NCBI GenBank assembly: GCA_964423875.1
Contig: CAYRGS010000002.1
Span: forward strand, 14,062-78,061
DNA: 64,000 bases
Source of the DNA: an uncultured bacterium
GTDB lineage: Bacteria; UBA8248; JACPRG01; G963555815
Direction of reading: 5' to 3'
Shown: one piece after another, positions 1-64,000 of the stretch
Layout: the number at the start of each line of letters is the position of its first letter
Position numbering within the stretch: position 1 is the first letter of the stretch
The notes under the pieces: generated by a model
Told to the model about the DNA's origin: nothing
What the model saw: only the letters and a program-made list of their open reading frames with translations
Databases searched by the model: none
Program-made: the position numbers and the translations under genes

Positions 1-868
1 CTTTGGCGAAGCACATGATGTCCGGCTGAATCCCATACGTCCGGCTGCCGAACCAGGTCCCGGTCCTGCCGAAGCCGGTAATGACTTCATCAGCGATGAA
101 GAGGATATCGTTCGCGGTGCAGATCTCCCGGCATTTCTTCAGGTAGGTTTCGGGCGGAATGATGACACCCGCGGCCCCCATAATGGGCTCGGCGATGAAG
201 GCGGCCACGCTGTCCGCCCCCTCGAACGCGATGGCGGCGCGGAGCGCGTCCGCCGCCGCCTCGGAGACCTCCTCCTCCGACAAGCCCTCGCCGAAATCGT
301 TTCTGTAGCAGTTGGGCTCGGCGATGTGGCGGAATCCGGGCAGGAGCGGCTCGAACATCCGGCGGTTGGCCGTCATGCCGGACGCCGACAAGGCCCCGAA
401 TGTGACACCGTGATAACCATTTTTGCGTCCGATGACCTTGTACTTCCCCTCCTTCCCGAGGTTCCTCCAATACTGGCGCACCATCTTGAGGCCGGTCTCG
501 ACGGCCTCGGAGCCGCTGTCCGAATAGAACACCTTCCCCATCCCCTCGGGCGCGGCCAGCGCCTTGAGCCTTTCCCCCAGCTCGATGGCCGGCTGGTTCG
601 AGTAACCCAGGAACATGCTGAAATAGGCCATCTTCTTCATCTGTTCATAGACGGCTTCGATCACCTCCTGACGGCCGTAACCGACGTTGACCAGCCAGAG
701 GCTGGCGTGGGCGTCGAGGTACTTTCTGCCCGAGGCATCGTAGAGGTAGCACCCCTCGGCCCGCTCAAAAATGAGCGGGCCGTTCTCCCGAACAATCTCC
801 ATCTGGATGTAGGGGGTCCAAAGAGCCAGGCGATGCGCCTGGTCCAGGTCGGTGAGCGTCCTTGTCAT
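1..868 (-). CDS. Class III PLP-dependent aminotransferase (omega-/acetylornithine-type), C-terminus cut by window edge
   Basis: My reverse translation from the ATG at 866-868 gives MTRTLTDLDQAHRLALWTPY..GYSNQPAIELGERL..FYSDSGSEAVETGLKM..GYHGVTFGALS..FIAEPIMGAAGVIIPP..LFIADEVITGFGRTG..IQPDIMCFAK. These are the conserved class-III aminotransferase blocks, including the Schiff-base Lys. There is no stop in the window, so the ORF is absent from the ORF track. Confidence 0.85.
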   Translation of the reverse strand, partial: MTRTLTDLDQAHRLALWTPYIQMEIVRENGPLIFERAEGCYLYDASGRKYLDAHASLWLVNVGYGRQEVIEAVYEQMKKMAYFSMFLGYSNQPAIELGERLKALAAPEGMGKVFYSDSGSEAVETGLKMVRQYWRNLGKEGKYKVIGRKNGYHGVTFGALSASGMTANRRMFEPLLPGFRHIAEPNCYRNDFGEGLSEEEVSEAAADALRAAIAFEGADSVAAFIAEPIMGAAGVIIPPETYLKKCREICTANDILFIADEVITGFGRTGTWFGSRTYGIQPDIMCFAK

Positions 869-939
869 GTCGGCCGGGCTCCAATTCCCAGATGTAAATA
901 AGAAGTCTTCGTTTCAAAGTTTCAAACGGGTGGCCCCCG

Positions 940-1827
940 TCAGTCGATGGCCTCGCCCGTTGTGCGCTCCAGCTCGGCGATGCGCCCCTGGAGATCGAGG
1001 GTAATCGGCCCCGGACATGGAATCAGGCGGCCGTCCACTTCCGCGACGCCGTGGACCCGGCTGAAGGAGGAAGTCAAAAAGGCCTCGTCCGCGGTGTAGA
1101 GATCATAGAGAGTGAGGTCGACCTCCTCCTCCGGGATCCCCTCCCAATCGGCGATTTCCAGGACAGTCCGTCGCGTGATTCCATCTAGGATGTGCGTCTC
1201 TACCGGAGTCCGGATTATACCCTCTCTCACAAGGAAAATATTCTCCCCGGGGGCCTCAGCGATAAAACCCCGGGTGTCCAACAGAATGGCCTCGTCGTAG
1301 CCCGATTCGATCGCCTCGATGCGCGCCAGGACATTGTTCAGATAGTTCAGGCTCTTCACGCGCGGCTCGAAGCACTCGGGCGGAACTTTTCGGACGCCCG
1401 CCGTCTTCAGCCTGAGACCCCGTCCCTGAACATCGTAGCTCGACCCCGTCTTGGCGGGGGGTGTCGGGTTATGCAGCAGGACAGCCAAGGTCGGGGTCTT
1501 GACCACCCGAGGGTCCAGGACGGGATAGCCCTCCCCGCGCGAGACGACGAGGCGGATGTAGACGTCCTTGACGCCCGAGCGGCGAACCGCTTCTTTGACG
1601 ATCTCGGCGATCCGGTCTTTGGACTCGGGGAGCTCGAGACGAAGCGCCCGCGCGGAGCGCTCCAATCGGTCCAAGTGGTCCCGGAACTTGAAGAGCCGGC
1701 CGTCACGGGCGGTCAGACTCTCGAAGACACCGTCGCCGTAGAGAAACCCATGGTCGAAAGCGGAGACCTTGGCCTCGGCCGCTTCGACGAATTCACCGTT
1801 GACATAGCAAATGAACGGCATGGACAA
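940..1827 (-). CDS. Fold-type IV aminotransferase (branched-chain-amino-acid / D-amino-acid aminotransferase family)
   Basis: 295-aa ORF with FDHGFLYGDGVFESL near the N-terminus and the block GENIFLVREGIIRTPVETHILDGITRRTV, both typical of IlvE/DAAT-type enzymes. Confidence 0.85.
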   Translation of the reverse strand: MSMPFICYVNGEFVEAAEAKVSAFDHGFLYGDGVFESLTARDGRLFKFRDHLDRLERSARALRLELPESKDRIAEIVKEAVRRSGVKDVYIRLVVSRGEGYPVLDPRVVKTPTLAVLLHNPTPPAKTGSSYDVQGRGLRLKTAGVRKVPPECFEPRVKSLNYLNNVLARIEAIESGYDEAILLDTRGFIAEAPGENIFLVREGIIRTPVETHILDGITRRTVLEIADWEGIPEEEVDLTLYDLYTADEAFLTSSFSRVHGVAEVDGRLIPCPGPITLDLQGRIAELERTTGEAID

Positions 1828-1927
1828 GTGGTCCGTCCTTGTTATCAGGATCCAAAGTCCGCGCCTACCCTTGGATCACCCACGACTCCTTTTTCCCGCA
1901 TGAGCAAACCAAAGCAGAAACTCGGGC

Positions 1928-1972
1928 GTAGCGCGAAGGCTAAGGGTCAACCGACCCGCGCCTCCGCGCTAC
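1928..1972. repeat. Intergenic palindromic (REP-like) hairpin
   Basis: gtagcgcgaaggc (1928-1940) pairs with gcctccgcgctac (1960-1972) at 12 of 13 positions. The 19-nt loop contains GGGTCAACCGACCC. Parts of this element recur at 7655-7671 and 13759-13775. Confidence 0.4.
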
Positions 1973-2097
1973 ATTTCCCATTCAACGAATTAACCAAACG
2001 GGACTCCAACCCGGATTTCCCACAAACTCATGGACGCAAGGGGTGGTGGAGGGGGGAATGTCCAATAGCGGGTACACTCGTTCCCGAGAGCGGCCAC

Positions 2098-2928
2098 TTA
2101 TTGGGCTTTCCCGCCCCCCAGCAGCCTCCCGAAGCGTTCGACCGGCCCGCTGCAACCCAGGGCGTTCAGCGCCTTGTGGAGGATGGGGTTGAACTGGGTG
2201 AGGACGGGGACGGCGAATTCCGCCTCCAGCTTTTCGATGGTGTCCGAGGCCCCGTGCCAGAGGGGGCAGGAAAGGTAGATTGCCTCCGCGCCGGGCGCCG
2301 CCAGGAAGACCTCTTTTCCCTTCTCGTAGGGGGTGTTCTCCCGGAGAGCGAGGATTTCCCCGTGGCTGTTGGTGTGGTAGCCGGAGATGGCCGTGACCTC
2401 CAGGCCCGCCGCCTCCAGGTAGCCCCATGCTCATTCTGGTCGTCCCGGTGAGGGGTCCCCACTGCGACCTTCTTGATCCCCATGTCCTCGAGGGTCTCTG
2501 TCACGGCCGTCATGGCAGTCGTTGCGAATTTTCCGGTGGCCTCTTCGATCGATCTTTCCAGCTCCTTTGTCCAGCGGGGACCCATCGCCGCCTGGATCAG
2601 GTCTCCCGTGACGGCGAAGAAATCGAGCGCCTGGTATCGCTGGAGCTGGAGGACGTCCGCTATCACGCTGTTCTGCTGCCCCTTGAAGTCTTCCACGTCG
2701 AACCGCCCGGGGTGAAGCATCTTGCAGTGCCCACGATGTGGTGTAGATGATCAGGTTGATGTCCGCGGGGACCATCCGGAAGAAATCCTGATAGGTTTTG
2801 TCCACGGTGTCCGGCGTCACCCAGCCGATGGTCGCCTTCCAATCGTCGGTCCAGCCTCCATGGCTCCTTCCTTCTCTGGGATCTTCAAAGGTGTTGGATG
2901 GGTTAAGCGTCACTTCCCGCCAACACAC
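2098..2928 (-). pseudogene. Asp/Glu racemase - maleate isomerase / arylmalonate decarboxylase superfamily gene broken by two frame changes
   Basis: Family-like sequence runs in one frame from 2928 to about 2740 (ATIGWVTPDTVDKTYQDFFRMVPADINLIIYTT). It continues in a second frame from about 2740 to 2435 (MLHPGRFDVEDF..ALDFFAVTGDLIQAAMG..TAVTETLEDMGIKKVAVGTPH). It then returns to the first frame from about 2430 to the TAA at 2098-2100 (YLEAAGLEVTAISGY..AEAIYLSCPLWHGASDTIEKLEAEFAVPVLTQFNPILHKALNALG). Confidence 0.6.
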
Positions 2929-3019
2929 CGGCGAGAAATGTGTTTATGAGCGGCATTCGCCAATCCGCCGGGATCACGTCCACGGTTGTCCTGTCAAGAT
3001 TTGTCACCGATATCCCCCG

Positions 3020-4927
3020 TCAACCTTCTCCCTCGACGGCGTCGACGAACTCTGCGGGAGACGAGACCCGCTGCCACAAATAGAGCCCGACGAGGATGAC
3101 GATCCCCACCCCGTCCGTCCAGAAGGCGCCGTGGAGGAGCGCCAGCGCCCCGACGATCAGGAACCCCCGTTCCAACATCGTCGCCTGGCGGATATAAAAA
3201 CCAGCCGTGAACGCGGCAAGACAGACGATCCCCATCATGGCCGTCAGGACGGACCAAAAAATTCCGCCGGCGCTCCCCGCCAGAAGCAGGGAATTGTTGT
3301 ACACGAAAAAGTAGGGTATGAGAAAACCGGCGAGCGCATATCGGAAGGCCAACCAGCCCGTCTTCCAGGGATCGCTCCCGGCGATGGGGGCCGCGGCGTA
3401 GGCGGCCAGGGCCACCGGCGGTGTCACGTTGCAGACGATCGCGAAAAAGAAGACGAACATGTGCGTGGCCATCCGGTTGACGCCCATTTCCTCTAGGGCC
3501 GGCGCGCCCAGGGTGGCGACGATGATGTAGGCCCCCACCGTGGGCATCCCCATCCCCAGGATCAGGGAAGCGATCATCGTGAAAAACAGTGCCGCCAGGA
3601 GGTACCCGCCGGAAAGGAGCTGGATGAGGTCGTTGAGTCGCAGCCCCAAGCCGGAGATCACGATGAACGAGACGACAATGCCGGCGGCGGCCCCCGTGAC
3701 CCCGACGGAGACGACGCCCCGGCCCGCGCGGTCCAGTGCGAGGAGGAATTTCCTCGGCGTGATCCGGCTCTCCCGGCGAAAGGCCGTCACAATGAGGATG
3801 ACGATGATGGCCCACAGCCCCGCCATGAGCGCGGTGTAGCCCCGGACCAGGAAAAACACTATGGCCGCGACAGGGAGAAAGAGAAACCAGCCCTCCTTCA
3901 ACACCGCACCCGCACGCGGCAACTCGGATTTCGGAAGTCCTTTGAGGCCCAACCGGAGGCAGATGAAGTGGACCACCATCCCCACCGAAAAGAAGTACAG
4001 GAGCGCCGGAATGATGGCGGCCTTCATCACCTCCAGATACGTCACACCCAGAATTGCCGCGATGACGAAGGCAGACGCCCCCATGATGGGCGGCATGATC
4101 TGTCCCCCGGTCGAGGCTGCCGCCTCGACGCCCCCGGCCATCTCGCCGCGGTAACCCATCCGCTTCATCATCGGGATGGTGAACGAGCCGGTCGTAACCA
4201 CGTTGGCCGCGGAGCTTCCCGAAAGGGAGCCGATGAAGCCGCTCGATACCACCGCCACCTTGGCGGGGCCGCCCGAGAAGTGTCCCGCAATCGCGTTGGA
4301 CAGGTTGATGAAGAAGTTGACCGCACCCGTCTCTTGGAGGAAAGAGGAGAACATGACGAAGATGATGATGTAGGTCGAGAGCACGCCGATGATGAGGCCG
4401 TACAGGCCGTCCGTCGCCATGAAGTTCAGCGTGATGATCTCTTCCACCGAGTAACCGCCGTGGGCGATGGCCGTGGGAAAGTACCGGCCGAACATGGAGT
4501 AAAAGAAGAAGAACAGGGTGAGAATCACCATGGCCCATCCCACGGCCCTCCGGGTGGCCTCCAAAACCAGAAGCAAGACCGTTCCGCCCAGCCACAGGTC
4601 CAAATACGTCGCCGCGCCCGCCCGGATCAGGAGGTCTTCGCTGTTGGTGGCGCTGTAATACCCGATGACAACGACCACAGCCAGGCAGAAAACATCCACA
4701 CCCAGGAACCAGCAGTTGTCCGGGTTCTTCTTGCTGAGGGGGTAGGTTAGGAAGACCAGCAGCAGGATGAACGAAACGTCCAGGGAACGCTGAAAATAGG
4801 CCTCGAACACGCCGAAATACGCCGTGTAGAGGTGAAAGAGCATAAAGACGATGGCCACGCTTGTAGCCGTGCGGTTCCACCAGGATGCACCCCCCTTCAT
4901 CGGGGGCTTCAATGCCTCGTCCGCCAA
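3020..4927 (-). CDS. TRAP transporter fused permease (TAXI-type, DctQM-like fusion)
   Basis: 635-aa polytopic membrane ORF (..FHLYTAYFGVFEAYFQRSLDVSFILLLVFLTYP.., many hydrophobic segments). It lies immediately upstream of a TAXI-family solute receptor gene on the same strand. Confidence 0.85.
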   Translation of the reverse strand: MADEALKPPMKGGASWWNRTATSVAIVFMLFHLYTAYFGVFEAYFQRSLDVSFILLLVFLTYPLSKKNPDNCWFLGVDVFCLAVVVVIGYYSATNSEDLLIRAGAATYLDLWLGGTVLLLVLEATRRAVGWAMVILTLFFFFYSMFGRYFPTAIAHGGYSVEEIITLNFMATDGLYGLIIGVLSTYIIIFVMFSSFLQETGAVNFFINLSNAIAGHFSGGPAKVAVVSSGFIGSLSGSSAANVVTTGSFTIPMMKRMGYRGEMAGGVEAAASTGGQIMPPIMGASAFVIAAILGVTYLEVMKAAIIPALLYFFSVGMVVHFICLRLGLKGLPKSELPRAGAVLKEGWFLFLPVAAIVFFLVRGYTALMAGLWAIIVILIVTAFRRESRITPRKFLLALDRAGRGVVSVGVTGAAAGIVVSFIVISGLGLRLNDLIQLLSGGYLLAALFFTMIASLILGMGMPTVGAYIIVATLGAPALEEMGVNRMATHMFVFFFAIVCNVTPPVALAAYAAAPIAGSDPWKTGWLAFRYALAGFLIPYFFVYNNSLLLAGSAGGIFWSVLTAMMGIVCLAAFTAGFYIRQATMLERGFLIVGALALLHGAFWTDGVGIVILVGLYLWQRVSSPAEFVDAVEGEG

Positions 4928-5028
4928 GATCGTCCTCCGCGGAAAAGAAACGTTTCCTTTTATGGCGAATGCCGGGGAGACCCTCCGGCCTCCCCGGCGA
5001 ATCGGACTTCGGAATTGTGCGCGGTGCC

Positions 5029-6012
5029 CTACTCAGACCGAACGGTGATCCCTTTTTCCTTGAAGTAACGGGCGGCGCCGCGGTGGAACGGGACGGGGAC
5101 GCCGCTCGTGGCCGTCTTCCAACTCATTTTTTTCAGCCAGGCGAGCTTCTTGAAGGGCTTGGGCGTCTCGTAGATGGCTTTGGTAATCTTGTAGACGAGG
5201 TCGTCCGACAGCTTGCTGCTTACCGCGACCAAGCTGTTGTCCTTGATGGTCCAGGCGTCGTGTGTCTGACCCTTGTAAATCCCCTTGGGGACTTTGACGG
5301 CGAGGTAGCCGGGAAAGTCTCTGGCCATCTTGTCGGCGACCGCCTTCTTCATCCCCAGGACCCGGACCGGGAAGGAGACCTCGAGCTGCATGATGAGCGG
5401 GTTGGGGGTCGATTGGGCCAACTGGATGACATCCACCTGACGGTCCTTCATGAGGAGAACGGCGTCGCTCCAGCCTACGTGGTGGACCTTTCCGCCGGAC
5501 TTACGAATCTTATCGAAGCTGAGCCCGTGGGCGCCGAGAATACGCGCGTAGGCTTGGGTCGAGCCCCAACCCTTCTTTCCGGCGGAGGTCCGTTTCCCCT
5601 TGAGGTCGTAAAATGTCTTGATCGAGCTCTTGGCGGGCACGGTGATCGAAAAGACGGAATCCATAAAGATTCCGATGGCCCGGAATCCCCGGTGAGGCTT
5701 CTTGAAAGCGCCCTTTCCATTCCAGGCCTCACCTACAACGCCAGCGTACGTCAACCCCATCTGGACCTTACCGGACTGGATGTTCCGAACATTCGTGATA
5801 GCGCCCCCCGATGTCACGGTGGAAATCGCGCCGGGGACCTTGGCGTTGATGACGCTAGCGGTGATGGCCATGGTGGGGAACCACGACCCTCCCAGACTCG
5901 AGGCGCCGATCTTCAGGAAGATTCTCTCGGCGGCAAGGGCGCCCGTCCCGGCAAAGCCGGTTAACCCCAGAAAACCTAAAGCCAGCAAAACGGTCATGAT
6001 CTTTCGATACAT
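5029..6012 (-). CDS. TAXI-family TRAP transporter solute-binding protein
   Basis: ORF 5029..6084. The likely start is the internal MYRKIMTVLLALGFLGLTGFAGTGALAAE, which is a signal peptide. The body (LKIGASSLGGSWFPTMAITASVI..VTSGGAITNVRNIQSGKVQMGL..PFHRGAARYFKEKGI) matches TAXI receptors. Confidence 0.85.
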   Translation of the reverse strand: MYRKIMTVLLALGFLGLTGFAGTGALAAERIFLKIGASSLGGSWFPTMAITASVINAKVPGAISTVTSGGAITNVRNIQSGKVQMGLTYAGVVGEAWNGKGAFKKPHRGFRAIGIFMDSVFSITVPAKSSIKTFYDLKGKRTSAGKKGWGSTQAYARILGAHGLSFDKIRKSGGKVHHVGWSDAVLLMKDRQVDVIQLAQSTPNPLIMQLEVSFPVRVLGMKKAVADKMARDFPGYLAVKVPKGIYKGQTHDAWTIKDNSLVAVSSKLSDDLVYKITKAIYETPKPFKKLAWLKKMSWKTATSGVPVPFHRGAARYFKEKGITVRSE

Positions 6013-6217
6013 TGTGACATCCTCCCTTTTCCGTCCTCCTCGAGAACGAGAGTGAGCGGCCTTCCCCGACCGTTGGAGACTCAATTCCCCTTTGGCCTCG
6101 GTAGAGTTAGAATACGTAGAATGGTAACATTATCTAATTAGAGATTCAACCACCTTCCGAACCAGCGGATACCGCTTTCGTTCATCCGAGAGGATTCGGC
6201 GATTAGGGGACGGATTC

Positions 6218-7482
6218 GTGTCTGCCGCCGCAACGCAAGATCTGAGAAGCTTCCTGCGCAAAGTCGAAGAACGGAACTCCGCCGATCTGCTCCGCGTCAG
6301 GGATCCTGTCTCCAACCGGTTCAAAATGACGGCCATGGCCCTGGAACTCGAGCGCCGGGGTAACTCCCCCATCCTGTGGTTCGAGAAAGTCGAGGGGACA
6401 GAGTTCCCCGTGGTGGCCAACGTCTACGGGACGAGGAAGCGCTTCGCCCAGGCCCTCGGCGTGCCGGAGGAAGAGTTGTTGGACGCCTGGGTCTGCGGGA
6501 CGGGTATCCGCTCCCACCGAAAATACTGGAGTCCGCTCCCATCCTCGATTCCGTCCAGACGGCGGACGACGTGGATCTTTCCCGGCTGCCGCTCATCACA
6601 CACTACCACGAGGACGCGGGGCCCTACTTCACGGCAGGAGTCATCGTGGCCAAGGACCCGGACACCGGCGTGCGCAACGGTTCCTTTCACCGCCTTCAGG
6701 TCAAGGGCCGGGACCGCTTGGGGACGAGCCTCCACAGCCGCAGGCACCTCTGGTCTCTCCAGCAGCGAATCGAGGCGCGGGGCGAGCCCTTGGAGGTCGT
6801 CCGCTGCCGGACGGTGGACCTGGAAGTCCCGGCCCGCGCCGAGGTCGTCCTGGAGGGGCGCATCATCCCCGGCGTCCGGGAGCCGGAGGGCCCCTTCGCC
6901 GAATTCACGGGCTATGCCTCCCACGCCTCGACAAATCACGTCATCGAAGTGACCGGTGTGTTGCACCGGCGCGATGCGCTGTTCCAGGACATCGTGTCCG
7001 GAAACTCGGCCGAGCACACGGGCCTTCTTCGGGTTCCGGGCGAATGCCGGATCTACCAAGCCCTGAAGGGCATCCTCTCCGATGTCCGCGCCGTGAGTTA
7101 TCCGCCCTCCGGCGCCTGCCGGTTCCACTGTTACATCTCCATGAAGAAGACGGCCGAAGGGCAGGCCAAGAGCGCCATCTTCGCGGCCATGGGGGAAGAT
7201 TTGAGCCTGAAGTGGGTCGTGGTGGTGGACGATGACGTAGACGTCTACAACGAGGAGGAGGTCATGTGGGCGGTTGCCACGCGGATGCAGGCCGACCGGG
7301 GGGTCTTCGTGGTTCCGTACGCCATGGGGGCTATCCTGGACCCCTCGAGCCGCAACGGCCTCACGGCGAAGGTCGGGATCGACGCCACCGCCCCGCTCGA
7401 CGGCTGGACCGCGGAACGCTGCACCGTTCCAAAGGACGCCCTGCGCATGGTTCGGAAAAAGTTGAAGGCATTGATTCGCTGA
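6218..7482 (+). pseudogene. UbiD-family (prFMN-dependent) decarboxylase with a frameshift and an apparent internal deletion
   Basis: The N-terminal part lies in frame 6218 (DLRSFLRKVEE..PILWFEKVEGTEFPVVANVYGTRKRFAQALG..EELLDAWV). The rest lies in frame 6376 (YPLPPKILESAPILDSVQTADDVDLSRLPLITHYHEDAGPYFTAGV..EGPFAEFTGY..VVVVDDDVDVYNEEEVMWAVATRM). The frame switch is near 6486-6505. The junction IEARGEPLEVVRCRTVDLEVPA lacks about 40 aa that UbiD proteins carry here. Confidence 0.7.
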
Positions 7483-7549
7483 GGTCAGGTTAACCCGCAT
7501 TTCTAACAAGCCTTTTGACTTGTTGTCGAACGCGGATCAGCGGGTGCAG

Positions 7550-7680
7550 ATTCCTCGCTGCTCCCTCACACAAGATTCGGGGCGGCCTAAGGCCGGCTCA
7601 CCGGAATGACAGTTCGTGGACACAATGCCCGGTCACACTTGTCATTCCGAACGAGGGTAAACCGACCCGCGTGAGGAATT
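7550..7680. repeat. Nested palindromic REP-like element in a 530-bp non-coding gap
   Basis: Perfect 10-bp inverted repeat cggaatgaca (7602-7611) / tgtcattccg (7640-7649). There is an outer 7-bp pair attcctc (7550-7556) / gaggaat (7674-7680) and a small hairpin cggcc-taa-ggccg (7583-7595). The core GGGTAAACCGACCCGCG (7655-7671) is shared with 1944-1960. Confidence 0.45.
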
Positions 7681-8012
7681 TGCTCAAGCCGATAATCCCT
7701 GCGATGAACTCTTCGAATCCGCAACTTCCGTTCAACACAGGACGTCCATAACGCGGCATCCACCTCTTCCGGCGGAAGTGGTTGTCCCATCTGTCCACGG
7801 GTCATCCCTGGTAACAGAAGCGCCGGTCCAGGGGTGGGCGGTCCACCGGGTCGCCCTTACAACCCTTGCTCCATACCCCCTACTGCGTGCCTCCTCCAAA
7901 CAAGAGCGCAGGCAATCCTCCGGTCATCGAGCGAGGGAACGTAAATCGTGTAACCTCCCTCTTGATTTGCGCAGAGCTTCATTTTTATTTTTCTCGAATC
8001 CGACTGCGGCCC

Positions 8013-8768
8013 CTATATCGCGCACCAGCCGTCGTCCACGATGAGGTCGAGGCCGTGGACGGCCCGGGCGTCGTCGGAGGCGAGGAAGACGGCCGCGCCG
8101 GCTATCTCTTCCGTGGAGATGTACGCCCGGTTGGTCGGGGTGAAAGACTCCAACATCTTCACGAACCCGGGGTTGTCCTGAAGGTGCTGATTCAGCGGCG
8201 TCGCCGTGTTGCCCGGGGAGATGGCGTTAACGTTGATCCCGAATTTCGAGATTTCAGCCGCCAGGGCCTTGGTGATGAGGAGCACACCGCCCTTGCTGGC
8301 GCAATAGGGCACCGAGTTAGGGAAGGCGACGCTCCCGGCGATGGAGGCCACGAAGATGATCTTCCCGTACCGCTTCTCCTTCATGACGGGCACGACCGCC
8401 TGGGCCGTCAGAAAGGCCCCTTTCAGGTTAATGTCGATCATCGTGTCCCACTCTTCTTCGGTGTACTCCTCGATAATCTTGTTGATCATCCTTCCGGCGT
8501 TGCTGACGAGGATATCCACCGTCCCGAACTCGTCCACCACGTTCCGGACCAGCGAATCGACCTCGGACTTCTTCGACACGTCGCACCGCATGGCCACGGC
8601 CGTTCCGCCGCCGGACGTAATCTTCTCCGCCACACGCTGTCCGAGCTCCGGCCTGCCGTGATTCACGATGACAACCTTCGCGCCCTCTCGGGCGTACGCC
8701 TCACAGACGGCCTCGCCGATCCCCTGAGAGCCGCCGGTCACAATGGCCACTTTATCTTTTAGCTTCAT
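8013..8768 (-). CDS. SDR-family oxidoreductase (FabG/glucose-dehydrogenase-like)
   Basis: MKLKDKVAIVTGGSQGIGEA (TGxxxGIG), NAG, and the Y-x3-K motif in PYCASKGG. A GAGGGG ribosome-binding site lies upstream of the internal ATG at 8768. Confidence 0.85.
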   Translation of the reverse strand: MKLKDKVAIVTGGSQGIGEAVCEAYAREGAKVVIVNHGRPELGQRVAEKITSGGGTAVAMRCDVSKKSEVDSLVRNVVDEFGTVDILVSNAGRMINKIIEEYTEEEWDTMIDINLKGAFLTAQAVVPVMKEKRYGKIIFVASIAGSVAFPNSVPYCASKGGVLLITKALAAEISKFGINVNAISPGNTATPLNQHLQDNPGFVKMLESFTPTNRAYISTEEIAGAAVFLASDDARAVHGLDLIVDDGWCAI

Positions 8769-8890
8769 GGTCAATCCCCTCTTCGTAAGGGGGGGGCGCT
8801 TTTTGAAAGGCGTTTCCCCGCACCCCTCCCAGGGGTGGTTTTTCAAAAAAGCTCCCATAGGAAGTGCGCCTTTTAATGTCGTTGAAGTCC

Positions 8891-10732
8891 TTAGCTCCCC
8901 CCGTCTTTGTACCGCTCCAGTGTCTTCCGGCGCTCGGCCGTGGCCGCCGGGTCGATCTTTCCTCCTTCGTCGAAAACCACGCCGTAGACCTCTCGGGCGC
9001 GCTCCCGGGTGATCCAGCCCTCATCCACATCGTGGTCAACCTTCTCGGGCGGCCGTTCATGGGGAGGGCCGTAGCCGCCCCCGCCGGCGGTGTAGGAGAT
9101 CACCGTTTCGCCCGGATCGAGGATGATGTTGGCGCAGGCCGGCAGCTCTTCGAGCTCTTCGTTCGCCGTCCGGCGGTAGTTCCGGATCTTGGAGCCGTCC
9201 CCACCCCCCAGCGTGCCTTTGGCGTTGTTGACGGCCCCGTCGGCGATATAGGCCACCTCGAGTGTTCCTCCGCCCACCGGCCCGTATTCGCATAGCCCCG
9301 CCGGCGCGCCCGTTGTCCGGCCCGCCCCTTCGGTGTCGGGGACGAGACGCCGCGTCTTGACGAGAATCGGGAAGTGAAGCTCATCCAGCTCCACGCTGTC
9401 GATGAAGCACAGGCCCGAATTCCCAGCATGACAGATCGTGAGCCAGGCGTCCGTCTTCGCGGCGCCCGCCCCCCCGGTGTCCAGCATGAAGATTTGGTTG
9501 ACGAACGGGGCGTTGTCGTTCCGGGGATCGAAGCCTGAGATGACGCCCATTGAAGCGGGGAAAAAGGGGCCGCACTCCGCCAGGCCGAGCCCGTCCCGGA
9601 TCATCGAGAACGCCCGCTGGACCGGGTTCGTCACGCGGTCGGCCAGGTTCGTGGTCGCGACGGACATGCTGGTCGGATGTCTTCCGCCCCCGGCGATGCA
9701 TCCTTCGCGGATGTGCACACGGATTCGTCGGAAGCTGCCGGCGTTGGTCGGAACCTCGTCCTCGATGCTGTTGAAGACGGCGATCATGGCGGCCGTCCTC
9801 GCACAGGCCTCGCTGAGGTTGAGCCCGCAGGGCATGGTGTCCGGGTTGTCGGTGAGGTCCACGTCGATCAGGGCGTTCTCGCTGTCGATCTTGACCTTCA
9901 CCTGAATGGGGATTCCCTCGGACGGGGTGCCGGGCACTGGGTCGTGAACGCTGACGGCGGCGGCCTCGCCGCTCGGCAGCTTCCCGATGGCGGAGACCAT
10001 GACCTTCTCGCTGTAGTCGAACCACTCGGACGCGAAGGCGTGCAGCGTCTCCCAGCCGACCTCCTCCGCCATTGCCAGGACCTCCCGCTCGCCGATCCGG
10101 GCCGCGCCCACCATGGCCAGGAAATCGCCCCGCCACTGCGCGGGCACACGGATGCGCATCTCGCACATCCGGATGACGTCGGAGATCTCTTCGTAGTCCT
10201 CTTCCACCTTGACCGCCGGAAAGATGAGCGCGCCCTCTTCGTAGACGTCGCGCGCGTGGCCCATGTAGGTTGTCGGCTGGGAGTTGCCGCAGTCCGCCTG
10301 GTGCGCCTTCACCCAGACGGTGAAGTGATGCGTCCCCTTCTCGTCAATGACCGGGACGAGGATGGTGTGGTCCGCCGGGTGGGAACAGCCGTGGTAGGGC
10401 GAGTTGTGCAGGAAGGCGTCCCCCCGCTTCAGCGTGGGATGGATGTCCATCATCGCCCGGGCCATGAGGTCCGCGCCGCTCAGGACGTGAATGGGAAGGG
10501 TTTCGGCGCCGGTGAGGAGCTCGCAGTCCCGCGTGACGATGCTGGTCGAGAAGTCCTTCGCGACGTTGAGAACCCCCGAGCGTCCGGTGCGGAACAGGGT
10601 ATTGGCCATCTTCGTCGTCACGGCGTCGAACCGCTTGCTCAGAACGGCCAGCGTGACCGGATCGATCCCCGCGCGCCTTCCGCGCCGGACCCGGAGCGGC
10701 GGCGGTTTTTTCGCCATCCGTGCTTTCGGCAT
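8891..10732 (-). CDS. Hydantoinase B / oxoprolinase family protein (HyuB-like)
   Basis: 613-aa ORF (DPVTLAVLSKRFDAVTTKMANTLFRTGRSGVLNVAKDFSTSIV..) paired with a HyuA-like gene upstream on the same strand. Confidence 0.85.
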   Translation of the reverse strand: MPKARMAKKPPPLRVRRGRRAGIDPVTLAVLSKRFDAVTTKMANTLFRTGRSGVLNVAKDFSTSIVTRDCELLTGAETLPIHVLSGADLMARAMMDIHPTLKRGDAFLHNSPYHGCSHPADHTILVPVIDEKGTHHFTVWVKAHQADCGNSQPTTYMGHARDVYEEGALIFPAVKVEEDYEEISDVIRMCEMRIRVPAQWRGDFLAMVGAARIGEREVLAMAEEVGWETLHAFASEWFDYSEKVMVSAIGKLPSGEAAAVSVHDPVPGTPSEGIPIQVKVKIDSENALIDVDLTDNPDTMPCGLNLSEACARTAAMIAVFNSIEDEVPTNAGSFRRIRVHIREGCIAGGGRHPTSMSVATTNLADRVTNPVQRAFSMIRDGLGLAECGPFFPASMGVISGFDPRNDNAPFVNQIFMLDTGGAGAAKTDAWLTICHAGNSGLCFIDSVELDELHFPILVKTRRLVPDTEGAGRTTGAPAGLCEYGPVGGGTLEVAYIADGAVNNAKGTLGGGDGSKIRNYRRTANEELEELPACANIILDPGETVISYTAGGGGYGPPHERPPEKVDHDVDEGWITRERAREVYGVVFDEGGKIDPAATAERRKTLERYKDGGS

Positions 10733-10866
10733 GCGCTATACCTTTCAGGGTTCTTCTACCGTCGTGTCTCGCGAGCGCCTTGACCTATGGAGTCCGCATC
10801 GTCCATCCCGGCCAAGCAAGGGGGCCACCGACCCAAACGCCCGGCCTATCCTTCGGGAACCGGTAG

Positions 10867-10885
10867 GGCGGGCATCTTGCCCGCC
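10867..10885 (-). other. Strong GC hairpin in the hyuA-hyuB intercistronic spacer
   Basis: ggcgggca-tct-tgcccgcc forms a perfect 8-bp stem with a 3-nt loop and no U-tract on the transcribed strand. Confidence 0.4.
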
Positions 10886-10929
10886 ATCCATCCATGCTCA
10901 GCCGGTGGGCCTTTGACATCCTCTCCCCC

Positions 10930-12990
10930 CTAAGGCGTGATGACCAACGTTCCGCTCTGCTTGCGAACCGCCTTCGCGCCAGGGTCGATGACGACGGTCG
11001 TGAAGGGGGACTCGATGATCGCGGGCCCTCGAAGGGAAACGTTGCGCTTCATCGTCTCGAACAACTCGACGCGGGTCTTCACCGTGCCCGCTTCACTGAA
11101 ATAGGCCCGACGCGTAGAAGGGACTTTAAAGACCTTCTCATGGCCGAGCCGCCCCAAATCCCCTTTGCGCAACCTGCAGCGCGCCTCGGCCCGCCAGCCG
11201 ACGAACTCCACCTCCGAGCCGGGGTCGCGAAAGGCGAACACCTCCTCGTGCGCCCGGTCGAATTCCTCCCGCGCGCGGGCGACATCCGCCTTCGACCGGA
11301 AAAGCCGGATCGACAGGGGCAGGTCGATTTCCCAGATCTGATGACGGTACCGCGCCTCGGCGTACAGGTCGATGGCGTGATCGACCGCGCCCTTCCCCGC
11401 GCTTTTGATGAAAGCCCGACATTTCTCCAGCAAAGTTTTCAAAACGCCGTTCACACCGCTGAAGTCGAAGGTGTCCGTGGCCGAATAATAGAGCGCCCGG
11501 TGATCGGCCCGAAGGTCGGACATGAGGGCCCCGGCGGCGGACAGAACCGCGCCCACCTCCGGGATGAGCAGGGTCTTGCATCCCAGCCGCCGGGCGATGG
11601 CCACCGAGTTGAGCCCCGCCGCGCCCCCGCCCCCGACGAGGACGGCGCCGCGCGGGTCGATCCCCTGGTTGATGGTGATCTCCTCGATGGCGCTCACCAT
11701 GTTCTCCGTGGCCAGACGGAGAATGGCAGAGGCCGCTTCCAGAAGGCCCAGGCCCAGGGGCGTGGCCACGTCTCGCTCGATGGCTTCGGCGGCCCGCCCC
11801 GCCTCGAGCGTCATCGTCCCGCCCAGAAAGAAGGCCGGGTCGATGTACCCCAGCACGAGGGCGGCGTCGGTGACGGTGGAACGCCTTCCCCCCTTGTCAT
11901 AGCAGGCAGGCCCCGGGACCGCGCCCGCGCTGGTGGGCCCCACGTGCAACAGCCCCCCTTCATCCACCCGGGCGATGCTTCCCCCGCCCGCGCCGATGCT
12001 CCTCACGTCCACCGAGGGAAACCCGACGATGTGGCCCCGGTAGCGCTGCCCCAGCCAGGTTTCCGGTGTTGTGGGGATGACGTCCCTGCGGACCAGGCTG
12101 ATGTCGAACGTCGTCCCCCCCGTGTCCGCCACGATCGCCGTGTCGGCGGCGGCGTCGGCCCGTGCGTAGTGACGCCCGGCGATGGGGGCCATGGACGGAC
12201 CGGACCCGATCGCGTGAATGGGGGCCTTGGCCATCTCGTCCGCGTCCATCACCCCGCCCCGCGAGGTCAGAATCAGAAGCCGGCCCTCGAACCCCGCCAC
12301 CCGCAACCGGGTCGACAGCCCAATGAGATAACGCGACATGAGCGGCTTGAGGGAGGCGTCCATACAGGCCGAGGAGGCGCGCCGGTATTCCCGGAGGATC
12401 GGATTGAGGACGTGAGAAAGCGTCACGGGAACGCCCGGAAGATGCACCTCCAAGAGGCGGCCTACGCGCTCCTCGTGGTCCGGGTTGACGGTGGACCAGA
12501 GGAGGGACACCGCCACGGCCTCCACCTCCAAGGCCCGCAACCGGCGGATGAGGTCGATCACCGCTTCCTCCTCAAACGGCTCGACGGCCCGGCCGTCGAA
12601 GGCTATGCGTCCGGGGACCTCGAATGTCAACGCGCGGGGGACGTAAGGCTTCGGGAAGGGAACGGAGAAATTGAAAGGCTCGATTCGTCCCCCTTCGCGC
12701 AGGACCAGGACGTCGGGATGACCCCGCGTTGTGAGGAATGCGGTTCGGGCGGCGGCGCCGGTGATGACGGCGTTGATGGCGTGCGTGGTGCCGTGGATGA
12801 AAAGGTCTCCGCCGGCCAGCAGGTCCTCAGGGGTGGTCGACATGCTCTCGGCCGCGGCGCGGACGGCGTCCAGGATGCCCTCCACCGGGTCATGCGGCGT
12901 GGTGGGGGCCTTGAACATGTGGAGGGCGCCCCGTTCGTCTTCGATAACCAAATCGGTGAAGGTGCCGCCGGTGTCCACAGCGAAGCGCAT
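10930..12990 (-). CDS. Hydantoinase A / oxoprolinase family protein (HyuA-like, ATP-binding)
   Basis: 686-aa ORF starting MRFAVDTGGTFTDLVIEDERG. It has further ASKHA-type blocks (IVADTGGTTFDISLV, VGGGGAAGL). Confidence 0.9.
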   Translation of the reverse strand: MRFAVDTGGTFTDLVIEDERGALHMFKAPTTPHDPVEGILDAVRAAAESMSTTPEDLLAGGDLFIHGTTHAINAVITGAAARTAFLTTRGHPDVLVLREGGRIEPFNFSVPFPKPYVPRALTFEVPGRIAFDGRAVEPFEEEAVIDLIRRLRALEVEAVAVSLLWSTVNPDHEERVGRLLEVHLPGVPVTLSHVLNPILREYRRASSACMDASLKPLMSRYLIGLSTRLRVAGFEGRLLILTSRGGVMDADEMAKAPIHAIGSGPSMAPIAGRHYARADAAADTAIVADTGGTTFDISLVRRDVIPTTPETWLGQRYRGHIVGFPSVDVRSIGAGGGSIARVDEGGLLHVGPTSAGAVPGPACYDKGGRRSTVTDAALVLGYIDPAFFLGGTMTLEAGRAAEAIERDVATPLGLGLLEAASAILRLATENMVSAIEEITINQGIDPRGAVLVGGGGAAGLNSVAIARRLGCKTLLIPEVGAVLSAAGALMSDLRADHRALYYSATDTFDFSGVNGVLKTLLEKCRAFIKSAGKGAVDHAIDLYAEARYRHQIWEIDLPLSIRLFRSKADVARAREEFDRAHEEVFAFRDPGSEVEFVGWRAEARCRLRKGDLGRLGHEKVFKVPSTRRAYFSEAGTVKTRVELFETMKRNVSLRGPAIIESPFTTVVIDPGAKAVRKQSGTLVITP

Positions 12991-13847
12991 GGATTACATC
13001 CTCTCCCAACCGGCTTCATGACGCACGCCTGGGCGATCCAGTTCTTCCCAAGCGCGATCCCGAATGTCCGGTTCTACGTGTCACACAGTATAAACCCGGT
13101 CCGAAGACACGCGGATAAGCGGCCCTGTGGGCCGAAATTAGATCGATCCTTGGGAACAAACGTTGCATGGAAAATATCAGAAGCAAATCTTCGCGCATCT
13201 GGAATTTCGGGTCAAGGGGGTTCTCCATTCGGGGGAATCTCGTGGTTGAGTCCGCCCAATCGAACCGGCGTCCGATGTCCCCGTGTTGCGGACCCCTCTG
13301 GACCGGGCGAAAGGAGGGAATATTTCACTCTTTTTTGCTCGCCCAGCCGGTCCGGTCCTCTGCCCTCTGAAAGGTTGGAATGTGTCGAGGAGAGGCAAGG
13401 ACAGCCCGAAATCTCCCTCCGAGCGGAATGCCCCCACCCGTCTGGCCGGCTCCCGGTTGCGAAATTTTCGAAAATCAAAGGAGAAACAAGCAAAATTCAC
13501 TGTTAACAAGGTTATGAGGGTGTATTAGATTTGGGATTGTATCTATTCGTTACAGGGAGGATTCATCGAAATTTCGTTCATCCAAGCCTCTGGGAGACCA
13601 CTTGCCGTCTCCTCAATAAATTGTGGACTCATACGTTGCTCATCCAAATCAAGATAGATACAAAAAGCGGCACGGTCGAGGTTGTGACCGACACAACAGG
13701 CGCCGAGACTGAGCCTGAGAACCTCACGCTTCAAATCAGCGACGCCGTCCACACCCATGGCGCCTCCGCGCTACACCGCATAGAGAGGTTTCTCCTCACC
13801 AGGACAGCGTGCGGCGCCGAAACATAAAGGATTGTGAGAATTCCAGC

Positions 13848-14519
13848 CTAGGACGGGTCGGCGGCCTCACGAACGACCTGGGCCGCGTCTTGAATATGGC
13901 GGGACATCAAACGACAGGCCTCTTCCGCGTCACGGCGCTGGATGGCGCCAAGGATCTTGAGGTGATCATCAAACGGCCGAGCCGAGCTCGGGCGACGGCG
14001 CTCCAATTCCATCGAGTTGCAAAGATGAAGCTGCGACTCAAGGGTCGTCCATATCTGGAAAAGCCGGCTGTGCCGAGCAAGTTTGAACAACCGGCTGTGG
14101 AATTCCATGTTCACGACGACAACCTGCTCGGTCTGCCCGGAACCCGAAGCGGCTTGAAAGCGGCGGACGCCCTCCACGAGCTCTTCAATCTCTACATCCT
14201 CCGCCAGTTTGACAACCCGTTGGACCGCAAGCAACTCCAACGCCTCGCGCAGACTGTAGATTTCCTCGACATCCTCCACGCCCGGTTCGACAACGAACGT
14301 TCCGCGGTGGACGTTGATCACCACAAGACCTTCCGCAGCCAAAAGCCGGAGGGCTTCTCGAATCGGACCCCGACTGACGCCCAACTGCTCGGCCAGCTCG
14401 GTCTCAACCAACCGCTGGCCCAATTCGAACGCACCTTCCAGAATCGCCGCCCGCATGGATCCGACGACGTTTTCTGAAAGAAGAGTTTTCTTGAGGGGTT
14501 GCAAACTTGCCATGGCCAT
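13848..14519 (-). CDS. GntR-family transcriptional regulator with FCD (FadR-type) C-terminal domain
   Basis: The winged-HTH block is ELAEQLGVSRGPIREALRLLAAEGLVVINVHRGTFV. It is followed by a helical effector domain (EIYSLREALELLAV..NMEFHSRLF..DHLKILGAIQRRDAEEA). Confidence 0.85.
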   Translation of the reverse strand: MAMASLQPLKKTLLSENVVGSMRAAILEGAFELGQRLVETELAEQLGVSRGPIREALRLLAAEGLVVINVHRGTFVVEPGVEDVEEIYSLREALELLAVQRVVKLAEDVEIEELVEGVRRFQAASGSGQTEQVVVVNMEFHSRLFKLARHSRLFQIWTTLESQLHLCNSMELERRRPSSARPFDDHLKILGAIQRRDAEEACRLMSRHIQDAAQVVREAADPS

Positions 14520-14802
14520 ATTGCATATTCCTTAGGACTGGGGAAATCTTGTGTTTCGATGACAGAATATTACAGCTTTGTATTCAAATATCAAGGGTGA
14601 TTGGCGGATTTGATTCAATTTCCTCAAAATTCTGATATTTGACAAGCCCTTTACGCGGAGAGAAGGTGGTAATGGTCGAAGAGTCGCCCCGACTCAGGCG
14701 ACCCTCTCGCGGATTCCGCACACCGATCCGCTATCCGTCAGGAGCACAAAATCCTTATCGGCCAGCCCCGCTAATCAACCCGCCTTAAAAAATCGGGTCT
14801 CT

Positions 14803-15522
14803 CTATTTTCCTGCCAAGGGGTCAGGGAAAACGGCGATGATGGAGCCAAAACGGTGACGGAACGTGACGCCCGACACCACAGGCCGGGGCGGCTTGGGAG
14901 CGCCGAGGCGAAGGGTCAAGGGGAAAACCCGCCTTTTGCTTTGGAGGCCCTTTCGATCCACGACCGTCACGGTCAGCGTCATCCGCAGACCGTCGAACCG
15001 CCCCGGATGTCGCAGAACATCCGGTCCGCCTGTGTCGAGCTCCAGATATCCCGCCAACCTGCCCATCTCGTCCTTTTTGAATCTTTCCTGCCCCTCCTTC
15101 GACGCCTTCCTGGGCAAAGCCAGGCCGATTACGCCGCGCGAGGAGCCCCCGGGGCCTTCCTGATGAAGCTCCCATTCCAGGGTTTTCAGGTCTTCATCCT
15201 CATCCTCCAGAACGAGGTAGAGATCCCAGATCTCCCCCGGCGCCAGGTCCATCGCAGCCTGTGCGAATGAGATCCTCGGAGCCGGATAAGGTCGTTTCAT
15301 GGAACGACCTATCCACAGTCCCCGGACCGCCCCTTTCCCGGACGCCTTGCCATCGGGCGCGCCCTGGAGCCGCACGTCATCGAGGGGCAGGTTCTTTGGC
15401 TTGAGAAAGTCGGGGAGTTGAGCGAACGCTCTCCCGGCCGTCAGGAGCACGATGAGAAGGGCCGCAACTAAAATTGTCGGCCTGAGGATCCAGGATCCAG
15501 CGAGACGTCGCATCAGTCGCAC
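14803..15522 (-). CDS. Hypothetical exported protein
   Basis: 239-aa ORF with an N-terminal signal/anchor (ILRPTILVAALLIVLLTAGRAFAQ). No family recognised. Confidence 0.55.
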   Translation of the reverse strand: MRLMRRLAGSWILRPTILVAALLIVLLTAGRAFAQLPDFLKPKNLPLDDVRLQGAPDGKASGKGAVRGLWIGRSMKRPYPAPRISFAQAAMDLAPGEIWDLYLVLEDEDEDLKTLEWELHQEGPGGSSRGVIGLALPRKASKEGQERFKKDEMGRLAGYLELDTGGPDVLRHPGRFDGLRMTLTVTVVDRKGLQSKRRVFPLTLRLGAPKPPRPVVSGVTFRHRFGSIIAVFPDPLAGK

Positions 15523-15752
15523 TCCCTACATCCCCTTTCGCCCTCTTGGGTTCGGCCGCGGATTCGCCAAGACAACCACAAATTATATCCGTCTTCAATG
15601 CCCGCGCCACGAAACCTGAGACCGGATTTTTTACCCCCGGTGCGCCCCGTCCCATTCGGCCGGACGCTTCCATCTCCGGGCCGCCCCCCCTACCCTCTGA
15701 ATCCGGATTGCATTACAATCGCTTCTTTCCCGCGGACGACGGGCGTGATTCT

Positions 15753-16490
15753 ATGACCTCGAACCGGAGTGCGGAATTGGACGAAGAACCGAAGATCACC
15801 ATCGTCATCCCGGCCCTGAACGAAGAGGTGAACATAGAGAAATCGCTCACCATGCTGGAAGAGAAACTTCTCATTCCCCACCGGGTGATTGTGGTCAACG
15901 ACAACTCGGACGACCGGACGGCGGAGATCGTAGAGAGGATTTCCGGAGACCGTCCGAACATCCGCATGGTCAACAGCTCCCGCCCGCGTGGGATCACCAA
16001 CGCCCTCAAATCCGGTTTCGAAAACGTCTCCACCCCGGTCACCGTGGTGATGATGGCCGACCTTTGCGACGACCCGGAAACCGTGCCTCGGATGTACGCA
16101 AAGCTCGAAGAAGGATACGATCTCGTTTGCGCTTCCCGCTACATGCCCGAAGGCAGACGCCTGGGCGGCCCCGCGCTTCAGGGATTCTTCTCGCGGCACG
16201 TCTGTTCAAGCCTGAAAAAGCTCACTGGCATCCAGACCCACGATGTCAGTAACGCCTTCAAGATGTACCGAACGGAGATCCTGCGGACGACGCCCCTGGA
16301 GGAGGCGGGGTTCGCCTCATCGCTGGAAATCTGCGTCAAGGCGTTCCTCAAAGGCTATCGCATCACGGAAGTTCCCACCACCTGGAAAGGCCGGACGGCG
16401 GGAACTTCCAGCTTCAAAATGCTGAAGGTCGCCCGAAGCTACTTTCGGTGGTACCTTTGGGCCATCCTGCTACGGAACCACAGGTTCTGA
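15753..16490 (+). CDS. Family 2 glycosyltransferase (dolichyl/polyprenyl-phosphate sugar transferase-like)
   Basis: ITIVIPALNEE, VVNDNSDDRT and MADLCDD (DxD-like) blocks. The start is taken at the ATG at 15753 within ORF 15546..16490. Confidence 0.8.
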   Translation: MTSNRSAELDEEPKITIVIPALNEEVNIEKSLTMLEEKLLIPHRVIVVNDNSDDRTAEIVERISGDRPNIRMVNSSRPRGITNALKSGFENVSTPVTVVMMADLCDDPETVPRMYAKLEEGYDLVCASRYMPEGRRLGGPALQGFFSRHVCSSLKKLTGIQTHDVSNAFKMYRTEILRTTPLEEAGFASSLEICVKAFLKGYRITEVPTTWKGRTAGTSSFKMLKVARSYFRWYLWAILLRNHRF

Positions 16491-16493
16491 GCC

Positions 16494-16916
16494 GTGAGAC
16501 CCGCCGCTGGCCCGAATAAACCGAACCCGCGGCCGCCGTCCGCCGCTCCCCGCTCCCTGCGGATTCTTGGGATCGCCGTTGCGTTTCTGTTTCTGGTGGT
16601 CGCCTATCAGTGGGGGGCGGGCGCGACAGACCGCATGGCCGGGAAACTGGCGATCGGCTTGGTTCAGGAACGGTTGAACACCAACCTCACCGAAGGTGCC
16701 GCCAACACGGACGCCCGCTCTTACGACTGGCTCGCCCGGAAAGCCGCGCCCGATTTGTATCACGTCAAACAAAACCTCGTCCTGGATCGGATCTGGCGGT
16801 TTGACCGGTGGGAGAACTTCTGTTGGCAGGTTCGGCTTTCCATCGAGGACATCCGCATGGTGGACTGCCGGGCTATCCGTTGGGATAAGAGCCCTCAGCG
16901 GTATCAGGGCCGCTAA
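16494..16916 (+). CDS. Hypothetical membrane-anchored protein
   Basis: 140-aa ORF with a GTG start 4 nt after the GT2 stop. It has one TM segment (LRILGIAVAFLFLVVAY). Its 3' end overlaps the convergent TPR gene by 44 nt. Confidence 0.4.
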   Translation: MRPAAGPNKPNPRPPSAAPRSLRILGIAVAFLFLVVAYQWGAGATDRMAGKLAIGLVQERLNTNLTEGAANTDARSYDWLARKAAPDLYHVKQNLVLDRIWRFDRWENFCWQVRLSIEDIRMVDCRAIRWDKSPQRYQGR

Positions 16917-18294
16917 GCCGGAGGCCCGCGCGGAGTAGATACACGGCAATCCCGGCGAACATGATGAGGAAGAGCGAAAGCTCTATCGCCCGCTCCCGGA
17001 CGCCGAGAGCCACCTGTTGCATCAGGTAGTAGAGGGAGTTTGCCCCTCCCGAGAGGTGTGCGAGCTCCATCTCGATTCTCTTCTGAAACCTTTTCGACAG
17101 CTTTGCGACCCCAGGGGGCGGTTTCGTCCGGAACAAGGCCAGCGCCCGCTCAAACTGCCGGGCCGCCTCCCGCTTGGAGCGGGGGCCTTTCAACCGCTTC
17201 AACGCCATCGCCAAATCGAAGTGAAGCAGCGCGTCGCCCGGCAGCCAAGCGATGGCCTCTTGGAAGGCCGCCACGGCCCTTAAAGGGTCTTCCTTGGCCA
17301 TGTAGGCTGCGCCCAGCTCCCGGGCCTTGGCACCCCGCCTTTTCCGGTAAACCGGGCGTTTTTCATCGAATCTGTCAAGCCCCCGTTGAATCCGCTTCCG
17401 GAACGACGCCCGCTCTTCGCCCGCCATGGTGACCGCCCGCTGGGCGAACAAGGCATCGGCCCTGCGGAAGTGCCGCAAGGCGCCCTTGTCGCGGCCTTTC
17501 CACCGGGTGTAGGCCTCGGCGAGGCGAAGGTGGAGACGGGGATCGTTCGGCGCGTAAACCATCGCTTTTTTGTATTGATCGGCGGCCTTGTCGTACCACT
17601 TTCCGTTGAAATGATATTCCCCGACCGCGACGTAGGACTGCACCAGTATGTTGCGCGCCCGATCGTGCGCGGGGACCAGCTCCAACACCCGCGCCAGCAG
17701 GCGCGCTCCCCCCGGCTGGTTCTTTCTCATTTTTTCGGAGCCGATGCTGGTCAGCTCCTTCGCCAACGCGAGACGCGCCTTGGGATCTTGGGGGTTCTTC
17801 ATCATCAACTTGTCGAGGGACAAACTCTCCGGTGCACCGTTCAACCCTCTCTTGTCCTGAGGAATTAAAAATCCCACCACGTTCCAAAGCGCGTCCTTGG
17901 GATGAGCGGGGTCCAGTCGCCCAATCTCCCGCAGGACGTTCGACCCAATGGGAAGACGCTTGAGCGCCGCCGCATATGCCTGGCCGGCGCGTGCGTTGAG
18001 GTTCAAGGCCTGAAAGTGGCGGCCCAGGACATTGTGGCCCCGCGGGTCTTTGGGGCATTGACGGATGGCCATGCGGATGAGATTTTCCCGAATGCCGGGC
18101 GCGGCGGTTTCGGCTGCTTCCAGATATTTTTCGGCCGCCTTCGGGCATTCCACTGCTTCTTCCGCCCGGACCTGTCCGGGCGAGAAGGACGCGACGGCCA
18201 GCACAATGCCCGCCAGCGGCCCCGCAACACATCCGGGCCGCCCACGATTCAAGCGGCTGTTTTGACCTGAATCAACCTCGCTGAATGCCATCAT
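16873..18294 (-). CDS. TPR-repeat protein with signal peptide and C-terminal TM helix
   Basis: 473-aa ORF with repeated A/Y/L-rich 34-aa-like units (e.g. YYDKAADQYKKAMVYAPNDPRLHLRLAEAY) and a C-terminal segment IELSLFLIMFAGIAVYLL. Confidence 0.7.
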   Translation of the reverse strand: MMAFSEVDSGQNSRLNRGRPGCVAGPLAGIVLAVASFSPGQVRAEEAVECPKAAEKYLEAAETAAPGIRENLIRMAIRQCPKDPRGHNVLGRHFQALNLNARAGQAYAAALKRLPIGSNVLREIGRLDPAHPKDALWNVVGFLIPQDKRGLNGAPESLSLDKLMMKNPQDPKARLALAKELTSIGSEKMRKNQPGGARLLARVLELVPAHDRARNILVQSYVAVGEYHFNGKWYDKAADQYKKAMVYAPNDPRLHLRLAEAYTRWKGRDKGALRHFRRADALFAQRAVTMAGEERASFRKRIQRGLDRFDEKRPVYRKRRGAKARELGAAYMAKEDPLRAVAAFQEAIAWLPGDALLHFDLAMALKRLKGPRSKREAARQFERALALFRTKPPPGVAKLSKRFQKRIEMELAHLSGGANSLYYLMQQVALGVRERAIELSLFLIMFAGIAVYLLRAGLRLSGPDTAEGSYPNG

Positions 18295-18405
18295 CCGAAT
18301 AGCCCTGAATTCCCCGCCGTCTCCCGGGATGTCCCGGCCGGAAAGCCGGGCTGCCCGGATGACGCCGGAACCGCTGAGTCCGAATCAGATCCCCCCCCTC
18401 CCCCA

Positions 18406-19695
18406 TCAGAGGTGAAGGACAGGAGTAAGCAATTCGCTCAAATCCTCCTCGGCGACGAACGCGGCGGTCAGCTCCTCTTCGCGGAACACCTGCTTCGCCA
18501 CCCGGCGGACGTCCTCCCGGGTCACCTGCTCCAAGGCCTCCAATTCCTCCCGGAGCGTCCGGACCTCCCCGTCCAGCAGGAGACTCTCGCCGTTTCGCTC
18601 GGCGAAGTCGTCGGATTCTTCCCGTACGAGCAGAAGACCCCGCAGGTGATTCCCGGCGGCCTCGAGCTCCTCATCGTCCACCAGGTCTTCCCGCATCCGG
18701 GTGGCCTCCGCCAGAATGACGCGCGTCGCCTCGAGGGCCTTGTCCAGCGCGACGCCGGCCTTCAGCTCCAGATAGCCTGTATCCGTGAAACGGTGCGCCC
18801 GCGAGTGCACGCTGTACGCCAACCCGCGCTTCTCGCGCACCTCGTCGAACAGCCGGCTAGACATCTTCCCGCCTAGGATGTCGTTGAGCAGACGGAGCGC
18901 CGGGAGATCGGGATCCTGCCGCCCCGGAGCCCGAAACCCGATGGCTAGGTTAACCTGGTCGGTCTGCCGGACGACGCCGCAGATTCGCCGAGCGCTCTTT
19001 TCCGGCAGGTCCGGCCGGCCGGCCGTGGCATCCGCCGCCGGTCGCGAACCGAAAAACTTCTCGGCCAGGTCCTTCATCGTCCGATGATCCAGACGGCCCG
19101 CGGCGGAGATGACCGTATTCGCGGGCCGGTACCAATCGGCCATGAGCGCCCGCATATGTTCGGTCCGAATACCGTCAATGGTCTCCCGGTTTCCGATGAC
19201 GCCGACCTGGAGATTGAACATGGTGGTCTCCAACCGGTCACTCACGACATACCTCGGCATGTCCTCATACATCTTGAGCTCTTCCTGAATGACTTGGCGC
19301 TCCTTTTCCCACTCCGTCGGGTCGATCAGGCTGTTACCGAGGGCATCAGCGTAGACCGGCAGAACCTTCTCCAAGACCTCCGCCGGTGCGACAAAGAAAT
19401 AGCACGTCCGCTCGGGTCCGGTGTTGGCGTTGATCGTCGCCCCCACGCCTTCCATTTCCTGGGCGATCTGGAGATAGGTGCGCGTCGGCGTGCCCTTGAA
19501 CATCATGTGCTCGAGGGCGTGCGAAACCCCGACGACCTCATCGGCTTCGTGCCGGCCGCCGCACCCGAAATAGACGTGGAACGCCACGGCTTCGGTGTTC
19601 GAGCGTTCCTGCGTGACGATGCGGATTTCGTTGCTGAGTGTGTCTGTTTGAAGGTCCATTTGGGTGTCGCTCATTCCGTTCGGGTCCCGGCGCAC
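18406..19695 (-). CDS. M16-family zinc metallopeptidase (pitrilysin/insulinase-like)
   Basis: Inverted zinc motif HxxEH in VSHALEHMMFKGT. The length and two-domain layout are typical of the family. Confidence 0.85.
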   Translation of the reverse strand: MRRDPNGMSDTQMDLQTDTLSNEIRIVTQERSNTEAVAFHVYFGCGGRHEADEVVGVSHALEHMMFKGTPTRTYLQIAQEMEGVGATINANTGPERTCYFFVAPAEVLEKVLPVYADALGNSLIDPTEWEKERQVIQEELKMYEDMPRYVVSDRLETTMFNLQVGVIGNRETIDGIRTEHMRALMADWYRPANTVISAAGRLDHRTMKDLAEKFFGSRPAADATAGRPDLPEKSARRICGVVRQTDQVNLAIGFRAPGRQDPDLPALRLLNDILGGKMSSRLFDEVREKRGLAYSVHSRAHRFTDTGYLELKAGVALDKALEATRVILAEATRMREDLVDDEELEAAGNHLRGLLLVREESDDFAERNGESLLLDGEVRTLREELEALEQVTREDVRRVAKQVFREEELTAAFVAEEDLSELLTPVLHL

Positions 19696-20035
19696 AGCCG
19701 CTGAGAAATCCTCCGAGACGGCTCCTCCGCCCGACGGCGCATTATAGGCAACCGGCGAATTCCAAACAACTGGCGGTCCGCGGCTCCGGGATATTCATTG
19801 ACTTGTATCTGGCAATCTTCTACGTTGATACGTGGTTTTTTCCCCGGGACGCAGCAGCGGAGGGAAGAGAGGCCCTGAAGGCGATCGGGGCGCGAAAGCG
19901 GGCGGAGGAAGCAAGCCGTTACAGGCAAAAGTCAGACCCCTCGGGAATGCAGAAACGATCGGGACCCGTCACCTTGGGGATGACACAAATTCGGCGTCGA
20001 AACGGCTCACCCGTGGGAGGAGGAAACAAAGAACG

Positions 20036-20335
20036 ATGATTACGGTTGGCCTTTATTACGACGTAAAGCCCGGCAAAGAGGCGATCTTCGAAGAGAAATT
20101 CGAAGAAGTGCTGGGAGTGCTTGGGGCTCAATCGGGCCACAAAGTCAGTTACCTCTACCATCAGGTCAGGCGCCCCAATTCTTACGCCATTCTCTCCGAG
20201 TGGGAAAACCGGGAGGATTTCGTAGGCTTCATCAAGAGCGACCTGTTCAAACAAGTTACCGATTGGGGGCTTGATGAGGTTTTGGAAAATCGTCCGACCC
20301 ACAAAGTGTACGGCCACGAGGGCGACATGAAGTGA
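20036..20335 (+). CDS. Antibiotic-biosynthesis-monooxygenase (ABM) domain protein
   Basis: 99-aa product MITVGLYYDVKPGKEAIFEEKFEEV..SYAILSEWENREDFVGFIKSDLF. The ATG at 20036 is preceded by GGAGGAGG. Confidence 0.7.
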   Translation: MITVGLYYDVKPGKEAIFEEKFEEVLGVLGAQSGHKVSYLYHQVRRPNSYAILSEWENREDFVGFIKSDLFKQVTDWGLDEVLENRPTHKVYGHEGDMK

Positions 20336-20734
20336 ATTCGGCGAAGACCGAGGTCGGTGCCTCGAAGTTGAGAAGCTTTGAATGTCATCCCCGTGCCGGA
20401 AGGTTTCCCCCGAGTCTGGAAAGGGTTGTCCCATGGGCGTCTTCGCCCGCTGCCCCCTGCCCTTGGGCGCGGGAAAACTCAGGTTCACCACCTTGGTGAG
20501 CCGTTTTCCGGGTTTCTCCGCGTGAAAATCGTCCCGCCCAAGTCGCACATGACTCCGTGAACGAGTAAAAGGCTTTTCAGCTACACGGCAAACCGGTAGA
20601 ATCACGGCATCCGGAAGACAACGCCGCCTCTCGTGCTTGAGCGCCCGCGGCCGGGAGCGCGTTTAGGCGTCATGCGAAAGTCGAGTGGACGGAGCCCTTT
20701 TACTTTTAGTCAACCTGAAACCAAAGGAGTTCAC

Positions 20735-21533
20735 CATGGATCTCGGGCTTCAAGGAAAGGTCGCCATCATAAACGGTGGCAGCAAGGGCATCGGGAAAAG
20801 CTCGGCTGTGTTTCTGGCGGAGGAGGGCGCTGAAGTCGGTATCTGCGCCCGCAACCAAGAGGGCATGGATGCAGCCGCAAAAGAGGTTCGTGACAAGACC
20901 GGAAAGGAGATCTTCACCATTCCGGCCGACACCACCAAGGAGACTGATGCACAAAACTTTGCCCAGAAGTGCATTGAGCACTTCGGACACGTGGATATTC
21001 TGATCAATTGTGCGGGTGGCTCACCTGGCGGAACGATCGATCAGATCACCGAGGCCGACTGGATGTCAAGCCTCAATCTAAAGTTCATGGGCTACGTGCG
21101 CTGTACGACAGCGATTGTCTCCCATATGCGAGAGCGCAAGTACGGGCGAATCGTCAACGTCATCGGCAACGACGGCATAAAACCAATTCACTTTGAGCTC
21201 ACACCCGGAGCGGCCAACGCGGCCGGAATCAACTTCACGCTAGCGATGTCTGAGTCTCTGGCATTGGACAACGTCCTCATTAATGCCGTGAATCCTGGCC
21301 CAGTGGATACTGACCGTTGGTGGGGTCTAGTGGATACCATTGCCAAAGGGAGAGGCTGCACACGGGAGGAGGCGTCACAACTCGCTCTTAGGAGCCTTCC
21401 GCTGGGCCGTTATTGCACGGCCGACGAGGTAGCCAGTATCGTTGTATTTCTTGCTTCGGAGCGAGCCAGCTACATCACTGGGGCCTCTATCTCAGTCGAC
21501 GGTGCCCAACGAAAGGCCTTGATGGACATCTAG
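20735..21533 (+). CDS. SDR-family oxidoreductase
   Basis: MDLGLQGKVAIINGGSKGIGK and NCAG, with Rossmann-fold length. The start is taken at the ATG at 20735 after AAAGGAG. Confidence 0.85.
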
Positions 21534-21632
21534 CCTGCGTGCGATCATTGGGATCACTGCGGAGAATCGTTGTCTATAAAGCCGGATGCGGGCCTCAAAT
21601 CGTCCCCATCCCAATGCGAAAGGGAGAAAACG

Positions 21633-22628
21633 GTGTCTAACGTTCAACTTGGCTTTGCGTGCGCCGATTACGACCGGACCCGATACATCGAGGACGGAAC
21701 CGTCAAGCCCACCGGGATCGACCTCAACTACATCCGCTTACCGGTTGAAGATATTTTCTGGCGCCAGAGCAAGTTCCAGGAATTCGACGTGTCGGAGATG
21801 AGCTTCTCCGCCTACCTAATCTTTCGTTCCCGGCCCAACCCGCCGTTCAAGGCCATCCCGATCTTTCCCTCCAAGTTCTTTCGGCACTCATGCGTCTTCA
21901 TCAACAAAAACGCCGGTATCGAGAAACCCGAGGACTTGGCCGGGCGGCGCATCGGTGTGCCCGAATACGCGATGACAGCCATCGTCTGGCTCCGGGGGAC
22001 CTTCCACAACGAGTACGGTGTGGATCAGACTGGCGTCACCTGGGTGACGGGGGGCCTGGAGGAATGGGGCCGGAAGGAGCGCGTCGACCTGAACCTTCCC
22101 GACTCCATCACCGTCGAGAGCGCACCAGCGCCCAAAACCCTCAACGAAATGCTGGACACGGGCGAGATCGACGCGCTGTTCACCGCGCGGGCACCCTCCT
22201 CATTCAACCGTCCCGGGTCCAACATTATCCGCCTCTTCCCCAATTTTAAAGAAGTCGAAATAGACTACTACAAACGGACCGGAATCTACCCCATTATGCA
22301 CCTCGTGGTCATCAAGGAGTCCATCCTCGCAGAGCATCCCTGGGTCGCCCAGAACCTCTATGAAGCCCTGTGCGAGTCCAAGGACGTTGCCATCAAGACC
22401 TTAGAAGAGACCGGAGCGTTGGCGGCTACCCTGCCCTGGCTCATCGACGAGATCGAAGTCAGCAAGCAGGTGCTCGGCGAAGACTATTGGTCCTACGGTG
22501 TCGAAGCCAACCGGACAACCATCGAAGCCCTGACGCAGTACTCTTTCGAACAGGGGTTATCTGAGCGGAAGCTTTCGGTCGAGGAGCTGTTCGTGGAAGC
22601 GACACTGGAGGATGTGGTACATCTCTGA
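21633..22628 (+). CDS. 4,5-dihydroxyphthalate decarboxylase-like protein (PhtD / NMT1-type periplasmic-binding fold)
   Basis: LGFACADYDRTRYIEDGTVKPTGIDLNYIRLPVEDIFWRQSKFQEFDVSEMSFSAYL..FKAIPIFPSKFFRHSCVFIN..RRIGVPEYAMTAIVWLRG matches this family as I remember it. A GTG start at 21633 follows AGGGAGA. Confidence 0.7.
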   Translation: MSNVQLGFACADYDRTRYIEDGTVKPTGIDLNYIRLPVEDIFWRQSKFQEFDVSEMSFSAYLIFRSRPNPPFKAIPIFPSKFFRHSCVFINKNAGIEKPEDLAGRRIGVPEYAMTAIVWLRGTFHNEYGVDQTGVTWVTGGLEEWGRKERVDLNLPDSITVESAPAPKTLNEMLDTGEIDALFTARAPSSFNRPGSNIIRLFPNFKEVEIDYYKRTGIYPIMHLVVIKESILAEHPWVAQNLYEALCESKDVAIKTLEETGALAATLPWLIDEIEVSKQVLGEDYWSYGVEANRTTIEALTQYSFEQGLSERKLSVEELFVEATLEDVVHL

Positions 22629-22781
22629 GCAGAAGAACTCAGCGAACAGGAAGCGGACACGGTAGCGCGGATGCTTCAGTCCTGGCAAGAGATTACAGAT
22701 CACGAACCAGCGGCGGCTTTAGCTTTCACGCTACACACCTGATCTATTAAACATTATGACGCAATGGTTTCGAATTGGCGA

Positions 22782-23479
22782 ATGACCATATCTGAAAATA
22801 AAGTTCTGGTAGAAGCACTCGAATCCTTGGTCGAACGCAACTTGTTCTATCCATCATCGGGGGGTGATCTGCCCACTCCTTAAGGACGTTTTCACAGTGG
22901 ATCGACGACTTTTGGTTTGTTGATCCCACCTATCCTATCCGCGCCCGTAACTCCGTACCCGCAAAAACGCGTCCGGTTTTCAACTGCAAATCCGGACCCC
23001 CATCGGGTGTTTTTCCCTCTCGCCTCGATGGAAAGAACGTCACCACAAAGTCGGTGGCGAAATTCCTCTACCATGGGGGCTACAACCTCCTGGAACACGA
23101 GACTGAGTACATATGTGGACTGCCTCTCCCCAGGGCGGTGACTCGGAAACTTTATAATAGGGGGCACGGCCCCTTTATAAAGGAAGCAAAGTTTGAGATT
23201 TGCGTTTGCCATGAGACATACGAAAATGCGGACATGATCAGGAACATTCGAATTCATCGATGCCGTGGCCTAGGCGACGAGACCTTCCTGTATTTTTTCA
23301 AGAACAAGGGACGCCCGCTGTCCATTTTCTACTACCGAGGAGACAGCCATGGAGAAGGCGGAAGCGATTTCTATTGGCTTAACGGCTCAAAACTAAAGAC
23401 TGTACTCGAAGTATTGGAAAACGGAGGTTTGATAATTACGGACGGTTCCAACTGCGATGATTCGGGACAAAACAACTAG
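22782..23479 (+). pseudogene. Hypothetical gene in a low-GC islet, split by one frame change
   Basis: Frame 0 reads MTISENKVLVEALESLVERNLFYPSSGGDLPTP and stops at 22881-22883. A second frame is open from 22868 (SAHSLRTFSQWIDDFWFVDPTYP..) and continues into the listed ORF 23054..23479. A single-nt indel in 22868-22880 would join the two frames. Confidence 0.4.
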
Positions 23480-23685
23480 ACCCTTCTGGGCGAAGCTTTA
23501 CCTCCCCCGAGGAATTCAACGACAAGACCGATGGCAATCGCATGCGTCCAGTGGCAGAGCCTTTTGTGTTCTCCGATAGAAAGTTTATCTGCATCGGGAA
23601 AGTTTGTAATATGTGGATATGGCAAGTTACGAAAGTCTAAATGTACAACTTGGGTTGGCCACGGGTGTCATGGATCATCTAGACA

Positions 23686-24498
23686 TCAGGTGACGGGCGG
23701 GCGGTTGAGTGTTTCGTAGATTTCTACCCGCCGATCCCGGAAAATGTTGTTGAACTTGTTGAAGTCCTTGTCTCTGGATAGCTCGGGTTGAATCTCTACG
23801 ACCTGCCCTTCAGGATCTTTGTCCCCCGCTCGAACCAGGAGCCTGCCCCGGGGATCGACGACCTGGCTGCCGCCCGTGTAGGTCAGCGTCTCGCCGGGTT
23901 TGCGCTCATCCCGACCCGTCCGGTTGCACGTCACGGCAAAGACGCGGTTTTCGAGGCAGCGGAGCAGCATTGCCTGGTGACACAGCGTGAAGATCAGGTT
24001 GGATGGATGGCAGAGGATGTCGGCGCCTTGCAGAGCCAGCATCCGGGCAGTCTCGGGAAAGATCCAATCGAAGCAGATCATCAGGCCGAGCCGGACGCCG
24101 CCTACATCGAAGACCGGGGGCGGCTCCTTCCCCGGCTGAAACCAGCGCTTCTCTTCGTAGAACAGGTGAAGTTTTCTGTACCGCCCGACGCAACCCTCCG
24201 GTCCGACAAGGACGCAGGCGTTGTAGATCTCCCCGCCGTCGCGCTCGGCCAGCCCGGCTGCGATGTACATCCCGTGCTCACCCGCCAAGTCCATCAGGGC
24301 CGTGCACGTCTCTCCGCCGGGGATTGGCTCGGCCAGATCCCGGGCCTCGTCCTCCGACACGAATTGATAGCCTGTGTTGAAGAGCTCTGGAAGGACGATC
24401 AGGTCCGCTTCCAAACCGGACAGGGCCCCTCTCACATGGGCCACATTGCCCGCCGCGTCACCGAAGGCTGGTGCGAATTGATAGAAGCCAACGCGCAT
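23686..24498 (-). CDS. Carbon-nitrogen hydrolase (nitrilase-superfamily amidase)
   Basis: The Glu-Lys-Cys triad contexts are present: LIVLPELFNTGY, RYRKLHLF and LGLMICFDWIFPE. Confidence 0.85.
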   Translation of the reverse strand: MRVGFYQFAPAFGDAAGNVAHVRGALSGLEADLIVLPELFNTGYQFVSEDEARDLAEPIPGGETCTALMDLAGEHGMYIAAGLAERDGGEIYNACVLVGPEGCVGRYRKLHLFYEEKRWFQPGKEPPPVFDVGGVRLGLMICFDWIFPETARMLALQGADILCHPSNLIFTLCHQAMLLRCLENRVFAVTCNRTGRDERKPGETLTYTGGSQVVDPRGRLLVRAGDKDPEGQVVEIQPELSRDKDFNKFNNIFRDRRVEIYETLNRPPVT

Positions 24499-24515
24499 AA
24501 CTCACACCCCGCCGC

Positions 24516-24983
24516 CTATTTGTCTTTGAAGGTGAACAGGTTGTCTTTGAGGTAACCGGCCGCCTCATAGAGGTCCAGCATAGGGGGCGTCCCGGTTCCC
24601 ATGGTGACTAGGTCTTCGGTGTTCTCGGCCGGATTGGCGAAGCCGTGCTTGACCCCGGCCGGGGCAAAGACCAGGTCGCCCTCCGTTACCTCGTGCCATC
24701 GGTCGTGTAGAAACACCCTGCCCTTTCCCCGGAAGATGAGGATCACGTCTTCGGCGACGGCATGGATGTGGGGTTCGAAGGCTTGGCCGGGCTTGAGCCG
24801 CGCCGAATGGGTGCTGAGCATCCGCGCCCCCATTCCGGGCCACACCAGGAGCCGCAGCGTGCCGTTGGGAAGCTCGTGGGACGCTTGGCTGTCGTTGATG
24901 TTGAAGACTCCGCCCTCGCGTTGAACCTCTTCGATGGTCTTGTCTTCGCCGCGCTTTGAAGCGCCATTTCCCGAAGGAGTCAT
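24516..24983 (-). CDS. Cupin-domain protein
   Basis: Cupin motif 1 is GQAFEPHIHAVAEDVILIFRGKG. Motif 2 is GDLVFAPAGVKHGFAN. Confidence 0.7.
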   Translation of the reverse strand: MTPSGNGASKRGEDKTIEEVQREGGVFNINDSQASHELPNGTLRLLVWPGMGARMLSTHSARLKPGQAFEPHIHAVAEDVILIFRGKGRVFLHDRWHEVTEGDLVFAPAGVKHGFANPAENTEDLVTMGTGTPPMLDLYEAAGYLKDNLFTFKDK

Positions 24984-25173
24984 TCACCACCTCCTGTGAG
25001 TTTTGTTCGCGTGTTGATTTCCGCTCAGCGTTAACGCCTTTTGCAGGGATCTCTTGACGTGTCGGGCGGAAGCACGAATCGCTTGTCCCTCAGCCTCCGC
25101 TGGCCTTTGGTTTGTTTTGAAGAAGGGTGAAAACCTCCGCGCCGCACGAAACGCATCAACTATGACCGCGCGC

Positions 25174-27489
25174 CTAAATCTCTTTTCCTTCCGCTTTCAT
25201 CCTTTGAATCTCGGCATAGACCTTCTCCGCCGTCAACGGCAGGTCGTGGATGCGGACGCCGCATGCGTCATAGACGGCGTTGGCGATGGCCGCCGCGGTG
25301 GGCGCGAGACCGGGCTCGCCGAGTCCCTTGGCGCCGTAGGGGCCCTCATCATGGGGCACCTCGACGACCAGGGAGTCGTAGGGCGGGCAATCCAGGGCGG
25401 TGGGGATCTTGTAATCGCCCAGGGTGGGGTTGATGCACTCGCCGCCGTCGTACTGAAGCTCTTCGGAAAGCGCGTACCCCAGGCCGGTCGCCAAGGCCCC
25501 TTCGATCTGGGCGATGCAGCTGATCGGGTTGATCGCCTTGCCCACGTCGTGCGCGCCCACGAGCTTGGTGACCACGACGTCACCGGTCTCGATGTCCACT
25601 TCCACATCGGCCGCCTGGGCCGCGTGCATCCAGAACGGCGTGGGTTTCGCCCCGTGGCCATTCTTGTCCAAAGGCGTCGTCTCGTTGTTGTGCGCCCCCA
25701 CCCCCATGATGGGGGTTCCCTTTCCGCCCTGCCGGTGGTTCCCCACGAGAACATCGGGGATCCCCATCCCCTTGTCGGGAGCGCTCTTGAAGCGGATCAT
25801 GCCATCGTGGACAAACAGGTCCTCCGGCCGGGCTTCCAACTGCTCGGCCGCACGTTCGAGAAGCTGCTCGCGCGCATCGATGGCGGCCTTCTTGATCGCG
25901 GGTCCCAGGATGAACGTTACACGGCTGGCCGCCGTGCCCCAATCGAAGGGGCCGATGTCGGTGTCCGCGCTCCCCATGACCACCGCTTCCGGCTTGACCC
26001 CCAGCTCCTCGGCGACGATCTGGCCGAGCATGGTGTTCGAGCCTTGCCCGCAATCCACCGCGGAGGATTGAACGTTCACTGTTCCGTCCTCGTTGATTTT
26101 GAGGGTGGCCCCCGCCGAAAACGCGACCGTCGTCTTGTGCATGGCGGCGATACCCCGCCCCCGCCGGATCCTTCCGTCGCTTGAGCGCTTCCGGGGCCAA
26201 TCGATGGATTTGCGGGCCGCTTCCAGACATTCCCCGACGGCGACGCTGTAAAGCTTTTGTCCCGTCCAGGTGACGTCCCCGTCGACGAACGCGTTCTTCA
26301 GCCGGAATTCGTAGGGGTCCATCCCGACCTGCTCGGCCAGCTCCTCCATGTGGACCTCGTGGGCCCAGCACACCTGAGGAATCCCGAAACCCCGGAAGGC
26401 CCCGCTCACGGTTTTGTTGGTGTACACGCAGAGGGCGTCGACCCAGACGTTGGGGACCCGGTAAGGTCCGGGCGAGCTGTAGCCCGCGTTCTTGGTGACC
26501 ATGACCCCCCGCTCGGAATACGCGCCCGTGTCGTAGAGCACCCGGATCTTTCGGGCCAACAGCGTTCCGTCCTTTTTGACGCCCGTCCGGATGGTGACCT
26601 TCGAGGGGTGGCGCAACGAGGTCCCCTGGAAAGACTCCTCCCGCGTGAACTGGACCTTGACCGGCACGCCGCCGGTCTTCATCGCCAGGGCCACGGTTTC
26701 CGGCTGCGCCTGAAAATGCTTTCCCCCGAATCCGCCGCCCACATACGTGGCCATCACCCGGACCTTGCTCATCGGCATTTCCAGACATTCAGAGAGCTTC
26801 AGCCGCGAAAGGTAGGTCGTCTGCGTGTCGGCCCAGAGGTTGAGCCTGCCGTCACGCGTGAATTGCGCAACGTGCGCGTTCGGCTCCAAGTAGACGTGGT
26901 GGACGGCGGGTGTGGTATAGGTCCCTTCATAGATGATGTCGCTTTTCGCAAAGCCCTCATCCACGTTTCCCGTCCGGATCTTGAAATGGTTCGCGATGTT
27001 GGTCCCCGCAATCGGGTAGAAGCCCGCCGTGACTTGATAGTCCCCCAGCTCCGGGTGGATCAGGAAGGCATCCTCCTTCAAGGATTCCTCCGAATCCAGC
27101 ACGGCGGGCAACGACTCATATTCGACGTGGATCAGATCCAGGGCTTCCAGCGCGGTGTCCAGGTCCACTGCCGCGACGCCGACCACCGGCTCGCCGACGT
27201 ACCGGACCCGATCCACCGCCATGAAGTTCTGATCGCGCAGGACGAGGCCGAAGCGCTTCGGGTAATCCCGGCCCGTCGTGACGGCCCGGACGCCTTTCAG
27301 TTTCTCGGCGCGTGCGGTGTCGATGTTCAGGATTTTCGCGTGGGGGTGCCGGCTCCGCAGATATTTTCCGATGAGCATCCCCGGCAGCGTGAAATCGGTG
27401 CCGTAGACTGCCTGGCCGGTCGATTTTAAATAGCCGTCCACATTGCCCTGATCCGTGCCAACGACTGTCAGATTTCCAAACTGGTCCAT
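25174..27489 (-). CDS. Xanthine-dehydrogenase-family molybdopterin-binding large subunit (aldehyde oxidase/CoxL-like)
   Basis: The product of about 770 aa starts at the internal MDQFGNLTVVGTDQGNVDGYLKSTGQAVYGTDF (ATG 27487-27489 after GGAG). It has typical a/b-hammerhead and MoCo-binding blocks (GGGFGGK, GFGIPQ, GEPGLAPTAAAIANAV). Confidence 0.85.
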   Translation of the reverse strand: MDQFGNLTVVGTDQGNVDGYLKSTGQAVYGTDFTLPGMLIGKYLRSRHPHAKILNIDTARAEKLKGVRAVTTGRDYPKRFGLVLRDQNFMAVDRVRYVGEPVVGVAAVDLDTALEALDLIHVEYESLPAVLDSEESLKEDAFLIHPELGDYQVTAGFYPIAGTNIANHFKIRTGNVDEGFAKSDIIYEGTYTTPAVHHVYLEPNAHVAQFTRDGRLNLWADTQTTYLSRLKLSECLEMPMSKVRVMATYVGGGFGGKHFQAQPETVALAMKTGGVPVKVQFTREESFQGTSLRHPSKVTIRTGVKKDGTLLARKIRVLYDTGAYSERGVMVTKNAGYSSPGPYRVPNVWVDALCVYTNKTVSGAFRGFGIPQVCWAHEVHMEELAEQVGMDPYEFRLKNAFVDGDVTWTGQKLYSVAVGECLEAARKSIDWPRKRSSDGRIRRGRGIAAMHKTTVAFSAGATLKINEDGTVNVQSSAVDCGQGSNTMLGQIVAEELGVKPEAVVMGSADTDIGPFDWGTAASRVTFILGPAIKKAAIDAREQLLERAAEQLEARPEDLFVHDGMIRFKSAPDKGMGIPDVLVGNHRQGGKGTPIMGVGAHNNETTPLDKNGHGAKPTPFWMHAAQAADVEVDIETGDVVVTKLVGAHDVGKAINPISCIAQIEGALATGLGYALSEELQYDGGECINPTLGDYKIPTALDCPPYDSLVVEVPHDEGPYGAKGLGEPGLAPTAAAIANAVYDACGVRIHDLPLTAEKVYAEIQRMKAEGKEI

Positions 27490-27744
27490 CCAAGAGCTCC
27501 TCGTCCACTGAATATTCGATCCGGGTGCGCCGACGCGGCGCCTTCCGGGAAGTCGGCCATTCTCCGGGCGTCCCTTTTCGGTGAGCGACTCACGTTCGGA
27601 GAACGCGGAGGAATTCAGTATATCGTAAAACCGCAACCGAGGCTGAGGCATTCCCCATTTCGTCCGCGCGTGCAGACGAAGCCCCGAAGGATCGGTTGTG
27701 ACGCCGGCTCTGAGAACTGATTCTCTTCATCCGGACAGTCCGCT

Positions 27745-27801
27745 GTCATTGCGCAACGTCCCCCGATGAAACACTTCGGGGGCAGGCCACGCGGGAATGA
27801 C
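27745..27801. repeat. REP-like palindrome between the Rieske and Mo-hydroxylase genes
   Basis: gtcatt (27745-27750) pairs with aatgac (27796-27801). These arms enclose a 7-bp hairpin cccccga / tcggggg (27760-27766 / 27776-27782). The GTCATT..AATGAC theme also occurs at 7602-7649. Confidence 0.3.
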
Positions 27802-27914
27802 GGCTTGCGGGGGGAGACATTTGACGCGCGCCCGTTCTCACGAGCGTCGGCGCCGCACGGCCGCTGAAAACTGGGGATCAGTGGGGGCTGAGATCACGCT
27901 GCCGGGCCCGGGGA

Positions 27915-28946
27915 TCACTCGACCCCAATCTCTCTCATCATCTTTCTGTACGCCACCGCGACCGCGTCCGGCCCTTTGAGGTGCAACTCCTCGCTCAGAT
28001 CCAGGGGCAGCTCTTCCGGCCGCTGATTCCCGACGACGATGAAATCCTGCTGATAGAGAGTTTCCATCACCTTGAGGAGGGCGCCGGCGGATTCACCCAG
28101 GAGCGGGGTGTTGATCTCCTCATCCTTCCAGACGATGGGGCCATTGGCGACCTCCGCCGCGTCGAGATCGTAGTTCCGGGTCATCAGCATATACCGGCTG
28201 CTCTCTCTGGCCGAATGCGGTGTCATGACCACAAAGAAGACCTCCGTTTTATCGTCGGGCTGGGCGTTGGTGTTGTGAATGGTGAAGGGTTGGGTGAGAC
28301 GGTAGCTTCGGCGATGCGGGATGGAATAGATGTCCGTGGGTTTTTCCTGAAACCAGAACCGGATGAGATCACCATCTCGTTCCAGGTGCATGTCCGGCGC
28401 CTCCGCCTTGTCGCGCTCTCCAAGAATCCCCTCGTGGACCCAGGCGAAATGGGCCTGGTCCACAAAGTTCTCGATCTCCCGCGCCGCGCTGCCCTTCCAC
28501 GGTTTACGCTGCCGAATGAACATGCCGTAGCCCGGGTCTTCAAACTCTGGGAAATTCGGGATCGAGGCCAGGGGCTCGGCGTCCAGGCAAACCCAGACGA
28601 GTCCGTACCGCTCCTCGGCCTGGTAGGGGGTCAGGCACGCCTTTTTGGGGATGGGGTGTTCCGGGGGAATCGAGGGGATTCGCACGCATCGGCCGTCTCC
28701 CGCGTAGGCCCAGCCGTGATAAGCGCAAACGAGGTTATCCCCCTCGACCCACCCCAGGGAGAGGGGGGTCCCCCGGTGGATGCAAAGGTCATGAAAGGCT
28801 CGCACCTCTCCCCCGAGCCGGCAGACCGCCAGCCGCTCATCCAAAAGCCGGACCGCCAGGGGCTTCTCGCCCACCTCCTCCGAAAAGGCCACCGGATGCC
28901 AGTACCGCCGCAAACCGGGCCAAAGATCGCTTTCCCGCATCGTCAT
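27915..28946 (-). CDS. Rieske [2Fe-2S] non-haem-iron oxygenase, alpha-subunit type (class IA, VanA/phthalate-family-like)
   Basis: Rieske motif CIHRGTPLSLGWVEGDNLVCAYHGW (CxH-x16-CxxH). The mononuclear iron motif is ENFVDQAHFAWVH (D-x2-H-x4-H). The start is taken at MTMRES. Confidence 0.8.
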   Translation of the reverse strand: MTMRESDLWPGLRRYWHPVAFSEEVGEKPLAVRLLDERLAVCRLGGEVRAFHDLCIHRGTPLSLGWVEGDNLVCAYHGWAYAGDGRCVRIPSIPPEHPIPKKACLTPYQAEERYGLVWVCLDAEPLASIPNFPEFEDPGYGMFIRQRKPWKGSAAREIENFVDQAHFAWVHEGILGERDKAEAPDMHLERDGDLIRFWFQEKPTDIYSIPHRRSYRLTQPFTIHNTNAQPDDKTEVFFVVMTPHSARESSRYMLMTRNYDLDAAEVANGPIVWKDEEINTPLLGESAGALLKVMETLYQQDFIVVGNQRPEELPLDLSEELHLKGPDAVAVAYRKMMREIGVE

Positions 28947-29185
28947 TTGTCCTCCACACGAAGCGTTGTCACGCGATTTCCGCAATGAACGAGACTGAAT
29001 TTTGTATACCACACATGGACCGTCTCCCCCAAGGCTCAAGGAATATCGGGAGACGCCGCCGGCCATTCAAACCGTCCCCCCCCCCTCTCTCTCCGCCCGC
29101 GCTTCGCGGGCCTGCTCATTGCCGTGGGATTCACCGAGAGAAAAAGATGCGGTGGGATTCAAAAGACTCGGTGGAGGCAAGAACT

Positions 29186-29965
29186 TCAATACCAAACAAG
29201 CCCCGCCGTGACGTTGATGTCCTGGGCCGTCATGTGAGCCGCGCGGTCTGAGGCGAGGAACGTCGCCATCTCCGCCGTATCCTCGGGATCGACCAGGGAT
29301 TTGAGGGCGGAGGGACCCGTGAAATCCTCCCGGACCTCGGCCTCGCTCCTGCCCTCCCCTTCGGCGAGACTTCGAATCACATTGTCGATCCGCTCTCCGG
29401 ACGTTGCCCCCGGACAAACGGAATTGACCGTAATCCCGAACTCTCCCACCTCATGCGCCAGGGTTCGCGTGAACCCCATGACCGCCATCTTGGAGCTGGT
29501 GTACGGCGTCCGCCTCACCAGGGGGCGCTTGCCGCTCATGGACGAGATGTTGATGACTCGCCCCCATCGCTTGGCCTTCATCACGGGCAGCACCGCCTTG
29601 CAGCAAAGAAACGGTCCGATGACGTTCACGGCGAATGTTTGATTCCAATCGTCGATGGTGGTCTCTTCACAAAGGGCCGTGGGACCCGCGATTCCGGAAT
29701 TGTTGACCAAGATGTCGATGGTCTCGAAGGCCTCCAGCGTTTCTTTCGCCATCCGGTTGACGGAATCCTCGGACGTGACGTCCGTCTCCACCACGAGGCA
29801 GCGGCCTCCGTCGTCATGAATCTCCTCGGCCGTCGCCCGCAGCTGATCCAGCGACCGGGCCGCCAGCGTGACGGCCGCCCCTTCCCTGGCCATCACCTTT
29901 GCGATGGCGCGACCGATCCCCCGTCCGCCGCCCGTTACGATTGCCACCTTTCCCTCCAGCTCCAT
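29186..29965 (-). CDS. SDR-family oxidoreductase
   Basis: MELEGKVAIVTGGGRGIGRA, NNSG and the Y-x3-K motif in PYTSSKMA. Confidence 0.85.
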   Translation of the reverse strand: MELEGKVAIVTGGGRGIGRAIAKVMAREGAAVTLAARSLDQLRATAEEIHDDGGRCLVVETDVTSEDSVNRMAKETLEAFETIDILVNNSGIAGPTALCEETTIDDWNQTFAVNVIGPFLCCKAVLPVMKAKRWGRVINISSMSGKRPLVRRTPYTSSKMAVMGFTRTLAHEVGEFGITVNSVCPGATSGERIDNVIRSLAEGEGRSEAEVREDFTGPSALKSLVDPEDTAEMATFLASDRAAHMTAQDINVTAGLVWY

Positions 29966-30084
29966 GCGCGCTCCTCCGGTTTCGGAGACTGACAATCCAG
30001 AAATCCTATGTAATACAATGGCTTAATCCTTATCACACGCCATTTTCAGGTGTCAAACGGAGGGGCTCCTTAGTTATTCCCAGT

Positions 30085-30109
30085 TTCGGCACTTGAAGAA
30101 ACAAGGCCC
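30085..30109 (-). terminator. Candidate intrinsic terminator (minus strand)
   Basis: The minus strand reads GCCCC-TTC-GGGGC followed by CTTGTTTCTTC. It lies downstream of the sulfatase-like gene and the 30200-30358 remnant. Confidence 0.4.
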
Positions 30110-30199
30110 CGAAGGGGCAGTCGTGATCCCTTCACTGAGGGGAACAAAGGGCTTAAGTCTTTTGTTAATAAAAATGGACCCAATTGCTGTTTAGCCCTA

Positions 30200-30358
30200 T
30201 TAGCCTCGATTACTCGTCCGCTCCAGGTCTGCCACGCCCTGGGCCGCGATGTCCACGGTGAGCTGGCCGTTGAAGATGGTCTGGTCGTGGGTTTCGACTT
30301 CGCCATGGTGGATCAGGAAGATACGGTCCGCGCTCTCGTCAATCTGCAAGAGGTGCAT
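30200..30358 (-). pseudogene. Possible 3' remnant of a native gene (ABC-ATPase-tail-like) truncated at the island junction
   Basis: My translation is MHLLQIDESADRIFLIHHGEVETHDQTIFNGQLTVDIAAQGVADLERTSNRG*. The high-GC composition changes abruptly to low GC at about 30340. The ADRIxLIHxGxV pattern resembles the C-terminal end of ABC ATPases. This is weak evidence. Confidence 0.2.
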
Positions 30359-32378
30359 GGATTTTCACCCTCTTCCCCCACATTCTACTGCCAGGGGGGG
30401 TTTTATACCTTTTGAGCATCCGCAACAATTCCTCATCTCGCGGGGATTTGAAGATGTCTTTTTTCTCCTCCGGGTCCTTCTTTAAATCAAAAAGACGTAT
30501 CGTTGGCGACCCGGAATTTTCATTCGTTATCAGCAGCTTCCCATTTCGCCACCGTAAAAAACTGCTTCCTAGAGAGGGATTCTCTCCATATATCGTTTCC
30601 CTTGGTTTTCTTCGAGCGTCATTCATCAACTCCCCTAGAAAGCTCCGCCCTTGGACATGCCTCGACTTTTCAAGATTTGCCTCAGCTATTCCCACCAGTT
30701 CCAGCAGCGTAGGCATTACATCGACCAATCCCGACATTCCTTTGACGTGTTTTCCGCTCCCAATTCCTCCTCGCCATCCCATCATAAAGGGTACCCTCAC
30801 TTGTCCCTCATAAAGTTCCCTACCTCGAACACTCCCATGCTCCAGAAGTTCTGCCCCTTGCAAGGAAGTTACAATCCAGATCGTATTATCCATAACGCCC
30901 AACCCATCGAGACGTGAAAATAGATCTTTTAGACCGTCATCGGTATACCTTACCTCACCGTCGTATTGCATAGTAACGCGCTTCTTTATTACCTCTTTGG
31001 CTTTATGCTCTTTACCTTTTCCCCCCAAGCGATCATAGATTTTCTGAGCCATCTTTGTATCTAAATATTGAAAGACTGTTCCGGGATACAACCTCCTTAC
31101 ATATTCCATTGGAGGGTCGAAAAGATCATGGAGCTCACTATACTGAATCAAGAGAAAGAACTTTGCCCGATTTTGGCTCCACGCTTCGTCGCTTTTCAAA
31201 TGCTGGAGGTAGGCTGATGCAACCCTGTTGATCCACGTCCAGTAATTATAGGTATCGAGCTGATAGAGTCTAAAGAATTTAAGAAACACCTTTGTCCACT
31301 CATAGTTAAGGTGCTCTGTCAGTCGAAACAATTCCGGCGAGAATTGTTCCAATAAGCGAGAAACAAATAGTCTTTTCTTTAGATAAAGGATTTCTTCTCC
31401 TCGTCCATAGTGATCGAGCCACGACTCGAAATGAAATTGCGAACCCCGGAACAAACCGTAGTCGGCCTCCAAATAATCATGACTTACGAACGAGGCCACA
31501 TTGTAGCCCCTATTCCTAAAGACATCAAGAAGGGTCGGAAGAGTACGAGAAAGTGTTACATACTTCCCGTTTTTCCTACCCCATCGTTTAACCAATAAAC
31601 CATGTTTCCCAGGATGGGTGCCGGTTAGCAAGGTAGCGAGAGAGCATTTCGGTAAGGAGCATTGGGCATAAAAGTTCTCGAATTGTTGTCCCCTTTTCGA
31701 CAACTGGCTTAAGAAGGGGGTTGTGGGTAACGGATAATCATAGGAAAGAAGATGGTCGGCTCGAAGGTTCAAGATGACAACAAGAATAATGTTGGGCAAG
31801 TTTTTGTCTTCTGATGTCAGAATCTTAGTAGGAACGTGTTGGAAGTTAGCATTCCTGGGAAAAACCGGCGGCAGGGATGTAATCGCAGACAAAAGCAGAA
31901 TCGCAATTACAGCGAGCGAAGAAACTGCAACCCATGAAAGCAAACGCATCGAAAGGCGTTGAAGAATCTTGTAGGTAAAAACCGAAATTAAAGTGAGGCC
32001 AATACACGAGAACAGGAAAAAAGAACCCCTCAGCGCTGAGAGGCGAACAGGAGTGACTTCCCAATGTGGCCAGGAGAAATTAGCTAGTAGAAAGAATCCA
32101 ATCCCCAGCGAAACATAAGCCGACAGTAAGGCCTTTTTTAGAACCATTGGTTCCTTTCTTCGAAAGACGAGAACGCCGACACCGCAAATCAGCACATAGC
32201 AGAAGAACCATACTGGAACACTTAGAATGAAAGAAATGGGTAAGAAACCAAAAAAATCTATCCTGGTGTAGGGCCTATGATCAAACCAAAAAAAGAATAG
32301 GATCAAGCATTCGAGTATAGCTAACAGAACGCCAAGCAAAATTCCCAGTGCGCCCATCCGGACTAGAACCCTGATCAT
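30339..32378 (-). CDS. Membrane-anchored sulfatase-fold (alkaline-phosphatase superfamily, LtaS/sulfatase-like) protein with substituted catalytic motifs
   Basis: 679-aa ORF. About 190 aa of multi-TM N-terminus are followed by sulfatase-like blocks PNIILVVILNLRADHL, FENFYAQCSLPKCSLATLLTGTHPGKHG, RGYNVASFVSHDY and IWIVTSLQGAELLEHGSVRGRELYEGQVRVPF. GC is low (22-28 of 60 on sampled lines). Confidence 0.75.
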   Translation of the reverse strand: MIRVLVRMGALGILLGVLLAILECLILFFFWFDHRPYTRIDFFGFLPISFILSVPVWFFCYVLICGVGVLVFRRKEPMVLKKALLSAYVSLGIGFFLLANFSWPHWEVTPVRLSALRGSFFLFSCIGLTLISVFTYKILQRLSMRLLSWVAVSSLAVIAILLLSAITSLPPVFPRNANFQHVPTKILTSEDKNLPNIILVVILNLRADHLLSYDYPLPTTPFLSQLSKRGQQFENFYAQCSLPKCSLATLLTGTHPGKHGLLVKRWGRKNGKYVTLSRTLPTLLDVFRNRGYNVASFVSHDYLEADYGLFRGSQFHFESWLDHYGRGEEILYLKKRLFVSRLLEQFSPELFRLTEHLNYEWTKVFLKFFRLYQLDTYNYWTWINRVASAYLQHLKSDEAWSQNRAKFFLLIQYSELHDLFDPPMEYVRRLYPGTVFQYLDTKMAQKIYDRLGGKGKEHKAKEVIKKRVTMQYDGEVRYTDDGLKDLFSRLDGLGVMDNTIWIVTSLQGAELLEHGSVRGRELYEGQVRVPFMMGWRGGIGSGKHVKGMSGLVDVMPTLLELVGIAEANLEKSRHVQGRSFLGELMNDARRKPRETIYGENPSLGSSFLRWRNGKLLITNENSGSPTIRLFDLKKDPEEKKDIFKSPRDEELLRMLKRYKTPPGSRMWGKRVKIHAPLAD

Positions 32379-32643
32379 GTCTTGGACTCCTTTTGTTTAA
32401 TCCGGGAATTTCTATTTCAAATCCGGACAGGCATGTACTGACCACTCGTTGCGAGGTGGTTCCATTTAACCACCCTTCACCGTACCAATCAACCCCATTT
32501 CCAGCGTCTGAAACCCTGATTAGATTGATGTTCACTTTGAAAACTATGTTACGCCTCCGGGTAGGTGAGCCTTCCCAGCATGTCTATCTGGAAGGGAGAT
32601 AATGTTCAGCATTTTGTCCTCGGGTGGATTGCGCTCACAGCGT

Positions 32644-32868
32644 TCAGACTGGCACGGGACGCAGGTGGTGGATTTGCTCAAGGATATGAGCGAACGTCTT
32701 TTCGGGTACGGCGACCTCAGCCAACTGAAAGATGATGTAACGGCATGCCGCATGATCCGGCCGCCCATTTTGATGAGACGGACTTCGAGGCTTCGCAGCG
32801 ACCAGTGCTTGAGACCTCCCGGCAGGCCAGCAATCCCGCATCCGAAGTGATTCTGGCTCCGTGTAACT
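32644..32868 (-). mobile_element. IS1380-family transposase C-terminal remnant (frameshifted)
   Basis: The minus strand reads ..LPGGLKHWSLRSLEVRLIKMGGRIMRHA in one frame and ..RYIIFQLAEVAVPEKTFAHILEQIHHLRPVPV* in another. Together these match the conserved C-terminal end (..TLR.KL.KIGA.V.RH.R...FQLAEVAVPR.LF..IL..I..LR) that I recall for IS1380-type DDE transposases. No N-terminal or catalytic part is present. Confidence 0.55.
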
Positions 32869-33211
32869 AAGCCTCAGAGGACGATTAAAATAACTGTCAA
32901 TGGAATCTTTTTCGCTTCATCTATTGGGTACCCCGCGAGAAAGTGGCAGGGGGAGACCAATACGCTGATGCTAGAAGAGAAAGCGCCTTTCGGTCTGTCG
33001 TATCTTAAGATCAAATGGAAAATCCAAGTCTGTCACCTTACGCGGGTCAACGTCGAGCCGCACTTGGGGCGGCTTGCTTGTATCGAAGCGTCATGCTCGA
33101 ATGAGCCGCAAGATGGGGTCTACATCGCGCCGGGCGATTGAGCGCCGGCTCAAATCAAGCTGGCGGGCGGGACGCCCGCTTTGGATTTCCCGCTACGGGT
33201 CGACAGTCTCC

Positions 33212-34282
33212 ATGACGAGCAATACACTTCCCACGACACACCGCGTCGTGGCCTGCCGGGGGGGCGACAGGACAGCAATCGAAGAGCGCCCGGTCCCGGA
33301 ACCGGGCGATGAGGAGGTGCTCTTGCGCCTGCGTGTAGTGGGGCTTTGCGGCACCGACCTGTTTAAGCTCGGAACCGGCGCGGCGTCCCCGGGCCAGGTC
33401 CTCGGCCACGAGGTTGTGGGCGAGGTGGTGGACAAGGGACGCCGTGTCACACGCTTCGAGGACGGCGACCGGGTGGCCGTGCCCCACCATGTGCCTTGCG
33501 GCGCTTGCCATCTATGCCGGCGGGGCGCGGAGACCATGTGCAACGTTTTCAGGGAGAACCTTCTCGAGCCCGGCGGATTCGCGGAACATATCCTGGTGCG
33601 TCCGCGGGCGCAGAACCTTGCGGCGCGCAGGATTCCCGATGGGCTCGCGGACGAGGCGGCGGTGTTCATGGAGCCTGCCGCCTGCGTGTTGCGGGGCGTC
33701 CGGCGGGCGGGCGCGGACGGCGTTGGCGCGATGCTCATCCTGGGGGCGGGCAGCATGGGCCTGCTCCACCTGTTAGTCCTGAAGGCGCTGTGGCCAGAGG
33801 TCCAGGTGGCCGTTTCCGATCCCGTCGCCGAGCGTCGGGCTCATGCGTTGCGCCTTGGGGCCGGCAAGGCGGTGAACCCCGGCGGGGAGGCGGCCGACGC
33901 GATCCGGGACATGACCGGCGGACTGGGCGCGGAAACGGTGTTCGACACGGTGGGGGGGGCGCGGCCGCTCGGCGAGGGACTCGCCCTGAGCCGCGAAGGC
34001 GGGGCGGTCGTGCTGTTCGCCCATGCCCCCGAGGGCGGGCGCGCCGATTTCGAGATCAATGATCTGTTCAAACACGAGCGCCGCGTGATCGGGACCTACT
34101 CCGGGGGGACGGCTGAACAGGCGGAGATATTCCGGCTGCTCACCGAAGGAAAGCTCGATCCCGCCCCCCTTGCTACGCACAGGCTGCCGCTGGAGGACTT
34201 CGAGCGCGGGGTGAAGCTCGCGAGGACGAGGCAGGCGCTAAAAGTGTTGTTCACACCCTCTCAAAGGTCTCCCGACGCCTGA
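33212..34282 (+). CDS. Zinc-dependent medium-chain dehydrogenase/reductase (sorbitol/threonine-dehydrogenase-like)
   Basis: GHEVVGEVVDKG, the structural-zinc Cys cluster CGACHLCRRGAETMC, and GAGSMG. The start is taken at MTSNTLP within ORF 33074..34282. Confidence 0.85.
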   Translation: MTSNTLPTTHRVVACRGGDRTAIEERPVPEPGDEEVLLRLRVVGLCGTDLFKLGTGAASPGQVLGHEVVGEVVDKGRRVTRFEDGDRVAVPHHVPCGACHLCRRGAETMCNVFRENLLEPGGFAEHILVRPRAQNLAARRIPDGLADEAAVFMEPAACVLRGVRRAGADGVGAMLILGAGSMGLLHLLVLKALWPEVQVAVSDPVAERRAHALRLGAGKAVNPGGEAADAIRDMTGGLGAETVFDTVGGARPLGEGLALSREGGAVVLFAHAPEGGRADFEINDLFKHERRVIGTYSGGTAEQAEIFRLLTEGKLDPAPLATHRLPLEDFERGVKLARTRQALKVLFTPSQRSPDA

Positions 34283-35358
34283 TGGCCGCTCAAAACGCAA
34301 TCCCGAAGACGATGCGCGGGGCCATGTTGCTCGGACCCGAGCACATCGAAATCCGCGAGACGCCGGTGGTTCCGCCCGCCCGGGGTGAAATCCTGTTGCG
34401 CGTCCGGGCGGCCACGACGTGCGGCACCGACGTGAAGGTGTATCGCCGTGGCGGCCACCCCCGGATGCTGACACCGCCCACGCTGTTCGGCCATGAGATG
34501 GCGGGCGAGGTCGCCGCGGCGGGCGAGGGCGTGATCAACTTTGCCGTCAGCGACGCCGTGGTGGTCGCAAACTCCGCCCCCTGTCAGGAATGCGCATACT
34601 GCCTCGTGAGCCGCGAGAACCTCTGCCCAGACTTGAAATACCTCAACGGCGCCTTCGCCGAGTATCTCCTAGTTCCGGAGCGCTTCGTACGCACGAGCAC
34701 TCACCACAAGCCGGCCGGCCTGGGCTTCGAGAAGGCGGCCCTCGCCGAACCGCTCGCCTGCGTCCTTCACGGGATGGAGGCGTGCGGGCTCGACGCCCAA
34801 GATGAGACAAGGGCCGTCGAGGTCATTGTATTCGGGGCGGGCCCGATCGGGCTCCTGCACGTGGCCGCGCTCAAACGGGCGGGCTATCGGGTGATTGCGG
34901 CCGACCCCAATCGTCCAAGACTCGAAGCAGCCCAAGCCTTCGGGGCGGACGAGATCGTTGCCATCGAACACGGCGGTGGCCAAGCGAAAACGGTCAAGAC
35001 CCGAACCGCCGGCGGTCTTGGGGCCAATTTCGCGATCGACTGCACAGGCGTGCCGGCAGTGTGGGCCGACGCGATTGTGTCCGTTCGGCCCGGCGGGGTC
35101 GTCTGCCTGTTCGGCGGCTGTCCGGCCGATACAACGTTGCCCCTCGATGCCCAATGGATGCACTACAGCGAGATCACGGTGAAGGGCGTCTATCATCATC
35201 GTCCGGCGATGGTTCGCCAAGCCCTGACAATGCTCGCCGATCCGGCCTTCGAGGCCGAGCGGCTCTTGTCCGGTGAGCGACCCATTGCCGAGGTCGAGGA
35301 AGCACTGCGGAGCATGATGCGCAAAGAGGCCCTGAAGGTGGTGATCAAGGCTTTGTAA
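34282..35358 (+). CDS. Zinc-dependent medium-chain dehydrogenase/reductase (second copy)
   Basis: GHEMAGEVAAAG, CQECAYCLVSRENLC and GAGPIG. The start overlaps the upstream stop (TGATG). Confidence 0.85.
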   Translation: MAAQNAIPKTMRGAMLLGPEHIEIRETPVVPPARGEILLRVRAATTCGTDVKVYRRGGHPRMLTPPTLFGHEMAGEVAAAGEGVINFAVSDAVVVANSAPCQECAYCLVSRENLCPDLKYLNGAFAEYLLVPERFVRTSTHHKPAGLGFEKAALAEPLACVLHGMEACGLDAQDETRAVEVIVFGAGPIGLLHVAALKRAGYRVIAADPNRPRLEAAQAFGADEIVAIEHGGGQAKTVKTRTAGGLGANFAIDCTGVPAVWADAIVSVRPGGVVCLFGGCPADTTLPLDAQWMHYSEITVKGVYHHRPAMVRQALTMLADPAFEAERLLSGERPIAEVEEALRSMMRKEALKVVIKAL

Positions 35359-35537
35359 ACCGGCGCGGCGAAAAAATGGCCGAGAGCGCCGGGCGGTGCA
35401 ATTGTGGATTGGCACGCGACACAGCGACTCAGGAACGGAAATGAAAGCCCCGACCCGCCTTCACGCTCATAACCGTTACCACTTCTAGAAATTATTCCTC
35501 TGACTTTGCCGCTAATCCCCGAAAATCCAGCCGCAAC

Positions 35538-35567
35538 TTGACACCCACACCGCTTGACTGTTAATTT
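35538..35567 (+). promoter_or_regulatory. Candidate sigma-70-type promoter upstream of etfB
   Basis: TTGACA (35538-35543), an 18-nt spacer, then TAATTT (35562-35567), about 115 nt upstream of the proposed etfB start. Confidence 0.3.
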
Positions 35568-35681
35568 TCCACGATTTCAATGTGGGGGGACAGAGCCCCG
35601 GGTTGGCGTCTGCGGTTGAGGTCAACGAGGGGGAGAATTGCCGGGTTGGCTAAACCCCTTGCTCCACTGAGAGTTAATGCC

Positions 35682-36482
35682 TTGGATATCATCGTTTGCT
35701 TTAAACAAGTGTTGGACCCGGACATCCCCGCCCGCGATTTCAAGGTGGATGAGGACGCCAAGTGCGTCGTCCCGCCTCCGAACGTGTCACCCGTCATCAG
35801 CAACTTCGACGAATATGCCCTCGAGGCCGCCGTTCAGCTCAAAGAAGCCTTGGGCGGAACCGTCACCGTCCTCACCGTGGGCGGTGACGGTCCGAAGGAC
35901 AACATCAAGAAGGCCCTGGCCATGGGATGCGACGAAGGCATCCTGCTGAGCGACCCTTCATTCAAGGGATCCGACGCCTTCGGCTCCGCGCAAATCCTGG
36001 CCGCGGCGATTCGGAAAATCGAAAATTACGATTTGATCCTCTTCGGCCGAGTATCCTCCGACTGGAGCTCGGGCGCGACGGGCCTCGCAGTCGCCGAGAA
36101 CCTGGGGCTGCCCGCCGTCACGCAGGTCCAGAAGATCGAGCCGGGCGAGATCTCCCTCCGCGTCGAGCGGGTCATCGAGGACGGAAGCGCGGCTTATGAC
36201 GTGCCGCTGCCGTGCATCCTCACCATCAGCAACGAGATCAACGAACCCCGCCTGCCCACGGTTCCCGGCATTCTGAGGGCGTCGCGGAAAGAGGTGCCCA
36301 CGTGGAGCGCGGCGGACCTCGACATCCCGCTCGGCGGGTTGGGCAACGACGGTTCCGGCGAGGACCTCCTTCGCCTTTACATTCCCCAACACGAGAGTCA
36401 GTGCCAAATCGTCGAAGGCGACTCGCTCGAAGAGGCGGCCGGAAACCTGGCCCTCCTCCTCCGCGAGCGGAAGCTTCTTTGA
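35682..36482 (+). CDS. etfB: Electron transfer flavoprotein beta subunit
   Basis: (L/M)DIIVCFKQVLDPDIP..VISNFDEYALEAAVQLKE..ILLSD..DLILFGRVSSDWSSGATG. A TTG start is proposed at 35682 and is uncertain. Confidence 0.85.
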   Translation: MDIIVCFKQVLDPDIPARDFKVDEDAKCVVPPPNVSPVISNFDEYALEAAVQLKEALGGTVTVLTVGGDGPKDNIKKALAMGCDEGILLSDPSFKGSDAFGSAQILAAAIRKIENYDLILFGRVSSDWSSGATGLAVAENLGLPAVTQVQKIEPGEISLRVERVIEDGSAAYDVPLPCILTISNEINEPRLPTVPGILRASRKEVPTWSAADLDIPLGGLGNDGSGEDLLRLYIPQHESQCQIVEGDSLEEAAGNLALLLRERKLL

Positions 36483-36493
36483 GGGAGAACAGT

Positions 36494-37483
36494 GTGACAC
36501 AACCCATCCTGGCCCTGGCCGAGAGCGCGGACGGAAGGTTTTCTTCCGTCACGGCCGAGGTGATCGGAACCGCCCGGAAGCTGGCCGGCGAGTCCGGCGC
36601 GGCGGTTGTCTCCCTGCTGGCGGGATGCGAAGTGTCCGGCCTGGGAGAGCCGTTGATCCATCTTGGCGCGGACCGGGCCATTGTCGTGGACGACCCCCTG
36701 CTCGCCGCGTACGAGGGCGGCGCCTATTCCTCGGTGGTCAACGGCGTCATCGACGACGTCAAGCCCTCGGTCTTCCTCTGCGCGCTCAACGATGTCGGCC
36801 GCGATCTGGCCCCGCGCGTGGCCCACCGGCAGAACGCTCACTTGGCCGGCGACTGCGTGAACCTTCGCCGGGAGGGGGACAAGCTTGTCGTGAGCCGTCC
36901 CGTTTGGGGCGGAAGCGCGATGGCCGAGGTATCCTCCCGGGGCGGCCCCATGCAGGTGATCGCCCTCCGGCCGAAGGCCTTCCCCCGCGCCGAGGCGAAC
37001 GCAGACCGGACGGGCGAGGTCGAATCGCGGCCGGCGAGGCTCGACGCGGCCTCCCTCCCGGTCAAGTTCCTGGAGAAGGTCAGCGTCAAAACGGAGGGGG
37101 TGCGACTCGAGGACGCCGCCATCGTGATCTCCGGCGGCCGGGGGCTGGGCGGGGCGGAGAACTTCAGTTACCTGGAGGAACTCGCCGAGGTTCTGGGAGC
37201 GGCGCTCGGGGCGTCGCGCGCGGCGGTGGACGCGGGCTGGGTCCCGCCGCAATACCAGGTCGGCCAGACAGGCAAGATCGTGAGTCCCGACCTCTACCTC
37301 GCCGTGGGGATCTCCGGGGCGACGCAGCACATGGTCGGCGCCGGACCGTCCAAGAACATCGTGGCCATCAACACCGACCCCGAGGCCCCCATCTTCGAAC
37401 GGGCTCAATTCGGTGTCGTGGGCGATTACAAGCGGGTCATCCCGGCGTTCACGGCGAAATGCCGCGAGCTTCTGGACCCCTAG
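36494..37483 (+). CDS. etfA: Electron transfer flavoprotein alpha subunit
   Basis: A GTG start follows GAGGGAGA. The C-terminal FAD block is [55 protein letters not shown]. Confidence 0.85.
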
Positions 37484-37558
37484 CTGAACGCGGGCGCATC
37501 ATTACCGAAAAGGAAACGGACCATCAAACCTTCCCCCCCCTACTCCCGACTGGCCGAG

Positions 37559-38287
37559 TTGTATGACCGGCACTGGACTGGGGATTTTGCGCGTGCGATT
37601 TTCGAGCGGTCTTCGGCGCTGCTCAAGGGCGAAGGCATCAAGCCCGGGGCGATGATCGACCTGGCGTGCGGGACGGGCCGGCTGGCCATCCTCTTCGCCG
37701 CAAAAGGCTGGACAGTCACCGGCGTGGACCTCTCCAAAGACATGCTGGCCGTCGCCGAAAAGAACTCCCGCAAGGCGAAGGGGGGACGGAAAATCACATA
37801 TGTCCGCGGGGACATGCGGAAGTGGTCGAAGGAAAACGCGGCGGATCTGGTCACATGCGTCTACGACAGCCTCAATCACCTCCCCACCAAGTCCGACCTC
37901 CAGAAGGTCTTCCGCAACGTCTACAAGACGCTGAAGCCGGGGGGAATCTTCCTGTTCGATCTCAACGACCAGGAGTTTTACGAAACCTACTGGAACGGCC
38001 GCGCGGATTTTGCCGAAGGGAAGGACGATTCCCTCGTTGTCCGGTTGTCCTATTCGGCCAAACAATCGACCGGGCGGGTGGAATCCACGGCGTTTTTACG
38101 AAAAGGAAAGGTCTACGAACGGGTCCAGGAGGTGGTCATGGAGCGGATGTTCACGCCGAGCGACGTGGCCCGGATGCTGGGGACAACCCGGTTCGTGGAC
38201 ATCAACGCCGGGCGGTTCAACCCGATCCCCCTCCCCTACCAAGGAACGCTCAAGACCTTCTGGTCGGCGAAAAAAGAACCCTCCTGA
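37559..38287 (+). CDS. Class I SAM-dependent methyltransferase
   Basis: Motif I is MIDLACGTGRLAILFA. Post-I is VTGVDLS. LKPGGIFLFD is also present. Confidence 0.75.
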   Translation: MYDRHWTGDFARAIFERSSALLKGEGIKPGAMIDLACGTGRLAILFAAKGWTVTGVDLSKDMLAVAEKNSRKAKGGRKITYVRGDMRKWSKENAADLVTCVYDSLNHLPTKSDLQKVFRNVYKTLKPGGIFLFDLNDQEFYETYWNGRADFAEGKDDSLVVRLSYSAKQSTGRVESTAFLRKGKVYERVQEVVMERMFTPSDVARMLGTTRFVDINAGRFNPIPLPYQGTLKTFWSAKKEPS

Positions 38288-38312
38288 TCCCTCGACGCTC
38301 CGGAATCCCGTC

Positions 38313-38885
38313 ATGCAAGTCATCGACATCTTCTGGCAAAACAAAGAAATTCAAACCCTCGCCCCCATTTGGCGGCCCGGTCTGGATGTCCTCTTCGTCG
38401 GCCTGAATCCGTCCCTCCCCAGCATGGAGGCCGGTCATTATCACCGGGGCAACCTAGGCAAGCGGTTCTGGAAACGGCTGCGCTTGGCCGGCCTCGTGGA
38501 AAACGCCGATGACGGACGGGAGGACGAGGCCCTTCTCGACAGCGGCCTCGGCATCACGGACCTTGTTCCCCGCCCTACGGCCCGGGCCGATGAGATCACC
38601 GAGGAAGAGTTCTCCCTGGGCGCACAGTTCGTCCTGTATCAGATCCAGTCGGGAAATCCGCGCGTGGTCTGTTTCATCTACAAGAAGGCGCTCGAAGCAC
38701 TGGTGGGCGGGAAGGTCCCCGGAGAGGGCGGGCTCATCGAGTCCACGGACGAAGCCTGGACCGGCCTGTTCGGCGAAAGCCGCGTCTTCCTCTTCCCCAG
38801 CCCCTACGCGAAATCCGAAATCGAGCGGGAAATCCTCGACAAGTTCAAGCGGCTCGTCGAGGAAGTCCGCGCCGACCGGGGTTGA
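38313..38885 (+). CDS. Mug/TDG-like (family 2) uracil-DNA glycosylase
   Basis: LDVLFVGLNPSLPS (GxNPx motif), RFWKRLRLAGL, GITDLVPRPT and VFLFPSPYA align with E. coli Mug blocks as I recall them. Confidence 0.7.
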   Translation: MQVIDIFWQNKEIQTLAPIWRPGLDVLFVGLNPSLPSMEAGHYHRGNLGKRFWKRLRLAGLVENADDGREDEALLDSGLGITDLVPRPTARADEITEEEFSLGAQFVLYQIQSGNPRVVCFIYKKALEALVGGKVPGEGGLIESTDEAWTGLFGESRVFLFPSPYAKSEIEREILDKFKRLVEEVRADRG

Positions 38886-39099
38886 ATCACAAACCGAAGA
38901 GAATCCCACGTGGCTCTTTTGTAAGCCAGCCCCCCGGAAAACTTTGTTGTGGCGATAGACGATCCCGGCCCGCCACACGCCTGTTGGGAATAATTTGTTG
39001 GAATGCAGGACCTGACCCCGAGTCCTCCACGAAACAAAACCGTGGGAATCGTTTATTGGGAAGGAAAGTCAGGCGATAGCGAGTGATTGTGGCGAAACG

Positions 39100-39150
39100 A
39101 AAAAACGGCGGGGTTGTTAGGGGAACACCATACTTATTTCAACCCCCGCC
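39100..39150 (-). terminator. Candidate (possibly bidirectional) intrinsic terminator
   Basis: ggcggggtt (39107-39115) pairs with aacc(c)ccgcc (39141-50) with one bulge. On the minus strand it is followed by GTTTTTTCG and on the plus strand by CCCTTTTCC. The 25-nt loop lowers confidence. Confidence 0.3.
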
Positions 39151-39323
39151 CCCTTTTCCGCGTTGTCTTATGTCGATGCGGGATACAACCCAATGCCTCT
39201 TCAAGCTTTCCAAGCATAAAGATGTGGGATCATAGCTTACATTCTAACATTTCCCGGAAGTCTCACGAACTTTGGGAAATAGGAAAACATTGTCAGCATT
39301 TTCATTCTGAGATGGAATTAAGG

Positions 39324-39467
39324 TCAAATGCAAATTTGTGCCATGACAACCCCACTCAAAGACCATGAGGGTCTCAACTCGAACGTCTCGGGATGGCCTG
39401 GGTCCCTCTGGATGGCCCACGCGGCCGCGGCGATCAAAATGCCTGTCAGGACAACAGCCCGGCGCAT
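39324..39467 (-). CDS. Small (47-aa) predicted membrane/secreted peptide
   Basis: MRRAVVLTGILIAAAAWAIQRDPGHPETFELRPSWSLSGVVMAQICI. GGAGGA lies 7 nt upstream of the ATG. The ORF sits between cutA and the candidate terminator on the same strand. Confidence 0.35.
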   Translation of the reverse strand: MRRAVVLTGILIAAAAWAIQRDPGHPETFELRPSWSLSGVVMAQICI

Positions 39468-39576
39468 GCGCGAATCCTCCGAAATCCCGATCCGGCCCCA
39501 ACACAAATTCATCAATCGACTTGCAAGACCCGGACCGGCCGCGCCGGGTGAAACCGCCCGCTCGATTCCACCCGGC

Positions 39577-39894
39577 CTACGGGCAGACCTCCCCCACCCA
39601 ATCGAGATACTCCCGCGAGCCCGCGACGATGGGCAGGACGATGACCTCCGCCACGTCGTAACTGTGGAGCGCCTTTACGCGCCCCTCCAGAGCGGCCAGA
39701 TGGGTTTCCCGCGTCTTGGCGATCAGCAGGACCTCGGCGTCCCGGCAAACCTCTCCCTTCCACCGGTAAACAGACGTGACCTTCGGAACGATGTTGACGC
39801 ACGCGGCGAGGTTCTCCATGACCAGGGCCTCCGCAATCTTCCCGGCCTCCTCTTCGCTTCCGCACGTCATCAGGACAACCCGGCACTCGGTCAT
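39577..39894 (-). CDS. cutA: Divalent-cation tolerance protein CutA
   Basis: The 105-aa product MTECRVVLMTCGSEEEAGKIAEALVMENLAACVNIVPKVTSVYRWKGEV..SYDVAEVIVLPI is a typical CutA1 sequence. Confidence 0.85.
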   Translation of the reverse strand: MTECRVVLMTCGSEEEAGKIAEALVMENLAACVNIVPKVTSVYRWKGEVCRDAEVLLIAKTRETHLAALEGRVKALHSYDVAEVIVLPIVAGSREYLDWVGEVCP

Positions 39895-39950
39895 ATCCAC
39901 TTCACACCCTCCCGGCCCCCTCCCCTTACCCCGGGAACCTCTTTGCGGGT

Positions 39951-41108
39951 TCACTTGAGCTCCCCGATGACCTCCCGGGCGATCAACAGCCTCATGATCC
40001 CCGTCGTTCCCTCGAACAGCCTGGCCCCGCGCGCGTCGACGTAGAGCCGGGCGATCCGGGAGGCCTCGAAATAGCCGATCCCGCCGTGAATTTGAAGGGC
40101 CGCGTCCGTCACTCGGCCCGCCGCCTCCGACGCCAGCAGCTTCGCCATGGCCGCTTCGGTCCCCCAGGACCGATCCCGCGCCTTCAGCCACGCGGCGCGC
40201 AGGGTCATGAGCTCGGCGGCGTCGATGGCCGTCGCCATGTCCGCCAGAGAGAACACAACGGCCTGGAGGCTAGCCAGCGGCCCGCCGAACTGTTCCCGCG
40301 TCTTCGCGTGCAGAAGCGCCAGGGCCAGGGCCGCCCGGGCGATGCCCACGCATTGGCCCGCGATCCCCAAACGCCCAATTCCGACGGCTGTCTGAATCAA
40401 GTCGAAGCCGGCGCCTTCCTCCCCCAGCCGGTCTTCGGCCCGGACAAAGCAGTCTTCGAAGCGATGAACCGTCATGTTGGCCGCGCGCAGGCCGAGGGTC
40501 CGGGGCATCAGCTCATGCCGCACGCCCTCGGCGCGCTTGTCCACCATAAAAAACGTCAGCCCGCCGCGCCGGTCCTCCGAGGTCCGGGCGCACACGAGGG
40601 CGACTCCCTCATACGCTCCGTTGGACACGAAAACCTTCTCCCCGTTCAGAACGTATCCGCCACGGGCTTTTGTGGCCGAGGTTTCGATCGCCGTCACGTT
40701 GGACCCCGCCCGGGTTTCGGTCAGGGCGATGGACCCGATTTTTCCGCCCGCGACGTGGTCGGGCAGAATCCGCTGTTTCTGCTCATCGTCGGCCGCGCTT
40801 TGAATCGTGTCGCAGAACTGGTTGTTGATGGACATCACAAACCCGAGCGCCGGGGAGGCGGCGGCGACCTCCGCCACGGCCAGGACCCAGCCCACCGAAT
40901 CGATGCCGCTCCCTCCGCACTCGGCCGGGGCGACCATCCCGAGGAACCCCTGCTGGGCCATGCGCGTGAGGAAATCCTCCGGGATGCGCTCCTCGCGATC
41001 CCAGGTCTCGGCCTCGGGCGTCACACACTCCTTCACGAATGCCTTCGCCAGGTCCCGGATGCGGGATTGCGTCTCGTCGGGCTGAAAATCCAATCGGGTC
41101 CTCTCCAC
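39951..41108 (-). CDS. Acyl-CoA dehydrogenase
   Basis: 385-aa ORF with ACAD N, middle and C-terminal blocks (..GSIALTETRAGSNV.., ..QIHGGIGYFEASRIARLYVDARGARLFEGTTGIMRLLIAREV). Confidence 0.9.
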   Translation of the reverse strand: MERTRLDFQPDETQSRIRDLAKAFVKECVTPEAETWDREERIPEDFLTRMAQQGFLGMVAPAECGGSGIDSVGWVLAVAEVAAASPALGFVMSINNQFCDTIQSAADDEQKQRILPDHVAGGKIGSIALTETRAGSNVTAIETSATKARGGYVLNGEKVFVSNGAYEGVALVCARTSEDRRGGLTFFMVDKRAEGVRHELMPRTLGLRAANMTVHRFEDCFVRAEDRLGEEGAGFDLIQTAVGIGRLGIAGQCVGIARAALALALLHAKTREQFGGPLASLQAVVFSLADMATAIDAAELMTLRAAWLKARDRSWGTEAAMAKLLASEAAGRVTDAALQIHGGIGYFEASRIARLYVDARGARLFEGTTGIMRLLIAREVIGELK

Positions 41109-41270
41109 CAGAACCGGGACGCCGTCAACATGCCAACATCATACCCCCCAGGTTACCAGATGGCGGATGTCCGCTTAAGCGTTCCGCGTGCGTATAATGG
41201 GCGACGCCCGAACCCGGGAGGGGGCCGCAACCGCCTCGAACCGAACCACCCGGCCGGAAAGAAAGGCTTC

Positions 41271-43277
41271 ATGGAAGCGACCCGCGAGGTTTTCGGCAAC
41301 ATTCCAGGCGGTGAATGGATCTACCTGATCGCCCTCGCGTCGGTGGGGGTCTTCGTCTGGGGACTCTGGCGGCGCGTCCGCCTCTGGCGCATCGGAAAGC
41401 CGGCGGACCGCCTCGACCGCTGGGGCGAGAGAGTCCGGGGCCTCATCGTCTACGCGTTCGCCCACAAGGGGTTCTTTCGCGAACGGCTTCCGGGCGTCGG
41501 ACACCTCTTCCTCTTCATCGGCTTCGTCGCGGCCCTCATCGCCACGACGATCATCGCCATCGAGAAGGACCTCGGCTATCTGGGGCTCCGAGTCGATTTC
41601 TGGAAGGGGGGCTTCTACCTCTGGTACTCCCTCATCGGCGACCTCTTGATGGCCCTGGGCGTGGCGGGCCTCATCCTCCTCGGGTTCCGGCGCTACGTCC
41701 TGCGCCCGCCCCACCTGTCGGAGAGCTGGGACGACGCCGCCGCGCTCTTCGGATTGATCGGGGTCTTCCTGACCGGCTTTCTTGTCGAAGGTCTTCGGAT
41801 CGGCGCGACCGAGCTCGGCCCACACCCCGAGTGGGCGGTCTGGTCGCCTGTCGGGTACGTTCTGGCCCGGGGGCTCTCCGCCGCGATCCCGTCCGAGGCC
41901 GGCCTCCTCGCCTGGCACCGCGTCTGGTGGTGGATTCACGTCGTCCTCTCCTTTGGCCTCATCGCCTACATGGGCTGGTCGAAGCTCAGCCACGCCGTCT
42001 TCGCCCCCCTGGGGATCCTGTTCCGGAACCTGGACGCCCGAACCGAGCCCGCGCTCTCATACATCGATTTCGAGGACGAGACGGCCGAATCCTTCGGCGT
42101 TTCGAAGCTCAAGGAATTGACTTGGAAGGACCTCCTGGACGCCGACGCCTGCACCGGGTGCGGGAAGTGCGACGCCGCGTGCCCGGCCCACCTGAGCGGA
42201 ACGCCCCTGTCGCCCAAGAACATCATCCTAGGCATCCGCCGCCACATGACCGACCACGGCCCCTCGGAGGAAGCGCCCTCCCTCGTTGAGACGCTGAACC
42301 CCGCGGCCATCTGGGCGTGCCGGACGTGCGGCGCCTGCCAGGAGGCCTGCCCCGTCCACATCGAGCACATCCCGAAGATCATCGAGGCCCGCCGCCACCA
42401 GGTCCTGATGGAATCCAAGATGCCCGAGACGGCCCAGACCTTCCTCAAGAGCATGGACGAGCGGATGCACCCCTGGAAGGGAACCCGGTTTTCGCGCACG
42501 GACTGGATGGAGGAGCTCGACGTTCCTCTGCTCTCGGAAAAGGGAAGCGCGGAGATCCTCTACTGGGTCGGCTGCACCTCCGCCCTGGTGGACCGGAACA
42601 TGAAGACCGCCCGCGCCCTGGTGAAAGTCTTGAAGGCGGCGGGGGTGGATTTCGCCGTTCTCGGGGCCGATGAGGTCTGCACCGGCGATCCCGCCCGGCG
42701 GGCCGGCAACGAGTACACCTACCAAATCCTGGCCCGGAAGAACATCGAGACGCTGGAGAAGCACGGCGTTAAAAAGGTCCTCACCCACTGCCCGCACTGC
42801 TTCAACACCTTCAAGCGGGAATACCCGCAGCTAGGCGGCAAGTACGAAGTCGTCCACCACGCCGAATTCGTCGCCGACCTCCTCCGCACGGGGAAGATTC
42901 AGTTATCGGGTCCGGATATCGGACGCATCACGTACCACGACTCGTGCTACCTGGGCCGGCACAACGGCGTCTACGACGCGCCCCGCGACGTGGTCTCCTC
43001 CCTTCCCGGGGCCGAGGTCAGAGAGATGAAGCGCAACCGCGCCAACGGCCTGTGCTGCGGCGCCGGCGGGGGCTTCGCCTGGATGGAGGACGGCGAGGCG
43101 GACGACCGGGTGAACCGCATCCGCGTCCAGGACGCCCTGGACGCCGACGTCAACACCGTCGCCGTCGCTTGCCCCTTCTGCATGCAGATGTTCGAGGACG
43201 GCATCAAGACCAAGAACGCCGACGACCGGCTCGTCGTCAAGGACCTCGTGGAGCTGGTCGCCGACGCGCTGGAATAA
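41271..43277 (+). CDS. Membrane-bound Fe-S oxidoreductase (N-terminal multi-TM domain + 2x[4Fe-4S] + two CCG domains; HdrD/GlpC-like, Etf-associated type)
   Basis: The start is MEATREVFGNIPGGEWIYL at the ATG at 41271. The part of ORF 40086..43277 upstream of this is antisense to the ACAD gene. The protein has 5-6 TM helices, then CTGCGKCDAACP and CRTCGACQEACP, then CCG-type motifs (VGCTSA.., HCPHC, HDSCYLGRHNG, CCGAGGG, CPFC). Confidence 0.85.
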   Translation: MEATREVFGNIPGGEWIYLIALASVGVFVWGLWRRVRLWRIGKPADRLDRWGERVRGLIVYAFAHKGFFRERLPGVGHLFLFIGFVAALIATTIIAIEKDLGYLGLRVDFWKGGFYLWYSLIGDLLMALGVAGLILLGFRRYVLRPPHLSESWDDAAALFGLIGVFLTGFLVEGLRIGATELGPHPEWAVWSPVGYVLARGLSAAIPSEAGLLAWHRVWWWIHVVLSFGLIAYMGWSKLSHAVFAPLGILFRNLDARTEPALSYIDFEDETAESFGVSKLKELTWKDLLDADACTGCGKCDAACPAHLSGTPLSPKNIILGIRRHMTDHGPSEEAPSLVETLNPAAIWACRTCGACQEACPVHIEHIPKIIEARRHQVLMESKMPETAQTFLKSMDERMHPWKGTRFSRTDWMEELDVPLLSEKGSAEILYWVGCTSALVDRNMKTARALVKVLKAAGVDFAVLGADEVCTGDPARRAGNEYTYQILARKNIETLEKHGVKKVLTHCPHCFNTFKREYPQLGGKYEVVHHAEFVADLLRTGKIQLSGPDIGRITYHDSCYLGRHNGVYDAPRDVVSSLPGAEVREMKRNRANGLCCGAGGGFAWMEDGEADDRVNRIRVQDALDADVNTVAVACPFCMQMFEDGIKTKNADDRLVVKDLVELVADALE

Positions 43278-43360
43278 GGATCGAGACAAATCGCTTGGGC
43301 GGCCTTCCCGCTGTTTCGGGCCGGGTGACCTTTTGCCCGTGACATCCGTCCAGTCTTTCC

Positions 43361-44242
43361 ATGAGGATACAGATGTTTTACGGACCCATCGCTCTGGCAC
43401 TCTACGCCGCGGCCATTTTCGCCTGCTCGGAGTTCACCGCGCGCGCCGCCCTGCGGACCTCCACGCCTTATATGGGGTCGCTCATGCAGGGGGTCGTCCA
43501 CCTGAGCATTTTCGGCCTTCTGGCTTTCTGGATGGCCGCCGGCCACGATCTCTTCAGCGCCGCGGGCTTGTGGTTTTTCCTCGCGGGGATGATGGACCCC
43601 GGTCTCGGTGTGATCTGCTATTTCGTGGGGTTCAACCGGGTGGGGATTGCCCGGGGGGCTACGGTCCTCGGGACCTCTCCCCTGTTCAGCGCCGCCACGG
43701 CCATGGTGATGCTGGGCGACCGTCCCAACGCCTGGGTCTGGCTGGGAACCCTGGCGATTGTCGGGGGGTGCGGCGCCCTGGCCTACGAGTCCAATGTCCG
43801 GGTCAAATCGAAATCAGGCTATATCTATCCGGTTCTCGCAGCGGTGTTCTTCGGCCTGGCGCATACGTTGCGGAAAATGGGGCTGGAATTGATCCCATCA
43901 TCCATCACGGGAATGGCGATCTCGAACGTCGGGGCCCTCGTCGCGCTCCTTCTGGTGGTTCCTTTCCTTCCCGCCGGCTCCCGTTTCAATCGGAACGCCA
44001 GGGGCCTGGGCCTCTATTTCATACACTCACTCGGCATCGCCCTCGCGCTCTACCTCCTCCTAGAAGGCCTCCGCAAGGGAACGGTAAGCATCGTCGTCCC
44101 CCTGGTGCACACCTTTCCCCTCCTCGTGATTCTGTTTTCCTGGATATTCCTGCGGGAAAAAGAACAGATTTCCGCCAAGCTTTTGACGGGCGCCTCCCTC
44201 ATCGTAGCGGGGGCGGCGGTCATCTCCGGCCTGGGACAGTAA
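43361..44242 (+). CDS. DMT-superfamily (EamA-like) transporter
   Basis: 293-aa ORF with about 10 TM segments in two repeated halves. Confidence 0.8.
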   Translation: MRIQMFYGPIALALYAAAIFACSEFTARAALRTSTPYMGSLMQGVVHLSIFGLLAFWMAAGHDLFSAAGLWFFLAGMMDPGLGVICYFVGFNRVGIARGATVLGTSPLFSAATAMVMLGDRPNAWVWLGTLAIVGGCGALAYESNVRVKSKSGYIYPVLAAVFFGLAHTLRKMGLELIPSSITGMAISNVGALVALLLVVPFLPAGSRFNRNARGLGLYFIHSLGIALALYLLLEGLRKGTVSIVVPLVHTFPLLVILFSWIFLREKEQISAKLLTGASLIVAGAAVISGLGQ

Positions 44243-44250
44243 GAACGCCG

Positions 44251-45678
44251 TCAGGGATTGGCCCCTGGATTCGGAGGCGCCGACGCGCTTGCCGGTTGCT
44301 TTCCGGGGGATTCCGGCGGATTGCCGGCGGGCGTTGGGACTTCCGCGCCGGCCGTTGCCGGGCCTCGGCCATCCACCTCCGGAGTTCGCAGCCCGCGCGC
44401 TTCCGTCTCCGGAATGGGGGACCCCGGGGTCGCGGGCGCGACGACGCCGACCTCTCCGGGCTTGGGCTTCACCTTCCCCGAGGCGATGGCCACCCTTCTC
44501 CAGTTTGAGACCATCTGGACGCGCCACTCCGCGTCCCGGGTCTTCCAATCCCCCAGGGTACCCAACCGACTTCCCGCCAATTGGCGGACCGCCGCAACGG
44601 CCTGGAGGCGAACTTCAGGGTTCGGGTGCATGAGAAATTCGAACAGGACCGGAAGGGCCGCTTCCACCTCCAGCGTGCGGAAGTACGTGATCCCCTCCAG
44701 GTGGGTCTTTTGATTCGCGGGCAGGTCCGCCGGGTTTTTCGACGTTCGTTGAACGACCTCGACCACTGCTTCGGCGGCCTGGCTCACCTTCAGGTTTTTC
44801 AAGACGGCGATAATCGCCGGGAAGTCTCGCTGATGTTTCCCGGAGGAGAGCATCCGGACAAGATAGGGCCAGGTCTCCCGGGCTTTCAGACGCTCGACCG
44901 CATCGACGGCCGCCAGCCGGACCTCGTGATCCGAATCCCCCAACGCCGCGCGCAACGCCGGCAGGGCTTTGTGGTCCTTCAGGATGGCCGCAGCCCTCAC
45001 CGCATCCGCTCGAACACCGCTGGCGTAACCGGGATCGGCGATGATTTGGCGCAGGGCGGTCCGCGCCTCTTCCGTCCCCAAAGCCAGCAGGGCCTGGACG
45101 CCGTAATCGAAGTTCGCCCGCCGCAGGTCGATAGACAGTGGGTTTAGGACACCTTTTTGCCGCATGAATTTCAGGACCCGCTCCACCGCGCGGGGGTCAT
45201 CGGACATCCGAAGGATCTGAAGGCCCTGAACCTGCTGAAGCTTCGCGCCCGAGGAGAGAAATCGCTCCGCCAATTCCCAACGGGCCTTCTTCATCTCCCT
45301 TAGGAAGCTCACGGTCAGCTCCGTGGACTTCTCAACAACGGCGGCGTTCAGGCGCTCCCCCACCTGTTCCCGAAGGGCCGCGGGGATTTGCTTTTCCCGG
45401 AGGTCATCCGCCAGGACGCCGATCCCCCGGTTCATCCAAAACCAGCCGGCTGTCCCCAACGCCGCGGCCAGGACCACAAGCGTTATCAGCGAGGTTCGGA
45501 GAACGGACTGGACAATCCCCCGGCGCAGCCTCGACTCGATGAGCTCCTTATAATCGTCCGCTGAAAACAGCGGAGAGGAGTGGACCTCCGGCCCGTCCAA
45601 CCGGCCCTGGAGGGACTCCACCGCGCTCAGCAGCCGGTCGAGCTTTCCGTCGTCCGATTTCTCTTCGCTTGGCGCCAT
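44251..45678 (-). CDS. HEAT-repeat protein with N-terminal TM anchor and Pro-rich C-terminal tail
   Basis: The TM segment is SLITLVVLAAALGTAGWFW. HEAT-like units include ALGDSDHEVRLAAVDAVERL and MHPNPEVRLQAVAAVRQL. The tail is rich in P/G/A. Confidence 0.65.
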   Translation of the reverse strand: MAPSEEKSDDGKLDRLLSAVESLQGRLDGPEVHSSPLFSADDYKELIESRLRRGIVQSVLRTSLITLVVLAAALGTAGWFWMNRGIGVLADDLREKQIPAALREQVGERLNAAVVEKSTELTVSFLREMKKARWELAERFLSSGAKLQQVQGLQILRMSDDPRAVERVLKFMRQKGVLNPLSIDLRRANFDYGVQALLALGTEEARTALRQIIADPGYASGVRADAVRAAAILKDHKALPALRAALGDSDHEVRLAAVDAVERLKARETWPYLVRMLSSGKHQRDFPAIIAVLKNLKVSQAAEAVVEVVQRTSKNPADLPANQKTHLEGITYFRTLEVEAALPVLFEFLMHPNPEVRLQAVAAVRQLAGSRLGTLGDWKTRDAEWRVQMVSNWRRVAIASGKVKPKPGEVGVVAPATPGSPIPETEARGLRTPEVDGRGPATAGAEVPTPAGNPPESPGKQPASASAPPNPGANP

Positions 45679-45751
45679 CCGGTATTCCTCCTGAGATGAA
45701 GCGTGAAACCGCGGCCTCTCCCCAGCGGACGCATCGAATGATCATTCTACC

Positions 45752-46003
45752 CCAGAGTGGATAAAAACCCCTCTCCCGTTTTCGCCCAAGCCGGCTCGCA
45801 TCCACGATCCGGCGAAGAAGCGGACACGAGCGATATTTAGAGTTCCCCAGCGCCCGGTGCAAAACTTCCAGGATAGACAGAGGGGTGTCCAAGTCGATTA
45901 AGTCCTCCGCCGGGGGTCCCAGGGGGTGGGTCATCCCGAATTTCGAAACCGTGTCGATGCCTATCGCCCCCCCCCCCCGGCTTTCTTGATCTTCCGGAGT
46001 AAC
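45752..46003 (-). pseudogene. 3-hydroxyacyl-CoA dehydrogenase C-terminal remnant
   Basis: The minus strand reads VTPED-QESRGGGAIG-IDTVSKFGMTHPLGPPAEDLIDLDTPLSILEVLHRALGNSKYRSCPLLRRIVDASRLGRKRERGFYPLW. This matches the Hbd/FadB C-terminal domain (DID.AMKLG..HPMGP..L.DLIGLD..L.I...L....D.KYRP.PLL...V.AG.LGRK.G.GFY). The N-terminal Rossmann part is absent and a C12 tract (45967-45978) lies inside. Confidence 0.5.
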
Positions 46004-46094
46004 CCTACAGCCGTACCCCCGTTGGAAACCGCCTCGACCGGAAGGCGCCCTCGGGCTGAGGGATATCGATGATTCCGCGCCCTTAGCCCCCGTA

Positions 46095-47489
46095 TCAGAC
46101 TTTCGGCTGATGAACGCTCATCCCGCGAACAACGTGAGCGGCCTCCATGACGCTCTCGGCGAGCGTGGGGTGGGCGTGAATCGTCTCGGCCAGTTCGTCC
46201 ACGCTGAGCTCCCAGGTCATGGCGACGGCGGCCTCGTGAATCAACTCGGCCGCGCTCGCACCGATAATGTGGACGCCCAGGATCTCTCCGGTCCCCTCGG
46301 AGGTGACAATTTTGACCTCGCCGGCGATCTCCCCGACTGCCTGGGAGCGCCCCAGCGCCCGGTACGGGAAGCGGCCGATCTTGACGCCGTTTCCCGCCTC
46401 CTTGGCCTGGGCTTCGGTGAGGCCGATGCTTCCGATTTCGGGGTGCGTAAAGATCCCGGCAGGGATGGTCTCGTAGCGCATGGTCTTGTCGCCCCCTAGG
46501 GCGTTCGTGACGGCAACGATCCCCTCCGCGCTGGCCTTATGGGCAAGGAGCTTCCCCCCCGCCACGTCTCCGGCGGCGTAGATGCCGGAGACGCCGGTCT
46601 CCATTCGCCCATTAACCCGGATGTGTCCCTCCTCCACCAGGGCGACGCCCGCCGCCTCGAGACCGATGTCGCCGGTGTTCAGCGCCCGGCCAATCGAGAT
46701 CAGGGCCTTTTGGGCCTTCACACGCTCTCCGCCTGCCAGCTTCGCCTCGACGGAACCGAATTTTTTCTCCACACCCTCGATCTCCTGATCGACAATGAGA
46801 CGAATCTTCTCCTTCTTCAGCTCCCGCTCGAGTAGTTTCGAGATATCCTCGTCCTCGGTCGCGACGGCCCGGGGGAGCATCTCCAGCATCGTCACCTTGC
46901 ATCCCAGGGCGCTGAAGAGGAAGGCAAACTCGCATCCGATGATCCCTGCGCCAATAATGAGGAGGCTCTCGGGGATCTCCTCCATGACAACGGCGTCGTC
47001 CGAGGAGAGGATGTCCTTGCCGTCGGTGGGGAACGCGGGAAACTGCGCCGGACGGGAACCCGTGGCCAGGAGGACCTTGTCCGCGGACAGGTCCAAGACA
47101 CTTCCGTCCGCTTCGTTCACCTCGATGCGCCTCGCGGAGCGGAGCGCTCCCCGCCCCCGAATATGTGTGACACCGTGACTGTTGAACAGACCTTCGACGC
47201 CCTTCACCATTCCGGCGATGATTTTGTCCTTCCGGGCGATCATCGCGGCGAAATCGGCCCGGACCTCTCCATCAATCACCACGCCGAACTCGGCTGCCCT
47301 CTTGACCAGGCGCAAGACCTCGGTCGAGGCGATGAGGCTCTTGGTGGGGATGCATCCCCAATTCAGGCAGACGCCCCCCACCTTATCCCGCTCGATGACG
47401 CACACGCGCCCGCCCAGTTGGGCGCCTCGGATCGCCGCCACATACCCCGCCGGCCCCCCTCCCAAAACGGCCACGTCGAAATCCGTCAT
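46095..47489 (-). CDS. lpdA: Dihydrolipoyl dehydrogenase
   Basis: DVAVLGGGPAGYVAAIRGAQLG, the redox-active disulfide motif GGVCLNWGCIPTK, and the C-terminal HAHPTLAE. Confidence 0.9.
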   Translation of the reverse strand: MTDFDVAVLGGGPAGYVAAIRGAQLGGRVCVIERDKVGGVCLNWGCIPTKSLIASTEVLRLVKRAAEFGVVIDGEVRADFAAMIARKDKIIAGMVKGVEGLFNSHGVTHIRGRGALRSARRIEVNEADGSVLDLSADKVLLATGSRPAQFPAFPTDGKDILSSDDAVVMEEIPESLLIIGAGIIGCEFAFLFSALGCKVTMLEMLPRAVATEDEDISKLLERELKKEKIRLIVDQEIEGVEKKFGSVEAKLAGGERVKAQKALISIGRALNTGDIGLEAAGVALVEEGHIRVNGRMETGVSGIYAAGDVAGGKLLAHKASAEGIVAVTNALGGDKTMRYETIPAGIFTHPEIGSIGLTEAQAKEAGNGVKIGRFPYRALGRSQAVGEIAGEVKIVTSEGTGEILGVHIIGASAAELIHEAAVAMTWELSVDELAETIHAHPTLAESVMEAAHVVRGMSVHQPKV

Positions 47490-47794
47490 GAATCCGATCC
47501 CTTTTCCACAAATCCGGAGGCAAGCTGGGACGAAAGGGATTCCTTTCGATTCTCAGCGCCTGATATGACGCTTATTATGAACGCCGCCCCCGCCACGGGT
47601 CCACCCGGCTGTCTCGATGGACCTGCCGCCCCGTCTCATTTCGGGGTTCGGGATCAGGCGTTTGCGGATCGCAATCTGCGATTTCGGATTTTCTCCACTT
47701 ACCCACCCATCCGGCCGCGGGTGTGGTAAATTCATAGAGCGCGGCACGGGGCTTCTACCTCTCATTGAGCAAATCAACGCGGACGGATTGACCA

Positions 47795-48784
47795 TTGTCA
47801 GATCGAGTCCTAATCACAGGGGCGACGGGATTTGCCGGCAGGTGGCTGGCGGACCACCTGCTGGCACAAGGCCGGGAGGTGGTCGGAACGATTTACGGAG
47901 GAACGCCTCCCGAAGATTTTCCTTCCGACCGGATTCCCCTGCACCCCTGCGACCTGGGGGAGATGAACGCGATCCGGGCGATAATCTCGGCGATCAACCC
48001 TCGGGAGATCTACCATGTGGCGGCGCAGGCCGTCGTATCGATCGCGTGGCAAGACCCCTGGATGACCTTTCGCGTGAACGCGATGGGAACGGTCAACCTT
48101 CTTGAGGCCTGTCGCTGTCATGGGAGGAAATCCCGGATTCTGCTCGTCAGCTCGGCCAGCGTCTACGGCCTCCCGCCGGCGAACGGAAAGTTGATGGAAG
48201 ACATGCCTTTGAGGCCGAATGATCCGTACGGCGTCAGCAAGGTCGCGGCCGACCAAGCGGCGGTTCTCTATCATCAGGCGTACGGGATGGACATCCTGCG
48301 GGCCCGAGCGTTCAATCACATCGGGCCGGGGCCCGCCGACAAGCACGCGGTCGGTAATTTTGCCCGGCAAATTACCGAGATGGAGTCGTCGGGCGGCGGC
48401 GACATCAGCGTGGGCAACCTCACCGCCCGTCGAAATTTCACCGACGTCCGGGACGTCGTCCGAGCGTACGTCCTTCTGATGGAACGGGGAGAACCCGGCG
48501 AGGCCTATAACGTCTGCGGCAATACGGTCCTGTCCATCGAACAGATCCTCGACCGGCTGATTGTTCTCAGTCCTTTCGAGTTCAGAAAGGTCCAGGTTCC
48601 GGAGAGAATGAGGCCCGTCGACACGCCCTTGAGCGACGGGGCCAACACGAAACTGAAGCAGGCCACGGGTTGGAAGCCCATAATACCCTTTGAGCAATCG
48701 CTTTTGGACCTTCTGGAGTACTGGCGAAAGAGAGAGCGGGACGACCCTCCGACACCGACCACCGAAAAACCGCCGAGCGCTTGA
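47795..48784 (+). CDS. NAD-dependent epimerase/dehydratase (GDP-4-keto-6-deoxy-mannose reductase/GDP-mannose dehydratase-like)
   Basis: VLITGATGFAGRWL, SSASVYG, and the Y-x3-K motif in PYGVSKVAAD. TTG start. Confidence 0.8.
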   Translation: MSDRVLITGATGFAGRWLADHLLAQGREVVGTIYGGTPPEDFPSDRIPLHPCDLGEMNAIRAIISAINPREIYHVAAQAVVSIAWQDPWMTFRVNAMGTVNLLEACRCHGRKSRILLVSSASVYGLPPANGKLMEDMPLRPNDPYGVSKVAADQAAVLYHQAYGMDILRARAFNHIGPGPADKHAVGNFARQITEMESSGGGDISVGNLTARRNFTDVRDVVRAYVLLMERGEPGEAYNVCGNTVLSIEQILDRLIVLSPFEFRKVQVPERMRPVDTPLSDGANTKLKQATGWKPIIPFEQSLLDLLEYWRKRERDDPPTPTTEKPPSA

Positions 48785-48823
48785 CAGCCTTCCGGGCGCA
48801 ACCCTAAATAATGAGTGCGCGGT

Positions 48824-48899
48824 GGGGGATTAGCTCAGCTGGGAGAGCGCGTGGTTCGCAATCACGAGGTCACCGGTTCGATCCCGGTATCCTCCACCA
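48824..48899 (+). tRNA. tRNA-Ala (anticodon CGC), CCA encoded
   Basis: Hand-folded cloverleaf. The acceptor is GGGGGAT/ATCCTCC with G3:U70. The D arm is GCTC-AGCTGGGA-GAGC. The anticodon arm is CGTGG-TTCGCAA-TCACG. The variable region is AGGTC. The T arm is ACCGG-TTCGATC-CCGGT. The discriminator is A, followed by CCA. Confidence 0.9.
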
Positions 48900-48964
48900 A
48901 ATAAATGTTTAAATTCAATAAGTTCCCGTAGCCGGGTAGTTCTTCTCAGCATCCACATTCTGCG

Positions 48965-48990
48965 AAGTTTCCAATAAGTTTCCAAGTTTC
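48965..48990. repeat. Short direct repeats in the AT-rich segment 3' of tRNA-Ala
   Basis: AAGTTTCCAA (48965-48974), T, AAGTTTCCAA (48976-48985), GTTTC (48986-48990). Confidence 0.3.
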
Positions 48991-49018
48991 TGTACCGCGG
49001 CCGCTTTGTGCGGCGGAG

Positions 49019-49307
49019 ATGCCGCAGATCCGGCTGATGGCCCGTAAGGCGGACAAGGTGATGGTGCCGATGCGCTTCGCGGACCATGGCCTCAACATGG
49101 TGGGGAACGTGTGGGAATGGGTTCAGGACCGATATCGGCCGGATTACTACCGGACCGCCCTCACACGGAATCCGAAGGGACCTGCCACCGGCATTCGGCG
49201 GGTGGTTGCGCGGGGGCTCGTGGTTCCGCGCAGCGCACCGGGACCGGGACCCGCTCAACAGCTGGGACTTCACGCTGGGTTTCCGCTGCGCCAAGAACAT
49301 TCCATAA
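49019..49307 (+). pseudogene. Formylglycine-generating-enzyme (FGE-sulfatase/SUMF1) family C-terminal remnant with frameshift
   Basis: One frame reads ..HGLNMVGNVWEWVQDRYRPDYYRTALTRNPKGPATGIRRVV. The continuation RGGSWFRAAHRDRDPLNSWDFTLGFRCAKNIP* lies in another frame. An extra g is apparent in cgg gtg gtt (g) cgc ggg ggc tcg tgg. Only about the last 90 aa of the family are present. Confidence 0.6.
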
Positions 49308-49341
49308 AGGGCCCCTCTGTCTTTTCACATTTTCCGGGGGT

Positions 49342-51396
49342 TCATTCAAGGGATGTGCTTGGCCGTGCCCACGTGAGCCTCCCCCTCCCCTTCTCGCCGA
49401 TGTGGTAATTGTGGCAGGTCAGACAGCCCTCCGGGGCCTCCGCCTTTTTGTGACAGGCGGCACACTCGGCTTTTTTGATCCGCTTGAAGTTCCCGTTGAA
49501 TTTCGCGGGATTGAAATCCTTGTACAGGTCCGCTGATTTGCGATCCGGGCGATGGCACGTGAAACACCTTTTCCCGTCGCCCAGGGTGAGGTGCGGCGCA
49601 TGGATGAAGCGGTTGAACCCCTTTTCATCGCTTCTCGGCCGCTTCTCCTCCCAGTTCACCCGGCGGACGCCCTTGACCTCGTCAACGCTGTGGCACTTCC
49701 CGCACATGTCCGGGAACGAGGCAGCGTCGGTTAAAGCGGTGAAAACCTTCTCCAGTGCCGAACCCCTCCGGCCCTTGACACTGAGGTCCAACCAGCCGCG
49801 AACGAAGCGGTCCGCGTGACCCGTGGGCCGATATATCAGCGAGAAGTCCTCCCGGCGCCAGGCGTCGGCGGCGCTCGACCCCTCGTCAGAAGAAGCTTTC
49901 GCCTGTCTGTCTTTCTTACCTCCCTTCCTGCCATCGGAATTTTCCTTCTCTTCCTCCACCTTCCAGCGGGACATCTCGGATTCAAGCTTGGGCAGCCAGG
50001 ACCGCTGGGCCGCGCGGACGATCTGAACGGGCATTTGCATGATAAGTCCAAGGGTCTCGCCTTCGCTCAATGACCGTCCAAGCGCCTTCACCAGTCGGTC
50101 ATTGAACCCCTTCTGCCCCTTTATTGACAGGTCAAAGAGGAGCGCCTTCACCAGCCGGGCGAGCCGCCCGGCCGCGATTGCTTGCTTCTCCTCGTCATCG
50201 TCCTCCAGCGCCGCTTCCACCTTCGCAAAGCCGGGGTCCGACGCGAGAAGAAAACGCATAAAAGCGGTGATTTCCTCCTCCTGGGCCTCCTCCGGCCATT
50301 CCCCCACATCCACATTGGCATCTCGGAGGGTGTCGAGATCAAGGGCTGGCAACGTGAAGATGGGGATGCCCTCGGCGCGAATATCCGCCTCATGGCAGAA
50401 GGCGCAGCTTTCTCCGAACCCTTTCATCAACATCTCGCCGCCCGCGGGGGACCGCTCGTGGCAGCGCCCGCAAGGGAGCGGATCGCCCTTTTTGAGCAGG
50501 CCTTTTTTTCTGAAGTGTTTGGGGTGGGAAACGTGATCGAAGATCAGCCGGGTCCGCCGCCCATATGGAAAACGCGTGAATTCAGGGTGACTTGTCCCAA
50601 AGTCGCGATACCGGTAGACATGGCATGCTTGGCATCGTCGATCGTCCATGGCCGTCAAGTCGAATTTCCTGCCCCGGTGTTCTTTATGGCACACGGCGCA
50701 GGCCAACTTCGCCCCGCCGGCTTGCCCCCCCTTCAAATCAAGCAAGGAGGCCAGGAAGAGGGCCGGTGAACCGCCGGCCGGGGGAAACCTCTTTCGGATT
50801 TTCGAGGTGATCCGAGCCAGCTTCTCGGGCGAGGACGTGTGCGACCGCATGGCCTGATCGCCCAGGGTGTGGCAACCCAGACAAAGCCCGCTGTCATCCC
50901 GCGCGGATCCGGACGTCAGGGCGGCCTGGACCCACTTCGTCAAGCCCCCTTGAAACACCGTGTGGCAGTTCTCGCAGCGCCGTCCCAGCGTGCCGTGGTG
51001 CACAGTCAACGGGCCCGGCGAGATGAATTCCCGACCGGCATCGCCGGAGAGGAGCAGGAAGATGAGACCGAACATGAGCCCCAACGCCCAGCGGGAGAGC
51101 GCCCCGCGGCGTGCTCTTGCGTTCAGAACCGGCCGGCAGGGCGGGACGACACTCGAGCAAGCACCGTCGGGCAGCGGGCCCGCATCGCACGCGCCGCCGA
51201 AGGCGTTCGCACGCGCGCACTTCCACCGGGCCCCGTTTTTTTTGGGCGTGCACTCGCGCGCGGCCATGCACCGGCCCTTGTGATCCGGTCCGATGCCGCA
51301 GGCCTTCCCCTCGGCCGCCCATCCGCACACCCACTTCTGGGTCGGCCGCTCGTAATGGGATTCAGCGAACCCGTAATCTTGCAGGCGCCGGCTCAT
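49342..51396 (-). CDS. Decahaem c-type cytochrome with N-terminal Cys-rich region and single TM anchor
   Basis: Ten CXXCH motifs: CENCH, CLGCH, CAVCH, CQACH, CGRCH, CAFCH, CGKCH, CFTCH, CAACH, CLTCH. Eight Cys lie in the first about 90 aa. The sequence then reads ARARRGALSRW followed by the TM segment ALGLMFGLIFLLL. The ATG overlaps the upstream stop (ATGA at 51393-51396). Confidence 0.85.
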   Translation of the reverse strand: MSRRLQDYGFAESHYERPTQKWVCGWAAEGKACGIGPDHKGRCMAARECTPKKNGARWKCARANAFGGACDAGPLPDGACSSVVPPCRPVLNARARRGALSRWALGLMFGLIFLLLSGDAGREFISPGPLTVHHGTLGRRCENCHTVFQGGLTKWVQAALTSGSARDDSGLCLGCHTLGDQAMRSHTSSPEKLARITSKIRKRFPPAGGSPALFLASLLDLKGGQAGGAKLACAVCHKEHRGRKFDLTAMDDRRCQACHVYRYRDFGTSHPEFTRFPYGRRTRLIFDHVSHPKHFRKKGLLKKGDPLPCGRCHERSPAGGEMLMKGFGESCAFCHEADIRAEGIPIFTLPALDLDTLRDANVDVGEWPEEAQEEEITAFMRFLLASDPGFAKVEAALEDDDEEKQAIAAGRLARLVKALLFDLSIKGQKGFNDRLVKALGRSLSEGETLGLIMQMPVQIVRAAQRSWLPKLESEMSRWKVEEEKENSDGRKGGKKDRQAKASSDEGSSAADAWRREDFSLIYRPTGHADRFVRGWLDLSVKGRRGSALEKVFTALTDAASFPDMCGKCHSVDEVKGVRRVNWEEKRPRSDEKGFNRFIHAPHLTLGDGKRCFTCHRPDRKSADLYKDFNPAKFNGNFKRIKKAECAACHKKAEAPEGCLTCHNYHIGEKGRGRLTWARPSTSLE

Positions 51397-52229
51397 GGAT
51401 TTCCAACCGAGAAGGCGTAGATGAAGACCACGTGTTCAAGGGCAAGAATCAACAGGCAGTAGGTCAGCGGAACATGGAAAAACAGCCACCGCTTCAGCAT
51501 CGCCTGCAGGGCGTGCTGGTGGTCTAGGTGATCCTTTTGCCGCACGAGCTCAACCAAGGCGTCCAGGTGGCACTTTTGCTCCTTGTTCAGATAACGCCGC
51601 AGTCCGGTGCTCTCTTCCAAAAGAGCGTGGAGGGGGCCATTCGACTGCAAGAGGTGCAACCAGAAGTTGCGCGGACCGGAAAAGAAAGACAAGAGCCGGT
51701 CGGCGTAGAAGTCCGCAATCGTCGTCGACTTCCCCTCCTCGGCGGATCGAACGACCAGGGCCTCCGCCTCCTCCCGCAACCGGCGGCGAAGCTCGGGGAT
51801 TCGCTCGAAGATGACCTCTTCCCCATGACGGGCAAGACGGGGCGCGAATCGTCGCGAGATTCGAAAACCGAACACGCCGCTGGCCGCCGCGCCCAGATAC
51901 AACAGGGCCAGCGTCATCTCCAAAGGCCCGTTCGGCGCTCGGAACCCCACGTGAAGCAGGAACAGGAGAATCGAGAACCACCCGATATTCAAGTGGACCT
52001 GGAGCCAGACGGAAGAAGACCCAAGCGGAAGAAAGGGAAGTTTTTTGCGAACATTATAAATGGCGAGGAAAACAATGGCCGCCAGCAGAACCGAGCCGCT
52101 CAGAAATTGAGAGCGCAGAAGAGTCGAAGAATATGCGTGATCAACCGCAACCGCGACAAGGGAGAAAACGACCAGGATCAACAAACTGAGCCACCGGCGG
52201 GCGGCAAAGGTCATCACCGGTTGACCCAC
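51393..52229 (-). CDS. Integral membrane protein, candidate dihaem b subunit (two H-x13-H helices)
   Basis: The ORF has five predicted TM segments. VHLNIGWFSILLFLLHV and FHVPLTYCLLILALEHV each carry two His residues 14 positions apart. An alternative ATG at 52214 gives a TGATG overlap with the upstream gene. Confidence 0.65.
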   Translation of the reverse strand: MGQPVMTFAARRWLSLLILVVFSLVAVAVDHAYSSTLLRSQFLSGSVLLAAIVFLAIYNVRKKLPFLPLGSSSVWLQVHLNIGWFSILLFLLHVGFRAPNGPLEMTLALLYLGAAASGVFGFRISRRFAPRLARHGEEVIFERIPELRRRLREEAEALVVRSAEEGKSTTIADFYADRLLSFFSGPRNFWLHLLQSNGPLHALLEESTGLRRYLNKEQKCHLDALVELVRQKDHLDHQHALQAMLKRWLFFHVPLTYCLLILALEHVVFIYAFSVGNP

Positions 52230-53941
52230 TTCAAAAGCTCATCCCCATCCCGCAAGTCCATGCGAATCAACGCATCGTGCGGGCAGGCCCGCTGGCAGGC
52301 GGGGCCGCCCATCTGGTCGATGCACAGGTCGCATTTCGTCGCCCTCTCAATAGGAAGGTTCGTTTCCTGGTCCAAGAGGAGGTTTCCTTTCGGGTCTTGG
52401 ATCGGGACCATCCGGATGTTGTCATAGGGACAACTGTTCGCGCAGGTCGAGCACCCGATGCAGGTGACGTCGTTGATAACGACCTGCCCCCCATCGCGGT
52501 CGCGATGGATCGCCCCTGTCGGGCAACCGATCATACACACCGGATCGATGCAGTGCATGCACGCGTTCGCGATCATGTAACGGCCGTCCCGCTTTCCGTG
52601 TCGGATGAAGCGCGGGTTGTTGTCGTGCGTCTCCGCGCAGGCCCGGACGCACTCGTCGCACCGGGTGCATCGATCCAGGTCGATAACCATGGCGGCCGTA
52701 CCGTTGATGAAGCGGTTGTCGACAAGGAACTCCTGGAAGCCGATTTCAAGCTCGGCGCCCTTTCGCGCGTCCCGCCACGCCGACCGGGCGGCCGAACGAG
52801 GCGTGACCCTCGGCGGAAGCATCTCCTCCGGGATCGACGGCAGGACGTACTTCTCGATGATGGCCGTCGGCACGCGCAAAATGCCGACGTATCCCACGGC
52901 CCGCAAGGTTTTTTGAAGAGAAACCGCCTCGCCGAATTGCCAGTTGTGGGCGATTTCGTTGAAACCGAACGTCGCCCCCCGGCCCAGATAGCTGACCGTC
53001 CGGTGGCCACTTTCGATGACCTCGGAGAGTCGGGCGAACCCCGTGCGGATCAAAATCAACCCATCGGCGTAGTGGCCCTCCTGCGCGATGACGGGTTCGT
53101 GCTCAAGCCGCTCGGCCGCCTCTTTGGCGGCCAGTGACTTGAACGTTCCATACCAGTCGAAGGTCCCATACGTCTCGAAAAGGACGCTGTCCGCGACCAC
53201 CTTTTGGTCTTCCTCATTGAGACGCCGGAACTCGGGCAGCTCATTCAGGTAGACTTTCAGGCTGCGCTCCCGATAGAGCCGATCGATGTATTTCCGCACC
53301 CCGTCGTCCCAGCGCCGGATGTCGCGCAGCCCCTGCCAGCGCACCTCGAGGAGTATGCACTCGCCGTCGGCGAATACCGTCGCCGTCCGCGGGTGCCGGC
53401 CCAACGCCGCGAGCTCGCCGAACAGCGTGCCCACATGGAGAGGGGTGTTTTTGTATCGATCCAAAATGGCGGGGACGTCCTGAAGGAAAATACGCGTCTC
53501 GCGGCCCGCCCCCGACTGGGCGAAACCGCCGGACCTCTTGTGTTTCACCCACTCCCGGACTTCGGGAAGCCGGGAGTTCGACCAAAGCTGGCCGAGAGCC
53601 CGGAAGAATCCTTTCCCCTGGGGTTCGCGCCGTCCGAGGAGCGACTCCTCCAGAGGATCGATGGCGACGCGGACGGACCCATCCAGAACCAGAAAGGCGG
53701 AATGTCCGTAATCTCCCCGGCGCACGATGATCTCGCCGTTATGGCACCGAAGAATGCGCGATTCGTTCTTCAGGATGTCGCGAAACGGCGCGCCCGAGGG
53801 GAAGTTGGCGGGATCGACTTGATCGAGCGGTGGCTTCGTCAAGAGCCAATCGATGTCCGCGTCGGACATTTCGGCCGAGAACGGCTCGTCCCGCATCTGA
53901 GGGGGCTGTATGGCTAGGGGTTCAGCCGGCATGCTACGCAA
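52214..53941 (-). CDS. Protein with two cyclic-nucleotide-binding-like domains fused to a four-cluster [4Fe-4S] ferredoxin module (DmsB/NrfC/PsrB-like)
   Basis: cNMP domain 1 is ILRCHNGEIIVRRGDYGHSAFLVLDGSVRV..LFGELAALGRHPRTATVFA, with an intact FGE..R-T-A phosphate-binding cassette. Domain 2 is VIAQEGHYADGLILIRTGFARL..GATFGFNEIA, with a degenerate cassette. The Cys motifs are CTRCDECVRAC, CMHCIDPVCMIGCP, CIGCSTCANSCP and CDLC..CQRACP. There is no twin-arginine or hydrophobic signal at the N-terminus. Confidence 0.85.
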   Translation of the reverse strand: MRSMPAEPLAIQPPQMRDEPFSAEMSDADIDWLLTKPPLDQVDPANFPSGAPFRDILKNESRILRCHNGEIIVRRGDYGHSAFLVLDGSVRVAIDPLEESLLGRREPQGKGFFRALGQLWSNSRLPEVREWVKHKRSGGFAQSGAGRETRIFLQDVPAILDRYKNTPLHVGTLFGELAALGRHPRTATVFADGECILLEVRWQGLRDIRRWDDGVRKYIDRLYRERSLKVYLNELPEFRRLNEEDQKVVADSVLFETYGTFDWYGTFKSLAAKEAAERLEHEPVIAQEGHYADGLILIRTGFARLSEVIESGHRTVSYLGRGATFGFNEIAHNWQFGEAVSLQKTLRAVGYVGILRVPTAIIEKYVLPSIPEEMLPPRVTPRSAARSAWRDARKGAELEIGFQEFLVDNRFINGTAAMVIDLDRCTRCDECVRACAETHDNNPRFIRHGKRDGRYMIANACMHCIDPVCMIGCPTGAIHRDRDGGQVVINDVTCIGCSTCANSCPYDNIRMVPIQDPKGNLLLDQETNLPIERATKCDLCIDQMGGPACQRACPHDALIRMDLRDGDELLKWVNR

Positions 53942-53969
53942 TCTTGCGATTCGGGGGGAGATTCTTGAG

Positions 53970-55016
53970 CTATGGCGCTGGAGTCCCCTTGTACGTATCC
54001 GCTTGGGGAATCATCGGATCCAGGGCCGCCCACGCGCCGCCGTTGGAGGGATCGGACAGCTTCTTCGCCGCCTCGGCGACCTTCTCGGCGGCCGCAAGGA
54101 GGGCGTCTGAATGATTCGGCTTGAGCTCCACCGCGGACACGGCGGCCAGGATCGCGTCGATCTCGGTCACCTTGACCAGCCCGGCCGCCCGCTTCAGGGA
54201 CTCTATTGCGGCCGCCACACGCACCGCCATCCTCTGGGCGTAAACCCCATCGGCGCTGGCCTTGGCCAACCCGCGCAGGTTGTACTCCAGTTTCACCGCT
54301 TGGCCGACGAGAAAGAGAACTCGCTTGACCTCCACCGAGGCCTCGGCGTTCTGCTTTCCTTCCGAGGCGACGAAGTTGTGGAGGACCTCGCCCTGCGACC
54401 ATGCAACGAGCTCGAAATCGCTTCCGGGCGGGTGGCTCCCCACGTTCACCAGCTTCTCATTGGGGACGGTGTGGCACCCCAAACAGCCCGAGGCGAGACG
54501 GTAAATCTCAACGGGCCGGATCATGCCGGCCGCTTTTAATTTCGAGAGCCGCATTTCTCTGTGCTCGGGGGCTTCATTTTTTTTCGCTGTGTTGTCGTTG
54601 TCCCCGAATTCCTGATGAACGTCCACCCATTCAACGGCCGCCCCGTGGCAGGACTCGCAGGAAACGCCCGCAATGGCTTTCGTCCTATTCCCTCTCGGAA
54701 TCGAGGTGTAGTGGCAACCCGCACAAAAGCCCCGTTTGATGAGCCTGACGTTCATCGCCTTGGCGATCTTTCGGCTCACCTTGCGCCGCGGATTTTTCGT
54801 CAAGCTCCGGAACCCTTTGGCGTGCTTTGACTCCTTCCACGCCTTCACCGCAGACTCATGGCACTGGCCACATTTTTTGGGTCCGACCACCTTCTTCGGG
54901 TCCGGAGCGGCAGTGGCTGTCCCCGCCAGTGCGCCGCACACCAGACCCAAGGCGGCGGCGATCCAAAGGCGCCGTGATCCCAAACTCACCAGAAAATATT
55001 TTCCGCTAAACATCAC
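53970..55016 (-). CDS. Tetrahaem c-type cytochrome (periplasmic, c554-like N-terminal part plus helical C-terminal domain)
   Basis: The signal peptide is LWIAAALGLVCGALAGTATAA. The CXXCH motifs are CGQCH, CAGCH, CESCH and CLGCH. Confidence 0.85.
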   Translation of the reverse strand: MMFSGKYFLVSLGSRRLWIAAALGLVCGALAGTATAAPDPKKVVGPKKCGQCHESAVKAWKESKHAKGFRSLTKNPRRKVSRKIAKAMNVRLIKRGFCAGCHYTSIPRGNRTKAIAGVSCESCHGAAVEWVDVHQEFGDNDNTAKKNEAPEHREMRLSKLKAAGMIRPVEIYRLASGCLGCHTVPNEKLVNVGSHPPGSDFELVAWSQGEVLHNFVASEGKQNAEASVEVKRVLFLVGQAVKLEYNLRGLAKASADGVYAQRMAVRVAAAIESLKRAAGLVKVTEIDAILAAVSAVELKPNHSDALLAAAEKVAEAAKKLSDPSNGGAWAALDPMIPQADTYKGTPAP

Positions 55017-55254
55017 TGGTCCCTCTATCGTTTCCGCGGGATATCAAAGCCTGAAACCGGGCATTTTTTGGTATCCATCCTCAAATGTTAAACTGCCCGT
55101 TCCGCAATTTCGGCCCCCGAGGGTGCGCTGTCGGGTCCCCGACCAGCCGTTGAAAGAGCACGAATTATGCCACAAATCCGCGCCCGCGCGCGAGCCGTTT
55201 AGCCCCAGTGCCTCATCAGGCACGCATGCAGGGGAATGTTCAAGAACCAAACGC

Positions 55255-56619
55255 TCACGCCTCCAACGTCAGATCGGCCTTGGGGACGGAAATACAAGTC
55301 AGACAGGATCCTTCCTCAGGAATCGCGCCGGGCTCCTGAAGGTAGTCCACCTCCCCTTCTTTCACAGCCGTAAGACAGGTTCCGCAATTCCCCGCCTGGC
55401 AGCCGGAATTGATGACGACCCCATTGCTGAGGGCGAAGTCCAGGAGGGAGCCGATCGAGGGATCCCAAGGAAGGGTTTTGTCGCTTTTGGCGAACGTGAC
55501 TTCAATCCCAGGCCCAGCTTCCACCTCAGGCTCTCCGGGCGCGGCCCCCTTCTTTTTCACGCTGGCGCGTCCGAAGGACTCGAAATGCACGCTGGCTTCG
55601 GGAACCCCCCATTTTGCGAGCTGCTGCGTGATCGCGTCCATCATGGGACCCGGCCCGCAGATGTAAAAGTCATAGTTGCTCGAGGGAAGCAATTGCTTGA
55701 AGAGATCTACGCCCACCCACCCGGCGTGGCAGTGGTCCCCGCCCTCCACGTCGCCCTCCTCAGGATCGCTGTAACACACGTGGAGGCGGACGTTCTCGTT
55801 CTCGGCCGCGATCCGTTCGAGGTGCTCTTTGAAGATGTACTCCTTCCCGTTTCGCACACCCAAGAACAGCCACGTCTCGCGCCGCGATCCCGACTTGACA
55901 ACGGCGTTCAACATACTCAGAAGCGGGGTGATCCCGATCCCGCCGGCGATCAAGACGATCGGACGGGGTTCGCTCATGTCGAGGTAGAAAATCCCCCTCG
56001 GCGCCTCGACGTCAAGGATATTGCCCTCTTTCAGTAGATCGTGGAAGAAGCCGGAAACCACCCCGGGTGGGGGAGCCTTTTTGATGGTAACGCGGTACTG
56101 GTTGGAGGAATTCGAGCAATCCGACAGCGAATAGCACCGGACCACCTTCTGCTCGGCGCTTTGGCCCTCCCCTTGGAGGTTGAGCGCAAATGTCAGATAC
56201 TGACCCGGTTTAAACGAGGGCAGCGGCTTTTCATCGTGGGGCTTGAGGTAAAAAGAGCAAACTCCTGGGCACTCCGAGACCTTCCGTTGGATCCGGAATT
56301 TCCTGTAGCCGGGCCAGGCGTGGTCACCGCTCGCAACATCGCCGGCGACGCCTTTGGCAATCTCGACCTCGTAGCGGAGCAGCTTGCGCGCGAGCCTTTG
56401 CTGGCCCCTGTCGTGGGCCAGCCGATTCAGCGACGAAAACAAGAGGACCGCAACCTGGATCAGGACCGCCGCAACGATGATGGCGCCCGCGATTTGGATG
56501 ACGTTGAGCGATGGCGTCAAGCCCGCCCTCCCGCCGATGTAATGCCCATAAACGGAATGAAATCGGAACGCGTTCGCGGAAAGAACGAAAGCGCCCAGCT
56601 CGTTGTCCCTCCAGTGCAT
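55255..56619 (-). CDS. Membrane-anchored FNR-like oxidoreductase (FAD/NAD(P)-binding + C-terminal plant-type [2Fe-2S] ferredoxin)
   Basis: The TM segment is IAGAIIVAAVLIQVAVLLF. RCYSLS is the RxYS FAD motif, GGIGITP is the NAD(P) motif, and CQAGNCGTCLTAV..CLTC is the 2Fe-2S motif. Confidence 0.8.
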   Translation of the reverse strand: MHWRDNELGAFVLSANAFRFHSVYGHYIGGRAGLTPSLNVIQIAGAIIVAAVLIQVAVLLFSSLNRLAHDRGQQRLARKLLRYEVEIAKGVAGDVASGDHAWPGYRKFRIQRKVSECPGVCSFYLKPHDEKPLPSFKPGQYLTFALNLQGEGQSAEQKVVRCYSLSDCSNSSNQYRVTIKKAPPPGVVSGFFHDLLKEGNILDVEAPRGIFYLDMSEPRPIVLIAGGIGITPLLSMLNAVVKSGSRRETWLFLGVRNGKEYIFKEHLERIAAENENVRLHVCYSDPEEGDVEGGDHCHAGWVGVDLFKQLLPSSNYDFYICGPGPMMDAITQQLAKWGVPEASVHFESFGRASVKKKGAAPGEPEVEAGPGIEVTFAKSDKTLPWDPSIGSLLDFALSNGVVINSGCQAGNCGTCLTAVKEGEVDYLQEPGAIPEEGSCLTCISVPKADLTLEA

Positions 56620-57065
56620 CTTATATTTGTTTCTTTCTGAATACCATCAGAGATTTACAGCGGAACCGACGGCCGGGAGGGGGGAAGGGGCGGATTTCGG
56701 GTTTTTTCCACCATGACTCAGTGTTCTGTGATTCACATTCAGGCCGAACCCCCGCCAGTGATTGCGTTTGAACCTAGTCATCGGGAGGAAAATGGTCCGC
56801 AGGGAGAACAAAAGTTCCGCGTAGGTTGTCGATTCTTGAGTATATCCCCCGCCCGCGGCCCAGGCGGGAGGCGCGGAAAGCGCGTGATGTCCCAGAGAAA
56901 ACCGGCCACCAACACGGCCAAACGCGGAGGACAGCCCAACGCCTCCGGTGCGGATTCGAAATTGCATAATTCACCAGATGCATTACAATACACAAGAGGA
57001 AGACAACCGGCTGGAGGCCCGCACCCCAATCCAACATCCGGGCTTCCGGCCGCAGGGAGGTGAGA

Positions 57066-58928
57066 ATGCCACAAAAACGCTCGGTCGGAATCAGAGACAT
57101 ACTCGGCGTCGCGGCGGCGCTGGGGGTTTCATCCTTCCTGATCGCGACACCCGCGCGGGCCGCCTCCCCCACCGCGGAAAAACCGGCCAAGCCGAAGGTG
57201 GAAAAACCCCTCCAAGGTCCGCGCCTGGCGCAGGGAGTCAAACCGGCAAAGTCAAACGGTGCGGAGACGGACGCCCAGGCCGCCCACGCGGCCCTCTTTG
57301 CCGAAAGCCGGTATCCCTCGGCGGCGACGTGCGGGTCCTGCCATCCGCAACACTACAAAGAGTGGTCGGTCTCACAGCATTCATATTCTCAACTGAGTCC
57401 GATGTACATGGCTATCAACAACTTTCTCAATTCAGTGACCAGCGGGACCATGGGAGACTTCTGCCTACGCTGCCACAGCCAGGTCGGCGCGAACCTCGGC
57501 GAATCGTCATTCATCTCCAACCTCGAGCGGCATCCTACCTCCCGGGAAGGCATCACCTGCGTGGTTTGCCACCGGACCAACAAGGTATACAACAAGGTCA
57601 GCGGACGCCTCGCCCTGGTTGAGGGGAACCTCCTTCAACCCGTCTATGGCCCCACCGGCAACAAAGAGCTCGCCCGTGTTTTGAAAGAGGGGCGGTTCGA
57701 AACGAAGGATATCAAGAAACCGGGTCGGAAAATCCACGAAAAGGTGGTGAAATTTTCTGCGCTCACCAGCTCGACTTTCTGCGGCACCTGCCACGACGTC
57801 ACCCTGTTCAACGGGTTTCGGTTGGAGGAGGCCTTCAGCGAATACAGGGTCTCACCGGCCGCCGGGCGCGGCGTCTCCTGTCAGGACTGCCACATGGGCA
57901 AGGTCCAAGGGGTCAACGCGGGCTACAACCGCGGACCCGGCGCGGTTGTCGACGGCAAACCGACCCGGACGCGGAAGATCACCAACCACACGTTCGCCGG
58001 GCCGGACTACTCGATCATCCATCCGGGGATCTTTCCGCACAACACCGAGGCGCAGCAAATGGCCACGCTCCGGGAATGGCTCAAATTCGATTACAAGGCG
58101 GGCTGGGGAACGGACAAGTTCGAGGACGACGTTGGTGACGACGACAAGTTCCCGGAGCGGTGGGAGTCGGTCGACGACCGTTACGAAGCGCGTGAAATCC
58201 TCGACGAACAATTCAAGCACCTCGAATGGGCGCGGGAAAAGCGGTTGGAGCTGCTACGCAACGGATACCATCTCGGCGCCATCGAGACCCTGAGCGCGGA
58301 TCGGGAAGGCATCGGCTTCCGGGTAAAGGTGAAAAACGCCACCGACGGCCACAACGCGCCGACCGGCTTCACCGGCGAGCGGTTGGTGTGGCTCCAAGTA
58401 ACGGTCACGGACCGCACGGGGGCCGCAATTTTCCGATCGGGAGATCTGGACCCCAACGGCGACCTGCGCGACGTCGAATCATCTTACGTCCACAACGGTG
58501 AGCTGCCACTGGACCGCCAGCTCTTCAACCTCCAGTCGCGCTTCGTGGTCAAGAACATTCGCGGCGGCGAGCGAGAGCGGGTGATCCCCATCCCCTACCC
58601 CATCAGCGCACTGCCTTTCGTCCGGCCGTCCATCCTGTCCCTGATCCTCACGGGCGAGCCGACGACGGAGCGCAACCACCGAAAAGGCATTGAGCCCCTA
58701 GGACACCGGTGGGCGGAATACCGGATCCCGGGCAAGGCCCTCACTGGCAAAGCCCCCTATCAAGCCAACGTCAAGCTGATGGCCGCCATGATACCAATCA
58801 ATCTGGTTGCGGCCGTTCAAAGCGTGGGTTTCGATTTCAACATGAGCGCCCGCGCCGTCGGCGACGCAGTGGTGGCTGGGCACGAAGTCATCTGGGAAAA
58901 AAATGTCACCTTTAAGATCGGTCCTTAG
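57066..58928 (+). CDS. Pentahaem c-type cytochrome with large C-terminal non-haem domain
   Basis: The signal peptide is VAAALGVSSFLIATPARAA. The CXXCH motifs are CGSCH, CLRCH, CVVCH, CGTCH and CQDCH. The C-terminal block is KNATDGHNAPTGFTGERLVWLQVTVTD. I prefer the ATG at 57066 after GGGAGG to the GTG at 57060. Confidence 0.85.
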   Translation: MPQKRSVGIRDILGVAAALGVSSFLIATPARAASPTAEKPAKPKVEKPLQGPRLAQGVKPAKSNGAETDAQAAHAALFAESRYPSAATCGSCHPQHYKEWSVSQHSYSQLSPMYMAINNFLNSVTSGTMGDFCLRCHSQVGANLGESSFISNLERHPTSREGITCVVCHRTNKVYNKVSGRLALVEGNLLQPVYGPTGNKELARVLKEGRFETKDIKKPGRKIHEKVVKFSALTSSTFCGTCHDVTLFNGFRLEEAFSEYRVSPAAGRGVSCQDCHMGKVQGVNAGYNRGPGAVVDGKPTRTRKITNHTFAGPDYSIIHPGIFPHNTEAQQMATLREWLKFDYKAGWGTDKFEDDVGDDDKFPERWESVDDRYEAREILDEQFKHLEWAREKRLELLRNGYHLGAIETLSADREGIGFRVKVKNATDGHNAPTGFTGERLVWLQVTVTDRTGAAIFRSGDLDPNGDLRDVESSYVHNGELPLDRQLFNLQSRFVVKNIRGGERERVIPIPYPISALPFVRPSILSLILTGEPTTERNHRKGIEPLGHRWAEYRIPGKALTGKAPYQANVKLMAAMIPINLVAAVQSVGFDFNMSARAVGDAVVAGHEVIWEKNVTFKIGP

Positions 58929-59023
58929 TCTCATATCGGTGATTCGCCGCGCTTGATGGCGCAAGCCCGTGTCTGATATACAACCGAGGTAGATGTTCAG
59001 GTCCGCAAGGGAGACTTCCGTGT

Positions 59024-60442
59024 ATGCGCCATTCGCCTAGACGCTTGCTTGGGCCGTTTCTTTCGGCGACGCGCGACGTCGCCCGCCTTGCGCTCGTCCT
59101 CCTTCTATTCGGTGCACTGTCGGCTTGCGACAGTCTGTACCCGTTGGGGGAGAAATCGAAGGTCAGTCGGCTTTCCGACAAACCCACGCGGTTCCTGACA
59201 AAAGGAGACATCCCGGACCGCCCCCCCCTCATCCTAGAGTTGGGCGATCCCTTCCTGGCCCCGGGCAATCTGGGCGCCGGCTTCGAGCTGCCGACAGGCG
59301 CCGTGTGGCAACCGAGGCTCTGGGTATTCGGGACTCTTCGGACCGCCCTTCAGACATTCGACAACGGCGTCACCCCCCCCACCCCGGAATGGGCGAACCG
59401 TTTTGACCTGTTCGCCAACCTCCAACTGACGGGAACCGAAAAAATCATCCTCGGCATCCGTCCCCTGGACAAAAACCGATTTAACGCCTTTTCCGGCTAC
59501 GCCATTGAAGAGGACCGCGTCAAAAACGAGCTCAACGCGAACATCCGCACCTTCTTCTTTGAGGGTGACTTCGGCAGCCTGTTTCCCAATCTCGACAAGC
59601 AGGGATTCATCCCCATCGACCTCGGCTTTTCGCTTGGCCGCCAGCCCCTCCTATTCCAGGACGGCATTCTGATCAACGACACCGTCGACTCGCTGGGACT
59701 CGTCCGCAACAACGTTCGCCTTCCCGGCGTGTCGAACCTGCGCATATCCGGCGTTTATGGATGGGACGAGCTCGACAGCCGCAACGACCGCCAGGCCTAT
59801 ATGTTGGGGATGTTCCTCGCGGCGGACATGCCGATCAGCACGGTGGAGCTCGACGCCATCTACGTCGGCGAGAACCGGCCCGAGGGGGGCTCTTTCCATG
59901 CCGGCGTCGCCACGACCCAGAGAATCGGGCACATCAGCACCACGTTTCGGGTCCTCGGCTCTTATTCCGAGGCTGAGGACAACGCCCGCGTCGCCGACGG
60001 TGTCCTGTTGACTTCCGAGGTGTCGTGGACGCCGCAATCCTCGGACGACATCGTCTACATCAACTCCTTTTTGGCGATCGACAACTTCACGCAGGCGGGA
60101 CGGGAGCCGATTGTCGGAGGTCCCTTGGCGGCGCTCGGAATTCTCTTCGCCTCGCCGAACCTCGGAAACCATCTGTCCGAGCTCAGCGGCCGCGCCAACG
60201 ACATCGTGGGCGGCGCAATCGGGTACCAGGCATTCTGGGACAACCACCGCCGCAACCTGGTCTTGGAGCTAGCGGGTCGGGTGGACACAAGCGGCGTCGG
60301 CCCCAGCGACTACGCCTTGGGCTTTCAATTCCAGCAGGCGTTTTTCCGGCGGATCCTTCTCCAGGTCGACAGCTTCTACGCCGTGCAGGAAGATCGGGAC
60401 GACGCCTACGGGGCCCGCACGGAACTCCTCGTCCAGTTTTAA
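59024..60442 (+). CDS. Putative outer-membrane beta-barrel lipoprotein
   Basis: The lipobox is LFGALSAC. The sequence shows alternating amphipathic strands and ends ..ARTELLVQF with a C-terminal Phe. No family name recognised. Confidence 0.6.
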   Translation: MRHSPRRLLGPFLSATRDVARLALVLLLFGALSACDSLYPLGEKSKVSRLSDKPTRFLTKGDIPDRPPLILELGDPFLAPGNLGAGFELPTGAVWQPRLWVFGTLRTALQTFDNGVTPPTPEWANRFDLFANLQLTGTEKIILGIRPLDKNRFNAFSGYAIEEDRVKNELNANIRTFFFEGDFGSLFPNLDKQGFIPIDLGFSLGRQPLLFQDGILINDTVDSLGLVRNNVRLPGVSNLRISGVYGWDELDSRNDRQAYMLGMFLAADMPISTVELDAIYVGENRPEGGSFHAGVATTQRIGHISTTFRVLGSYSEAEDNARVADGVLLTSEVSWTPQSSDDIVYINSFLAIDNFTQAGREPIVGGPLAALGILFASPNLGNHLSELSGRANDIVGGAIGYQAFWDNHRRNLVLELAGRVDTSGVGPSDYALGFQFQQAFFRRILLQVDSFYAVQEDRDDAYGARTELLVQF

Positions 60443-60573
60443 CAGCGCGGCTCCCGCCCTCGAACTTTTCTCCCGGCCCCGCGCCCGAATCTCATTCCCA
60501 TTCCACGCAAGTGATTTTTCACGGAGGCGGGAGCGGTCCGGCCGTCGGAAAGCCCCCCCCCGGTCTCCAACCG

Positions 60574-60946
60574 TCACCCCTGACCATCCCATTGGGCGAT
60601 GCGCGCACCGTTTCGGATGAAGGGCGCAAAGACCCCGATCAGGGATGAAGGCCATTCCAGTTCGGCGCAGATCGCGAACATGTGCTCGACCCACGCATCT
60701 CTTTGTGCGTCGCTGATTTGAAGGGGGTGGTGGGCGCTGATCAGGGAGATGATGCCGCGTGTACTCCCGCGGGCCGCCGAGGACCTCGATCAAGAAGAGC
60801 GCGATGCGCCCGGCATGGTCCTCCTCCGGGTCCCGGAACAACGGACGCAGAAGCGGGTCCGCGAGGAAGGGATCGTCGAACTTCCCGGCCAGCCGGTCCT
60901 TCTCCCCGCCGTCCAATTCAAAGAGGCTTTCCGCCACGGGAGACAT
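60574..60946 (-). pseudogene. Group II truncated haemoglobin (trHbO-like) with one frameshift
   Basis: Frame 1 reads MSPVAESLFELDGGEKDRLAGKFDDPFLADPLLRPLFRDPEEDHAGRIALFLIEVLGGPREYT. The continuation GIISLISAHHPLQISDAQRDAWVEHMFAICAELEW..GARIAQWDGQG* lies in another frame, and the switch is near 60757-60765. The pattern GGP..Y...G....L...H.P..I....RDAW matches trHbO. Confidence 0.6.
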
Positions 60947-61010
60947 CCAACTCAGTTAGGTTCAAGGGGGCCTGAGCCAATTTGAAACCCCAAACAAAGC
61001 GCCTTAACGG

Positions 61011-61484
61011 CTAGTGCGACCCGGAGACCGACAACCCGCGCTTTTCGAAATACTGCTGATGATAATCCTCCGCCTGGTAATACACAGAAGCGGTCGTGAT
61101 CTCCGTCATGATGGGCCTGGAAAACCGGTCGGAGTTCTCGGCTCTCTCCTTCGACGCCCGGGCCGCGGTTTCCTGTTCCGGGCTGTGGAAGAAAGCGGCC
61201 GAGCGATATTGCGTGCCCACGTCCGGACCCTGCCGATTCAGCGTGGTCGGGTCGTGGTTGGCCCAGAACACCTCCAGAAGCTCGTCATACGAGACCACAG
61301 AAGGGTCGAACTTCACTTCGACGACCTCAGCGTGCCCCGTCCGTCCCGTGCACACGTCTTCATAGGTCGGGTTCTCGAGCGTCCCGCCGCTGTATCCGAC
61401 GCTCGTCGACGTCACTCCCCGGACCTGCCGGAACGCCACCTCGACGCCCCAGAAACATCCCGCTCCAAACGTGGCCTTCTCCAT
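61011..61484 (-). CDS. msrA: Peptide-methionine (S)-S-oxide reductase
   Basis: [34 protein letters not shown] contains the GCFWG active-site motif. Confidence 0.9.
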
Positions 61485-61563
61485 GGACCGCTCCCTTCGT
61501 TTTGGAATCTCCGGCGAAGATGACCCGCCGATCTTCTCGGAGGTAATCCGAGCCGTCCGCGGC

Positions 61564-62013
61564 TCACCGAGCCACCGCCCCGTAATCCCATGTGTACACG
61601 TTCACGGGGTCGAGACGGACCACCCGCGTCTTCCCGGCGCTAAGAATGCGGACATAAGGATGATCTTCCGACCCGCAGTGCCGATGCGCAAAGGCAATCT
61701 GATAGGTGCGCAGGACATCGGGATCTTCCACAACCTCGGCGCGCCCCTGAATCAGGACGCCCTGATACTCATCGAACCTTTCACCGGAATCCACCGTAAA
61801 GGAGATTTGGGGGTTGCCCCGGATATTGCCGATCTTTTTTCGGGGAACCCGCGTCGAGAAATGCACTCTCCCTTTCAGGAGGACGTACCACATGGGCACA
61901 ACGTGGGGGAATCCGTCCGGGTCAATCGTTCCGAGGCGGCCCGTTGTCCGTTCGGCGAGGAAGACCTGGATCTCTTCCTCGCTCCAAGTATTGTAGACCA
62001 GAGAATCGCGCAT
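61564..62013 (-). CDS. Pyridoxamine 5'-phosphate oxidase-like (split-barrel flavin/deazaflavin-binding) protein
   Basis: [52 protein letters not shown] is typical of the PPOX-class fold. Confidence 0.75.
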
Positions 62014-62152
62014 TCAATCTTCCTCCGAAGACCCATCTCGAAAACCCGCACCGCGCGACCCTTCGCCCGACCGGGAACCGTGGTCCAGCCGACCCCTTGT
62101 CTCGAACCGGACATTTCTCTCACCAAGATATTGCGCTTTTTGCCGGGGCGCT

Positions 62153-62539
62153 TCAAGGCAACGCGGCGACGGCCTCGATCTCCACGCACAGGTCTGGCGG
62201 AATCAGCCGCTTGACGGCGAAGGCGGAGCTGGCCGGGGGGTCCTTTGGAAAGTATTCCGCCCGTACGGCGTTCATGTCCGCGTAGTCATCCGGGTCGGTC
62301 AGGAACACGGTCACCTTGACGACGTTCTCCAGCGATCCCCCCGCCGCCTCCAGAACGGCCTTGATGTTCTCGAACGCTTGCCGGGTCTGGGCCGTCACGC
62401 TTCCGTCGCCAGCCATCTTTCCCTGTGAATCCAAGCCCACGGTCCCGGAGACGAAGACGAGGTTGCCGGTTTTGACGCCCAAAGAGTATGGGCCGACGGG
62501 GGCCGGCGCCCGGTCCGTCGTGATGACCTCCTTGTCCAA
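62153..62539 (-). CDS. ridA: RidA-family (YjgF/L-PSP) reactive-intermediate deaminase
   Basis: ITTDRAPAPVGPYSLGVKTGNLVFVSGTVGLD..ENVVKVTVFLTDPDDYADMNAVRAEYF..VEIEAVA. A TTG start at 62539 after GAGGAGA is preferred over the start of the long ORF at 62611. Confidence 0.8.
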   Translation of the reverse strand: MDKEVITTDRAPAPVGPYSLGVKTGNLVFVSGTVGLDSQGKMAGDGSVTAQTRQAFENIKAVLEAAGGSLENVVKVTVFLTDPDDYADMNAVRAEYFPKDPPASSAFAVKRLIPPDLCVEIEAVAALP

Positions 62540-62664
62540 TTTGAAGCTCTCCTCATTGAAAGCGAATCGAAATTCCAATCGTCCGGCTGCCCTGACACGG
62601 GCGCCCCTCATCTTCGATCAACACGGCGGATGGATCTCGGCCTGGACCGATCCCGCATCGCGCC

Positions 62665-63507
62665 TTATGATTCCCTCCCCTTCAGGAACCGGTAGAGTAT
62701 CCGCACGCTGACCGCCTCCACCCGATCATGAACGTCTTTGTAATCCTCGTCCAGGACGCAGAGGTCCCGGTACTTCACCGAATCCGCCGCCTCGTCTTCC
62801 GACAGTCCCCGGCCGATGGCTGAGCGCACCCGGTCGAGGACCTCCCGCGTCGTCTCCTCCATGCGCTCGATCCACTCCTTGCCGCACACGGGGCCGTGGC
62901 CGGGGACAACAACGTCGGCGTCCAGCCCCCTGAGTCGGTCAAGAGAGGCAAGACAATCGAACGGATCGGCGTCCTGCCACCAGACCATATGGTCGACAAA
63001 CAGGTTGTCCGTGGCAAAGAGAACCCCTCTGCCGGGCAGATGGACGGCCGTTTCCCCCGACGTGTGGCCGGGCGTATGAAGGAGCCGGATCTCCTCGCCC
63101 CCGACGTACAAGGTCGCGTCGCCGGAGAAGGTGACCTCGGGCGCGCGGGGCTTGTAGTCCCCCACGATGGAGACCCCCTCCGGGTCGGCCTTCGCGATCC
63201 ACGGGCCGACGCCGTCGATGCCGAACCCCCAAAGGGGGGACTTGTTGTGGAAGTTCCGCAGGGTTTCGTCGTGGGCGACAATCTTTCCCTCGAAAAACGG
63301 GTTTCCCATCGTGTGGTCCCAGTGGGGCTCGGTGTTGATGAGCCACTTCACCGGGCCGTACGGGGCGATGGCCTCCTTCCACCCACCCCACTCGGTGGGC
63401 TTTTGAGGCGTATCCACCATCACGACGCCGTCCCGCGTTACGATGAACCCCGGATTGCAGCCGAAGATGTTTGTCTCGGCAAAAACGCCCCGCGCCACCT
63501 CTTCCAT
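62665..63507 (-). CDS. MBL-fold metallo-hydrolase
   Basis: The start is MEEVARGVFAETNIF within ORF 62665..63924. INTEPHWDHTMGN is an HxDH-type motif. LLHTPGHTSGE and VVPGHGP are also present. Confidence 0.8.
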   Translation of the reverse strand: MEEVARGVFAETNIFGCNPGFIVTRDGVVMVDTPQKPTEWGGWKEAIAPYGPVKWLINTEPHWDHTMGNPFFEGKIVAHDETLRNFHNKSPLWGFGIDGVGPWIAKADPEGVSIVGDYKPRAPEVTFSGDATLYVGGEEIRLLHTPGHTSGETAVHLPGRGVLFATDNLFVDHMVWWQDADPFDCLASLDRLRGLDADVVVPGHGPVCGKEWIERMEETTREVLDRVRSAIGRGLSEDEAADSVKYRDLCVLDEDYKDVHDRVEAVSVRILYRFLKGRES

Positions 63508-63575
63508 ATGATTTTCCTTCCCGACTTCGATCCCCCCGCGGGCGGGAAGGCGCGTTCCAGCCGGGCCGCCGGAAC

Positions 63576-63995
63576 TCAGCCGCTCTCCGCGATGGCGATG
63601 GCCTCGGTCATGACGGCGCAATCGGGAACGATCAGCGCCCCCGTTCCGATGGTCGTGCTGGCGGGAGGATTTTTCCCGTAGACCTCCGCGCGCGCGACCA
63701 GGGCCTCGGACAGATCGCCCAGGTCCGTATGATACGTCCAAGTCTTGACGACACTTTCGATCCCGCTCCCAGCCGCTTCCACCAGTTTCCCGAGGACATC
63801 CAGACAGTAACGCATCTGGGCCTCTCCGCGCGTGCGATAGTGGGGAAAGTTGGGATCTATCCGGGCCTCGGGTGAAACGCCCGTCTTGTAGTCGGTCGGG
63901 AGGATCTCGCTTGTGAAAATCCAATCCCCCACCCGCAGCGCTTGGGGCTGATGAAGGGACGGCTCGGGAATCGCCTCCGTCTCCACGACGTCCAC
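63576..63995 (-). CDS. RidA/YjgF-like (Rid family) protein
   Basis: 139-aa ORF with WIFTSEILPTD.., ESVVKTWTYHTDLGDLSEALVARAEVYG.. and MTEAIAIA, matching the chorismate-mutase-like Rid fold pattern. Confidence 0.7.
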   Translation of the reverse strand: MDVVETEAIPEPSLHQPQALRVGDWIFTSEILPTDYKTGVSPEARIDPNFPHYRTRGEAQMRYCLDVLGKLVEAAGSGIESVVKTWTYHTDLGDLSEALVARAEVYGKNPPASTTIGTGALIVPDCAVMTEAIAIAESG

Positions 63996-64000
63996 TTTCA

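Follow-up and report, generated by a model that had tools for sequence, protein, structure and literature searches.

The ptdABCDEFG-type gene cluster of an uncultured bacterium: a candidate cyclic-nucleotide-regulated electron conduit across the cell envelope

Gene content, conservation and identity of the cluster

Seven genes lie together in the window, that is, the whole 64-kb stretch of DNA analysed (Table 1). Five of them are read from the minus strand in the order 5' to 3' ptdC, ptdD, ptdE, ptdF and ptdG, while ptdA and ptdB are divergent on the plus strand. The open reading frames from ptdD to ptdG, which a preliminary description had treated as a four-gene unit, were confirmed in their coordinates, in their minus-strand orientation and in their haem, Fe-S and histidine motifs. 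The overlapping junctions were also read directly: the ptdD-ptdE gap is 28 nt, counted from the TTG start of ptdE (an alternative ATG at 53932 gives 572 aa), ptdE and ptdF meet at TGATG with the ATG start of ptdF, or overlap by 16 nt if its GTG start is used, and ptdF and ptdG overlap at ATGA. At this locus ptdC and ptdD are 238 nt apart, so that ptdC may be transcribed separately. A promoter scan of the ptdC-ptdA intergenic region gave matches no more numerous than in shuffled sequence.

Table 1. Features of the ptd cluster (positions in the window)
Feature	Position	Strand	Description
ptdG	49342..51396	-	684 aa; ten CxxCH after one N-in TM helix
ptdG TM anchor and periplasmic decahaem domain	49342..51105	-	TM at residues ~98-118; 10 CxxCH
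ptdG N-terminal cytoplasmic domain	51106..51396	-	residues 1-97; eight conserved Cys, two four-Cys repeats
ptdF	51393..52229	-	278 aa from GTG; 273 aa from ATG at 52214; five-TM candidate dihaem cytochrome b
ptdE	52214..53941	-	575 aa; two cNMP-binding domains, then four-cluster [4Fe-4S] ferredoxin module; cytoplasmic
ptdE Fe-S module	52247..52699	-	residues ~415-565; 16 Cys in four ferredoxin motifs
ptdE CNB-B	52838..53236	-	residues ~236-368; lengthened non-canonical cassette FG-x-x-E-I-x-H-N-W ... L-R-A-x-G-Y
ptdE CNB-A	53312..53794	-	residues ~50-210; canonical phosphate-binding cassette F174-G-E-L-A-A-L-G-R-H-P-R185-T-A-T
ptdD	53970..55016	-	348 aa; periplasmic tetrahaem cytochrome related to c554; four CxxCH, signal-like N-terminus
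ptdC	55255..56619	-	454 aa; N-terminal TM anchor, FNR-type FAD/NAD(P)H module, C-terminal plant-type [2Fe-2S] domain
ptdC/ptdA divergent intergenic region	56620..57059		440 bp, no strand
ptdA	57060..58928	+	622 aa; secreted pentahaem cytochrome c, 5 CxxCH; divergent from ptdC
ptdB	59024..60442	+	472 aa; probable outer-membrane beta-barrel

The neighbourhood of the four genes is conserved across genomes. In a synteny sample of 84 loci spread over many phyla, among them Nitrospinota, Planctomycetota, Verrucomicrobiota, Alphaproteobacteria, SAR324 and Acidobacteriota, ptdE is present in all 84, ptdF in 79, ptdG in 76 and ptdD in 74, the missing F, G and D genes being mostly at contig ends. The view of a four-gene unit had overlooked the upstream reductase gene ptdC, found in 77 loci, and the ptdAB pair, found within 10 kb in 39 (about half): the four co-conserved genes are part of a larger seven-gene cluster, with C-D-E-F-G as its near-constant core. 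ptdB adjoins ptdA in every case surveyed, and elsewhere the pair is mostly in line upstream of ptdC, whereas at the present locus it is divergent. The overlaps are kept across loci (median spacing -16 nt for E-F and -4 nt for F-G), and since dozens of loci belonging to different phyla show the same order and overlaps, the arrangement is not due to chance.

In gene content and architecture the locus matches the operon named ptdABCDEFG ("penta/tetra/deca-haem") by Elbon et al. (bioRxiv 10.1101/2023.11.21.568154), whose available text terms its function "completely unknown"; the cluster is thus already described. A literature search found no further paper on the ptd cluster, and the statement that no characterised respiratory complex is known to have this composition was supported, in that none is homologous to the cluster as a whole. 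Beyond the available text of the preprint, the present analysis adds the 16 conserved cysteines and the PKG/PKA-like CNB half of PtdE with its phosphate-binding cassette, the four invariant TM histidines of PtdF, the eight-Cys domain of PtdG and the class III cyclase genes near some ptd loci.

Cytoplasmic and inner-membrane subunits

The cytoplasmic electron donor absent from the four-gene view would be supplied by PtdC, which resembles the Hmp and PDR reductases. It matches Pfam NAD_binding_1 (4.6e-20), Fer2 (1.2e-9) and FAD_binding_6 (5.6e-6), the Hmp reductase module of NCBIfam (1.1e-72) and, in the PDB, flavohaemoglobin (3ozu, 2e-45) and phthalate dioxygenase reductase (2pia, 1e-25). Across 72 homologues its motifs for FAD, NAD(P)H and 2Fe-2S (R161-x-Y163-S164, G227/G229/T231/P232, C321-G322 and C407/C412/C415/C442) show a conservation of 90% or more.

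PtdE has more than 5000 database matches, with identities of 50-66% across phyla and 94% to the nearest relative, and neither a signal peptide nor a twin-arginine motif is readable at its N-terminus. The regions first described as cNMP-like do match the cNMP-binding model: the match to PF00027, which comprises two stretches, is above the cut-off (1.4e-18; Fer4_11 is also matched), and the predicted fold resembles that of the paired CNB domains in PKG and PKA (Foldseek E 1e-16), including CNB-A/B of PKG I-beta bound to cGMP (8e-17). In the cassette of CNB-A, G175, E176 and R182 are present in 84/84 homologues and F174, A179 and R185 in 83/84, while position 186 is T or S in 74/84; this domain also carries a conserved insertion of ~55 residues (residues 105-149 have low pLDDT). 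The fold of CNB-B corresponds to that of the second CNB domain in PKG and in PKA regulatory subunits. One PtdE variant has an extra FHA domain.

Gating by cAMP or cGMP through PtdE is possible, a suggestion strengthened by the conserved cassette and by neighbouring cyclases elsewhere. Of the 84 loci, 20 (raw count) have a class III cyclase gene (PF00211) at a distance of up to 10 kb, which makes this the commonest recurrent flanking family; these cyclases come with CHASE2, with 7TMR-DISM or with no sensor domain, and their position varies between phyla. The present window contains no cyclase gene. Moreover, because the cassette of CNB-B is non-canonical and CNB-A has a large insertion, the ligand of PtdE may not be a cyclic nucleotide.

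The 16 cysteines of the Fe-S module (425/428/431/435, 461/464/469/473, 494/497/500/504 and 537/540/549/553) are 96-100% conserved in 84 homologues and, judged by their number, would be enough for four [4Fe-4S] clusters, not two. Profile matches include HycB3 of HDCR (7qv7, E 5.9e-22), ArrB, HycB and NrfC. The nearest counterparts of the module are cytoplasmic polyferredoxins of the HycB type and not the periplasmic DmsB/NrfC partners of molybdoenzymes, which displaces the initial comparison with DmsB/NrfC/PsrB-type ferredoxins.

The AlphaFold2 model of PtdF (pLDDT 83.7) has five TM helices and a cytoplasmic helical insert of ~110 residues, and the lysines and arginines cluster in the loops predicted to be cytoplasmic. 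The histidines singled out in the preliminary description proved to be conserved: H79, H93, H252 and H266 are invariant in 28 homologues, as are W75, W248 and H192, and model and alignment place H79-x13-H93 and H252-x13-H266 on two parallel TM helices. PtdF stays below the threshold of every haem-b family; the sub-threshold Pfam matches among the 28 members (DUF4405 18/28, Ni_hydr_CYTB 8/28, Ferric_reduct 6/28) are all to dihaem b families. Solved structures, searched by fold and by sequence, gave no match.

Multihaem cytochromes and the PtdAB pair

The cytoplasmic domain of PtdG comprises the repeats C24, C33, C43, C49 and C60, C70, C80, C87, each cysteine being 99-100% conserved in 71 homologues, and all but one of these 71 have at least eight cysteines ahead of the TM helix. 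A Pfam search matched no family to this domain, which has matches in 603 representative clusters. Among the 150 best hits, all but two have it at or close to the N-terminal end (residues ~1-110), and most of the proteins are PtdG-sized, the rest being shorter and probably fragments. The CxxCH motifs are laid out as six, an insert of ~230 residues and four, with ten present in 71/76 homologues; a sequence search of solved structures with the decahaem domain gave no match.

PtdD matches Pfam Cytochrome_C554 (1.3e-16) and cytochrome c554 in the PDB (1bvb, 4.9e-10), keeps four CxxCH in 57/67 homologues and has the conserved non-motif histidines H65, H134, H195 and H213. PtdA matches the same Pfam family (3.6e-8), and in the PDB it comes closest to the pentahaem cytochrome c552 of Thermochromatium tepidum (5ze8, 4e-8); five CxxCH are found in 36/40 homologues, together with six conserved non-motif histidines. 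Such histidines would be enough for bis-His ligation at every haem of PtdA and PtdD and at nine of the ten of PtdG, which fits wire-like haems. The 14 periplasmic c-haems counted initially stand for PtdD and PtdG, but the full cluster has 19 CxxCH motifs once PtdA is counted.

No match to PtdB was found in Pfam or NCBIfam. Its C-terminal residue is F or Y in 34/38 homologues, as in outer-membrane proteins, and it is probably an outer-membrane barrel; it is called a porin in the available text of Elbon et al.

Electron route and alternative readings

The cluster may be read as an NAD(P)H-fed conduit that takes electrons across the cell envelope independently of quinones and is controlled by a cyclic nucleotide, a reading to which we give a probability of about 0.5. 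With the cofactors presumably bound and the subunits in contact, NAD(P)H would be oxidised in the cytoplasm by inner-membrane-anchored PtdC (FAD, then [2Fe-2S]), and electrons would pass to the four [4Fe-4S] clusters of PtdE, cross the membrane via two bis-His haems b of PtdF (H79/H252 holding the haem near the cytoplasm, H93/H266 that near the periplasm) and reach membrane-anchored PtdG and soluble PtdD. Where PtdAB is present, they would go onward to this outer-membrane pentahaem-plus-barrel module and then to an outside acceptor. Through its tandem CNB domains, which resemble those of PKG and PKA, PtdE would make the flux depend on a cyclic nucleotide, cAMP being the likelier, with sensor cyclases, often encoded nearby in other genomes, as its source. 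Regulation would be sensible because electrons that leave NAD(P)H outward run steeply downhill and, as with the NOX and ferric reductases of eukaryotes, dissipate the membrane potential: an inside-negative potential favours outward electron transfer and opposes inward transfer.

The same complex could also work outward onto a periplasmic acceptor, either a nitrogen oxide or another reactive compound; NO, nitrite, hydroxylamine or peroxide would receive the electrons via PtdD or PtdA, in a role of detoxification or nitrogen cycling, not extracellular mineral reduction. This seems improbable: the histidines suffice for all haems of PtdD and PtdA to be six-coordinate, so that no open catalytic site is evident, a CxxCK motif as in NrfA is absent, and the cluster is widespread in Verrucomicrobiota and Planctomycetota without known nitrogen-cycle link. 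In its favour, the reductase module of PtdC has its closest match in Hmp, a flavohaemoglobin that detoxifies NO, PtdD is related to the c554 of Nitrosomonas, and the core may end in the periplasm, since about half of the loci are without PtdAB within 10 kb. Further, the available text of Elbon et al. reports that nitrite oxidisers commonly carry the cluster and that, in an oxygen-deficient zone, nod-expressing bacteria transcribe ptdAB at high levels.

A coupling of PtdF to quinones is likewise unlikely in our estimation; the complex would then be an NAD(P)H:quinone reductase, or a quinol dehydrogenase feeding the cytochromes as CymA, ImcH or CbcL do, with PtdC and PtdE as side input or regulator. 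Known members of Ni_hydr_CYTB and DUF4405, such as FdnI and HyaC, react with quinones, and the pairing of an Fe-S subunit with a dihaem b subunit recalls FdnH-FdnI. However, the matches of the PtdF homologues to these families are weak and sub-threshold, no quinone-site motif is identifiable, and profile searches of Pfam and NCBIfam gave no match to models of NrfD, CymA/NapC, ImcH or CbcL. The tight F-G translational coupling and the constant NAD(P)H reductase fit instead a direct step from haem b to haem c, as in the NAD(P)H-fed conduit.

Electron uptake, from donors outside the cell or in the periplasm (Fe(II), Mn(II), minerals or reduced humics) through PtdAB, PtdD and PtdG to PtdF and PtdE, with PtdC reducing NAD(P)+, is very doubtful. 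Porin-cytochrome modules such as MtoAB and PioAB do run both ways, but inward transfer would oppose the inside-negative potential and be uphill to NAD(P)+ at -320 mV, the Pfam and NCBIfam profile searches found no proton-coupling module in the cluster, and the carriers include many from lineages generally taken to be heterotrophic (e.g. Verrucomicrobiota, Planctomycetota). On the other side, both in the available text of the preprint and among the carriers surveyed here, the cluster is frequent in chemolithoautotrophs, e.g. Nitrospinota and Nitrospirales. Such organisms require reductant.

Finally, it is hardly probable that PtdE serves chiefly to sense redox state or a ligand, in which case its clusters would report the redox state and its CNB domains would bind a metabolite in allosteric control of PtdF and PtdG, with electrons from another source: tandem CNB domains are classical regulatory modules, and the non-canonical CNB-B and the FHA-bearing variant would suit such a role, but in all the solved relatives that were matched the HycB/DmsB-type four-cluster arrangement forms a chain for electron transfer, and a matching donor is available in the co-conserved PtdC.

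The ptd cluster and its distribution

The penta-, tetra- and deca-haem proteins that it encodes gave the ptdABCDEFG operon its name (Elbon et al., bioRxiv 10.1101/2023.11.21.568154). In the available part of that preprint PtdA is given as a pentahaem protein bearing a beta-sandwich, PtdB as a porin, PtdC as an FAD/NAD(P) oxidoreductase, PtdD as a tetrahaem protein, PtdE as a cNMP-plus-Fe-S protein carrying a pair of 4Fe-4S clusters, PtdF as a ferric-reductase-like transmembrane (TM) protein and PtdG as a periplasmic decahaem protein. The function of ptd "remains completely unknown" according to the same text, which names Nitrospirales, Planctomycetes and Alphaproteobacteria as carriers, and reports high ptdAB transcription in oxygen-deficient-zone bacteria as well as the presence of ptd in nitrite oxidisers. 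Unexplained multihaem clusters have also been mentioned for Nitrospinaceae MAGs (PMC11995701), and a literature search, alternative names included, found the cluster described nowhere besides Elbon et al.

The window encodes the same seven products, with the same haem counts, as the available part of the preprint. PtdA, which matches 5ze8 (a structure cited by Elbon et al.), is followed by the porin-like PtdB, and C-D-E-F-G stand in order as read from Pfam, NCBIfam and haem counts; the same C-D-E-F-G order occurs in loci from Nitrospirales, Planctomycetota and Alphaproteobacteria. Judged from matching architecture and taxa, the locus appears to be a ptd cluster. Since Elbon et al. is the sole description found, the window contains a new instance of a named yet uncharacterised cluster. 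Its ptdAB genes are divergent from ptdCDEFG, whereas AB are in line in the operon of the preprint, as far as that text is available.

Features of the ptd locus and its surroundings (window positions)
Feature	Position	Strand	Description
Molybdopterin hydroxylase gene	25174-27651	-	large subunit, xanthine dehydrogenase / aldehyde oxidase / CoxL family
Low-GC stretch	30001-32000		GC 0.464 (about 0.61 elsewhere in the window)
Sulfatase gene	30339-32378	-	Pfam Sulfatase, 4.9e-30
HdrD/GlpC-like gene	40086-43277	+	1063 aa, C-terminal two CCG domains and 4Fe-4S dicluster domain
tRNA-Ala	48824-48899	+	anticodon CGC
ptdG	49342-51396	-	684 aa, ten CxxCH
ptdF	51393-52229	-	278-aa membrane protein
ptdE	52214-53941	-	575 aa, cNMP_binding and Fer4_11 (Pfam)
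ptdD	53970-55016	-	348 aa, signal-like N-terminus, four CxxCH
ptdC-ptdD gap	55017-55254		238 nt
Sigma-70-like match	55091-55063	-	weak; the one match inside the ptdC-ptdD gap
ptdC	55255-56619	-	454 aa, N-terminal TM helix, FNR-type module, C-terminal plant-type [2Fe-2S]
ptdA	57060-58928	+	pentahaem cytochrome, 5 CxxCH
ptdB	59024-60442	+	472 aa, adjoins ptdA

The preliminary description had proposed an operon of four genes, ptdD to ptdG. These four minus-strand reading frames were found as described, and their order and junctions hold, but the conserved ptdC, ptdA and ptdB had been missed. The additional neighbours were exposed by the genomic context of three PtdE homologues: a 420-450-aa FAD_binding_6/NAD_binding_1/Fer2 reductase lies directly upstream, and in a Nitrospirales MAG two more genes come further upstream, one multihaem (604 aa) and one without Pfam match (501 aa). 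The window carries all three (reductase, pentahaem and 472-aa protein). It had further been stated that a characterised respiratory complex of this subunit composition was not known; the architecture of ptd is unusual, but the cluster had already been named in the preprint, as its available part shows. At the D-E junction a 28-nt gap precedes a TTG start (37 nt with an ATG start, giving 572 aa, the usual homologue length), the E-F junction is TGATG (a 16-nt overlap with a GTG start), and the F-G junction is ATGA. Such overlaps recur in the family, with a median spacing of -16 nt for E-F and -4 nt for F-G. A promoter and terminator scan of the window gave match counts equal to those of shuffled sequence and is thus silent on operon limits.

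PtdE has more than 5000 database hits, with 50-66% identity across phyla, the nearest relative (94%) excepted. In a scan of species-representative genomes at least 599 stretches matched PtdE, and the best 80 loci of these were kept. Among the matches listed, the closest named relatives are Nitrospinota MAGs (59-66% identity for PtdE, 62% and 59% being among the values); other carriers belong to Planctomycetota, Verrucomicrobiota, Alphaproteobacteria, SAR324, Acidobacteriota, Gemmatimonadota and Methylomirabilota, and cultured carriers include Hwanghaeella grinnelliae, Ferruginivarius sediminum and Candidatus Uabimicrobium amorphum. Across the 84 ptd loci compared, PtdE is present in 84, PtdF in 79, PtdC in 77, PtdG in 76, PtdD in 74, and PtdA and PtdB in 39 each, so that the D-E-F-G genes of the proposed operon are indeed co-conserved across genomes. 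Where core genes are missing, the locus mostly runs into a contig end, which makes C-D-E-F-G the core, with A-B as an optional outer-membrane module. The number of haems is steady, with five in 36 of 40 PtdA, four in 57 of 67 PtdD and ten in 71 of 76 PtdG.

A variant layout was seen in Verrucomicrobiota (L028, L042, L044, L054, L058 and L077, among other loci). There a PtdD-like tetrahaem gene lies upstream of ptdC on the opposite strand, PtdG is short (about 560 aa, still with 10 CxxCH), PtdAB are absent within 10 kb, and a cyclase gene follows 1-3 kb downstream, with CHASE2 in L054, the one checked against Pfam; further genes that recur close by encode large secreted proteins.

Predicted properties of the Ptd proteins and their cyclase neighbours

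The FNR-type module of PtdC most resembles the reductase domains of flavohaemoglobins (NCBIfam 1.1e-72; 3ozu 2e-45), while its overall layout is that of phthalate dioxygenase reductase (2pia, 1e-25), and the cofactor motifs are at least 90% conserved.

The cNMP-like regions that had been noticed in PtdE match Pfam PF00027 (cNMP_binding) in two stretches at 67.1 bits, above the cut-off of 27.5, and also match at the level of fold. In an AlphaFold2 model of moderate quality (pLDDT 69), residues ~45-370 adopt the fold of the tandem cNMP-binding domains (CNB-A and CNB-B) of PKG I-beta and of PKA regulatory subunits (Foldseek 1e-16 to 1e-15, probability 1.00; matches include 4z07, 1rl3 and 1cx4). 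The phosphate-binding cassette of CNB-A is canonical, FGE(L/I)AAL-x-R-x-P-R-T-A-T, with G175, E176 and R182 in 84/84 homologues and R185 in 83/84, followed by T/S-A-T. The PF00027 cassette Glu and Arg, contacts to the ribose phosphate, are thus present in CNB-A; this domain also has a conserved, poorly modelled insertion of ~55 residues. The cassette of CNB-B is non-canonical, being lengthened, without the canonical spacing and with a conserved HNW motif.

Furthermore, PtdE has 16 Cys in four ferredoxin-type motifs that are 96-100% conserved, Fer4_11 scoring above the Pfam cut-off, so the protein should hold four clusters, not the two listed in the available part of the preprint of Elbon et al. 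Its profile is closest to the cytoplasmic polyferredoxins HycB3/HycB4 of hydrogen-dependent CO2 reductase (5.9e-22) and HycB of formate hydrogenlyase, and also matches ArrB and NrfC (against PDB: 7qv7 6e-22, 6cz7 3e-17, 7z0s 7e-15). The N-terminus has neither a twin-arginine motif nor a hydrophobic stretch, and since an export signal is absent PtdE is predicted to be cytoplasmic.

Variants of PtdE were also observed. In L011, a locus of the Planctomycetota MAG OFTM357, the protein (P0081, 677 aa) has an extra N-terminal FHA domain (PF00498), a hint that some lineages may use phospho-threonine-dependent regulation; in six loci the ptd flanks contain recurring Ser/Thr kinase genes. On a 935-kb public contig carrying P0121 (92% identical to the window PtdF), PtdE is called as two proteins, P0258 and P0265 (116 and 448 aa), reflecting either a frameshift or an assembly error.

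The AlphaFold2 model of PtdF is confident (pLDDT 83.7) and shows five TM helices together with a helical insert of ~110 residues on the cytoplasmic side. The conservation expected for the His pairs is complete: all four residues, in H79-x13-H93 on TM3 and H252-x13-H266 on TM5, do not vary among 28 homologues, and nor do W75, W248 and H192. Lys and Arg cluster at the N-terminus and in the loops following TM2 and TM4, and because of this placement the N-terminus should lie inside the cell, with TM3 and TM5 parallel. H79/H252 and H93/H266 could therefore be pictured as holding one haem each near opposite membrane faces. Cytochrome b and ferric reductase domains are characterised by H-x13-H on two helices, and PtdF has the ferric-reductase-superfamily trait of a His pair on each of two TM helices, these being candidate haem-b ligands. 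Neither Pfam nor NCBIfam matches PtdF above cut-off; sub-threshold Pfam matches are to DUF4405 (18 of 28 members), Ni_hydr_CYTB (8) and Ferric_reduct (6). A Foldseek search of the model against PDB gave nothing at E <= 0.001, the top matches being unrelated helical proteins, and since a profile search of PDB sequences returned chance matches only, PtdF could not be placed in a solved haem-b family.

In PtdG, residues 1-97, before the single TM helix, contain eight Cys, each 99-100% conserved in 71 homologues and arranged in two similar copies of W-x-C-x(8-9)-C-x2-G-P-x(3-4)-G-x-C-x(5-6)-C-x-P. This segment is predicted to be cytoplasmic, because a basic stretch precedes the helix and the haem domain needs export, and it is probably a metal site (zinc or Fe-S). 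No Pfam family matches it, nor does PtdG match PDB sequences. A search of this segment against 1.84 billion representative proteins gave matches to 603 clusters; in the best 150 hits listed the domain lies at or near the N-terminus, and most are PtdG-sized, the shorter ones probably being fragments. As to the remainder of PtdG, nine conserved non-motif His accompany ten haems, a variable insert of ~230 residues lies between haems 6 and 7, and the length among homologues ranges from 541 to 1317 aa.

PtdD matches Pfam Cytochrome_C554 (1.3e-16) and Nitrosomonas cytochrome c554 (1bvb, 4.9e-10). In both PtdA and PtdD the conserved non-motif His suffice for bis-His ligation of every haem, and the C-terminal half of PtdA is non-haem. 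PtdB matches no Pfam or NCBIfam model, and 34 of 38 members of its family end in F or Y, like outer-membrane barrels.

When all flanking ORFs of the ptd loci were clustered into families, the most recurrent non-ptd family was a class III adenylate/guanylate cyclase (PF00211 confirmed by Pfam in 7/7 sequences tested), with CHASE2, 7TMR-DISM, zinc-ribbon/AAA or no sensor modules. Of the 84 loci, 20 have a cyclase gene no more than 10 kb from ptd, a raw count uncorrected for genome background. In Planctomycetota this gene is divergent from ptdC, whereas in SAR324, Kiloniellales and Gemmatimonadota it lies upstream of ptdA and in Verrucomicrobiota downstream of ptdG. With the cyclase domain as query, tblastn found none within the 64-kb window. 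Lys precedes the conserved x-x-G-D in 5/7 cyclase sequences, which presumably favours ATP as substrate and is to be read as a lead only.

The text of Elbon et al., in its available part, gives PtdG without mention of the eight-Cys domain, neighbouring cyclases or an electron route. Compared with that part, the additions are the four-cluster PtdE, its PKG/PKA-like tandem CNB fold and the conserved cassette in it, the invariant His geometry found in PtdF, the eight-Cys domain of PtdG, the core-versus-accessory structure and the recurrent cyclase neighbours.

Relation to known systems and proposed electron route

Ptd shares several traits with NOX, FRE and STEAP proteins and with MsrQ plus Fre: cytoplasmic NAD(P)H feeding an FNR-type flavin module, two stacked bis-His haems b (predicted for PtdF) on parallel TM helices with an acceptor on the far side, and the H-x13-H spacing, a few PtdF homologues weakly matching Ferric_reduct. 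Unlike NOX, FRE and STEAP, however, Ptd has its flavin and haem-b modules in separate proteins, with a CNB-bearing four-cluster ferredoxin and a [2Fe-2S] domain between them; PtdF has five TM helices instead of six, plus the cytoplasmic insert; and the output side has as many as 19 c-type haem motifs. Matches to PF01794 stay below cut-off, and membership of PtdF in that superfamily was not upheld (6/28 members match, best E 0.0035, five TM helices not six).

PtdE has the same four Cys motifs as HycB3/HycB4, HycB and DmsB/NrfC/PsrB/FdnH, and the docking of a four-cluster subunit onto a dihaem b subunit has a precedent in FdnH-FdnI. It differs from these ferredoxins in its fusion to tandem CNB domains and in having neither a molybdo- or hydrogenase partner nor an NrfD/PsrC subunit; it is predicted to be cytoplasmic and lacks a Tat signal, the reverse of FdnH and NrfC. 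The earlier DmsB/NrfC/PsrB-type reading of PtdE thus stands for the four clusters and 16 Cys, but not for Tat export, molybdoenzyme and NrfD/PsrC partner. Molybdopterin and NrfD genes are absent from the cluster in the window and in the 84 loci, all scores against NCBIfam equivalogs are far below cut-offs, and a periplasmic complex of DmsB/NrfC type was rejected for want of Tat signal, NrfD and molybdoenzyme. The PKA/PKG regulatory subunits have the same tandem CNB-A/B fold and canonical CNB-A cassette, but their CNB domains are joined to kinase or inhibitor sequence and those of PtdE to an Fe-S wire; the CNB-A insertion and the lengthened, HNW-bearing CNB-B cassette are further differences. 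To our knowledge, a fusion of tandem CNB domains to a four-cluster ferredoxin has not been described outside ptd.

Like MtrCAB, MtoAB/PioAB and Geobacter Ext/Pcc, ptd has a multihaem gene and an outer-membrane barrel gene beside periplasmic multihaem cytochromes. The differences from these porin-cytochrome conduits are the non-haem half of the pentahaem cytochrome, a PtdAB pair dispensable in about half of the loci, and an inner-membrane input linked to NAD(P)H and not to a quinol dehydrogenase. Against MtrA/DmsE, MtrB and Ext models there were weak sub-threshold matches only, and an MtrAB/MtrCAB-type assignment was dropped (for the DmsE family, whose cut-off is 192 bits, the pentahaem PtdA reaches 30.7, and PtdB is unmatched). 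CymA/ImcH/Cbc-type quinol dehydrogenase was rejected, its models being unmatched. In TmcABCD, HmcABCDEF and DsrMKJOP of sulfate reducers, a membrane cytochrome b links periplasmic multihaem c to cytoplasmic Fe-S proteins. In these systems the Fe-S proteins are HdrD-like, with a CCG domain, and the membrane subunits are of NarI or NrfD type, whereas PtdE is without CCG and PtdF of neither type; unlike Ptd, these systems lack an NAD(P)H reductase and a CNB domain. Such a type was likewise discarded, with a CCG domain in no Ptd protein and HmcA, HmcB, DsrO, QrcA and QrcC far below cut-offs.

In the proposed chain, electrons would pass from NAD(P)H to the FAD and [2Fe-2S] of PtdC, to the four [4Fe-4S] clusters of PtdE and to two haems b in PtdF, and onward to the ten haems c of PtdG and four of PtdD, then through the five of PtdA, with its barrel PtdB, to the outside. 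We infer this chain, including cofactor occupancy, subunit contacts, flow direction, nucleotide binding and acceptor. The chain would follow the logic of NOX and ferric reductases, supplemented by an inserted Fe-S wire and regulatory module. The electron-conduit interpretation of the preliminary description is partly right but incomplete, ptdC, ptdA and ptdB having been left out. Tentatively (probability about 0.3), Ptd may be a widespread bacterial, whole-envelope counterpart of eukaryotic NADPH oxidases and ferric reductases: a cAMP- or cGMP-switched, quinone-free export of NAD(P)H electrons via FAD, [2Fe-2S], four [4Fe-4S], a pair of haems b and as many as 19 haems c. In predominantly aerobic lineages (Nitrospinota, Verrucomicrobiota, Planctomycetota, marine Alphaproteobacteria) it would serve not respiration but regulated reductant release, e.g. 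reductive iron acquisition or extracellular superoxide, switched on by extracytoplasmic sensor cyclases (CHASE2, 7TMR-DISM), and the eight-Cys domain of PtdG would be a previously undescribed cytoplasmic metal site in switch or wire.

The same conduit might end at a periplasmic nitrogen oxide or reactive species. The c554 relationship of PtdD can be set beside this end point, which we hold to be improbable; PtdA, PtdD and PtdG look like wires rather than catalysts, because conserved non-motif His are available for all haems (save one in PtdG). No better odds are given to quinone coupling of PtdF, whose sub-threshold matches include Ni_hydr_CYTB and whose cluster supplies an NAD(P)H-linked reductase. 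Outward flow is favoured by the redox span and the inside-negative membrane potential; both oppose inward flow to NAD(P)+, and inward electron uptake through ptd, by way of the same cytochromes and barrel, is rated very unlikely. PtdE as a sensor, not a wire, would suit its CNB domains, but is just as doubtful. Outward export, the preferred reading, would waste reductant and membrane potential, hence a reason for the switch on PtdE.

If the model is true, Ptd would be an unusual bacterial electron export, fed directly by NAD(P)H and not from the quinone pool, and switched at the protein level by a second messenger. The family is large and occurs in abundant yet poorly studied environmental lineages, including nitrite oxidisers and oxygen-deficient-zone bacteria, and Fe/Mn reduction, extracellular superoxide or nitrogen-oxide handling by Ptd would bear on marine and soil redox cycling. 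The model is testable, since cultured carriers exist.

Surroundings of the locus in the window

The tRNA-Ala gene, sole match of the window in Rfam and ARAGORN searches, lies ~440 nt past the 3' end of ptdG. The large N-terminal part of the 1063-aa HdrD/GlpC-like protein has no Pfam family at the 1e-5 threshold. Finally, the GC dip covers the sulfatase gene, and this low-GC stretch may be acquired DNA.

Follow-up and report, generated by a model that had tools for sequence, protein, structure and literature searches.

Does the membrane protein encoded at 51393–52229 carry electrons across the cytoplasmic membrane on two b haems, and which partners would it connect? An earlier note on the window (the whole stretch of DNA analysed, 64,000 nucleotides) had reported two pairs of histidines in this protein, each pair 14 positions apart and placed on TM helices 3 and 5, and had read them as a signature typical of dihaem cytochromes b in a family that it did not recognise. 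The family was identified here. The gene product is PtdF, which is the inner-membrane protein (IMP) of the PCC4 porin-cytochrome cluster described by He, Barco, Emerson & Roden in 2017 (Front Microbiol 8:1584, PMC5566968) and the PtdF of Elbon et al. (preprint 2023/24, bioRxiv 10.1101/2023.11.21.568154). The gene and the parts of its product are as follows.

51393–52229, minus strand: ptdF / PCC4 IMP, an ORF of 278 aa encoding a predicted five-TM dihaem cytochrome b.
52131–52193, minus strand (residues 13–33): TM1, mean conservation 0.29, without a helical conservation moment.
52050–52106, minus strand (residues 42–60): TM2, with the invariant G45, followed by the cytoplasmic loop R61-K62-K63.
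51942–52010, minus strand (residues 74–96): TM3, W75-x3-H79-x3-G83-x9-H93.
51993–51995 and 51951–51953, minus strand: TM3 His codons, H79 and H93, respectively.
51858–51923, minus strand (residues 103–124): TM4, SGXXG motif S117-G118-x-x-G121 (here S117-G118-V-F-G121).
51492–51857, minus strand (residues ~125–246): insert between TM4 and TM5, cytoplasmic and all-helical.
51414–51491, minus strand (residues 247–272): TM5, W248-x3-H252-x13-H266.
51474–51476 and 51432–51434, minus strand: TM5 His codons, H252 and H266, respectively.

The true start of ptdF is probably the ATG at 52214 (273 aa), which overlaps the stop of ptdE as TGATG, and not the GTG at 52229; residues were numbered by the 278-aa ORF throughout. 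Hydrophobic segments were located by hydropathy at residues ~13–33, 42–60, 74–96 and 247–272, and the AF2 model (mean pLDDT 86.7) contained helices at 8–36, 41–63, 72–94, 102–134 and 216–274, with the insert helices between the last two. Five TM helices were predicted by hydropathy and AF2 together.

The stretch VHLNIGWFSILLFLLHV contains H79 and H93 and the stretch FHVPLTYCLLILALEHV contains H252 and H266, in both cases at a spacing of exactly 14 positions, and hydropathy and the AF2 helices placed them on TM3 and TM5, respectively, so the arrangement described in the earlier note was confirmed. When the 12 His of the window protein were placed at random, the probability of at least two i,i+14 pairs was 0.068, and that of two such pairs within TM segments was 0.004. 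The pattern in this single protein sequence is thus only moderately beyond chance, and the conservation in the family decides whether the signature is real. For this, 140 diverse homologue representatives were aligned (mean column identity 31%). H79, H93 and H266 were present in 140/140 and H252 in 139/140, while W75 was found in 139/140 and W248 in 140/140. On the flanking helices G45 was invariant, G118 and G121 occurred in 140/140, and position 117 was occupied by S (115/140) or T (20/140), together 135/140. Each of the 255 full-length homologues collected had two or more H-x13-H motifs (255/255). The conserved residues gathered on one helical face of TM2 (p = 0.045), TM3 (p = 0.005, permutation) and TM4 (p = 0.002), with a weaker trend on TM5 (p = 0.06); TM1 is poorly conserved and probably a peripheral helix. 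The four-histidine signature is real and invariant.

The N-terminus of PtdF is placed inside by the K/R counts, by fusions to the cytoplasmic cNMP/Fe-S protein and by the absence of an export signal from PtdE. Two natural PtdE-PtdF fusions were found, P0235 (843 aa) and L116 (660 aa). Since the N-terminus is placed inside by these fusions to a cytoplasmic Fe-S protein, one His pair is located near each membrane face. An arrangement of TM3 and TM5 as parallel in-to-out helices is supported, with H79/H252 lying towards the cytoplasm and H93/H266 towards the periplasm; the histidines are accordingly placed within the membrane helices and at opposite faces of the membrane, and none of the outcomes that the earlier note had named as refuting its signature was observed. 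The periplasmic loops comprise only 6–8 residues. The soluble insert between TM4 and TM5 was found where it had been noticed before and was all-helical in the AF2 model (helices 102–134, 141–166, 170–184, 189–193, 198–211 and 216–274, pLDDT mostly >90), while its length is ~120 aa and not the ~110 aa first given. E142, Y175, K232 and D236 are highly conserved in this region, and the insert gave no PDB match by sequence or fold, so that its fold or family was not recognisable.

These traits were compared with the published family. The PCC4 IMP was described with five TM helices, WX3HX13H on TM3 and TM5 and SGXXG on TM4, and two b-type haems were predicted for it by bioinformatic work; the comparison with ferric reductases was already drawn in the same study, and the electron direction proposed there was inward, with metal oxidation feeding the quinone pool (PMC5566968). 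The window protein shares the five TM helices and both motifs. In the preprint, also bioinformatic, the cluster was renamed ptdABCDEFG and the subunit was named PtdF and called "ferric reductase-like" (bioRxiv 10.1101/2023.11.21.568154). The dihaem-b interpretation was thus already published in 2017 (PMC5566968), and the earlier note arrived at it correctly but not for the first time. The NCBIfam search returned no family for PtdF.

The partners of PtdF are encoded around it. A seven-gene cluster occupies 49342–60442 of the window, with a flavoprotein, a tetrahaem cytochrome c, a cNMP/Fe-S protein, PtdF, a decahaem cytochrome c, and a divergent pentahaem cytochrome c and putative porin. The six genes other than ptdF are as follows.

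49342–51396, minus strand: ptdG, decahaem cytochrome c with 10 CXXCH, a single TM anchor and a cytoplasmic 8-Cys N-terminal domain.
52214–53941, minus strand: ptdE, cytoplasmic protein containing cNMP-binding domains and 16 Cys arranged in four groups, with Pfam and NCBIfam matches, overlapping the start of ptdF.
53970–55016, minus strand: ptdD, periplasmic tetrahaem cytochrome c (c554-like), PF13435 E = 1.3e-16, four CXXCH.
55255–56619, minus strand: ptdC, FAD/NAD(P)H oxidoreductase with one hydrophobic helix at the N-terminus and a [2Fe-2S] ferredoxin domain at the C-terminus.
57060–58928, plus strand: ptdA, divergent pentahaem cytochrome c with five CXXCH and Pfam cytochrome c matches.
59024–60442, plus strand: ptdB, putative outer-membrane porin of 472 aa with a lipoprotein-like signal.

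In total, 19 c-haem sites are encoded by the cluster. The domains of PtdC were NAD_binding_1, FAD_binding_6 and Fer2, with a flavohaemoprotein-like reductase module scoring 245 bits. No Pfam family was found for PtdB, and its putative porin role was assigned by position, after the published cluster descriptions. As in PCC4 subgroup II, an Fe-S (pfam13247) gene lies directly upstream of ptdF, and the 4-, 5- and 10-haem cytochromes, the putative porin and the flavoprotein correspond to those of the PCC4 cluster. The 16 Cys of PtdE were all 100% conserved (16/16, 69 sequences), and it probably holds four [4Fe-4S] clusters, as suggested by the four cysteine groups, whereas two Fe-S clusters were counted in the preprint (bioRxiv 10.1101/2023.11.21.568154). 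The phosphate-binding cassette of PtdE, FGELAALGRHPRTAT, is conserved.

The gene order ptdC-(D)-E-F-G was kept in nearly all of 83 related loci (80 genome loci and three assembly loci), whose hosts belong to Verrucomicrobiota, Planctomycetota, Nitrospinota, Poribacteria, SAR324, Alphaproteobacteria and others. Carriers that can be cultured include Pedosphaera parvula Ellin514 as well as Oceanospirillum beijerinckii DSM 7166 and Hyphomicrobium spp., the latter two listed in PMC5566968. The start of ptdG overlaps the stop of ptdF by 4 nt (ATGA), and a 4-nt overlap of these two genes was found in 62/83 loci; ptdA adjoins ptdB in 14 related loci. In three very distant homologues, a multihaem c gene lies beside or near the gene for the membrane protein, and a cytoplasmic Fe-S or flavoprotein partner is encoded upstream or fused to it; in one of them, L117, a Pyr_redox_2 flavoprotein stands in place of PtdE. 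Even such remote homologues retain a cytoplasmic Fe-S or flavoprotein gene on the upstream side and a multihaem c gene on the downstream side, which is consistent with a transmembrane electron carrier.

The histidines might instead bind a non-haem metal or be structural, with PtdF serving PtdE and PtdG as an anchor, sensor or transporter and not as an electron carrier. The haem of PtdF is a prediction, the large conserved cytoplasmic insert without a known fold could be a scaffold or signalling domain, and PtdE has cNMP-binding domains. However, the paired i,i+14 His on parallel helices, the glycine-rich flanking helices and the W at −4 from the first His match dihaem-b motifs, the weak homology is mainly to haem-b families, and the cytoplasmic Fe-S and periplasmic haem chains would be unconnected without a redox-active membrane subunit, which makes a non-haem role very unlikely.

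The homology was examined with Pfam models. The weak matches across the 140 members were mainly to DUF4405 (67), Ni_hydr_CYTB (44) and Ferric_reduct (20), all of them haem-b membrane families. Together with the conservation of the histidines, their placement in the membrane and the gene context, these matches support the dihaem-b signature as a prediction. The window protein scored 15.1 bits against DUF4405 (PF14358, E = 0.035), below the gathering score of 26.7 bits; among the relatives scanned singly, the cut-off was reached by P0259 (28.4 bits) and by the C-terminal part of L116 (26.8 bits). When each half of PtdF was aligned by hhalign with an 8-unit DUF4405 alignment, His fell on His, with E = 5.6e-4 (weak, probability 30%) and 0.03. 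The DUF4405 model also matched a b6-like cytochrome b of this genome, whose actual bc-type complex is encoded elsewhere, on contig 20. In the DUF4405 family of membrane cytochromes b, which is related to MsrQ-like and PepSY-like proteins, the four most conserved His are central, and one member was purified with haem b bound (Huang et al., mSystems 2024, PMC11334425). PtdF likewise has four central, most-conserved His on two H-x13-H helices, and both families are built from a TM hairpin with (W-x3-)H-x3-G-x9-H on its second helix. PtdF differs from DUF4405 in having five TM helices and not six, in the ~120-aa cytoplasmic insert between its two units, and in its partners, which are Fe-S and multihaem c proteins, whereas those of DUF4405 are ApbE-flavinylated proteins.

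No Pfam match to Ferric_reduct (PF01794) was obtained for the window protein, and 20/140 relatives matched it below the cut-off (best E = 2.6e-4, 21.5 bits vs a cut-off of 28). In NOX, the bis-His ligands are on TM3 and TM5, the N-terminus is inside, there are inner and outer haems, and the TM4–TM5 loop is cytoplasmic. PtdF resembles the ferric-reductase superfamily (NOX, FRE, STEAP, MsrQ) in its His pairs on TM3 and TM5 with the N-terminus inside, in the position of its insert in the cytoplasmic TM4–TM5 loop, and in the presumed path of electrons from NAD(P)H over flavin and two b haems to an outside acceptor. It differs in having five TM helices and not six, in that the Ptd flavin module is a separate polypeptide with the four-group Fe-S protein interposed, and in the acceptor, which would be a multihaem cytochrome c in Ptd vs O2, an Fe(III) chelate or MsrP. 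We speculate that the single TM of PtdG could be the sixth helix of the PtdF bundle.

A third family considered was CcsA/CcmF, in which case PtdF would be a haem-handling or cytochrome c maturation factor for the three multihaem cytochromes of the cluster. Weak matches to Cytochrom_C_asm were obtained for 12/140 members (best E = 2e-5), and the cluster has 19 c-haem sites; but no WWD-type Trp-rich motif was visible in the PtdF sequence, the large domain is cytoplasmic and the conserved partner is an Fe-S protein. This assignment was rejected because the periplasmic loops of 6–8 residues are too short for a WWD haem-handling domain, and we regard it as extremely improbable.

Cytochrome b of bc1/b6f shares with PtdF the H-x13-H on two helices, the four-helix bundle and the conserved glycines on intervening helices, but PtdF is without Qo/Qi motifs and without a Rieske partner. 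The cytochrome b models of Pfam did not match the window protein, and comparison by hhalign with an alignment of 15 cytochrome b6-like sequences fell short of significance (E ~0.07–0.1). PDB sequence HMM searches returned no cytochrome with either the full profile or an insert-deleted TM-core profile, and Foldseek found no cytochrome b with the whole PtdF model.

PtdF could alternatively be a dihaem cytochrome b that reacts with quinones, like NarI, FdnI, HydC or cytochrome b of bc1, and connects the quinone pool with the periplasmic multihaem chain, taking in, for instance, electrons from extracellular Fe(II)/Mn(II) oxidation. Such a model was drawn by He et al. 2017, and PCC4 was originally detected in Hyphomicrobium and in Zetaproteobacteria that oxidise Fe(II) (PMC5566968); Ni_hydr_CYTB, weakly matched by 44/140 members, is a quinone-reactive b561 family. 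However, PtdF is translationally coupled to a cytoplasmic Fe-S protein with four cysteine groups, to which it is even fused in some lineages, and an NAD(P)H flavoprotein is a conserved member of the cluster; both count against this model because a pure quinol/quinone shuttle would need neither of them. No quinone-site motif was identified in PtdF, and PEWY is absent from its sequence. Verrucomicrobiota and Planctomycetota, to which many of the hosts belong, are lineages best known as aerobic heterotrophs, which also speaks against this model. We therefore consider a quinone-reactive PtdF unlikely. It would also need two b haems, and so contests the direction and the partner and not the cofactor.

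The explanation that we prefer, and consider probable as a whole, is that PtdF is a dihaem cytochrome b through which electrons cross the inner membrane, with PtdE and PtdG as its partners on either side. It draws on the signature, its conservation, the topology, the synteny and the fusions found here, and it predicts haem binding, contacts with both partners, outward flow and quinone independence. One b haem would be ligated by H79 and H252 close to the cytoplasmic face and another by H93 and H266 close to the periplasmic face, both inside a four-helix bundle of TM2–TM5, where G45 of TM2 and S117-G118-x-x-G121 of TM4 would make room for the porphyrins. Single electrons would thereby be carried across the cytoplasmic membrane. 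On the inside, PtdE may dock on the ~120-aa helical insert and the N-terminus, and it may be fed from NAD(P)H by the flavin and [2Fe-2S] of PtdC; on the outside, electrons would be taken over by the membrane-anchored decahaem PtdG and passed on to PtdD and PtdA/PtdB. Outward flow is favoured because an NAD(P)H-type flavoprotein is on the input side and the membrane potential favours electron export.

A more extended and tentative proposal is that Ptd as a whole is quinone-independent and cyclic-nucleotide-gated, a 'split NOX wired to cytochromes'; that all of its components hold together is rather doubtful. Electrons would pass from PtdC (FAD, 2Fe-2S) to PtdE, the b haems of PtdF, PtdG and the outer-membrane PtdA/PtdB, while PtdE (four 4Fe-4S) would be switched by cAMP/cGMP at its intact phosphate-binding cassette. 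PtdG would contribute its single TM as the sixth helix of an FRD-like bundle formed with PtdF, and its invariant cytoplasmic 8-Cys domain would hold a further metal centre where PtdE and PtdF dock. The 8 Cys were ~100% conserved in 80 PtdG sequences. The AF2 model of this N-terminal domain (pLDDT 80) was mostly coil with short strands and had no Foldseek match in the PDB, and the domain matched no Pfam family.

The family of PtdF-like proteins, for which no curated model exists, is very large, with 1417 clusters at 50% identity and at least 440 PtdF-like stretches in the species-representative genome collection, and its members occupy the middle of a conserved gene cluster. If PtdF is a dihaem b wire, cytoplasmic Fe-S/flavin donors would be linked directly to periplasmic multihaem cytochromes, bypassing the quinone pool, and a route of electron export (or import) would exist in many Verrucomicrobiota, Planctomycetota, Nitrospinota and marine Proteobacteria, with relevance to metal and humic cycling and to redox balancing. 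The 'novel porin-MHC' of freshwater Verrucomicrobia (PMC5615132) was rejected as a match, being a different, octahaem cluster. The window copy differs from PCC4/ptd in nothing essential; its ptdAB genes are divergent from ptdCDEFG, and the nearest named relatives of its genome are Nitrospinota MAGs.

PtdF is probably a dihaem cytochrome b that links the Fe-S chain of PtdE to the haem chain of PtdG by moving electrons across the inner membrane; this is the best-supported reading of the gene. ptdF is translationally coupled to both neighbours, and the genes considered are listed below.

51393-52229, minus strand: ptdF, open reading frame of 278 aa
52214-53941, minus strand: ptdE, upstream of ptdF; 575 aa, cNMP-binding domains plus an Fe-S module like those of DsrO, HybA and DmsB
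Downstream of ptdF, ATGA overlap: ptdG; 684-aa cytochrome, ten CXXCH motifs, anchored by one TM helix, cytoplasmic domain at the N-terminus
51115-51396, minus strand: PtdG N-terminal domain (residues 1-94, about 95 aa), ahead of the single TM helix
Further upstream of ptdE: gene for a tetrahaem c554-like cytochrome
Further upstream of ptdE: gene for an FAD/NAD(P)H/[2Fe-2S] reductase
Divergently transcribed: gene for a pentahaem cytochrome
Divergently transcribed: gene for a putative porin, 472 aa

Such clusters were described as 'PCC4' (He et al. 2017, PMC5566968), comprising a porin, 4-, 5- and 10-haem cytochromes and a conserved inner-membrane protein, with a pfam13247 Fe-S gene upstream of the latter in subgroup II. 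For the inner-membrane proteins, five TM helices were reported, with SGXXG in the fourth and WX3HX13H in the third and fifth; they were likened to the ferric-reductase domain and cytochrome b, and two b haems were predicted (PMC5566968). The cluster was later renamed ptdABCDEFG with PtdF as a 'ferric reductase-like' subunit, the function of which 'remains completely unknown' (Elbon et al., bioRxiv 10.1101/2023.11.21.568154). Since all defining features are present here, the gene is assigned to the PCC4 inner-membrane protein/PtdF family. The cluster and the His signature are already published and the two-b-haem reading is already known as a prediction, while no experiment on this family was found in the literature searched. 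Added here are the size and spread of the family, its quantitative conservation, the DUF4405 link, topology-fixing fusions, the count of four Cys groups in PtdE and, in PtdG, a conserved cytoplasmic domain with eight Cys.

In the PtdF sequence, H79 and H93 lie within VHLNIGWFSILLFLLHV and H252 and H266 within FHVPLTYCLLILALEHV, exactly 14 positions apart in both pairs. Hydropathy gave hydrophobic segments at about 13-33, 42-60, 74-96 and 247-272, and AlphaFold2 (26 homologues as input; mean pLDDT 86.7, pTM 0.77) gave helices at 8-36, 41-63, 72-94, 102-134, 141-166, 170-184, 189-193, 198-211 and 216-274. Based on both, PtdF is predicted to cross the membrane five times and to carry its His pairs on TM3 and TM5, as the earlier note had proposed. 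The helical insert that it placed between TM4 and TM5, at about 110 aa, was also recovered, all-helical and about 120 aa long in the model (residues ~125-246, pLDDT mostly >90). The true start is likely the ATG at 52214, because it overlaps the upstream stop (TGATG) and yields a 273-aa protein, as long as most homologues.

When the 12 His of PtdF were shuffled to random positions and i,i+14 pairs counted, the probability of at least two pairs was 0.068 and that of two pairs within TM segments 0.004; judged from this single sequence, the pairing is only suggestive of more than chance. Conservation across the aligned homologues settles that the signature exceeds chance. The family is large, with 869 matches when the database clustered at 90% was searched, and 1417 clusters at 50% identity (E <= 1e-3). 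Among 140 representatives (mean column identity 31%), H79, H93 and H266 were present in all and H252 in 139; the only other invariant columns were G45 (TM2), G118 and G121 (TM4) and W248, with W75 kept in 139. All 255 full-length homologues compared had at least two H-x13-H motifs. Conservation was one-sided on TM2 (p = 0.045), TM3 (p = 0.005) and TM4 (p = 0.002); TM5 showed a weaker tendency (p = 0.06), and TM1 was unconserved. Such a pattern would be expected if TM2-TM5 formed a four-helix bundle around an interior cofactor site, with the glycines placed on flanking helices.

No Pfam or NCBIfam model claimed the window PtdF; the sole match, to DUF4405, scored 15.1 bits where the cut-off is 26.7. 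When the 140 members were scanned singly, the commonest weak Pfam matches were DUF4405 (67), Ni_hydr_CYTB (44) and Ferric_reduct (20), all three haem-b membrane families, and were located on TM2-TM3 and TM5; two relatives reached the DUF4405 gathering score. In other genomes, DUF4405 units form a TM hairpin with (W-x3-)H-x3-G-x9-H on its second helix. W75-H79-G83-H93 shows the same pattern, and both halves of PtdF aligned weakly to this unit, His on His (hhalign E = 5.6e-4 and 0.03). A purified DUF4405 protein binds haem b by pyridine haemochrome (PMC11334425). PDB structure and sequence searches with PtdF gave no match. A non-haem role for PtdF is unlikely, and so is a role as a haem chaperone.

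Apart from the ptd cluster, the window genome encodes a bc-type complex on contig 20 (L114:5210-10267), consisting of a Rieske protein, a 261-aa b6-like cytochrome b, a subunit IV-like protein and a 902-aa multi-domain cytochrome c. This cytochrome b scores above the DUF4405 gathering cut-off, so the Pfam model also picks up proteins other than the small DUF4405 ones.

The K/R distribution of PtdF obeys the positive-inside rule, with R11/R12, R61-K62-K63 and the basic insert inside and a single Arg in each of two short loops on the opposite side. In the homologue P0235 (843 aa), and in a 660-aa natural fusion from a distant genome (L116), the cNMP/Fe-S protein runs straight into TM1. As this partner, like PtdE, has cyclic-nucleotide-binding domains and is without an export signal, the N-terminus and insert of PtdF are assigned to the cytoplasm. 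TM3 and TM5 are both oriented from inside to outside, which places H79/H252 near the cytoplasmic face and H93/H266 near the periplasmic face, about 21 A apart along the helices at a standard rise of 1.5 A per residue. The dihaem b reading in the earlier note depended on His residues that were conserved, inside the membrane and not on one face; they proved conserved, within TM3 and TM5 and paired near opposite faces, and together with the weak haem-b family matches this supports the reading as a predicted function.

PtdE contains 16 Cys in four groups (C425-435, C461-473, C494-504 and C537-553), all of them invariant across 69 sequences. They suggest four [4Fe-4S] clusters, the arrangement of the DmsB/NrfC/HybA type. 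Two 4Fe-4S clusters were attributed to PtdE in the preprint from which the operon has its name (Elbon et al., bioRxiv 10.1101/2023.11.21.568154). The phosphate-binding cassette FGELAALGRHPRTAT in one cNMP domain is conserved and looks intact. In PtdG, eight N-terminal Cys (C24, C33, C43, C49, C60, C70, C80 and C87) were ~100% conserved in 80 homologues; their spacing matched no recognised ferredoxin motif, and the domain no Pfam family or PDB fold. This cytoplasmic part of a periplasmic cytochrome may bind metal, as a domain not recognised so far.

Electrons would pass from the PtdE Fe-S chain through the predicted b haems of PtdF to the PtdG haem chain. The main rival, the model of He et al., shares the dihaem reading and has quinone-coupled, inward flow via PtdF; we consider it rather improbable. 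Outward, quinone-independent flow from NAD(P)H is favoured for three reasons: both partners, flavoprotein and Fe-S protein, are conserved or occur as fusions; the membrane potential drives electrons outward; and PtdE can give way to a flavoprotein in distant relatives.

The order C-(D)-E-F-G was found in nearly all of 83 related loci compared (80 genome loci and three assembly loci) from Verrucomicrobiota, Planctomycetota, Nitrospinota, Poribacteria, SAR324, Alphaproteobacteria, Methylomirabilota and Omnitrophota, with the 4-nt ptdF/ptdG overlap in 62. Among relatives of the window genome ptdF is patchy (13/121 genomes). Three very distant homologues have a multihaem c gene beside or near them and a cytoplasmic redox partner upstream or fused. 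Two of these PtdF-like proteins sit in simpler modules, which suggests a wider superfamily of units made of a cytoplasmic redox protein, a 4-His membrane protein and a multihaem c: L117 (G120:C1:70000-75000) has a Pyr_redox_2 flavoprotein in place of PtdE and a c7-type multihaem cytochrome, and in L116 (G079:C14:94000-100000) cNMP, Fer4 and PtdF parts form the single fusion protein, while a small c7-type cytochrome is encoded close by.

In the closest relative, of the same genus (L004:4750-8000; PtdF 92% identical), ptdE and ptdF are separated by an insertion of about 3.2 kb, which includes an IS3-like transposase (HTH_21 and rve integrase core) and two ORFs of 431 and 450 aa that matched no Pfam family. 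This breaks up the operon in that relative; in the window, ptdE and ptdF overlap. Two cluster types appear to exist. The full type (L002-L008, L029 and L048-L063; Nitrospinota, Poribacteria, Planctomycetota, SAR324 and Alphaproteobacteria) has ptdAB and CDEFG with a decahaem PtdG of ~680 aa, while in the verrucomicrobial type (loci from Verrucomicrobiota within L009-L083) ptdA and ptdB are absent within the flanks, PtdG is similar only over its N-terminal part (~130-360 aa) and the c554-like gene is on the opposite strand.

Follow-up and report, generated by a model that had tools for sequence, protein, structure and literature searches.

The 64,000-nucleotide stretch of DNA analysed here (the window) carries a complete seven-gene cluster, ptdABCDEFG, and the open reading frame under study encodes its subunit PtdE, as identified by the gene set and the types of proteins encoded. 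On balance, we favour the view that PtdE is the cytoplasmic iron-sulfur subunit of a Ptd complex that passes electrons from NAD(P)H through PtdC, PtdE and PtdF to multihaem cytochromes, gated by the cyclic nucleotide-binding (CNB) domains of PtdE.

The ptdABCDEFG genes were named in marine Alphaproteobacteria UBA11136, where their function was termed "completely unknown"; the supplement of that study also lists Nitrospina, Nitrospirales and Planctomycetota (bioRxiv 10.1101/2023.11.21.568154). The window cluster contains the same components as the published one: a pentahaem cytochrome, a barrel, a FAD/NAD reductase, a tetrahaem cytochrome, a protein with cNMP-binding and 4Fe-4S domains, a membrane protein and a decahaem cytochrome. 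The published haem counts (5, 4 and 10) match the window ptdA, ptdD and ptdG. In contrast to the published cluster, the window ptdAB genes are divergent from ptdCDEFG. The seven genes of the window are as follows.

49342..51396, minus strand: ptdG, a cytoplasmic N-terminal part with 8 Cys, a single transmembrane helix (aa 98–121) and a periplasmic decahaem domain (10 CxxCH motifs; one hydrophobic segment)
51393..52229, minus strand: ptdF, a membrane protein of five helices and a helical insert on the cytoplasmic side (invariant His, AF2 model, synteny); probable start ATG 52214
52214..53941, minus strand: ptdE, tandem cNMP-binding domains and a predicted four-cluster ferredoxin (ORF and translation, Pfam, full-length homologues)
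53970..55016, minus strand: ptdD, a signal peptide and a tetrahaem cytochrome c554-like protein (4 CxxCH motifs; Pfam Cytochrome_C554, E 1.3e-16)
55255..56619, minus strand: ptdC, an N-terminal membrane anchor, a FAD/NAD(P)H ferredoxin-reductase module and a C-terminal plant-type [2Fe-2S] domain (Pfam FAD_binding_6, NAD_binding_1, Fer2)
57060..58928, plus strand: ptdA, a signal peptide and a pentahaem cytochrome, divergent from ptdC (five CxxCH motifs; Pfam Cytochrome_C554 and MtrC-like domains)
59024..60442, plus strand: ptdB, a putative outer-membrane barrel (lipobox LSAC, C-terminal ...LLVQF; adjoins ptdA in 41 of 80 loci)

The ptdE frame comprises 575 aa when counted from the TTG at 53941. 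The sequence-only reading had given its extent as 52214–53941, and all features reported for it there are present, with two corrections: the strand is minus, and the start is probably the ATG at 53932, yielding a product of 572 aa, because Met occupies residue 4 in 91 of 114 aligned PtdE sequences, the window copy included. Since TTG 53941 is the earliest possible start downstream of an in-frame stop codon, a longer N-terminus is impossible, and no upstream start exists that could add a signal peptide. The N-terminus has no RR motif in the translation, and no 19-residue stretch of the whole protein reaches a Kyte-Doolittle value of 1.6. The earlier expectation of an N-terminus with neither an RR motif nor a hydrophobic core is thus borne out, and these observations support the prediction that PtdE is a soluble cytoplasmic protein. 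A periplasmic subunit of the DmsB/NrfC/DsrO type was rejected for the same reasons; besides, its partners in the cluster are an NAD(P)H reductase and cytochromes of the c type. Within PtdE, the following elements were delineated.

53237..53809, minus strand: CNB domain 1 (about aa 45–235; Pfam cNMP_binding, Foldseek matches to PKA-R/PKG)
53369..53425, minus strand: phosphate-binding cassette of CNB domain 1 (aa 173–191, LFGELAALGRHPRTATVFA; conservation in 114 homologues)
52832..53224, minus strand: CNB domain 2 (about aa 240–370; second Pfam stretch, Foldseek tandem alignment)
52247..52702, minus strand: HycB/HydN-type ferredoxin (about aa 414–565) with four Cys motifs (Fer4_11/Fer4_7, HycB3 alignment, Cys conservation)

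By its structural model, the N-terminal half of PtdE is a PKA-R/PKG-like tandem of CNB folds. The Pfam family cNMP_binding (PF00027) matched two stretches with 67.1 bits against a cut-off of 27.5. The AlphaFold (AF2) model has a pLDDT of 87.7, and its top 50 Foldseek matches in PDB are all tandem CNB-A/B domains of PKA-R or PKG (E 7e-15 to 1e-11, identity 12–17%, tandem alignments of 339–392 columns). The two cNMP-binding folds proposed earlier are therefore confirmed by Pfam, model and fold search, the latter yielding the CNB fold and not the cupin or other fold against which the sequence-only reading had cautioned. A conserved stretch of about 65 aa (about aa 100–165), with the motifs LGR..QLWxN..PEVR, is inserted in CNB domain 1, and the phmmer alignment to PKG/PKA-R is broken there into two pieces. 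The insertion residues G103 and E127 are invariant in alignments of both 25 and 114 PtdE sequences; Q118 and R129 are invariant in the former and conserved in at least 90% of the latter.

The cassette of CNB domain 1 (FGELAALGRHPRTA) satisfies the pattern F-G-E-x-A-L-x(4)-P-R-[ST]-A and, as its conservation argues, is under selection. Among the 114 homologues, E176 and R182 are retained in all, G175 and R185 in 113 each, A187 in 101 and T186 in 96; in 74 more distant sequences Glu is kept in 67 and Arg in 65. CNB domain 2 has FGFNEIAHN at aa 325–333 (FGFNEIAHNW), which does not satisfy the canonical pattern, and an invariant L346-R347 pair lies 18 residues beyond Glu329. G326 is found in all 114 homologues and E329 in 112, with R347 invariant. 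The earlier description of a canonical cassette in the first domain and a degenerate second one holds for both, the Arg of the latter being displaced.

The C-terminal module should bind four [4Fe-4S] clusters, as ligands for four are present. The translation contains the motifs C425xxC428xxC431xxxC435, C461xxC464x4C469xxxC473P, C494xxC497xxC500xxxC504P and C537xxC540x8C549xxxC553P. Pfam Fer4_11 scored 45.6 bits against a cut-off of 26.2, Fer4_7 was matched as well, and all four Cys groups align with HycB3 (PDB 7qv7_A, E 4.9e-19), in accordance with the four-cluster ferredoxin first proposed. All 16 Cys are invariant among 25 aligned PtdE sequences; in the alignment of 114, 13 are invariant and three are conserved in at least 90%, and in the distant sequences each is retained in at least 68 of 74. 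Domain scores, fold matches and residue conservation of PtdE all greatly exceed random expectation. Four-cluster ferredoxins that are cytoplasmic by nature include HycB, HydN and AegA. The module had been called a DmsB/NrfC-type ferredoxin lacking a Tat signal; the absence of the signal stands, but the oddity was overstated, as the closest solved or curated relatives include HycB3, HycB4, E. coli formate hydrogenlyase subunit 2, HydN and AegA as well as DsrO and DmsB. All scores of PtdE against NCBIfam equivalogs are far below their cut-offs (e.g. 61.8 vs. 200 for DsrO). In the published description PtdE was assigned two 4Fe-4S clusters (10.1101/2023.11.21.568154), whereas we predict four from its 16 conserved Cys and their alignment with HycB3.

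The ptdE stop and ptdF start overlap by one base (TGATG), and the ptdG ATG overlaps the ptdF stop (ATGA). In PtdF, H79/H93 and H252/H266 form two H-x13-H pairs that are invariant in 60 sequences. The AF2 model (pLDDT 91.1) has five helices and a 120-aa cytoplasmic helical insert; by its helix layout and the positive-inside rule, both helices with His pairs run from the cytoplasmic side to the outside. From the His pattern alone, two b haems are predicted at these pairs. No Pfam family matches PtdF at E≤0.01, and the best fold match in PDB is not significant (E 0.75). Weak Pfam matches at E≤1 among 60 PtdF homologues, all below curated cut-offs, are to DUF4405 (34), Ni_hydr_CYTB, the prokaryotic cytochrome b561 family (18), and Ferric_reduct (7). 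Two natural PtdE-PtdF fusions (P0250 and P0285) have the PtdF part after the ferredoxin, with 40% (E 4e-53) and 33% (E 8e-43) identity to the window PtdF, respectively. This placement fits the N-in topology of PtdF derived from the positive-inside rule; however, given the one-base overlap of the two genes, the fusions could be artefacts of frameshifts or gene calling. PtdG homologues have exactly 10 CxxCH motifs in 66 of 69 cases and retain the eight N-terminal Cys in 61–64 of 69. PtdC has a hydrophobic segment at aa 34–68. PtdB matches no Pfam family and was termed a porin in the published study (10.1101/2023.11.21.568154).

The domain fusion in PtdE had been regarded as unusual, and this did not hold. 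Full-length homologues number in the thousands and come from at least ten bacterial phyla, so that the cNMP-ferredoxin fusion is widespread rather than one-off; it is routinely annotated by NCBI and JGI as a cyclic nucleotide-binding/4Fe-4S protein and is published as PtdE. The window thus adds one further copy of a family already annotated and named, and its own value is limited. Most ptd hosts in the genome scan belong to Verrucomicrobiota, Planctomycetota and Alphaproteobacteria, and the cluster was also found in Nitrospinota, Nitrospirales and one zetaproteobacterial MAG (L074). The published clusters are confined to marine or saline settings (10.1101/2023.11.21.568154), whereas our scan also yielded it in MAGs with names that point to freshwater, groundwater and soil.

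Synteny was compared at the ptdE loci of 80 genomes from many phyla, with ptdA and ptdB counted within 8 kb. The ptdF gene adjoins ptdE in 75 loci; ptdG and ptdD are present in 72 each, ptdC in 71, ptdB in 41 and ptdA in 40. The ptdE, ptdF and ptdG genes are consecutive and on one strand in every sufficiently long locus, and the window order ptdD-E-F-G (4, 0, 0 and 10 CxxCH motifs) is kept in most. The conserved core is therefore PtdC-(D)-E-F-G. This core, the consecutive E-F-G genes, the four clusters of PtdE, the H-x13-H sites of PtdF and the PtdE-PtdF fusions are new relative to the published description.

In the mechanism that we favour, PtdC would oxidize NAD(P)H and pass electrons from its [2Fe-2S] centre to the four-cluster wire of PtdE, which would be docked on the cytoplasmic face of PtdF. 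Two stacked b haems, held by the H-x13-H pairs on parallel helices of PtdF, could then carry the electron across the membrane to the decahaem PtdG and the tetrahaem PtdD in the periplasm; where present, the pentahaem PtdA and the barrel PtdB may extend the path as far as the outer membrane or hand the electron to a substrate in the periplasm. Such a path would bypass quinones and dissipate membrane potential. In CNB domain 1, the intact cassette would most likely bind cAMP or cGMP, opening or closing the path allosterically, and CNB domain 2 may serve as a degenerate partner or a transducer. We infer the direction of electron flow from the reductase type and energetics, and gating is likewise ascribed tentatively to the CNB domains. 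The gene context gives a more definite form to ligand-controlled electron transfer, already suggested by the sequence-only reading, as it places PtdE between an NAD(P)H reductase in the cytoplasm and a membrane protein with predicted haem b. Regulatory use of the N-terminal half of PtdE is also supported by variants with added FHA domains (P0081, P0252 and P0306). About 10% of distant family representatives are without the cassette Glu or Arg, so ligand control cannot hold throughout the family.

Parts of this architecture resemble known systems. HycB3 and HycB4 of the hydrogen-dependent CO2 reductase (7qv7), E. coli HycB, HydN and the N-terminal domain of AegA share with PtdE a four-motif 16-Cys ferredoxin and the absence of a signal peptide, and HycB3 is its best sequence match among solved structures. 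The HycB-type proteins are stand-alone, about 180–210 aa long, and located beside a hydrogenase or formate dehydrogenase; PtdE, in contrast, has some 410 additional N-terminal residues of the CNB tandem, and its partners are a membrane protein and c-type cytochromes. With PKA-R and PKG, PtdE shares two consecutive CNB folds and the domain 1 cassette FGE...R-T-A, but it has the 65-aa insertion in domain 1 and no canonical cassette in domain 2, and control would be exerted on an Fe-S wire of the same chain rather than on a kinase. Hmc, Tmc and DsrMKJOP of sulfate reducers likewise form transmembrane conduits, each made of an Fe-S protein in the cytoplasm, a cytochrome b in the membrane and a multihaem cytochrome c in the periplasm, and PtdE has weak NCBIfam matches to DsrO and HmcB. 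In those complexes the cytoplasmic subunit is HdrD-like (CCG domains), DsrO and HmcB are periplasmic, and the membrane subunits are of NarI or NrfD type; neither a CNB domain nor an NAD(P)H reductase is known from any of them. CRP/FNR proteins share the CNB fold, and FNR also has an Fe-S cluster, but PtdE differs in having a tandem of CNB folds together with a 16-Cys ferredoxin module. A CRP/FNR transcription factor was rejected for PtdE, as no HTH is among its Pfam matches and its C-terminus is a ferredoxin. An anti-phage effector (Pycsar/CBASS) was also rejected: the matches reach only about 20 bits via the shared CNB fold, and the context is a redox cluster.

The gated role of PtdE has to be weighed against other uses of the same proteins. 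In a less probable but possible scenario, the complex would be the same but its CNB domains would provide PtdC or PtdF with a scaffold or docking surface, or recognize a different phosphate-bearing ligand, leaving electron flow without second-messenger control. No nucleotide cyclase is conserved near the ptd cluster across the compared loci or present among the window ORFs scanned, which agrees with such a role, as do the degenerate CNB domain 2, the insertion in CNB domain 1, which is not a feature of classical CNB domains, and the distant members that have lost the cassette Glu or Arg while all 16 Cys are still there. The CNB folds of CooA, NtcA and CprK bind other ligands. However, ligand-switched CNB folds normally lose the phosphate-binding cassette, whereas the full G-E...R-T-A cassette is near-invariant in the 114 homologues, and the best fold matches of PtdE are true cAMP or cGMP binders. 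The converse coupling, in which the Fe-S clusters sense redox state and the CNB domains transmit the signal, had been named earlier as redox-controlled signalling and has a precedent in FNR, where a CNB-like fold and an Fe-S cluster serve sensing. We consider it very improbable: Pfam reveals no output domain in PtdE, be it DNA-binding, kinase, cyclase or other, four clusters in the HycB arrangement make up a wire, not a sensor, and ptdE overlaps and co-occurs with genes of electron-transfer partners.

Other alternatives concern the destination and direction of the electrons. They could be delivered to a periplasmic nitrogen-oxide enzyme, with PtdA as an NrfA-like enzyme that reduces or oxidizes nitrite, NO or hydroxylamine. 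PtdA was assigned to the NrfA COG, PtdC was found similar to the reductases of flavohaemoprotein NO dioxygenases, and ptd occurs in nitrite oxidizers (bioRxiv 10.1101/2023.11.21.568154); our best NCBIfam match of PtdC, the reductase part of NO-inducible flavohaemoprotein, points the same way. We regard this destination as unlikely, since PtdA and PtdB are absent within 8 kb in half of the loci where PtdC, PtdE, PtdF and PtdG persist, and PtdB resembles an outer-membrane barrel, pointing outward; it is nevertheless compatible with the proposed role of PtdE, only the terminal acceptor being different. More doubtful still is inward flow, from periplasmic or extracellular donors via the cytochromes, PtdF and PtdE to PtdC with formation of NAD(P)H, e.g. 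in nitrite or iron oxidizers. Nitrospinota, Nitrospirales and Zetaproteobacteria, all represented among ptd hosts (the last by L074), include nitrite or iron oxidizers that need reverse electron flow, and FNR-type reductases are reversible. Yet electrons entering from the positive side of the membrane would have to move against the membrane potential to reach the negative side, and reduction of NAD(P)+ by high-potential donors is strongly uphill while ptd loci contain no energy-coupling subunit. Moreover, the closest curated relatives of PtdC (flavohaemoprotein, BenC, MmoC) oxidize NAD(P)H, and the Verrucomicrobiota, Planctomycetota and Alphaproteobacteria that make up most hosts are mostly heterotrophs.

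Returning to gated outward transfer, we tentatively suggest that the Ptd core (PtdC-E-F-G) could be a second-messenger-gated bacterial counterpart of NADPH oxidase, in which cAMP or cGMP on PtdE would switch a quinone-independent leak of NAD(P)H electrons to the periplasm or cell surface, and PtdF would be a previously unclassified five-helix dihaem cytochrome b. The proposed logic resembles that of the NADPH oxidase/ferric reductase family (NOX, FRE, MsrQ-type), divided among subunits and prolonged by cytochrome c wires; in that family, electrons from NAD(P)H and flavin cross two stacked bis-His b haems on two parallel helices to an outside acceptor. NOX has H-x13-H and H-x12-H pairs, and in NOX5 and DUOX a regulatory domain fused to the protein gates the flow. 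Of the features that define this group, PtdF has the two His pairs 12–14 residues apart on parallel transmembrane helices, but the Pfam Ferric_reduct matches among its homologues stay below threshold. In contrast to NOX and ferric reductases, the Ptd functions are spread over three polypeptides with a four-cluster wire inserted, and PtdF has five helices and the 120-aa insert, reaches no Pfam threshold and has no significant fold match in PDB. If true, this would be the first direct allosteric cyclic-nucleotide control of a respiratory-type electron wire, acting on the protein and not via CRP-type transcription. Abundant bacteria of oceans, freshwater and soil outside the classical metal reducers would then also possess a module for transmembrane electron export, built on a new kind of dihaem membrane subunit, and the leak might serve extracellular metal or oxygen reduction or redox balancing. 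The question bears on the identity of the marine iron reducers in oxygen-deficient zones and on which enzymes make extracellular reduced species. Hosts to which a gated, NADPH oxidase-like Ptd would apply are widespread and include Verrucomicrobiota, Planctomycetota, Alphaproteobacteria and Nitrospinota.

The N-terminal two-thirds of PtdE, the cNMP-binding and 4Fe-4S subunit encoded by a multihaem-cytochrome gene cluster, are predicted to form a tandem of cyclic nucleotide-binding (CNB) domains like that of protein kinase A regulatory subunits. The Pfam family cNMP_binding matches two stretches of the protein (67.1 bits against a cut-off of 27.5). An AlphaFold2 model was built on 114 homologues (pLDDT 87.7, pTM 0.84), and a Foldseek search of the PDB with it gave nothing but CNB-A/CNB-B tandems of PKA regulatory subunits and PKG among the 50 highest-ranking hits (E 7e-15 to 1e-11), which rules out a cupin as the alternative fold.

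Residues are numbered here on the 575-aa ORF. The first domain contains the phosphate-binding cassette LFGELAALGRHPRTATVFA at aa 173-191. Among the 114 aligned sequences G175 is found in 113, E176 in 114, R182 in 114, R185 in 113, T186 in 96 and A187 in 101; in a distant set of 74 sequences (73 cluster representatives and the query, down to about 32% identity) the cassette Glu is retained in 67 and the Arg in 65. This conservation points to strong selection on the cassette. The second domain, with FGFNEIAHN at aa 325-333, retains the CNB fold; its Gly326 is invariant and Glu329 is present in 112 of 114 sequences. Its cassette is lengthened, with an invariant Leu346-Arg347 pair 18 residues past the Glu, so that the term 'degenerate', applied to it in the sequence-only reading, was fair. 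The alignment of domain 1 with PKG and PKA regulatory subunits is split in two by a conserved insertion of some 65 residues (approximately aa 100-165). The insertion (53446-53641, minus strand; LGR..QLWxN..PEVR) breaks into the beta-barrel of the domain. Its residues G103 and E127 are invariant, Q118 and R129 are at least 90% conserved, and it may be an interface with PtdF or PtdC.

The C-terminal module contains four groups of cysteines (C425/428/431/435, C461/464/469/473, C494/497/500/504 and C537/540/549/553), and the Pfam dicluster families Fer4_11 and Fer4_7 match aa 417-560. Its best match is HycB3 of the hydrogen-dependent CO2 reductase (7qv7_A, E 4.9e-19), with which all four groups align. 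The 16 cysteines are invariant in a 25-sequence alignment, at least 90% conserved in the 114-sequence alignment, and each is kept in at least 68 of the 74 distant sequences. Given these cysteines and the HycB3 alignment, PtdE is predicted to hold four [4Fe-4S] clusters rather than two, a count that is new here.

The gene itself is real and lies on the minus strand; the extent 52214-53941 proposed earlier holds, and every motif quoted with it is found in the translation. The plus-strand reading of this interval was rejected, as it has two internal stops in that frame. The ORF opens with TTG, but the ATG at 53932 is probably the true start, giving 572 aa, since Met occupies ORF residue 4 in 91 of 114 aligned sequences; 572 aa is also the commonest length among the closest homologues. 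PtdE lacks an RR motif, and no part of it forms a hydrophobic segment. A hidden signal peptide is excluded because the TTG is the first possible start past the upstream in-frame stop, and the protein is cytoplasmic, as had been proposed. The earlier description as a DmsB/NrfC-type ferredoxin lacking a Tat signal overstates the oddity. The closest curated and solved relatives of PtdE include HycB3/B4, formate hydrogenlyase subunit 2, HydN and AegA, together with DsrO and DmsB; HycB, HydN and AegA are natively cytoplasmic, so that in this branch the absence of a Tat signal is the rule and no anomaly. At aa 13-17 (53893-53905, minus strand) the protein of the window reads PPQMR, as against a near-invariant N-terminal RPQRW, thus departing from both R16 (111 of 114 homologues) and W17 (110 of 114).

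The domain fusion, which had been called unusual, proved to be common across many phyla. A search of 5.8 billion proteins gave 5090 matches; the best 120 are 53-94% identical, have both domain types and are nearly all full length. Named annotations among these 120 include 'cyclic nucleotide-binding domain-containing protein', '4Fe-4S dicluster domain-containing protein' and 'Fe-S-cluster-containing dehydrogenase component/CRP-like cAMP-binding protein'. The CNB tandem alone (aa 1-400) retrieved 214 clusters (50% identity level, E<=1e-30), and among the 150 of them that are listed full-length entries are mostly 550-620 aa. A scan of species-representative genomes yielded at least 591 related stretches. 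The best 80 cover nearly the whole query at 49-62% identity and come from Nitrospinota, Planctomycetota, Verrucomicrobiota, Alpha-, Beta-, Gamma- and Zetaproteobacteria, SAR324, Acidobacteriota, Gemmatimonadota and Methylomirabilota, including Ca. Uabimicrobium amorphum, Hwanghaeella grinnelliae and Ferruginivarius sediminum. The nearest named relatives among the matches listed are Nitrospinota MAGs (62% and 59% identity). PtdE thus adds one more member to a family that is widespread, annotated and already has a name. Three homologues (P0081, P0252 and P0306) carry one or two phosphothreonine-binding FHA domains, N-terminal or inserted, which suggests that the N-terminal half of PtdE is a regulatory platform. 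A Ser/Thr protein kinase gene is a neighbour in Ca. Uabimicrobium (L032, 3652-5415) and at four other loci.

Genes of the ptd cluster in the window (coordinates, strand, description)
49342-51396, minus: ptdG, ten CxxCH
51393-52229, minus: ptdF, membrane protein, no Pfam family
52214..53941, minus: ptdE, 575-aa ORF from TTG
53970-55016, minus: ptdD, signal peptide, four CxxCH, cytochrome c554-like
55255-56619, minus: ptdC, membrane anchor, FAD-/NAD(P)H-binding module and [2Fe-2S] domain
57060-58928, plus, divergent: ptdA, five CxxCH
59024-60442, plus, divergent: ptdB, putative barrel, no Pfam family

This gene set is exactly the ptdABCDEFG cluster named in a preprint (bioRxiv 10.1101/2023.11.21.568154), whose supplement includes examples from Nitrospina, Nitrospirales and Planctomycetota. 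A literature search for other names or a characterisation of PtdE or ptd gave this single preprint only. PtdB has a lipoprotein signal (LLLFGALSAC, lipobox LSAC) and ends in ...LLVQF, a C-terminus with a final Phe that is typical of outer-membrane proteins.

A tblastn search of the loci of these 80 best genome matches detected PtdF in 75, PtdG and PtdD in 72 each, PtdC in 71, PtdB in 41 and PtdA in 40. Genes E, F and G are consecutive and on the same strand in every locus that has all three; the gaps are few, and most lie where a contig ends. In one subgroup of Verrucomicrobiota, PtdD is divergent and encoded on the opposite strand, and neither PtdA nor PtdB is found within 8 kb. Since A and B occur in only about half of the loci and D diverges in this subgroup, the conserved core is C-(D)-E-F-G. 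The linkage of ptdE is obligate to ptdF and ptdG, and usual to ptdC and ptdD. One base is common to the ptdE stop and the probable ptdF start (TGATG, 52212-52216, minus strand), and the ptdF stop overlaps the ptdG start (ATGA, 51393-51396, minus strand); these overlaps suggest translational coupling of the three proteins. All-against-all ORF clustering of the 80 loci revealed no conserved partner beyond A-G, such as a nucleotide cyclase; the extra clusters were set aside as antisense shadow ORFs or lineage-specific genes (FecR-like, HbpS-like, ABC ATPase, Ser/Thr kinase). Nor was a cyclase found among 20 additional ORFs scanned in the window. A reading of PtdE as a Pycsar-like cNMP effector of a defence system was rejected.

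In the AlphaFold2 model of PtdF (pLDDT 91.1), a helical insert of about 120 residues on the cytoplasmic side lies between the first four membrane helices and the fifth. Two histidine pairs, H79/H93 in helix 3 and H252/H266 in helix 5, are invariant in 60 homologues, with 13 residues between the members of each pair. The positive-inside rule orients both helices with their N-terminal ends at the cytoplasm, and hence one bis-His haem is predicted near each membrane face, as is also seen in ferric reductase/NOX domains and cytochrome b. Sub-threshold family matches of the 60 homologues (DUF4405 in 34, Ni_hydr_CYTB in 18, Ferric_reduct in 7) lend weak support. Foldseek returned no significant PDB match for the model (best E 0.75; cytochrome b561 only at E 2.0), so that PtdF is not assigned to any known cytochrome b fold. 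Two proteins found with the query 52742-53941, P0250 (843 aa) and P0285 (856 aa), have a ferredoxin that is followed immediately by a PtdF homologue (40% identity to PtdF of the window, E 4e-53, and 33%, E 8e-43, respectively). They look like natural PtdE-PtdF fusions, although the one-base overlap of the genes also allows a frameshift artefact, and they support both a physical association of the two proteins and the cytoplasmic location of PtdE. P0267 (852 aa) was not counted as a third fusion; just a short piece of it matches PtdF, and it is probably a frameshifted gene call.

PtdG is described only as a periplasmic decahaem protein in the accessible part of the preprint (bioRxiv 10.1101/2023.11.21.568154). 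Its sequence indicates that it is not simply periplasmic: in aa 1-121 (within 49342-51396, minus strand) about 95 N-terminal residues, predicted to be cytoplasmic, are followed by a single membrane helix and then the decahaem domain. Eight cysteines of this region (C24, 33, 43, 49, 60, 70, 80 and 87) are kept in 61-64 of 69 homologues whose N-terminal parts were aligned. The region opens with YERPxQxWVCG, which is similar to RPQRWDxPF, conserved at the PtdE N-terminus. It may bind a metal or an Fe-S cluster on the cytoplasmic side, or act in docking.

The domain composition of PtdE, the conservation of its ligand and cluster residues and its cytoplasmic location are established, and it is very likely the cytoplasmic Fe-S subunit of a transmembrane Ptd conduit. 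Electrons from NAD(P)H would pass through the FAD and [2Fe-2S] centre of PtdC to the four clusters of PtdE, then to the two b haems of PtdF and on to PtdG and PtdD, with PtdA/PtdB or a periplasmic substrate as the last step. The main rival for the direction is inward flow, which would run against the membrane potential and the redox gradient in a cluster without a coupling subunit; PtdC belongs with the NAD(P)H-oxidising reductases (flavohaemoprotein, BenC, MmoC), and on both grounds we favour outward flow. That the terminal enzyme transforms nitrogen oxides is another main rival, one that does not conflict with the role proposed for PtdE.

An outward, quinone-independent path would dissipate the membrane potential, so that tight control would make sense, and the near-invariant cassette of CNB domain 1 is the obvious candidate for it, by analogy with the regulatory domains fused to NOX5 and DUOX. 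Gating of the conduit by cNMP binding is a tentative proposal to which we give an even chance or slightly less; its main rival is a non-cNMP or purely structural role of the CNB tandem. The reading that combines the subunit assignment with the gating is, in our judgement, marginally probable. The existence of PtdE would not surprise a specialist; the hypothesis of a cNMP-gated electron conduit, however, is sharply defined and inexpensive to test, and it concerns extracellular electron transfer in bacteria that are abundant in the environment.

In one locus of a close relative (L081; ctg117720, 935 kb), whose PtdF is 92% identical to that of the window, the ptd genes are disrupted: ptdC, ptdD and ptdE are fragmented, and IS3-family transposase genes lie downstream of ptdG and within the region of ptdE. 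Either the cluster is truly decaying, or frameshift errors from long-read sequencing come on top of true IS insertions.

Other redox genes in the window (coordinates, strand, description)
25174-27651, minus: xanthine-dehydrogenase-family molybdenum enzyme (Pfam)
27915-29066, minus: Rieske/VanA-type oxygenase (Pfam)
36212-37483, plus: ETF-alpha-like protein with a 100-aa N-terminal extension, upstream of the 40086-43277 gene
40086-43277, plus: 1063-aa protein with 4Fe-4S dicluster and two CCG (HdrD-like) domains
46095-47489, minus: pyridine-nucleotide-disulfide oxidoreductase (Pfam)
61011-61484, minus: putative methionine sulfoxide reductase A-like ORF (GCFWG motif alone)

The genes at 36212-37483 and 40086-43277 may constitute a second, unrelated electron-transfer module.
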